From an uncultured Coriobacteriaceae bacterium (lineage in GTDB: Bacteria; Actinomycetota; Coriobacteriia; Coriobacteriales; Atopobiaceae), in contig CADAQM010000003.1 in the NCBI GenBank assembly GCA_902790135.1, positions 5,761 to 29,760 of the forward strand: DNA of 24,000 nucleotides, written 5' to 3'. Below, piece by piece: positions 1 to 24,000 of this stretch. How positions within the stretch are numbered: the first letter of the stretch is position 1; the number at the start of each line of letters is the position of its first letter. Position numbers and translations under genes: made by a program. The notes under the pieces are model-generated. The model was not told the DNA's origin. It saw nothing but the letters and a program-made list of their open reading frames with translations, and ran no database searches.

Positions 1-1035
1 GTCGGACGGAATCGTCGCGATCTTGTGCAGGAAGGTGTTGCGCGGGGTGGTGTTGACGATCTCGTCGCCGTTGATCTTGATCGAGCCGCTCTCGGCCTTG
101 ACGATGTTGGTGATGGCGTCGACGAGCTCCTGCTGGCCATTGCCGTCGATGCCCGCGATGCCTACGATCTCGCCCGAGCGGATGTCGAGGTTGAGGTGAC
201 GAACCTGCTCGATGCCGCGGTCGTCCTTGACGGTGAGGTCGCGGATGGAGAGGACCGTCTCGCCCGGGTGCGCCGGGGTCTTCTCGACGGTCAGGTTGAC
301 GTTGCGGCCGACCATTTTGGAGGCAAGCTCGGTCTCGTTGGTCTGGTGCACGTCGACCGTGCCCATGTAGACGCCGCGACGGATGATCGAGCACTCGTCG
401 GCGGACTGCATGATCTCCCTGAGCTTGTGGGTGATGATGATGATCGTCTTGCCCTTGGCAATCAGGTCATGCATGATCTCGATGAGCTTGTCAATCTCCT
501 GCGGGGTGAGGACGGCAGTGGGCTCGTCGAGGATCAGGACCTCGGCGCCGCGGTAGAGCGCCTTGAGGATCTCGACGCGCTGCTGCATGCCGACGGTGAT
601 GTCCTGGATCTTGGCATCCGGATCGACGTCAAAGCCGTACTCGTCGACAAGCTCCATGACCTCCTTGCGTGCACGGGCCATGTCGAGGATGCCAGCCGCA
701 CCACAGACCTCGTCGCCCAAGATGATGTTCTCGGTCACGGTGAAGTTCTCCACCAGCATGAAGTGCTGGTGGACCATGCCGATGCCATGCTTGATGGCCT
801 CAGTTGGGTTGGTAATGCTGACCTTCTCGCCGCTCATGAAGATGTCGCCCTCGTCAGCCTGGTAGAGGCCATAGAGGATGTTCATGAGCGTGGTTTTACC
901 TGCGCCATTCTCGCCCAAGATTGCATGGACCGTCTGCTTCTTGACGTCAAGATCCACGCGGTCGAGGGCCGTGAACGCACCGAAGGTCTTTAGGATGCCG
1001 TGCATCTGCACCGCATACTCCGGACTCACTTCCAC
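1..1035 (-). CDS. ABC transporter ATP-binding protein (BMP/nucleoside-type uptake system). N-terminal ~345 aa only; the C-terminus runs off the left edge.
   Basis: This ORF is not in the track because it has no stop inside the window. Reverse translation from a GTG at 1035 (or an in-frame ATG at 1005) reads V..MHGILKTFGAFTALDRVDLDVKKQTVHAILGENGAGKTTLMNILYGLYQADEG... The Walker A motif GENGAGKTT lies at about 889-912. GGGAGG sits 6 nt upstream of the GTG. The gene lies directly downstream of the BMP lipoprotein gene on the same strand. Confidence 0.85.
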   Translation of the reverse strand, partial: MEVSPEYAVQMHGILKTFGAFTALDRVDLDVKKQTVHAILGENGAGKTTLMNILYGLYQADEGDIFMSGEKVSITNPTEAIKHGIGMVHQHFMLVENFTVTENIILGDEVCGAAGILDMARARKEVMELVDEYGFDVDPDAKIQDITVGMQQRVEILKALYRGAEVLILDEPTAVLTPQEIDKLIEIMHDLIAKGKTIIIITHKLREIMQSADECSIIRRGVYMGTVDVHQTNETELASKMVGRNVNLTVEKTPAHPGETVLSIRDLTVKDDRGIEQVRHLNLDIRSGEIVGIAGIDGNGQQELVDAITNIVKAESGSIKINGDEIVNTTPRNTFLHKIATIPSD

Positions 1036-1215
1036 GTGCCACCTCCCTAGATTGACTCCGCATACATGATAGTTGACCGCACACTGTGGAGGATACGTGA
1101 ACCCGATACTTTTTAAGCCAGAAATGGCACAGCGCTCATCCATATGCGGGCGACATAGGCGCGCCGCGCGGAGGGTGACACACAAACTCCCACGGAGAGA
1201 ATGTGTTACGCGCGC

Positions 1216-1247
1216 GAAAAAAGGAGCGCACCCTGCGGTGCGCTCCT
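1216..1247 (-). terminator. Rho-independent terminator or attenuator between the binding-protein gene and the ABC ATPase gene
   Basis: On the minus strand: AGGAGCGCAC-cgcagg-GTGCGCTCCT, a 10-bp perfect stem (1222-1231 / 1238-1247), followed by TTTTTT (A-run 1216-1221 on the plus strand). It lies 25 nt downstream of the stop at 1272. Confidence 0.6.
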
Positions 1248-1271
1248 CTGCAATGCGTATGTGCGTGAGGC

Positions 1272-2336
1272 CTAGAGACCAGCCACGAACTCGTCGAGGG
1301 TAGCCTTGGTGTCGGGAACGACGATGTCGCCGCTCTTGATCTTCTCGATGAGGGCGAGGGTCTCGTCGTAGAGGTCGGCGTTGATGGTGTCGAGCACGTC
1401 GTGGGTCGGGGCGATGCCGATGGCGTCCTCAGCAGCACCGAGGATGATGTTGTCGCCGCCGACGATGGAGCCGTCGATGATGCCGTTGGAGACGTTGACG
1501 ACAGCCTCGTCGACCTTCTTGAGGGCGGAGGTGATGATGGTCTTGTAGTCGGGGAACAGGACAGCCTGGTCCTGGTCGACGCCGATGCTCCAGACGCCAG
1601 CGTCATTGCAGGCCTCGAGCATACCCACGCCAGTGCCGCCAGCGGCATGGTACAGGACGTCGCAGCCGTTCTTGATCATCTTCTGGGCGATGGACTTGCC
1701 CTTGGCGGCGTCGCCGAAGGACTCGGCGTACTGGCCCTGGTACTCCACCTTGGTGCCCTGCTCGGCGTTGGCATACTCGATACCAGCGTAGAAGCCGTAC
1801 TCGAACTGCTGGATGGTCTCGGAGCTCATGCCGCCCACAAAGCCGACCTTGCCGGACTTGCTGACGCGAGCCGCGATGTAACCAACGGCAAACGAGGGCT
1901 CCTGAGCCTTGAACAGAACGCCGGTCAGGTTCTCGGCGCCGTTGTCGTTGGTGCCGTCGATGAGGGCGAACTGGACGTCGTCGTTCTGCTCGGCGGCGTT
2001 GTTGACAGCCTCAGCCATGGCGAAGCCGATGCCCCAGATGAGGTCGGCGCCGTCGTCATAGGCCTTGTCGAGGTTGGTGGCGTAGTCGGCGTCCTGCTTG
2101 GACTCGATGTAGGAGACCTCCCAGCCGTTGTCGGCCTCGAGCTGCTGCATGCCGGCCCAGGCGAGCTGGTTGAAGGACTGGTCGTTGACGCCACCGGTAT
2201 CGGTGACCATCTCGATCTTGACGGAGTCGTCGCCAGCACCCTCGCTCGCGCCGCCGCCGCAACCGGCCAGGGCTGCAAGAGCGCCAACACCCATAGTAGT
2301 GGCAAAGGTACGACGGGTCATCTTGGCATCGAACAT
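1272..2336 (-). CDS. BMP-family (PnrA/Med-like) ABC substrate-binding lipoprotein, probably nucleoside-binding
   Basis: The protein starts MFDAKMTRRTFATTMGVGALAALAGCGGG, which has a twin-arginine-like signal and an LAGC lipobox. The body has typical BMP family sequence (VTDTGGVNDQSFNQ..., GFVGGM...). AAGGGAGAG lies upstream of the ATG at 2336. The track ORF extends to 2411, but that extension has no SD support. Confidence 0.9.
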   Translation of the reverse strand: MFDAKMTRRTFATTMGVGALAALAGCGGGASEGAGDDSVKIEMVTDTGGVNDQSFNQLAWAGMQQLEADNGWEVSYIESKQDADYATNLDKAYDDGADLIWGIGFAMAEAVNNAAEQNDDVQFALIDGTNDNGAENLTGVLFKAQEPSFAVGYIAARVSKSGKVGFVGGMSSETIQQFEYGFYAGIEYANAEQGTKVEYQGQYAESFGDAAKGKSIAQKMIKNGCDVLYHAAGGTGVGMLEACNDAGVWSIGVDQDQAVLFPDYKTIITSALKKVDEAVVNVSNGIIDGSIVGGDNIILGAAEDAIGIAPTHDVLDTINADLYDETLALIEKIKSGDIVVPDTKATLDEFVAGL

Positions 2337-2446
2337 ACGCACTCTCCCTTTTCCTGCGCGCCTGCGACCCCATGCCGCAGGTCTGCTATAACCACGGGGT
2401 CTCCCCCGCATTTACCTGAATTCACACACACGAAACACTATAACGC

Positions 2447-3160
2447 TTACTCCGCGTTCTGTGCAGCCACGTCGAGAGCTATTTCCATCATCTCAGTGAA
2501 ACTGTTCTGACGATCCTCGGCCGAGAGGCTTCCATCGCGCAGCACGAGGTCCGAAACGGTCATGATGCCGAGTGCGCGCTTGCCCGCCGCGACGGCATTG
2601 AGGTAGAGCGCGGCAGCCTCCATCTCCACGCCGAGCACGCCCATCGCAGCCCACGCCTCGCTGCCGGAGCGGTCGCTGTAGAAGACGTCGGAGGACAGCA
2701 GGTTGCCCACGTGGTAGCGGGCCCCGCGCGCCTCGGCCGCCTCGACCGCCTGGCGCAGCATGGTGAAGTCGGCGATTGGCGCGATGGTGCCAGGCAGCTT
2801 GTACTGCGCGGCAAAGTTGGAGTCGGTGCAGGCGCCCTGGCCAATGAGGATGTCGCGAAGCTCGACCCCTGGCGCCAGGCCGCCGGCACTGCCAATGCGG
2901 ATGATGGCGTCCACGTCATAGAAGTGATACAGCTCGTACGAGTAGATAGCGATGGAGGGGATTCCCATGCCGCTGCCCATGACCGAGATGCGTTTGCCCT
3001 GGTAGGCGCCCGTATAGCCAAACATGTTACGGACCTGGTTGAAGCAGACGACGTCGCTCAGGTAGTTCTCGGCGACGTACTTGGCGCGCAGCGGGTCGCC
3101 AGGCATGAGCACGACCTTGGCGATGTCGCCCTTCTGTGCGGAGTTGTGAGGCGTAGGCAT
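2447..3160 (-). CDS. deoD: Purine nucleoside phosphorylase, DeoD type
   Basis: MPTPHNSAQKGDIAKVVLMPGDPLRAKYVAENYL...GMGIPSIAIYSYEL...VEMEAAALY closely parallels E. coli DeoD as I recall it. AAGGGAG lies upstream of the ATG at 3160. Confidence 0.92.
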   Translation of the reverse strand: MPTPHNSAQKGDIAKVVLMPGDPLRAKYVAENYLSDVVCFNQVRNMFGYTGAYQGKRISVMGSGMGIPSIAIYSYELYHFYDVDAIIRIGSAGGLAPGVELRDILIGQGACTDSNFAAQYKLPGTIAPIADFTMLRQAVEAAEARGARYHVGNLLSSDVFYSDRSGSEAWAAMGVLGVEMEAAALYLNAVAAGKRALGIMTVSDLVLRDGSLSAEDRQNSFTEMMEIALDVAAQNAE

Positions 3161-3229
3161 GATGCACTCCCTTCGTTCGTCTTTCGGTTCGAGAGCCATG
3201 GTGCCGGAGATGCGGCCCACGGCGAGACA

Positions 3230-4417
3230 TCACGGTTGCAGGATTTCGGAGAGGCGGCTCTCCCCCGTCGCAAGCGGGGTGGCGCCCAGGTAGTCGAGCA
3301 CGGTAGCGGAGAGGTCCGCGAAGGTGGGCAGAACGCCGAGGTCAGCGCCCTGGCGCACGTGCGGGCCAGCAATGAGCCACGGCACGCACTCGCGGCTGTG
3401 GTCCGTGGAGGGGGTCACCGGGTCGCAGCCGTGGTCGGCCGTGATCATCAGCAGGTCGTCGTCGCGCAGCTTTGCCAGCAGCTCGGGCAGTTTGGCGTCA
3501 AAGTAGCTGATCGCCTTGGCGTAGCCGTCCACGTCGTTGCGGTGGCCGTAGATCATGTCGGTATCCACCAGGTTGGTGTAGCAGAGCCCATTGAAGTCGC
3601 GGTCCATCCACGCCAGGGTCTTGTCGATGCCGTCGGGGTTGTCCCTGGTGAGGATGTGGTCGGTGGTGCCCCTGCCGGCAAAGAGGTCGAAAATCTTGCC
3701 CACGGCGAGCACGTCGAAGCCCTCCTCCTTGAGGCGGTCGAGCATCGTCGTGCCCGTCGGCTCGAGCGAGTAGTCGTGGCGGCGCTTGGTGCGCTGGTAG
3801 GGCCACTCGCCCTCAAAGGGACGCGCAATGACGCGACCCACGCCGTGCTCGCCCTGCAGCTGCTCGCGGGCGATGTGGCAGTACTCGTAGAGCTGCTCCA
3901 CGGGCACCACGCTCTCGTGCGCGGCAATCTGGAAGACGCTGTCGGCCGAGGTGTAGACGATCAGCGCGCCGGTCTCCACCTGCTCGCGGCCGTAGTCGCG
4001 GATGACGTCGGTGCCGGAGTAGGGCAGGTTGCAGATGACCTTGCGACCGGTAGCCTTCTCGAAGGGCTCGATCACCTCGGGCGGGAAGCCCTGCGGGTAG
4101 GTGGGGAACGGCCGCGGGCTGATGACGCCCGCCATCTCCCAGTGCCCGACCGTGCTGTCCTTGCCCTGGCTGGTCTCCTGCATGCGCGCAAAGGCGCCGG
4201 TCGGGGCCGCGATGGGCACGAGCGAGTGGTCGTAGACCGACTCGAGAGCGCCGTCGATGTTGCAAAGCCCCAGCTGCGTGAGGTTGGGAATGCTGAAGTG
4301 CGGGCTCGTGGCGCAGGCGCAGAGCGTGTTTGAGCCCTCGTCGCCCCATGCGGCAGCGTCGGGCATCTCGCCGATCCCAAAGCTGTCGAGCACGATGACA
4401 AAGACGCGTTTGCCCAT
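3230..4417 (-). CDS. deoB: Phosphopentomutase
   Basis: The protein starts MGKRVFVIVLDSFGIGEMPDAAAWGDEGSNTL..., and ITADHGCDP lies near the C-terminus, a DeoB hallmark. The ATG at 4417 is in frame with the track ORF, whose upstream 117 codons look non-coding. An AAAGAGAGG SD lies upstream. Confidence 0.92.
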   Translation of the reverse strand: MGKRVFVIVLDSFGIGEMPDAAAWGDEGSNTLCACATSPHFSIPNLTQLGLCNIDGALESVYDHSLVPIAAPTGAFARMQETSQGKDSTVGHWEMAGVISPRPFPTYPQGFPPEVIEPFEKATGRKVICNLPYSGTDVIRDYGREQVETGALIVYTSADSVFQIAAHESVVPVEQLYEYCHIAREQLQGEHGVGRVIARPFEGEWPYQRTKRRHDYSLEPTGTTMLDRLKEEGFDVLAVGKIFDLFAGRGTTDHILTRDNPDGIDKTLAWMDRDFNGLCYTNLVDTDMIYGHRNDVDGYAKAISYFDAKLPELLAKLRDDDLLMITADHGCDPVTPSTDHSRECVPWLIAGPHVRQGADLGVLPTFADLSATVLDYLGATPLATGESRLSEILQP

Positions 4418-4520
4418 GGTCGCCTCTCTTTCCCTTGACCCAATGGTTGCATCGATGATACCGCGCGCGGGCCATATCCCCCGCGATGGTCTACCATGAC
4501 CGGCAGAAGGGAGCTTGACG

Positions 4521-5444
4521 ATGGAGCAAAGACCGTATGTGGTAGTCATCGGCGGCGCGAACATGGACATCTGCGGCCGGCCGACGGGAGAGGTCGTGGC
4601 GGGGGACTCCAACCTGGGGACGGTGCGCCTCTCCCCCGGCGGCGTGGGGCGCAACATTGCCCACAACCTCGCGCTGCTTGGCGTCGACGTGCGCCTGGTC
4701 ACCTGCTTTGGCGAGGATGCGCAGGCAGACGCGCTGGTGGAGAGCTGTGCCGTGGCCGGCATCGACATCGCGCACTCGTTTGCCGTGGCAGGCGGCGCGA
4801 CCTCGACCTACCTGTATGTGACCGACGCGCAGGGCGAGATGCAGGTGGCCATCAACGACATGGCGATCCTTGAGCAGCTGACGCCAGAGCGCGTGGCCGA
4901 GCGGCTGGAGGTCATCCAAGGCGCGGCCGCGGTGGTGGTGGACACCAACGTTCCCGCCGAGACGATCCGCTGGATAGCCGAGCACGTAAAGCGGCCGCTC
5001 TTCTGCGACCCCATCTCCACGGTCAAGGCCCAGCGCGTTGCCGCCGTGTTGGGGTCTTTTTGCACGCTCAAGCCCAACCGGCTGGAGGCGGAGACGCTGA
5101 GCGGGGTTGCCATCACCGACGAAGCAAGCCTTGGCGAGGCGGCCGCTGCGCTTTTGGCCACCGGCCTTGGGCGCGCGTTTGTCTCGCTCGGCTCCAAGGG
5201 CGTGCTTTGCGCCGAGAAGGACCGGCTGGTACGGCTGCCCTTGCTCCCCTGCAAGGTCGTCAACACCACCGGCGGTGGCGATGCCATGATGGCAGGCCTC
5301 GTCTGGGCGTACCTGCAAGGCTTTGACCTGCGCGAATCCGGATTGGCTGGCCTTGCGGCGTCGGCGATTGCCGTGGAGAGCCCAGAGACTGTGAGCCCCG
5401 CCATGAGCGTGGCGGCCCTTGAGGAGCGCATGGGCCTTGCCTGA
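4521..5444 (+). CDS. psuK: Pseudouridine kinase (PfkB family)
   Basis: VVVIGGANMDI...SPGGVGRNIAHNLALLG...TLKPNRLEAETLSG...NTTGGGDAMMAGL matches E. coli PsuK/YeiC motifs nearly verbatim. GAAGGGA lies 8 nt upstream of the ATG at 4521. The gene is followed directly by psuG. Confidence 0.85.
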   Translation: MEQRPYVVVIGGANMDICGRPTGEVVAGDSNLGTVRLSPGGVGRNIAHNLALLGVDVRLVTCFGEDAQADALVESCAVAGIDIAHSFAVAGGATSTYLYVTDAQGEMQVAINDMAILEQLTPERVAERLEVIQGAAAVVVDTNVPAETIRWIAEHVKRPLFCDPISTVKAQRVAAVLGSFCTLKPNRLEAETLSGVAITDEASLGEAAAALLATGLGRAFVSLGSKGVLCAEKDRLVRLPLLPCKVVNTTGGGDAMMAGLVWAYLQGFDLRESGLAGLAASAIAVESPETVSPAMSVAALEERMGLA

Positions 5445-5519
5445 CCGCACAAGGACTCAAATGCTGACGAGAGCCACATACGCGCTATGCTTGTTGTGGC
5501 CAAGACGAAAGGAACGATT

Positions 5520-6461
5520 ATGACCAACCAGAACCAGAACCTCAGCCGCTACCTTGACCTGACGCCTGAGGTCGCCGAGGCGCTTGCCAACAACAAGCCG
5601 GTGGTCGCGCTAGAGTCGACCATCATCAGCCACGGCATGCCCTATCCGCAGAACGTCGAGACCGCCCTGCGCGTGGAGGCCATCGTCCGCGAGCACGGGG
5701 CGGTGCCGGCAACGGTGGCCGTCATCGGCGGGCGACTGCGCGCGGGCCTCACGCCCGACGAGATCGACTACCTGGGGCGCAAGGGGCGCGCGGTGATTAA
5801 GGTCAGCCGTCGCGACCTGCCCGTGGTGGTGGCGCGCGGCCTGGACGGAGCCACCACCGTGGCCTCCACCATGATCGTCGCGGCGTTGGCCGGTATCGAC
5901 GTCTTTGCCACGGGCGGAATCGGTGGCGTGCATCGCGGTGCCGAGACCACCATGGACATCTCTGCCGACCTCGAGGAGCTGGCCATGACCCCGGTCATGG
6001 TGGTCTGCGCGGGGGCGAAGTCGATCCTCGACCTCGGCCTCACACTGGAGTACCTGGAGACAAAGGGTGTGCCTGTGCTGGGCTATGGCACCGACGAGCT
6101 GCCGGCCTTCTACACGCGCCAGAGCGGCTTTGGCGTCGACTACCGCGTGGACACCCCCGCAGAGCTGGCCTCCATCCTGCACACCCAGCGCGAGCTGAAC
6201 TTCCCCGGCGGCATCCTCGTGGGCAACCCCATCCCCGAGCAGTACTCGATGGACAAGGCCGTCATCGACAAGGCCATCGACCAGGCGCTGGCCGAGTGCG
6301 AGGAGCAGGGCATCCATGGCAAGGAGACCACGCCGTTCCTGCTCGCGCGCATCGCCGAGATCACGGGCAACGACAGCCTGAACTCCAACATCCAGCTGGT
6401 GTTCAACAACGTGGCGCTTGGCGCCGAGATCGCCCGCGAGCTCTGCGCCCTGCGAGCATAG
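5520..6461 (+). CDS. psuG: Pseudouridine-5'-phosphate glycosidase
   Basis: KPVVALESTIISHGMPYPQNVETA...GATTVASTMIVAALAGI.VFATGGIGGVHRGAE...VVCAGAKSILDLGLTLEYLET.GVP...SNIQLVFNN tracks PsuG/YeiN along its full length. AAAGGA lies upstream of the ATG at 5520. Confidence 0.92.
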   Translation: MTNQNQNLSRYLDLTPEVAEALANNKPVVALESTIISHGMPYPQNVETALRVEAIVREHGAVPATVAVIGGRLRAGLTPDEIDYLGRKGRAVIKVSRRDLPVVVARGLDGATTVASTMIVAALAGIDVFATGGIGGVHRGAETTMDISADLEELAMTPVMVVCAGAKSILDLGLTLEYLETKGVPVLGYGTDELPAFYTRQSGFGVDYRVDTPAELASILHTQRELNFPGGILVGNPIPEQYSMDKAVIDKAIDQALAECEEQGIHGKETTPFLLARIAEITGNDSLNSNIQLVFNNVALGAEIARELCALRA

Positions 6462-6517
6462 ATTCTGTTTTGGGGACACTCCCCCATCCGCCTAGTCCAG
6501 TCAAAGGGAGGAAAGCC

Positions 6518-7423
6518 ATGTCACAGGAAGAGCAGGCGAGCAAAGACAAGCTCCCGCGCGTGCCGTTGGACAAGGTGGACGAGCTGATAGAGCTGATCCG
6601 CACGCGGACGAACATGCCCGCCTTCAGGTTGAGAATCGATGCAAGCCGTACGCCCGGCCTCACCGACACCAAGCTGGGCGGCCTTCCCTACTGGCCGGCC
6701 GACCTCGCCTATCCCACCACGCCCAAGGGGCAGAAGCTCATGCTGCTCGCCCAGCTGCGACTCGCGGACTTTGGCGGCGACGAGCGCCTGCCCGGCCAGG
6801 GGCTTCTGCAGTTCTTCATCGATGCTACGGACGACTGCTCGGGCATGGACTTCGACGACTCCACACGCCAGAACGGTTTCCGCGTGATATGGCACGAGAC
6901 GATCGACCCCGCCGTCACGCCCGAGCAGGTGGAGGCAATCGGCATGCCCACTTCGCTCGTTGGCTTTGACGAGGACTATCTGGGCAACCCGCTCACCGGC
7001 GAGTTTGCCCTCAACGTGGAGCCCACGACGAGCTGCATGAACACCGCAGACGGTCGCATCGACGACTTGTTTGTTGCCTGCTGCCGCGGGCTTTTGGGCG
7101 ACGACTTCGTCGCCGGCCGCGACAGCTACTGGGACCTGCTCGACAAGGATGGCGTGGACAGGCTGTTTGACGAGCTCAAGTGCCCCGAGCCTGCCCATCT
7201 GGTGTTTGGGTACCCGTTCTTCACGCAGGAGGATCCGCGCTACGGCGCGCTCATGGACGAGTTCGACACGCTGCTGCTGCAGGTTGACTCGGAGGGCGAG
7301 CCCGGCACCGGCAAGGACCGCGTGCTGTGGGGAGACGTAGGCATCGGTGGCTTCTTCATCAACGGCGATGCCCTGCGGCGCGGCGACTTCTCACGCGTAC
7401 TCTTCAACTGGGACTGCTACTAG
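6518..7423 (+). CDS. DUF1963 (YwqG-family) domain protein
   Basis: TKLGGLPYWPAD...KLMLLAQLRLADF...GQGLLQFFID...RVLWGDVGIGGFFI are the characteristic DUF1963 blocks. A strong AAAGGGAGG SD lies upstream of the ATG at 6518. Confidence 0.8.
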   Translation: MSQEEQASKDKLPRVPLDKVDELIELIRTRTNMPAFRLRIDASRTPGLTDTKLGGLPYWPADLAYPTTPKGQKLMLLAQLRLADFGGDERLPGQGLLQFFIDATDDCSGMDFDDSTRQNGFRVIWHETIDPAVTPEQVEAIGMPTSLVGFDEDYLGNPLTGEFALNVEPTTSCMNTADGRIDDLFVACCRGLLGDDFVAGRDSYWDLLDKDGVDRLFDELKCPEPAHLVFGYPFFTQEDPRYGALMDEFDTLLLQVDSEGEPGTGKDRVLWGDVGIGGFFINGDALRRGDFSRVLFNWDCY

Positions 7424-7442
7424 GCATTCGTTTGCAGAAAAA

Positions 7443-7482
7443 GGATACCCCCAAACCGCAGCTTTGCGGTTTGGGGGTATCC
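7443..7482. terminator. Bidirectional intrinsic-terminator-like hairpin between convergent genes
   Basis: GGATACCCCCAAACCGCA-gctt-TGCGGTTTGGGGGTATCC is an 18-bp perfect stem with a 4-nt loop. It lies between the stop at 7423 (+) and the stop at 7499 (-). An A-run precedes it, and there is no clean T-run on the plus side. Confidence 0.6.
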
Positions 7483-7498
7483 CCTTAACGCAAGAGAG

Positions 7499-8254
7499 CT
7501 ACTCTGCGTCAGGCAGACGTAGCAGGTAGAAGGAGTAGCCCAGCGCAAGGATCAGGCTCACGCCGGGGCCAACCAGCATCGCCATCTGCTCGGATCCGAA
7601 CAGCGCCACCTGAGCGGCTTCATTCTCAAAGATGACCAACGCGTTGTTCACCATGTGGAACACCACGCACGGCCAGAGGCTGCCACCCTTGAGCAGGACC
7701 AGCACCAGCACAAAGCCCACCGACACGGCAAAGACGACCTGCACCAGCGAGGTCAACAGGTCCTGGCCGGTCGCGTTGAACGAATTCACGATGTGACCCA
7801 TGCCAAAGGTGATCGATGAGACCACCACGGCACTCGTGCGGCCGTCCTCATCCATCGCACGGAAGAGGAATCCGCGGAAGATCAGCTCCTCGATATAGCC
7901 CACGCAGCACATGCTGATCACCCAGAACAGGCACTCGGCAGCCGTGCCATCAGGCGCGATTCCAAAGAACAGCTTCTTTACGGCAATGATGGCGATCGGA
8001 AGGTACCACAGCATGCGGCTGGCCGATACGCTGGGCGCACGCAGGCCAAAATGCTCGCCCAGCCCGGAGTGGCGCACCCACGCCCACAGGACCACTGACA
8101 TCGCCAGAAGCACAGGCGCAGTAACCATCTTTTGCGCGCCGAGGTCGAGGGAGAGCGCATCCGCCTCGGAGGCCAGCAGCACGTATGCGACGATCCACGC
8201 AACGGCGAACCAGATGCGGCTCTTCTCGTAAAAACGGTCTAGCAGCTTGAACAT
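7499..8254 (-). CDS. CPBP-family intramembrane glutamic endopeptidase (CAAX protease/bacteriocin-processing family)
   Basis: A polytopic hydrophobic protein carrying the family motifs EELIFRGF, FGMGH and HMVNN. Its start at 8254 overlaps the tetR stop by 16 nt, which suggests an operon with translational coupling. Confidence 0.85.
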   Translation of the reverse strand: MFKLLDRFYEKSRIWFAVAWIVAYVLLASEADALSLDLGAQKMVTAPVLLAMSVVLWAWVRHSGLGEHFGLRAPSVSASRMLWYLPIAIIAVKKLFFGIAPDGTAAECLFWVISMCCVGYIEELIFRGFLFRAMDEDGRTSAVVVSSITFGMGHIVNSFNATGQDLLTSLVQVVFAVSVGFVLVLVLLKGGSLWPCVVFHMVNNALVIFENEAAQVALFGSEQMAMLVGPGVSLILALGYSFYLLRLPDAE

Positions 8255-8820
8255 GGGCTATCGTCCTTTCCTTGCATTGCTCCCACATAGGTGGCCTCGA
8301 GGACACCCGCCACGAGCGCCTCGTCATAGCTCAGAGAGTTGTTGGCGACAAGACTCGCAAACCCGTGCGCCGTGACGAAGATGCCGAGAAACACGCGCTG
8401 CGCATCCTCCACGCCCACGCCGGCTGACTGCGCCACCACTTGCACCATCTCCTGCACCTCCGGTGCGGCCACCATCGATGTCAGGTCCTGCCTGCCGAAC
8501 GCATCGGTCTGGAAGAGCAGCCGGAACAGGCGCGGCTCGTCGTGGGCAAAACGCACATAGTTGAGCCCCAGTTGCATGAGGGGGTCCTGCGCGGTCTCCA
8601 GCCCAGTCATGAGGTACGCACTGTGCAGCTCGTCGATGGCTTGGTAGGCGGCGTCGCGCACCTCCCCCATCGTGGCAAAGTGGTACAGGATCGGCTGGGT
8701 CGAGCAGCCAAGTGCCGAGGCCAAGGCGCGCACGTTGAGACACTCGTGACCCTGCGTTCGCACGAGTTCGACCGCTGCCGCCACTATGTCGTCCGTCGTT
8801 ATGCGAGCCGTTCTGGCCAT
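8239..8820 (-). CDS. TetR/AcrR-family transcriptional regulator
   Basis: The N-terminal HTH region reads ITTDDIVAAAVELVRTQGHECLNVRALASALGCSTQPILYHFATMGEVRDAAY. A GGAGAGG SD lies at 8826-8832. Confidence 0.88.
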   Translation of the reverse strand: MARTARITTDDIVAAAVELVRTQGHECLNVRALASALGCSTQPILYHFATMGEVRDAAYQAIDELHSAYLMTGLETAQDPLMQLGLNYVRFAHDEPRLFRLLFQTDAFGRQDLTSMVAAPEVQEMVQVVAQSAGVGVEDAQRVFLGIFVTAHGFASLVANNSLSYDEALVAGVLEATYVGAMQGKDDSPCSSC

Positions 8821-8837
8821 AGCATCCTCTCCTTTTT

Positions 8838-8851
8838 ATAACAGATGTTAT
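8838..8851. promoter_or_regulatory. Palindromic candidate TetR operator overlapping a candidate extended -10 for the yjjI-side promoter
   Basis: ATAACA-ga-TGTTAT is a perfect 6+6 palindrome immediately upstream of the tetR SD. On the plus strand, TGtTATGTT (8846-8854) has an extended -10 layout. That TetR binds here is inference only. Confidence 0.4.
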
Positions 8852-8888
8852 GTTATCAGTTTTGAGGCAATTGATGAACGTCATCTTT

Positions 8889-9080
8889 GTGACCGGTCCG
8901 CTCACAGGGACGCAACGGGGACTCGTTCCGGCTCCACCAGCGGACCAGTCGCCACTGGTCCGTCCCAGAAGCCGCAACGGGGACTCGTTCCGGCTCCACC
9001 GGCGGACCAGTCGCCACCGGTCCGTCCCAGGAGCCGCAACGGAGGCCGGTTCCGGCTCCATCGGCGGACCAGTCGCCACT
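8889..9080 (+). repeat. Tandem array of about 3.3 copies of a 62-nt unit, each unit forming two hairpins, in the leader upstream of yjjI
   Basis: Units start at 8912, 8974 and 9036, with a partial unit from 8889. Units 1 and 2 differ at only 3 of 62 positions. The period is not a multiple of 3. Each unit contains GCCGcAACG-gggacu-CGUUcCGGC and GGACCAGU-cgcc-ACYGGUCC. Confidence 0.85.
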
Positions 9081-9162
9081 CCTGCGGGTCGGAGCATATC
9101 CCCGAAACGCAATTGCCATCCCCAACGGTCAGTCCACGTCTCGCACACGCCGAGGGGCTATC

Positions 9163-10716
9163 ATGAATGCAACCAACGGCAAGAAACATGCGGAGGCGCA
9201 CATGAGCGAGTTCATGGACATCATCACGGCGAGCAACCTCACCTACGGACAAAAGCTGATTCACCTGGCACAGGCCGCCGAGAACTGCGAGCATCCCATC
9301 CCCACGACGCCCGAGTTCGACTGGTTCTTCGAGCGCGACGCCATCTGCGACATGCACGAGGGCAATGCCCCCTATCGCCCGCGCTACATCTGCTGCGACA
9401 TGGAGCGCTTCGCGCGCCAGGGCAGCGACTTCCTGCGCCTGGACGCCCCCGACAACCTCGACGACCTGCTCATGAACCTGCAGATCCTCTACCAGAACGT
9501 GCCCTCCGTCACCGGCCGCCCCGTCTACGTGGGCCAGCTCGACCGCCTCTTCGACCCCTTCCTGGACGGTCTTTCCGACGAGGAGATCCTGCCGCGCTTC
9601 AAGCGCTTCCTCAACTACATCGACCGCACGGTCGCCAGCGGTTACTGCCACGCCAACCTCGGACCCGAGGACACGCGCGCCGGTCGCCTGCTGCTGCAGG
9701 CCGACGCCGAGGTCCAGAACGCCGTCCCCAACTTCACGCTCAAGTATGAGGAGGGCATCACCCCCGACGACTTCGCCCGTCTCGCCCTCAAGACCTCGAT
9801 GGCCTGCGCCAACCCCGCCTACGCCAACCATCGCATGCACAAGCACACCTACGCCGCGCCCGTCGACGGTCCGGCCGACGGCTACACGGTCGTCTCCTGC
9901 TACAACGTGCTGCCCATCCGCGGCGGCGCCTACTGCCTCGATCGCGTCAAGCTCTCGCAGCTGGCCGACCTCGCCACCTCGCCGGAGCACCTGCTGAACG
10001 AGCTTCTGCCCAACGCCACCGGCGCGCTGCTCGAGTACATGGACGCCCGCATCAAGTTCCTGGTGGAGGACTCCAACTTCTTCCAGACCTCGTTCCTGGC
10101 ACGCGAGGGCCTCATCGAGCGCGAGCGCTTCGTGGGCATGTTCGGCATGATCGGCATGCACGAGTGCATCGAGAAGCTCCTCGGACCCGGCCATGTGTAT
10201 GGCACCGACCCCGAGGCCAACGACCTCGCCGACCAGATCATGACCAAGATGACCAACCAGGTGCTAGCTTGGGACGCGCCCTACTCCGAGATCGGCAACG
10301 GCCGCTACATGATGCACGCGCAGGCCGGCTTTGGCGACCAGACCTCCTCGACGCCCGGCGTGCGCATCCGCGTGGGCGATGAGCCCGAGGTCTTCTTCGA
10401 CCACCTGCGTCATTGCGCCCGCATGCACCGCTTCTTCAAGGCTGGCGTGTCCGACATCTTCCCCGTCGAGCCCACGGCCGCACAGAACGTGGACGCCCTG
10501 CTAGACGTCATCAAGGGCGCCTTCGCCATCGACGACACCTACCTCTCGTTCTATCCCTCCGACTCCGACCTCGTGCGCATCACGGGCTTCCTCGTCAAGC
10601 GCTCCGAGATGGAGAAGTTCGCCCGCGGCGAGGCCGTGCTTGCCGACACCAGCCACGACGGTGAGGGCAACTGGCGCGCCAACCATCTGGCCGACCGCAA
10701 GGTTCGCCTGGGATAA
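9163..10716 (+). CDS. yjjI: YjjI-family glycyl radical enzyme (DUF3029), substrate unknown
   Basis: At 517 aa it is the same size class as E. coli YjjI. A C-terminal glycyl-radical fingerprint, VRITGF, places the Gly at residue 475 (nt 10585-10587), 42 aa from the C-terminus. A YjjW-type activase follows directly. A GAGGGG SD lies 6 nt upstream of the ATG. The family assignment rests on my recollection of the family, not on a search. Confidence 0.8.
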   Translation: MNATNGKKHAEAHMSEFMDIITASNLTYGQKLIHLAQAAENCEHPIPTTPEFDWFFERDAICDMHEGNAPYRPRYICCDMERFARQGSDFLRLDAPDNLDDLLMNLQILYQNVPSVTGRPVYVGQLDRLFDPFLDGLSDEEILPRFKRFLNYIDRTVASGYCHANLGPEDTRAGRLLLQADAEVQNAVPNFTLKYEEGITPDDFARLALKTSMACANPAYANHRMHKHTYAAPVDGPADGYTVVSCYNVLPIRGGAYCLDRVKLSQLADLATSPEHLLNELLPNATGALLEYMDARIKFLVEDSNFFQTSFLAREGLIERERFVGMFGMIGMHECIEKLLGPGHVYGTDPEANDLADQIMTKMTNQVLAWDAPYSEIGNGRYMMHAQAGFGDQTSSTPGVRIRVGDEPEVFFDHLRHCARMHRFFKAGVSDIFPVEPTAAQNVDALLDVIKGAFAIDDTYLSFYPSDSDLVRITGFLVKRSEMEKFARGEAVLADTSHDGEGNWRANHLADRKVRLG

Positions 10717-10789
10717 AACGCAGACTAACAAGTTTCTCCAGGGGGCGGCCACAATGCCGTCCCCTCTCTGTCTCAAAGGGGGCACGCGC

Positions 10790-11629
10790 ATGGAGCTCTT
10801 TGCGCCGGTCAACAAGGTGATTCCGTTTTCGCTGGTAGATGGGCCAGGGTCGAGGTGCTCGGTCTTTCTGCAGGGCTGCAACATTGCCTGCGCGTACTGC
10901 CACAACCCCGAGACACAGAACCTCTGCGAGGAGTGCGGGCTTTGCGTCGAGCAGTGCCCGGCCGGTGCGCTCTACCGCGAGGGCCGTCACGTGCGCTGGA
11001 ACAAGGACGCCTGCGTGCAGTGCGACACCTGCATCCACGTGTGCCCGCACAAGGCGAGCCCCAAAATCGAGTGGCTCACGCCGAGCGAGGTGTTCGCGAT
11101 CGTGCACTCCTACCAGCCCTTCATCCGCGGCATCACCGTCTCGGGCGGCGAGTGCATGCTGCATGCGCACTGGATGCGCGAGCTGTTTGCCCTCTGCCGC
11201 GAGGCTGGGCTGGGGACGCTCATCGACAGCAACGGCTGCGTGCCCTTCGAGGGGCACAACGACCTGCTCGACGTGGCTGACGGTGTGATGCTCGACGTGA
11301 AGGCGTGGGACGAGGGTACGTTTGCCCAGCTCACCAGTGGTGACGTGCGCGTGGTCAAGCGCAATCTGGCATTGCTTGCCGAGCGCGACAAGATCGAGGA
11401 GCTGCGCATTGTGGTGGTGCCTGGCTGGAACGACCCCGAGGCCACGATCGCCGGAATCGCGGACGTGCTGGACGAGAAGCTCGCCCAGACCAAGCTCAAG
11501 CTCATTCGCTTCCGCAGGTTTGGCGTGGTGGGAACGCTCGCAAACGCAGACTCCCCCACCGACGAGCGCATGGGCGAGCTCGAAGCGCTCGCGCGAGAGG
11601 CGGGCTTTGGCCAGGTAGAGCTGCGCTAG
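10790..11629 (+). CDS. yjjW: YjjW-type glycyl-radical enzyme activating protein (radical SAM)
   Basis: MELFAPVNKVIPFSLVDGPGSRCSVFLQGCNIACAYCHNPE contains the CX3CX2C radical-SAM motif. Two ferredoxin-like motifs follow: CEECGLCVEQCP and CVQCDTCIHVCP. GITVSGGE is also present. AAGGGGG lies upstream of the ATG at 10790. Confidence 0.85.
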   Translation: MELFAPVNKVIPFSLVDGPGSRCSVFLQGCNIACAYCHNPETQNLCEECGLCVEQCPAGALYREGRHVRWNKDACVQCDTCIHVCPHKASPKIEWLTPSEVFAIVHSYQPFIRGITVSGGECMLHAHWMRELFALCREAGLGTLIDSNGCVPFEGHNDLLDVADGVMLDVKAWDEGTFAQLTSGDVRVVKRNLALLAERDKIEELRIVVVPGWNDPEATIAGIADVLDEKLAQTKLKLIRFRRFGVVGTLANADSPTDERMGELEALAREAGFGQVELR

Positions 11630-11646
11630 AGGATGCCTTCAGGCCG

Positions 11647-12645
11647 TCAACCTGCGATAACGCCACGCAGACGCGCCTTGGTCGCCTCATCGGCAAAGCT
11701 TGCGTCCACCGCATTGAGCAGCAGCTGTGTGACCTCCGCGTTACCAAGCCCCAGCACGTCAGACAGCAGCATGAGCTCGCGACCAACCCAGGTGTTTGAG
11801 ACGGAGTTGTTGTCCGAGCAGATGACGACCTTGCAACCTGCCTCCAGCAGCTCTCCAACGGCGTGCACGCCAACGCCCTCCAGCGCGCCGGTCTGCAGCT
11901 CGGAGGTGTAGCACACCTCGATGGGCACCTGACGCTCGGCAAGCTCGCGCACGAGGGCAGGGTCCTCCGCAGCACGCACGCCGTGGCCGATGCGCGCCGC
12001 ACCCATGGCAAGCGCGTCGCGCACGCTCTGCGGACCGTCTGCCTCTCCCGCGTGGATGGTGAAGGGCACACCCAACTCACGGGCGCGCTCGAAGACCGGC
12101 GCGAAGTCTGCCGTGGGGAAGATCGCCTCGGCACCGGCCAGGTCAGCGGCCACCACCTCGTTGCCCAGATACTCCCCGGCAAGCTCGATCGTCTCGAGAT
12201 TGGCCGCCAGATTGTCGGCACCGCGCATGCAGCACAGGATGAGACGTGCCTCAAAGTCCGAAGCTCGCAAGCCCTCAAGCGCCGCCTCCACCACCTGACG
12301 CTGCGTCAGCCCTCGCTCGCAGAACGACTGCGGGGCAAAGCGCAGCTCGGCGTAGGCGTATCCGCGCTCCTTGAGCTCGTCCTCGAGCAGGCGGATGTGC
12401 TCGGCCACCTGCTCGCGCGTCTGGATAAGCGAGAGCGGGAAGACGAACTTGTCCAGATACTCGTTGAGGTCCTCGCAGCTGTCCCCCACCGAGATGCGAT
12501 CGAAGACCTCCGCATCAGAGAGCGCATCGAGCGGCGTGCCACCCAGCTCCGCCAGACGACGGGCTGCCGAGATGCTGATGGAGCCATCGCTGTGCAGGTG
12601 CAGGTCGATGAGCCGCCCGCGCAGGCGCTCGAGACTAACCGCCAT
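11647..12645 (-). CDS. add: Adenosine deaminase
   Basis: IDLHLHSDGS is the metal-binding HxH motif, together with FTIHAGE and ICSDNNSVSN. The length is 332 aa. The start lies 3 nt after the deoC stop, so the two genes are probably coupled. Confidence 0.88.
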   Translation of the reverse strand: MAVSLERLRGRLIDLHLHSDGSISISAARRLAELGGTPLDALSDAEVFDRISVGDSCEDLNEYLDKFVFPLSLIQTREQVAEHIRLLEDELKERGYAYAELRFAPQSFCERGLTQRQVVEAALEGLRASDFEARLILCCMRGADNLAANLETIELAGEYLGNEVVAADLAGAEAIFPTADFAPVFERARELGVPFTIHAGEADGPQSVRDALAMGAARIGHGVRAAEDPALVRELAERQVPIEVCYTSELQTGALEGVGVHAVGELLEAGCKVVICSDNNSVSNTWVGRELMLLSDVLGLGNAEVTQLLLNAVDASFADEATKARLRGVIAG

Positions 12646-12648
12646 GCC

Positions 12649-13290
12649 CTACCCCTCGACGATTGCGATGCTGGCGCTGGTTCCCAGCCTGTCGGCACCC
12701 GCAGCCACCATGGCCTCGGCCTCGGCGCGCGTGTGCATACCACCCGCGGCCTTGACCTTGCAGCGGTCGCCCACCGTCTTGCGCATGAGCTCGACGTCGT
12801 GCACCGTGGCGCCGCCGGTCGAGAAGCCCGTGCTCGTCTTGACGAAGGCAGCGCCAGCTGCCACGGAGCACTCGCAGGCGCGCACGATCTCCTCGTCGGT
12901 GAGCAGGCAACACTCGAGAATGACCTTCACCGCGGCATCGCCCGCAGCCTCGACCACGGCAGCGATGTCGCGCGTGCAGTACTCGTCGTCACCGTCCTTG
13001 AGACGACCCACGTTGATGACCATGTCGATCTCGGTGGCACCGTCGGCGACGGCCTGCGCGGTCTCGGCCGCCTTGGCCAGCGTGGAGCAGGCACCCAGGG
13101 GGAAGCCCACCACCGTGGTCACGCCCACGTTCCAGCCTGCCACCAGGGCGGCGGCAAGCGAGGTCCAGCACGAGTTGACGCACACGGTGGCAAAGCGATG
13201 GGCACGAGCCTCCTCACACAGGCGCTCGATGTCGGAGCGGCGTGCGTCCTGCTTGAGAACGGTGTGGTCGATAAGGGCGTTGAGCTGCAT
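12649..13290 (-). CDS. deoC: Deoxyribose-phosphate aldolase
   Basis: LIDHTVLK...FATVCVN...VVGFPLG...EIDMVINVG...VKVILE...AFVKTSTGF (Schiff-base Lys context)...VKAAGG. A strong AGGAGGGG SD lies upstream of the ATG at 13290, and the upstream 12 codons of the track ORF are probably not translated. Confidence 0.9.
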
Positions 13291-13393
13291 GTTGTCTCCC
13301 CTCCTGCGTTGTTGGCGTTCGTTCATGAGTATACAGCCGCCCGCGGACAGTTAGCCACTGGCCAAAGGCGATGCACGCGGATCGGTCGCCCCG

Positions 13394-14446
13394 CTAGGTG
13401 ATGAGATTCGCAAGAATCATCGGGATCATGAACAGCAGCCACCCCACAAGGAGGGTGATGAGACGCTTCTTCTCCGCGTGAACCGCGATGTACTCCCTGA
13501 TCAGGGCGCTGGGCCAGTAGTAGAACGCCACGCGGCTCCCAATGCCCACGCACCTGAGGCCAATCCTGCGGCAGTACCTGAGCGCCCGGTAGACGTGGTA
13601 GTTGCTGGTGACGAGCGCCGTGTAGCCGCCACGGCCGCCGCTCAACTCGTCGATGATCGCCTTCGAGTTCCTCAGGTTCTCGAAGGTCGTTGCGGACTGG
13701 TCCTCGCGGGCGATCTGCTCCGCCGGGATGCCCTTCTCAAGCAGGTACTTCTCCATCGCCTCGGCCTCGGAGATGCTCTCGTCGGAGCCCTTGCCGCCAG
13801 AGGGGATGAGGATCGGTGGGGTCGGATCCCTGTGGTAGACCGCGATTGCCTTGTCGATCCTGTCGGCCAGAAGCTTTGAGACACGGTCGCCACCGAGAAG
13901 GCCAGCGCCATGGATGATCACGTAATCAAAGTCCCTCCTCAGCGGAAGCACCTGAAGAAAGACGCAGTAGGTCATGAACACAACGAAGGTCATCGAGAAG
14001 TAGAAGACCGAGGCACTCAGGAACATGCCGAAGCGCGTGAACTCAATGAAGTGACTCTTGCCGTCCAAACCGGGCACGGAGATCTGCGGCATTACCAATG
14101 CAAGATAGGCCGCGATCTCGCCGATGCCCACCACCAGGCCGAGGCCAAGCGAGAGCAGGTTTGCCAGGCTGTGCCCCTCGCGCCTGATCATCACCACGCC
14201 GTTGATCACCAGAAAGAACGGCACGATCAGAAGCGTGAGAAAGACGGCAAACATGAGGATGATCATGACATGTCCCTGATACTTGCCGGCAACGAAGGAA
14301 AGGGCGACGATCGAGACCATGAGCGTGACAAAGAGCAGGTAGCAGTTGCGGTACCTGCTCCTGTCCCTTGCAAAGGAAAAGGCGGTCAACGCCCAGAGGA
14401 TGAGCGTTAAGGCGGTATACACGGGATTCATCTTATGGCTCGCCAT
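13394..14446 (-). CDS. DUF218/YdcF (ElyC/SanA-like) family membrane protein
   Basis: About six N-terminal TM helices are followed by the YdcF core: YVIIHGAGL...LIPSGGKG...SEAEAM..YL...GIP...I..EDQSATTFENL...LVTSNYHVYRA. The start is uncertain: 14446 or 14431, while the track ORF runs to 14659. Confidence 0.75.
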   Translation of the reverse strand: MASHKMNPVYTALTLILWALTAFSFARDRSRYRNCYLLFVTLMVSIVALSFVAGKYQGHVMIILMFAVFLTLLIVPFFLVINGVVMIRREGHSLANLLSLGLGLVVGIGEIAAYLALVMPQISVPGLDGKSHFIEFTRFGMFLSASVFYFSMTFVVFMTYCVFLQVLPLRRDFDYVIIHGAGLLGGDRVSKLLADRIDKAIAVYHRDPTPPILIPSGGKGSDESISEAEAMEKYLLEKGIPAEQIAREDQSATTFENLRNSKAIIDELSGGRGGYTALVTSNYHVYRALRYCRRIGLRCVGIGSRVAFYYWPSALIREYIAVHAEKKRLITLLVGWLLFMIPMILANLIT

Positions 14447-14717
14447 CCAATCCGTGCCTATTCTCGTCGCTCGCACGAGCACCGCATGCCCGCCGCAACC
14501 ACATCGGACGCACTTAATCGATAATGCACCAGCAATGGTATCAAAGCGCGCCACCTCCCCCCGCTGGCACGTTAAGCACGTGCGTGGACGCACCGCATCA
14601 AATGTGATACGGTCTCCATCGTATGGCACCGTCGGAGGAGGCATCCGGAACATGAGCACGCTTCAAAGCTAGGCGCACGCTTTCGATCTACAGACAACCT
14701 ATGCTGAGGAGCACCTC

Positions 14718-15989
14718 ATGACAACCGAACCCCTCGGGACGCAGACGCGTCCCTCGCCCGACCAACAGCCCGCGCTCTGGACGCGGGACTTCACCCTCAT
14801 CACCCTGGCAACCATCCTTGGAGCGGCTGGCGGCATCGCCGGCGACTTTGCCCTCTCGTTCTTCGTCTTTGACGAGACGGGCTCCACCTTGGCGTCGGCG
14901 CTGGTGATCGCAATCCAGCTCGTGCCGCACGTACTGGTGCCGCTTGCCGTCTCGCCCTTCATGGATCGCCTTCCCCGCAAGGCCTTTCTGGTGGCGGGAG
15001 ACCTCGCCTGCGGCCTGGCCTATCTGGCCCTCGGTGCGTGGCTCGCCTTCGCGGGCTTCTCCTACGTGGGCTACCTCGTCATCTCCCTGGCGATCGCCTG
15101 CCTGTGGGCCATCGACGAGCTTGCGTGGACCAGCATCTATCCCGAGGTGATTCCGGAGGGAGCCGAGCAGAAGGGCTACGCCGTCTCGGGCATGCTCTAC
15201 ACCACGCTTGCGATGATCATGACGCCCCTCGCCGCCGTGCTTCTCGACACCATTGGCGTGCCGCGGCTGCTGATGGCGCAGGGCGTCCTTGCCATAACGG
15301 CCGCCGCCATCGAGAGCTTCGTCCACGTGCATGAGCACGAGCGCGAGCGCAGCGACCAGGAGGGCTTTGCGCGATGGCTGGCAGACATCAAGGAGACGGT
15401 CTCGTGGCTGGCCGACGAGCGCGGCATGCGCGGGCTCTTTGGCTACATGGCGGTGTCGAACGGCCTGTATACCGGCTTCTCCCCCATCCTCATCGCCTTC
15501 TTCCGCACCACGCCCGGGTTCTCCGCGGCTATGTATGGGCTCTTCTCCGTTGCCGAGTGTGTGGGCCGGGCCGCAGGAAGCACCGTCCAGTACAAGGTCA
15601 AGGTGCCGCGCGAGAAGCGCTTTGGCCTGTGCCTTTCGGTGTATGTGATCTACGACATCATGGATGCGTGCCTGCTCTGGCTGTCCTACCCATTCATGCT
15701 GGCCAACCGGGCGATCGTGGGATTCCTCGGCGCCAACAGCCTGGTGCTGCGCGAGTCGGCCATGCAGCGCTACATCCCCGAGCGCATGCGCTCGCGCGTG
15801 AACGCGTTTCTGGGAGTGTATATCTCGGCGGCTTGCTTCGTGTTCTCGATCTTGGTCGGCGCGCTCGGTGAGGTGCTCGACTATCGCATCTGCGTCACCA
15901 TCTGCGGCCTCGTGGGTCTTGTGGCGAGCTATATCTTCGTCTGGCATCGCCGGTCCGACGTGCGCCGCGTGTTCGAGGTCAACCAGTAG
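14718..15989 (+). CDS. MFS transporter
   Basis: A 423-aa protein with about 12 hydrophobic segments and an MFS-like loop (PFMDRLPRK). A GAGGAG SD lies upstream of the ATG at 14718. Confidence 0.8.
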   Translation: MTTEPLGTQTRPSPDQQPALWTRDFTLITLATILGAAGGIAGDFALSFFVFDETGSTLASALVIAIQLVPHVLVPLAVSPFMDRLPRKAFLVAGDLACGLAYLALGAWLAFAGFSYVGYLVISLAIACLWAIDELAWTSIYPEVIPEGAEQKGYAVSGMLYTTLAMIMTPLAAVLLDTIGVPRLLMAQGVLAITAAAIESFVHVHEHERERSDQEGFARWLADIKETVSWLADERGMRGLFGYMAVSNGLYTGFSPILIAFFRTTPGFSAAMYGLFSVAECVGRAAGSTVQYKVKVPREKRFGLCLSVYVIYDIMDACLLWLSYPFMLANRAIVGFLGANSLVLRESAMQRYIPERMRSRVNAFLGVYISAACFVFSILVGALGEVLDYRICVTICGLVGLVASYIFVWHRRSDVRRVFEVNQ

Positions 15990-16011
15990 GCAGCGGTTGC
16001 CTGCGACAAGT

Positions 16012-16056
16012 CCGCCCCCGGGAAACAGGTACCTATCCCCTGTTTCCCGGGGGCGG
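16012..16056. terminator. Bidirectional terminator hairpin between convergent MFS and XRE genes
   Basis: CCGCCCCCGGGAAACAGG-(9-nt loop)-CCTGTTTCCCGGGGGCGG is an 18-bp perfect stem lying between the stops at 15989 (+) and 16062 (-). Confidence 0.6.
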
Positions 16057-16061
16057 AGCGG

Positions 16062-16523
16062 TTACGACTGATTCGCGCTCTTCCAGTGGTCCAACGTGGG
16101 AAGCAGCGCTCCCATGAACGACACGGCCTCGTCGAGGCTCACGCCCGTGGCCTGCGCGAGGTACGGCGCGGAGACCTCGATGACGTCGTCCATTGTCTCG
16201 TAGGCAAATGCGCCGCCGTCGTAGCACCACTTGCAGTAGTCAGGGTTCTCCGCACCATCCGCATTCGTGCCCCTCGGCATGTTGGGCACCGAGAACGGCG
16301 TGCCGCAGCACTGGCACGACGGCTCCTGCGGCATGTCGAGCAGGCGCATGACGGGCACGTCGAGCGCGACCGCGATGAGCTTGGTCATGTCGATGCTCGG
16401 GGTCGTCTCCCCGTTCTCCCACCTGCTCACCGCTTGGCGCGTCACAAAGAGCTTGCGGGCAAGCTGCTCCTGCGTCATTCCCTTTTCCTTGCGCACCTGC
16501 GGAAGCACGTTCTTGATGGCCAT
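16062..16523 (-). CDS. XRE-family HTH regulator with a C-terminal Cys-rich (zinc-ribbon-like) domain
   Basis: The HTH reads MTQEQLARKLFVTRQAVSRWENGETTPSIDMTKLIAVAL. It is followed by CQCCG...CKWC. A GAGGAGG SD lies upstream. Confidence 0.85.
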   Translation of the reverse strand: MAIKNVLPQVRKEKGMTQEQLARKLFVTRQAVSRWENGETTPSIDMTKLIAVALDVPVMRLLDMPQEPSCQCCGTPFSVPNMPRGTNADGAENPDYCKWCYDGGAFAYETMDDVIEVSAPYLAQATGVSLDEAVSFMGALLPTLDHWKSANQS

Positions 16524-16621
16524 GTCAGCCTCCTCTCACGTGGGTGTTCTTTAGCAACGAGTATATGGGCGGCATCGCGCGGGGTCACGAAACAAGACGT
16601 TGCGCGCCCACGAGAGGCCCC

Positions 16622-17724
16622 CTACCCGATCGCGCTAAAGAAGCGCATCGCATTCTCGAAGAAGAGCTTGCGGGCGATCTCCTCGCCAAACCGGTCTGCG
16701 AATCGATCGAACAGGTACGTCTGGGACGAGCAGTCGGCAACCCAAGTCGGAACGTCAGCGCCGTCGCGGTCGGAGCCCAGGGCAATCACGTCCTCGCCGC
16801 CAATCTCAATCCAGTGGTCGACATGAGCCGCCAGCTCGTCGAAGGTGTAGGCGTACCCTTCCGTGCGCACGAAGTCCTGATGCAGGTTGAGCCCCACGAC
16901 CCCGCCTCGCTCGGCGATAGCAGAGAACTGCTTGTCGGTGAGATTGCGCAGGTGATCGCACATGGCGCGCGCGTTCGAGTGCGTCGCGATGTACGGCTTG
17001 GTTGCTATCTCATCAAGCTCCCAGAAGCCCTTCTCGTTGAGATGCGACACGTCCACCACGATCCCGTGCGACTCGAAGGCGGACACGCACTCCTTGCCAA
17101 AGTCCGTGAGTCCCTGGTCGGGATACTGGTTTCCGCTGCCCAAGGCGTTCTTGTAGTTCCACGTCAGGCCGGCGATCAGCACGCCGTCGTTGGCGAACTC
17201 GTCGATGACCTCGATGCCTGCGTCCAGACACGCGGAGTTCTCAACCGTGAGGATGGCCGCAACCTTGCCCTCGTCCAGAATCGCGGGATGTCCGCAAACG
17301 AGCGCGCCTGGGTAAACTGGTCGCTGAACTGCTCCATCTGGTCCTTGAACCACGCGACCGCCTCGTGATACCAGTCGATGGTGGAGATGTCGGGGGCCTC
17401 CTCGCCCTCCGTGTCGGGAATCCAGACGGCGTAGCACTGGGCCCATCGGACGTCGCCGATGCGGTCGGCTGACACCTGTCCGTTGTTGCTGGCCATCGTC
17501 CCACTGAACTTGTTGTGGAACCCCGAGTAGGGCTTGCGGGCAACCATGCCCAGGCTGTCGATGGTGTCGGCATGCATGTCAAACGACTCGATGGCCTGCG
17601 TGGCACCATCAGCTCCGAGGCCTCCCCGCCCCGTCGCGGCACATGCCACGTTGGCGAGCGCCCCAATGCCCAGCGCTCCGGACAGCAACGCCCTGCGCGT
17701 CATCTTTGCCTGCAAGATTGTCAT
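16622..17724 (-). pseudogene. Membrane dipeptidase (peptidase M19 family) with a Tat-like signal, disrupted by a frameshift near 17283-17290
   Basis: Two overlapping track ORFs (17176-17724 and 16622-17446) carry the N- and C-terminal halves of a single M19 dipeptidase. The N-terminal half reads FDMHADT...QARSFADIP; the C-terminal half reads AILDEGKVAAILTVEN...THSNARA...DVIALGSDRDG. The total span is 1103 nt, which is not a multiple of 3. The frame switch maps to ...gcggacatcccgcgattctggac... Confidence 0.75.
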
Positions 17725-17852
17725 GGACGCCTCCAGTCCTTCACCTCACCCAAGATGCTGGGTGAGGATGCCCTTTGTCTACTGTATCCCAACAAGCCTC
17801 CCACTAAGGCCGAATGTACGTCAGCGCAGCTACAGGAGGGATAGCAGATGCA

Positions 17853-18266
17853 ATGGACGAGCATGCCACGGTAGACATGAGGGGGCAGGACATGGACGAG
17901 AGGTTCGATCAGCTAGCCAAAGGACTCTCAGGGTCTTCGGGCGGCACCATGGCAGAGGGCTCTGGCTCCTCCTCAACTGACCTCAGCAAGGTGTTCGGCG
18001 ATGCCGTCAAGGATGATACTGTCACGGAAGACGGCATTCTCTACGCAAAGGTGGTCTGCCACGACCAGAAGAAGCGCGGCGGGTCGCTCACGGACGCTCT
18101 GGCCTTCGTCGACATGTGGCATGAGCGGTTTGGGAGAAACAACTTCTACGGCAGCAGCCTCGAGACGATGAAGTTGCTCGTCATCGAGTACTGGGACAGC
18201 GTCACATGCCCCGATTCCGAGCTAGAGAGCCAGTACTACGATATGGTCACCAGGTTCTACTTCTGA
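17853..18266 (+). CDS. Hypothetical protein, no family recognised
   Basis: An open frame of 137 aa from the ATG at 17853, with AGGAGGG at 17834-17840. The region has lower GC than its surroundings. No motif was recognised, so coding status is only moderately supported. Confidence 0.45.
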   Translation: MDEHATVDMRGQDMDERFDQLAKGLSGSSGGTMAEGSGSSSTDLSKVFGDAVKDDTVTEDGILYAKVVCHDQKKRGGSLTDALAFVDMWHERFGRNNFYGSSLETMKLLVIEYWDSVTCPDSELESQYYDMVTRFYF

Positions 18267-18274
18267 TTCAGCGC

Positions 18275-18480
18275 CGTTTGCAGAGCTACAGCCCCTAATT
18301 CGTTCAAGAAACCGCACTACTGTGTCACATGGGAGCGCGTCGAAGCCGTGAAGACGAAATCCGAGGCACAAAATCGCTGGTCAGTTTCACTCGCAGGCAC
18401 CAGGTATTGACCACGTTGCAAGCCGCACGACACAGTACTGCGGTTTCTTGAACGGTTCTGCCTCTCCCGCTCCGCAAACG
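18275..18480. repeat. Nested long inverted repeat (MITE-like element or structured RNA)
   Basis: The inner arms at 18301-18326 and 18429-18454 are complementary at 25 of 26 positions and enclose 102 nt. The outer arms at 18275-18286 and 18469-18480 are complementary at 11 of 12 positions. Symmetric 14-nt spacers separate the outer arms from the inner arms. Confidence 0.7.
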
Positions 18481-18538
18481 AGGGTGAGGGATACGTCATG
18501 CCAGGACGGCGCCTCATCACGAATTGTGACAGTCGGCA

Positions 18539-18568
18539 TGAAAAGGCCGTGGCGCAAAGCCACGGCCT
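18539..18568 (-). terminator. Rho-independent terminator of the first GH1 gene
   Basis: On the minus strand: AGGCCGTGGC-tttgc-GCCACGGCCT followed by TTTTC. It lies 25 nt downstream of the stop at 18593. Confidence 0.7.
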
Positions 18569-18592
18569 AGAGTCAAAACCGCAGGCAAAAGC

Positions 18593-21836
<3,244 letters not shown>

Positions 21837-21885
21837 TCATTTGAGCCTTGGGCATAGTAAACTTGAAGCAGCATCGTCTAGGGGG

Positions 21886-22713
21886 ATGGAGCGCCTGGGC
21901 GTCGACTACCTCGACTACTACCTGCTCCACGCCGTGCAGGACAACAACCAGCACATGTACGACAACTATCACCTGTGGGACTGGATTCGCGGCCTGAAGG
22001 AGCAGGGCATCATCCGTCGCTGGGGCTTCTCGTTCCACGCCGGTCCCGACCGTCTCGAGCGCCTGCTCACCGACTATCCCGACATCGACTTCATCCAGCT
22101 GCAGATCAACTATGCGGACATGGAGGAGCCGTCGGTCCAGGCGCAGGCCAACTACGACGTGGCGCGCGCCCACGGCGTGCCCTTCACGGTCATGGAGCCC
22201 GTCAAGGGCGGCTCGCTCGCGGTGCCGCCACGCGCGGTTCGCGAAATCTTTGATGCCGCCAATCCCGACGCCTCGTACGCCAGCTGGGCCATCCGTTACG
22301 TGGCCTCGATGGAGGGCGTGCTCACGGTCCTTTCGGGCATGTCCACGCTCGAGCAGGTGCGCGATAACGTGAGCTACATGTGCGACTTCAAGCCGCTTTC
22401 CGCCGAGGAGCAGGCGGTTTTCGCCAAGGCGCAGGAGGCGCTTGCCCAGGTGCATCAATACAAGTGCACCGGATGCCACTACTGCACCGACGGCTGCCCC
22501 ATGGGCATCCCCATCCCCGACTTCTTCAAGGCCATGAACCGCAAGCTCATCTTTGAGAACGAGGCGGAGGCCAAGCGCCGCTATCAGCAGACGTCCGAGA
22601 AGGCCGGCGTCAACGCGAGCGACTGCATCGCCTGTGGCCAGTGCGAGGCGGCGTGCCCGCAGCGCCTGCCCATCATCGAGTACCTGGCCGAGGTTGCCTC
22701 CGAGCTCGAGTAA
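21886..22713 (+). pseudogene. Aldo/keto reductase with a C-terminal 4Fe-4S ferredoxin domain, lacking roughly 90 N-terminal residues (truncated remnant)
   Basis: Homology starts at ..LERLGVDYLDYYLLHAV.., a motif I recall at roughly residue 90-100 of full-length members. The AKR N-terminal region before that motif is absent, and a stop at 21751-21753 closes the frame upstream. The C-terminus keeps CTGCHYCTDGCP and CIACGQCEAACP. It may still be expressed from the ATG at 21886 or the TTG at 21781. Confidence 0.6.
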
Positions 22714-22750
22714 GACACACGCAACCCGAGACCGCTGGCTGACCGTTGGG

Positions 22751-22822
22751 GACGGTTCCACTTGGTCGAAATTGTGGTTTGGGGATACTCCCCTAACCGC
22801 AAAACGACCAAGAGGAACCGTC
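22751..22822. repeat. Long compound hairpin containing a recurrent GGTTTGGGGAYACTCCCC motif
   Basis: The outer stem GACGGTTCCACTTGGTCG (22751-22768) / CGACCAAGAGGAACCGTC (22805-22822) pairs at 17 of 18 positions. The inner stem 22772-22785 / 22789-22802 pairs at 12 positions plus one G-U wobble and one mismatch, around a TAC triloop. Related motif copies occur at 6465-6495 and 7465-7490. Confidence 0.55.
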
Positions 22823-22846
22823 ACAAATGGTCGCCAAATGATCGGA

Positions 22847-22880
22847 AAGGGCGTCCGCCTCGCAGGAGACGGACGCCCTT
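22847..22880 (-). terminator. Terminator-like hairpin downstream of GH1 paralog 3
   Basis: AAGGGCGTCCG-(12 nt)-CGGACGCCCTT is an 11-bp stem. On the minus strand it is followed by TCCGATCATTT, a weak U tract. It lies 26 nt downstream of the stop at 22906. Confidence 0.45.
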
Positions 22881-22905
22881 CGTCCCGTTATGTCGCTATC
22901 CAAGC

Positions 22906-24000
<1,095 letters not shown>

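Follow-up and report, generated by a model that had tools for sequence, protein, structure and literature searches.

A YjjI-YjjW glycyl radical enzyme system encoded among nucleoside catabolism genes, with a predicted fold nearest to class III ribonucleotide reductase

The 24,000-nucleotide stretch of Coriobacteriaceae DNA analyzed here (the window) carries a two-gene yjjI-yjjW operon at positions 9202-11629 that encodes a glycyl radical enzyme (GRE) and its dedicated radical-SAM activase. Comparative genomics across the YjjI family suggests that YjjI very probably works within nucleoside and pentose catabolism. The best explanation overall, which we hold tentatively and rate somewhat short of an even chance, is that the pair forms a nucleoside- or pentose-catabolic GRE with chemistry like that of a ribonucleotide reductase (RNR) on a ribosyl substrate. 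Relatives occur in at least 578 GTDB species genomes, and no paper assigning a substrate or function to YjjI, YjjW, or DUF3029 was found in the literature searched. What had been an anecdotal adjacency in E. coli can now be expressed in numbers, as an association with nucleoside catabolism that spans several clades.

Results

A yjjI-yjjW operon in the window

The yjjI product matches both profiles of its family along their length, PF11230 (YjjI-like) with 648 bits over profile positions 1-485 of 485 and TIGR04040 with 576.9 bits (cutoff 498.3) over positions 2-497 of 497, and the window gene is a further, full-length member of a known orphan family of oxygen-sensitive radical enzymes. These matches bear out the initial annotation, which had read a forward-strand open reading frame at 9163-10716 as YjjI; the frame is real. 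Its proposed length of 517 amino acids is correct for the frame opened at ATG 9163, but the gene probably spans 9202-10716 and encodes 504 residues, because close homologs are all about 504 amino acids long, with the second methionine of the longer reading as their first residue, and because a GGAGG motif lies 6 nt 5' of ATG 9202. ATG 9163 was dropped as the start for these reasons, and Gly475, Cys246, and Cys215 of the 517-residue reading are Gly462, Cys233, and Cys202 of the 504-residue protein.

The activase gene yjjW lies 74 bp 3' of yjjI, and its product scores 358.5 bits against TIGR04041 (activase_YjjW; cutoff 250.2), so that the profile check proposed earlier for both families exceeded the curated cutoffs of TIGR04040 and TIGR04041. 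A mechanically called open reading frame had placed the activase start at TTG 10640, which we replaced by ATG 10790. Counted from this codon, the CX3CX2C motif and the two CX2CX2CX3CP clusters that had been described for YjjW begin at residues 30, 46, and 75 (Table 1).

The neighboring genes named in the initial annotation (deoB, deoD, the BMP/ABC system, psuK-psuG, add, and deoC) were all confirmed by NCBIfam or Pfam profiles, with psuK scoring below its cutoff. The BMP and ABC ATPase genes follow deoB-deoD downstream and share their strand, and add and yjjW converge, their stop codons 17 bp apart. Among Atopobiaceae-lineage loci, deoC directly follows yjjW in 38 of 56. Where the window has a TetR-family regulator, most relatives have one of the Crp/Fnr family, and a Crp/Fnr cluster is found upstream of yjjI in 7 lineages. 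The 20-bp palindrome of an upstream repeat had no match in any of 182 yjjI loci.

Table 1. Positions of genes and sequence features in the window and the evidence for each
Feature	Position	Strand	Evidence
ABC ATPase, cut by window end	1-1185	-	PF00005, 137 bits
BMP-family substrate-binding lipoprotein	1272-2411	-	clusters with BMP proteins of 6 lineages
deoD, purine nucleoside phosphorylase	2447-3220	-	NF004489, 337 bits; TIGR00107, 288 bits
deoB, phosphopentomutase	3230-4417	-	NF003766, 494 bits
psuK-like PfkB kinase	4515-5444	+	NF007355, 228 bits, below cutoff 540
psuG, pseudouridine-5'-phosphate glycosidase	5487-6461	+	PF04227, 455 bits
TetR-family regulator, divergent from yjjI	8239-8820	-	PF13305 (TetR_C_33)
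yjjI, YjjI-family glycyl radical enzyme, 504 aa	9202-10716	+	PF11230, TIGR04040, homolog length, GGAGG
Probable thiyl-radical cysteine codon, Cys233 (Cys246 in 517-aa numbering), motif SC[YF]N	9898-9900	+	alignments, AF2 hairpin
Radical glycine codon, Gly462 (Gly475 in 517-aa numbering), motif DLVRITGF	10585-10587	+	alignments, AF2 hairpin
yjjW, YjjW-family radical-SAM activase, 279 aa	10790-11629	+	TIGR04041; ribosome-binding-like stretch AAAGGGGG 5' of ATG
Radical-SAM CX3CX2C (Cys30, Cys34, Cys37 of YjjW)	10877-10900	+	motif scan; PF04055, PF13353
Two ferredoxin-like CX2CX2CX3CP (Cys46-Pro57, Cys75-Pro86), predicted auxiliary 4Fe-4S	10925-11047	+	motif scan; Fer4 families
add, adenosine deaminase	11647-12645	-	TIGR01430, 232 bits, cutoff 217
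deoC, deoxyribose-phosphate aldolase	12649-13326	-	TIGR00126, 260 bits, cutoff 117

Nucleoside catabolism genes recur near yjjI

We surveyed 182 yjjI loci from 34 YjjI lineages and grouped their neighbors by unsupervised clustering. In high-GC DNA, longest-ORF gene calling was unreliable, choosing antisense frames over add, deoC, and psuK, and for loci of this kind we relied on tblastn or on precomputed Pfam assignments. The initial annotation had proposed a functional link between yjjI-yjjW and nucleoside genes and suggested looking for enrichment of such genes around yjjI orthologs. The link found support without being universal: in 14 of the 34 lineages, and in 11 of the 25 whose flanks extend for 8 kb or more, yjjI has a core nucleoside gene no farther than 10 kb away. 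The median distance is 1.2 kb, and each of the four major clades of the YjjI family tree includes linked lineages. The corresponding binomial P values range from 1e-8 to 1e-5, with assumed backgrounds of 5-10% that are an analytic estimate and not a measured control.

The activase adjoins yjjI in 31 of 34 lineages and, together with generic ABC ATPases, is the commonest neighbor. Nucleoside families rank next, comprising PNP/UDP phosphorylases (8 lineages), PF02653 permeases (7), BMP proteins (6), PfkB kinases (6), DeoB (5), DeoC (4), Cdd (3), NupC (2), and IU-nucleoside hydrolases (2). Other recurrent neighbors are regulators and generic families (Crp/Fnr, aminotransferase, FBA, esterase), so that across the 182 loci every function-specific family recurring beside yjjI belongs to nucleoside or pentose catabolism. 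Linked lineages differ in their transporters (BMP-ABC, ECF, or NupC) and in their cleaving enzymes (DeoD, Udp, nucleoside hydrolase, or PsuG). Gaps between the nucleoside genes and yjjI-yjjW are often just 0-100 bp on the same strand, and operon-like spacing is seen in Hungatella hathewayi (YjjI-YjjW-BMP-ABC-...-Udp-DeoD-DeoC-Cdd) as well as in L164, L171, L129, and L111.

About half of the lineages have no nucleoside genes near yjjI. The linkage was not found in Proteus, in Shewanella (where Aldedh and ADH genes are present instead), or in another gammaproteobacterium, nor was it found for an archaeon, a PKS-bearing bacterium, or ruvAB-queA contexts. The position of E. coli K-12 yjjW-yjjI beside deoCABD, as given in the initial annotation, was verified in NC_000913. 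Proteus has lost the deo adjacency while keeping the flanking smp-serB-radA-nadR synteny, and since this adjacency is lacking in Proteus, Shewanella, and the other gammaproteobacterium, the E. coli arrangement alone is weak evidence. FNR activates yjjI in E. coli, and in Yersinia the gene is induced under anaerobic conditions, which argues for an anaerobic role of YjjI.

Radical glycine and thiyl cysteine

The initial annotation had located a VRITGF glycine at residue 475 and two candidate thiyl-radical cysteines at 215 (SMACANP) and 246 (VVSCYN), and all three positions are correct in the 517-residue reading. The glycine is indeed the conserved one, since it is invariant among 23 family-wide representatives (pairwise identity at most 50%) and aligns with Gly465 of E. 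coli YjjI. Arg459, Gly462, Ser232, Cys233, and Asn235 are all invariant in this set, Gly462 is likewise invariant in alignments A1, A3, and A5, and the window protein contains both the Gly loop R-[IV]-[TS]-G-[YF] and the Cys loop S-C-[YF]-N. In an AF2 model (pLDDT 92.7, pTM 0.92), Gly462 sits at the tip of the hairpin E457-460/E463-466 and Cys233 at the tip of the finger hairpin E228-231/E235-238. In living cells, a radical-trapping probe labeled Gly465 of E. coli YjjI (bioRxiv 10.64898/2026.08.13.742689), and through this alignment Gly462 is the predicted glycyl radical site of the window enzyme.

Of the two candidate cysteines, only Cys233 holds up: it is the sole cysteine invariant family-wide, it shares a loop with Cys384 of NrdD in both profile alignments, and it is probably the thiyl-radical cysteine. 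Cys202 was rejected because, despite about 90% conservation in close relatives, its position holds Ser, Ile, Thr, or other residues elsewhere in the family. The representatives further share invariant Arg61, Arg248, Arg388, His150, and His372, which would be compatible with an anionic, polyhydroxylated substrate.

A predicted fold nearest to class III ribonucleotide reductase

The predicted fold of YjjI is nearest to that of class III RNR. In a Foldseek search of the model against the PDB, class III RNRs take the first 26 places (E as low as 1e-17, TMq 0.62-0.76), with pyruvate formate-lyase (PFL) and dehydratases ranking behind them (E ~1e-11). All 94 matches listed at E<=1e-3 are GREs, in keeping with the ten-stranded barrel and the Gly and Cys hairpins typical of this superfamily. 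A PDB sequence search returned no solved structure of the YjjI family and only a marginal NrdD match (8p23, E 0.06). Profile comparison by hhalign between the YjjI family and E. coli NrdD gave a probability of 90.9% (E 1e-6) with the more diverse alignment A5 but only 7.6% with the shallow alignment A3, and since the register of the Cys loop shifts by about 9 residues between the two results, we limit the claim for the cysteines of YjjI and NrdD to their lying in the same loop.

Several accessories of the reductase are absent. E. coli NrdD C175 faces a gap beside the invariant PYRPRY motif of YjjI in both profile alignments, neither of which has a counterpart of NrdD Met382, and no second invariant cysteine was found among the 23 representatives. 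The window protein has no NrdD-type zinc-ribbon cysteine cluster, with no cysteine at residues 405-504, and it lacks the ATP cone and allosteric specificity region, the hhalign match beginning at NrdD residue 120. The formate-dependent reduction of NrdD cannot run as such in YjjI because the counterparts of C175 and Met382 are missing, and reduction of the thioredoxin/disulfide type is unlikely because there is only one invariant cysteine. With the catalytic glycine and the probable cysteine fixed, YjjI thus emerges as a predicted RNR-like fold stripped of reductase accessories.

Discussion

A possible role for YjjI and competing explanations

Under anoxia, GRE activases cleave S-adenosylmethionine and abstract a hydrogen from the conserved glycine, and the glycyl radical is relayed to a finger-loop cysteine whose thiyl radical takes a hydrogen from the substrate. 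In the same way, YjjW would cleave S-adenosylmethionine to abstract hydrogen from Gly462, and the radical would pass to Cys233, whose thiyl form would attack the substrate. Judging from fold and context, this substrate may be the ribosyl part released by the neighboring enzymes, with RNR-like chemistry, an assignment that we regard as possible but doubtful. Candidate sources are DeoD, Udp, nucleoside hydrolase with PfkB kinase, PsuK/PsuG, Add, Cdd, and DeoB; because these enzymes cover purines, pyrimidines, and pseudouridine alike, their common product is a pentose and not a base. Ribose-5-phosphate, ribose-1-phosphate, or the ribonucleoside itself could then undergo abstraction of the 3-hydrogen followed by loss of the 2-hydroxyl, yielding a 2-deoxy-pentose derivative. 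With formate or some other external reductant, this product would be 2-deoxyribose-5-phosphate, whereas a redox-neutral reaction would give its 3-keto form. DeoC with aldehyde or alcohol dehydrogenases could lead on to glyceraldehyde-3-phosphate and acetaldehyde.

In its most specific form, which we think unlikely, this proposal makes YjjI a descendant of the RNR lineage that has moved off nucleotides and deoxygenates free pentose phosphate or a ribonucleoside in a ribose-to-deoxyribose shunt to DeoC. If so, anaerobes could ferment the sugar moiety of nucleosides derived from RNA, with DeoC delivering glyceraldehyde-3-phosphate and acetaldehyde, YjjI would be without precedent among RNR-like enzymes in having a catabolic substrate other than a nucleotide, and a function would be found for an E. 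coli GRE that was called uncharacterized as late as August 2026. GREs have repeatedly been found behind important anaerobic gut chemistry (choline, hydroxyproline, propanediol, and anhydro-sugars, as PDB titles also reflect), and confirmation would mean a new way for rumen and gut bacteria to ferment RNA and nucleosides. The search for the substrate is narrowed to a few commercially available pentose compounds. Two observations run against the ribosyl explanation: deoC is adjacent in only 4 lineages, and organisms with a pentose phosphate pathway have no obvious need for a 2-deoxygenation step.

The neighborhood evidence would apply equally if YjjI served nucleoside catabolism on something other than the common pentose, such as a particular or modified nucleoside (e.g., a 2'-O-methyl or another RNA-derived one), a glycosidic or phosphate bond to be cleaved, or a nucleobase. 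Such a substrate would fit the dedicated importers encoded within the yjjI operons, namely BMP-ABC, NupC, and an ECF module whose S component is of the CD3073 type. It would also fit a PF00756 esterase recurring in 3 lineages and, at single loci, sulfatase-like, Nudix, and MTA/5'-dAdo-deaminase-family amidohydrolase genes adjoining yjjI. Yet the esterase, sulfatase, and Nudix genes are each limited to few lineages, and partner enzymes for purine, pyrimidine, and pseudouridine routes speak against one special base, so that we consider this explanation improbable. A stripped-down RNR proper, reducing NTPs or NDPs to supply DNA synthesis with deoxynucleotides, would account for the best fold matches, the NrdD-type Gly motif, and a weak match to PF13597 (NRDD). 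This match reaches only 22.3 bits against a gathering score of 26.2 and covers residues 189-372 of the window protein, however, and YjjI lacks the bottom-face cysteine, the zinc-ribbon cysteines before the Gly loop, and the ATP-cone or specificity region. Its neighbors are catabolic and not replication genes, and E. coli has nrdDG besides. Garriga et al. 1996 are said to have found that nrdD mutants cannot grow strictly anaerobically despite the presence of yjjI, and a role in DNA precursor synthesis appears very improbable altogether.

Co-localization could also reflect shared regulation or genomic hitchhiking, with a substrate unrelated to nucleosides, e.g., in nitrogen metabolism or another anaerobic pathway. 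The many lineages without nucleoside neighbors would fit this possibility, as would the loss of deo adjacency within Enterobacterales (Proteus), and clade A (lineages 0, 3, 4, 5, and 18) could share one ancestral arrangement. Moreover, E. coli yjjI is co-expressed with nitrate and nitrite genes, clusters with narG, and has FNR and NarP-like motifs, and a 2011 prediction of "nitrogen assimilation" had this co-expression as its sole basis (PMC3228777). Against mere hitchhiking, the linkage recurs in four major clades with varying transporter classes, cleaving enzymes, and gene orders, an analytic estimate puts chance linkage at a few percent per lineage, same-strand gaps are often as short as 0-100 bp, and no other functional theme recurs near yjjI across the 182 loci of 34 lineages. 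An unrelated substrate is therefore hardly probable, and we tentatively favor a nucleoside- or pentose-catabolic GRE acting on a ribosyl substrate.

Comparison with known systems

GRE eliminases (PflD/YbiW on 1,5-anhydrohexitol-6-phosphates, glycerol/propanediol dehydratase, CutC, and HypD) have the GRE barrel in common with YjjI (Foldseek E ~1e-11) and, like it, use one catalytic cysteine. They carry a glutamate two residues after this cysteine (C-x-E) that acts as a general base, whereas this position is the invariant Asn235 (SCYN) in YjjI. With about 770-870 residues by Foldseek target lengths, they are also longer than YjjI, whose predicted structure resembles NrdD more closely. PDB entry titles (8id0, 8id7) describe PflD and YbiW with bound sugar phosphates, so there is precedent for phosphorylated sugars as substrates of orphan GREs in E. 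coli. The PFL system PflB/PflA belongs to the same superfamily, and YjjW is homologous to the PFL activase (TIGR02493, 130 bits) but has two additional ferredoxin-like clusters; PFL itself has a Cys418-Cys419 pair (entry 1cm5) where YjjI has Ser232-Cys233. NrdD has, like YjjI, a single thiyl cysteine on the finger loop, and the YjjI Gly motif, RITGY, occurs unchanged in P. copri NrdD. In contrast to NrdD, YjjI is about 200 residues shorter (504 amino acids for the window protein and 712 for E. coli NrdD) and has a catabolic genomic context.

The closest known counterpart is E. coli YjjI/YjjW (b4380/b4379; TIGR04040/TIGR04041; PF11230, formerly DUF3029), which belongs to the same family by curated cutoffs. 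The window YjjI falls into a separate clade of gut Firmicutes and Atopobiaceae, and its operon, unlike that of E. coli, is convergent with add-deoC, flanked by deoB-deoD-BMP/ABC and psuK-psuG, and adjoined by a TetR regulator in place of an FNR/CRP-controlled divergent promoter region. Nevertheless, the two YjjI proteins are 38% identical over their full length, and both systems have the RxTG[YF] Gly loop, the SC[YF]N Cys loop, the order of yjjI followed by yjjW, and proximity to deoC.

Gene boundaries and catalytic residues

The initial annotation had recognized a 517-aa YjjI glycyl radical enzyme (GRE) in a forward-strand ORF at 9163 to 10716, and family models uphold both the ORF and its identity: the protein covers the whole of PF11230 (YjjI-like) at 648 bits and scores 577 bits against TIGR04040 (YjjI family glycine radical enzyme; curated cutoff 498). 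The start is probably ATG 9202, because GGAGG lies 6 nt 5' of it and because the closest homologues, almost all of 500 to 509 residues, have alignments that begin at the second methionine of the ORF. The following gene matches the YjjW model above its cutoff and encodes the motifs from which a radical-SAM activase had been predicted, i.e., a CX3CX2C motif (residue 30) and a pair of CX2CX2CX3CP clusters (residues 46 and 75). The pair is an additional member of the family known through the curated YjjI and YjjW models.

Three residues had been singled out earlier, and their positions are exact in the 517-aa numbering (Gly475 of VRITGF, Cys215 of SMACANP, and Cys246 of VVSCYN; Gly462, Cys202, and Cys233 from the preferred start). 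Across 23 aligned sequences, representing all full-length 50%-identity YjjI clusters from 1.84 billion proteins, Arg459, Gly462, Ser232, Cys233, and Asn235 are invariant. Gly462, which aligns with Gly465 of E. coli YjjI, is the conserved glycine predicted to carry the radical. The two proposed thiyl cysteines fared differently: Cys233 is invariant, whereas Cys202 is substituted by Ser, Ile, Thr, and others and is therefore ruled out as the catalytic residue. In the predicted structure (AF2; pLDDT 92.7, pTM 0.92), Cys233 and Gly462 sit at the tips of hairpins 228-231/235-238 and 457-460/463-466, respectively, which in this model is the arrangement expected for GRE Cys and Gly loops. YjjI and YjjW are a GRE and its dedicated activase with both loops conserved.

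The neighbors named initially (deoB, deoD, add, deoC, BMP/ABC, and psuK-psuG) were all matched by family models, the psuK-like kinase below its equivalog cutoff, and the rumen Coriobacteriaceae/Atopobiaceae MAG RUG12252 is syntenic with the window at 90% to 96% nucleotide identity. The repeat between the TetR gene and yjjI may be an operator array or REP-like element; two copies contain the 20-bp near-palindrome GGACCAGTCGCCACYGGTCC (0.01 chance matches expected), which has no exact match across 182 related yjjI loci. The split M19 dipeptidase likely reflects a frameshift, pseudogene, or sequence error, and the presence of a DUF218 protein near yjjI in both the window and Proteus is probably coincidence.

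Table. Features of the window and, where indicated, of other yjjI loci
Feature	Position	Strand	Remarks
62-bp tandem repeat	8911-9080		2.7 copies, 91% match; GGACCAGTCGCCACYGGTCC at 8942 and 9004
yjjI	9202-10716	+	504 aa; start inferred from homologue lengths and upstream GGAGG
yjjW	from ATG 10790 (most plausible start)	+	directly after yjjI; TIGR04041, 358 bits (cutoff 250)
deoB			NCBIfam, 494 bits
deoD			NCBIfam, 337 bits
Adenosine deaminase gene			NCBIfam, 232 bits
deoC			NCBIfam, 260 bits
psuG			PF04227, 455 bits
psuK-like PfkB kinase			228 bits
BMP lipoprotein gene			followed by ABC ATPase gene
DUF218 (PF02698) membrane protein	13394-14659	-	
M19 membrane dipeptidase	16622-17724	-	overlapping ORFs 17176-17724 and 16622-17446 in differing frames; second matches Pfam model positions 100-318 only
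GH1 genes (6-phospho-beta-glucosidase-like)	18593-20065, 20247-21830, 22906-window end (24000)		three paralogs
Aldo/keto reductase fused to 2x[4Fe-4S] ferredoxin domain	21781-22713		interrupts the GH1 series
DUF218 protein, Proteus (L082)	3773-4912		
Aldehyde dehydrogenase, Shewanella piezotolerans WP3 (L101)	8264-9784	same as yjjI	directly 5' of yjjI; zinc alcohol dehydrogenase adjoining
Nudix hydrolase gene (L169)	7744-8214		between yjjI and yjjW, few-base overlap with each
YczE/YitT-like five-TM protein (L075)	2669-3328		NF052291, 84 bits, under cutoff

Nucleoside genes near yjjI across lineages

In E. coli K-12, yjjW-yjjI indeed lies next to deoCABD, as stated in the initial annotation, in divergent orientation. 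We collected yjjI loci from GTDB species genomes (80), metagenomes (80; for diversity, the search used an alignment led by the family's most divergent representative), and look-ups of distant representatives (18). Together with the window and the locus of E. coli, the set comprises 182 loci, which form 34 lineages at 70% YjjI identity. Neighboring ORFs were clustered unsupervised, ranked by lineage count, and only afterwards named via Pfam or NCBIfam. YjjW leads this ranking (31 lineages), followed by generic ABC ATPases (14), PNP/UDP phosphorylases (8), PF02653 permeases and Crp/Fnr regulators (7 each), BMP proteins and PfkB kinases (6 each), DeoB and aminotransferases (5 each), DeoC (4), cytidine deaminases, YczE/YitT-like membrane proteins, FBA, and PF00756 esterases (3 each), and NupC and IU-nucleoside hydrolases (2 each); no second recurring metabolic theme appeared among the clustered neighbors of these loci.

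In 14 of 34 lineages (11 of the 25 whose flanks reach 8 kb or more), yjjI has a core nucleoside gene no farther than 10 kb away, at a median distance of 1.2 kb. If the background is assumed to be 5% to 10% per 20-kb window, an analytic estimate and not a measured rate, this corresponds to a binomial P of 1e-8 to 1e-5. Nucleoside-linked lineages occur in all four major YjjI clades of a neighbor-joining tree. Given this assumed background, the counts and their spread support the earlier reading that the adjacency is functional and not coincidental, and we are fairly confident that YjjI is linked to nucleoside or pentose catabolism.

Several layouts are operon-like (bp gaps in angle brackets): YjjI<-4>YjjW<48>BMP-ABC-perm-perm-...-Crp<26>Udp<40>DeoD<28>DeoC<-17>Cdd in Hungatella hathewayi, YjjI<8>YjjW<98>NupC<83>DeoD in a Pasteurellaceae-like lineage, LacI-ECF(S,T,A,A')-Udp-(DeoB)-Crp-YjjI-YjjW in Caproiciproducens and Christensenellaceae, and YjjI<4>YjjW<10>ABC-perm-perm<35>Cdd<-23>DeoB (L164), YjjI-YjjW-BMP-ABC-perm-perm-amidohydrolase-PNP (L171), and PfkB-IUNH-IUNH-PNP-x-YjjI-YjjW (L129) at three further loci. 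Among metagenomic loci L106, L108, L109, L112, L116-L124, and L137 of the Pasteurellaceae-like lineage 1, one layout is yjjI-yjjW-nupC-deoD; a sister layout has an intact yjjI without adjoining activase, nupC, or deoD, and the yjjI encoding P0253 (L096) also has no adjoining activase.

The nucleoside link is not universal. The Proteus locus keeps its smp-serB-radA-nadR side and lacks the deo genes, and the link is likewise absent at the loci of Shewanella piezotolerans, another gammaproteobacterium, an archaeon, a PKS-bearing bacterium, and several low-GC lineages. S. piezotolerans instead has aldehyde and alcohol dehydrogenases upstream, and the gene order in strain WP3 hints at a possible aldehyde product. 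An iron alcohol dehydrogenase is found near yjjI in 23 of 56 Atopobiaceae loci. Other neighbors include the YczE/YitT-like protein of lineages 1, 3, and 4 (L075, L111, and others), PF00756 esterases in three Firmicutes lineages, and, preceding the pair on archaeal contigs (L086-L088), an alpha/beta hydrolase together with an AdoMet-decarboxylase-like gene, the latter also present near yjjI in bacterial lineage 14. The gene inserted into the pair at L169 encodes a Nudix hydrolase, and enzymes of this class liberate ribose-5-P from substrates of the ADP-ribose type. In E. coli, one 574-aa "protein" (P0124; contig of 2.9 kb) combines PF11230 with PF01791 (DeoC-type aldolase), probably as an assembly or gene-calling artefact since yjjI and deoC are divergent neighbors.

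Candidate substrate and expression

Between them, the neighboring enzymes process nucleosides of the purine (Add, DeoD) and pyrimidine (Udp, Cdd) types as well as pseudouridine (PsuK/PsuG), so that the sole product common to their cleavage by phosphorolysis or hydrolysis is the pentose, which we infer to be ribose, ribose-1-P, or, through DeoB or a PfkB kinase, ribose-5-P. DeoC accepts only 2-deoxyribose-5-P; in both Atopobiaceae and E. coli its gene is the one nearest to the yjjI-yjjW pair, and in Hungatella it is part of the same operon. In the GRE superfamily, the radical passes from SAM via Gly and Cys to the substrate. As the RNR-like fold suggests, YjjI could abstract the 3-H of a ribosyl substrate with subsequent loss of the 2-OH, and its product would connect ribose derivatives to the DeoC branch. 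Only one Cys is invariant, so the reaction would be restricted to a redox-neutral form yielding a 3-keto-2-deoxy product or to a form that draws on a small external reductant (e.g., formate) in a manner other than that of NrdD (class III ribonucleotide reductase, RNR). We propose ribosyl 2-deoxygenation tentatively and give it somewhat less than an even chance. The further invariant residues of the 23 representatives (Arg61, Arg248, Arg388, His150, His372, Glu53, Glu302, Asp114, and Asp141) would be compatible with a phosphorylated sugar substrate.

Anaerobic use of YjjI fits published expression data: yjjI is directly activated by FNR in E. coli and induced anaerobically in Yersinia. A CRP ChIP peak lies within the shared yjjI/deoC intergenic region. 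Openly accessible full-text literature yielded neither an assigned substrate nor a published nucleoside association, and the only functional prediction found there, "nitrogen metabolism", was a guess made from co-expression in 2011 (PMC3228777). For this long-standing orphan enzyme, the value of our finding lies in the specific and cheap experiment that it points to.

Relationship to known glycyl radical enzymes

The best 26 Foldseek matches of YjjI in the PDB are all class III RNRs from P. copri, phage T4, S. thermophilus, and T. maritima (E 1e-17 to 1e-12, query TM-score 0.62 to 0.76); PflD, PFL (pyruvate formate-lyase), and dehydratases come next at E ~1e-11. Profile-profile comparison likewise relates the family to E. 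coli NrdD (90.9% probability, E 1e-6, 336 columns), and YjjI shares the Gly motif LxRITGYLV of P. copri NrdD. However, YjjI scores below the gathering score of PF13597 and lacks the NrdD Met two residues before the Cys, the Zn-ribbon cysteines ahead of the Gly loop, and the N-terminal allosteric region; the second active-site Cys175 also has no counterpart, with a gap next to the invariant PYRPRY in both alignments. The Cys-Cys pair of PFL is missing as well, and where GRE eliminases carry Glu at Cys+2, YjjI has an invariant Asn. YjjI is therefore a separate compact family (~20 full-length clusters at 50% identity) with an RNR-like fold and a single catalytic Cys.
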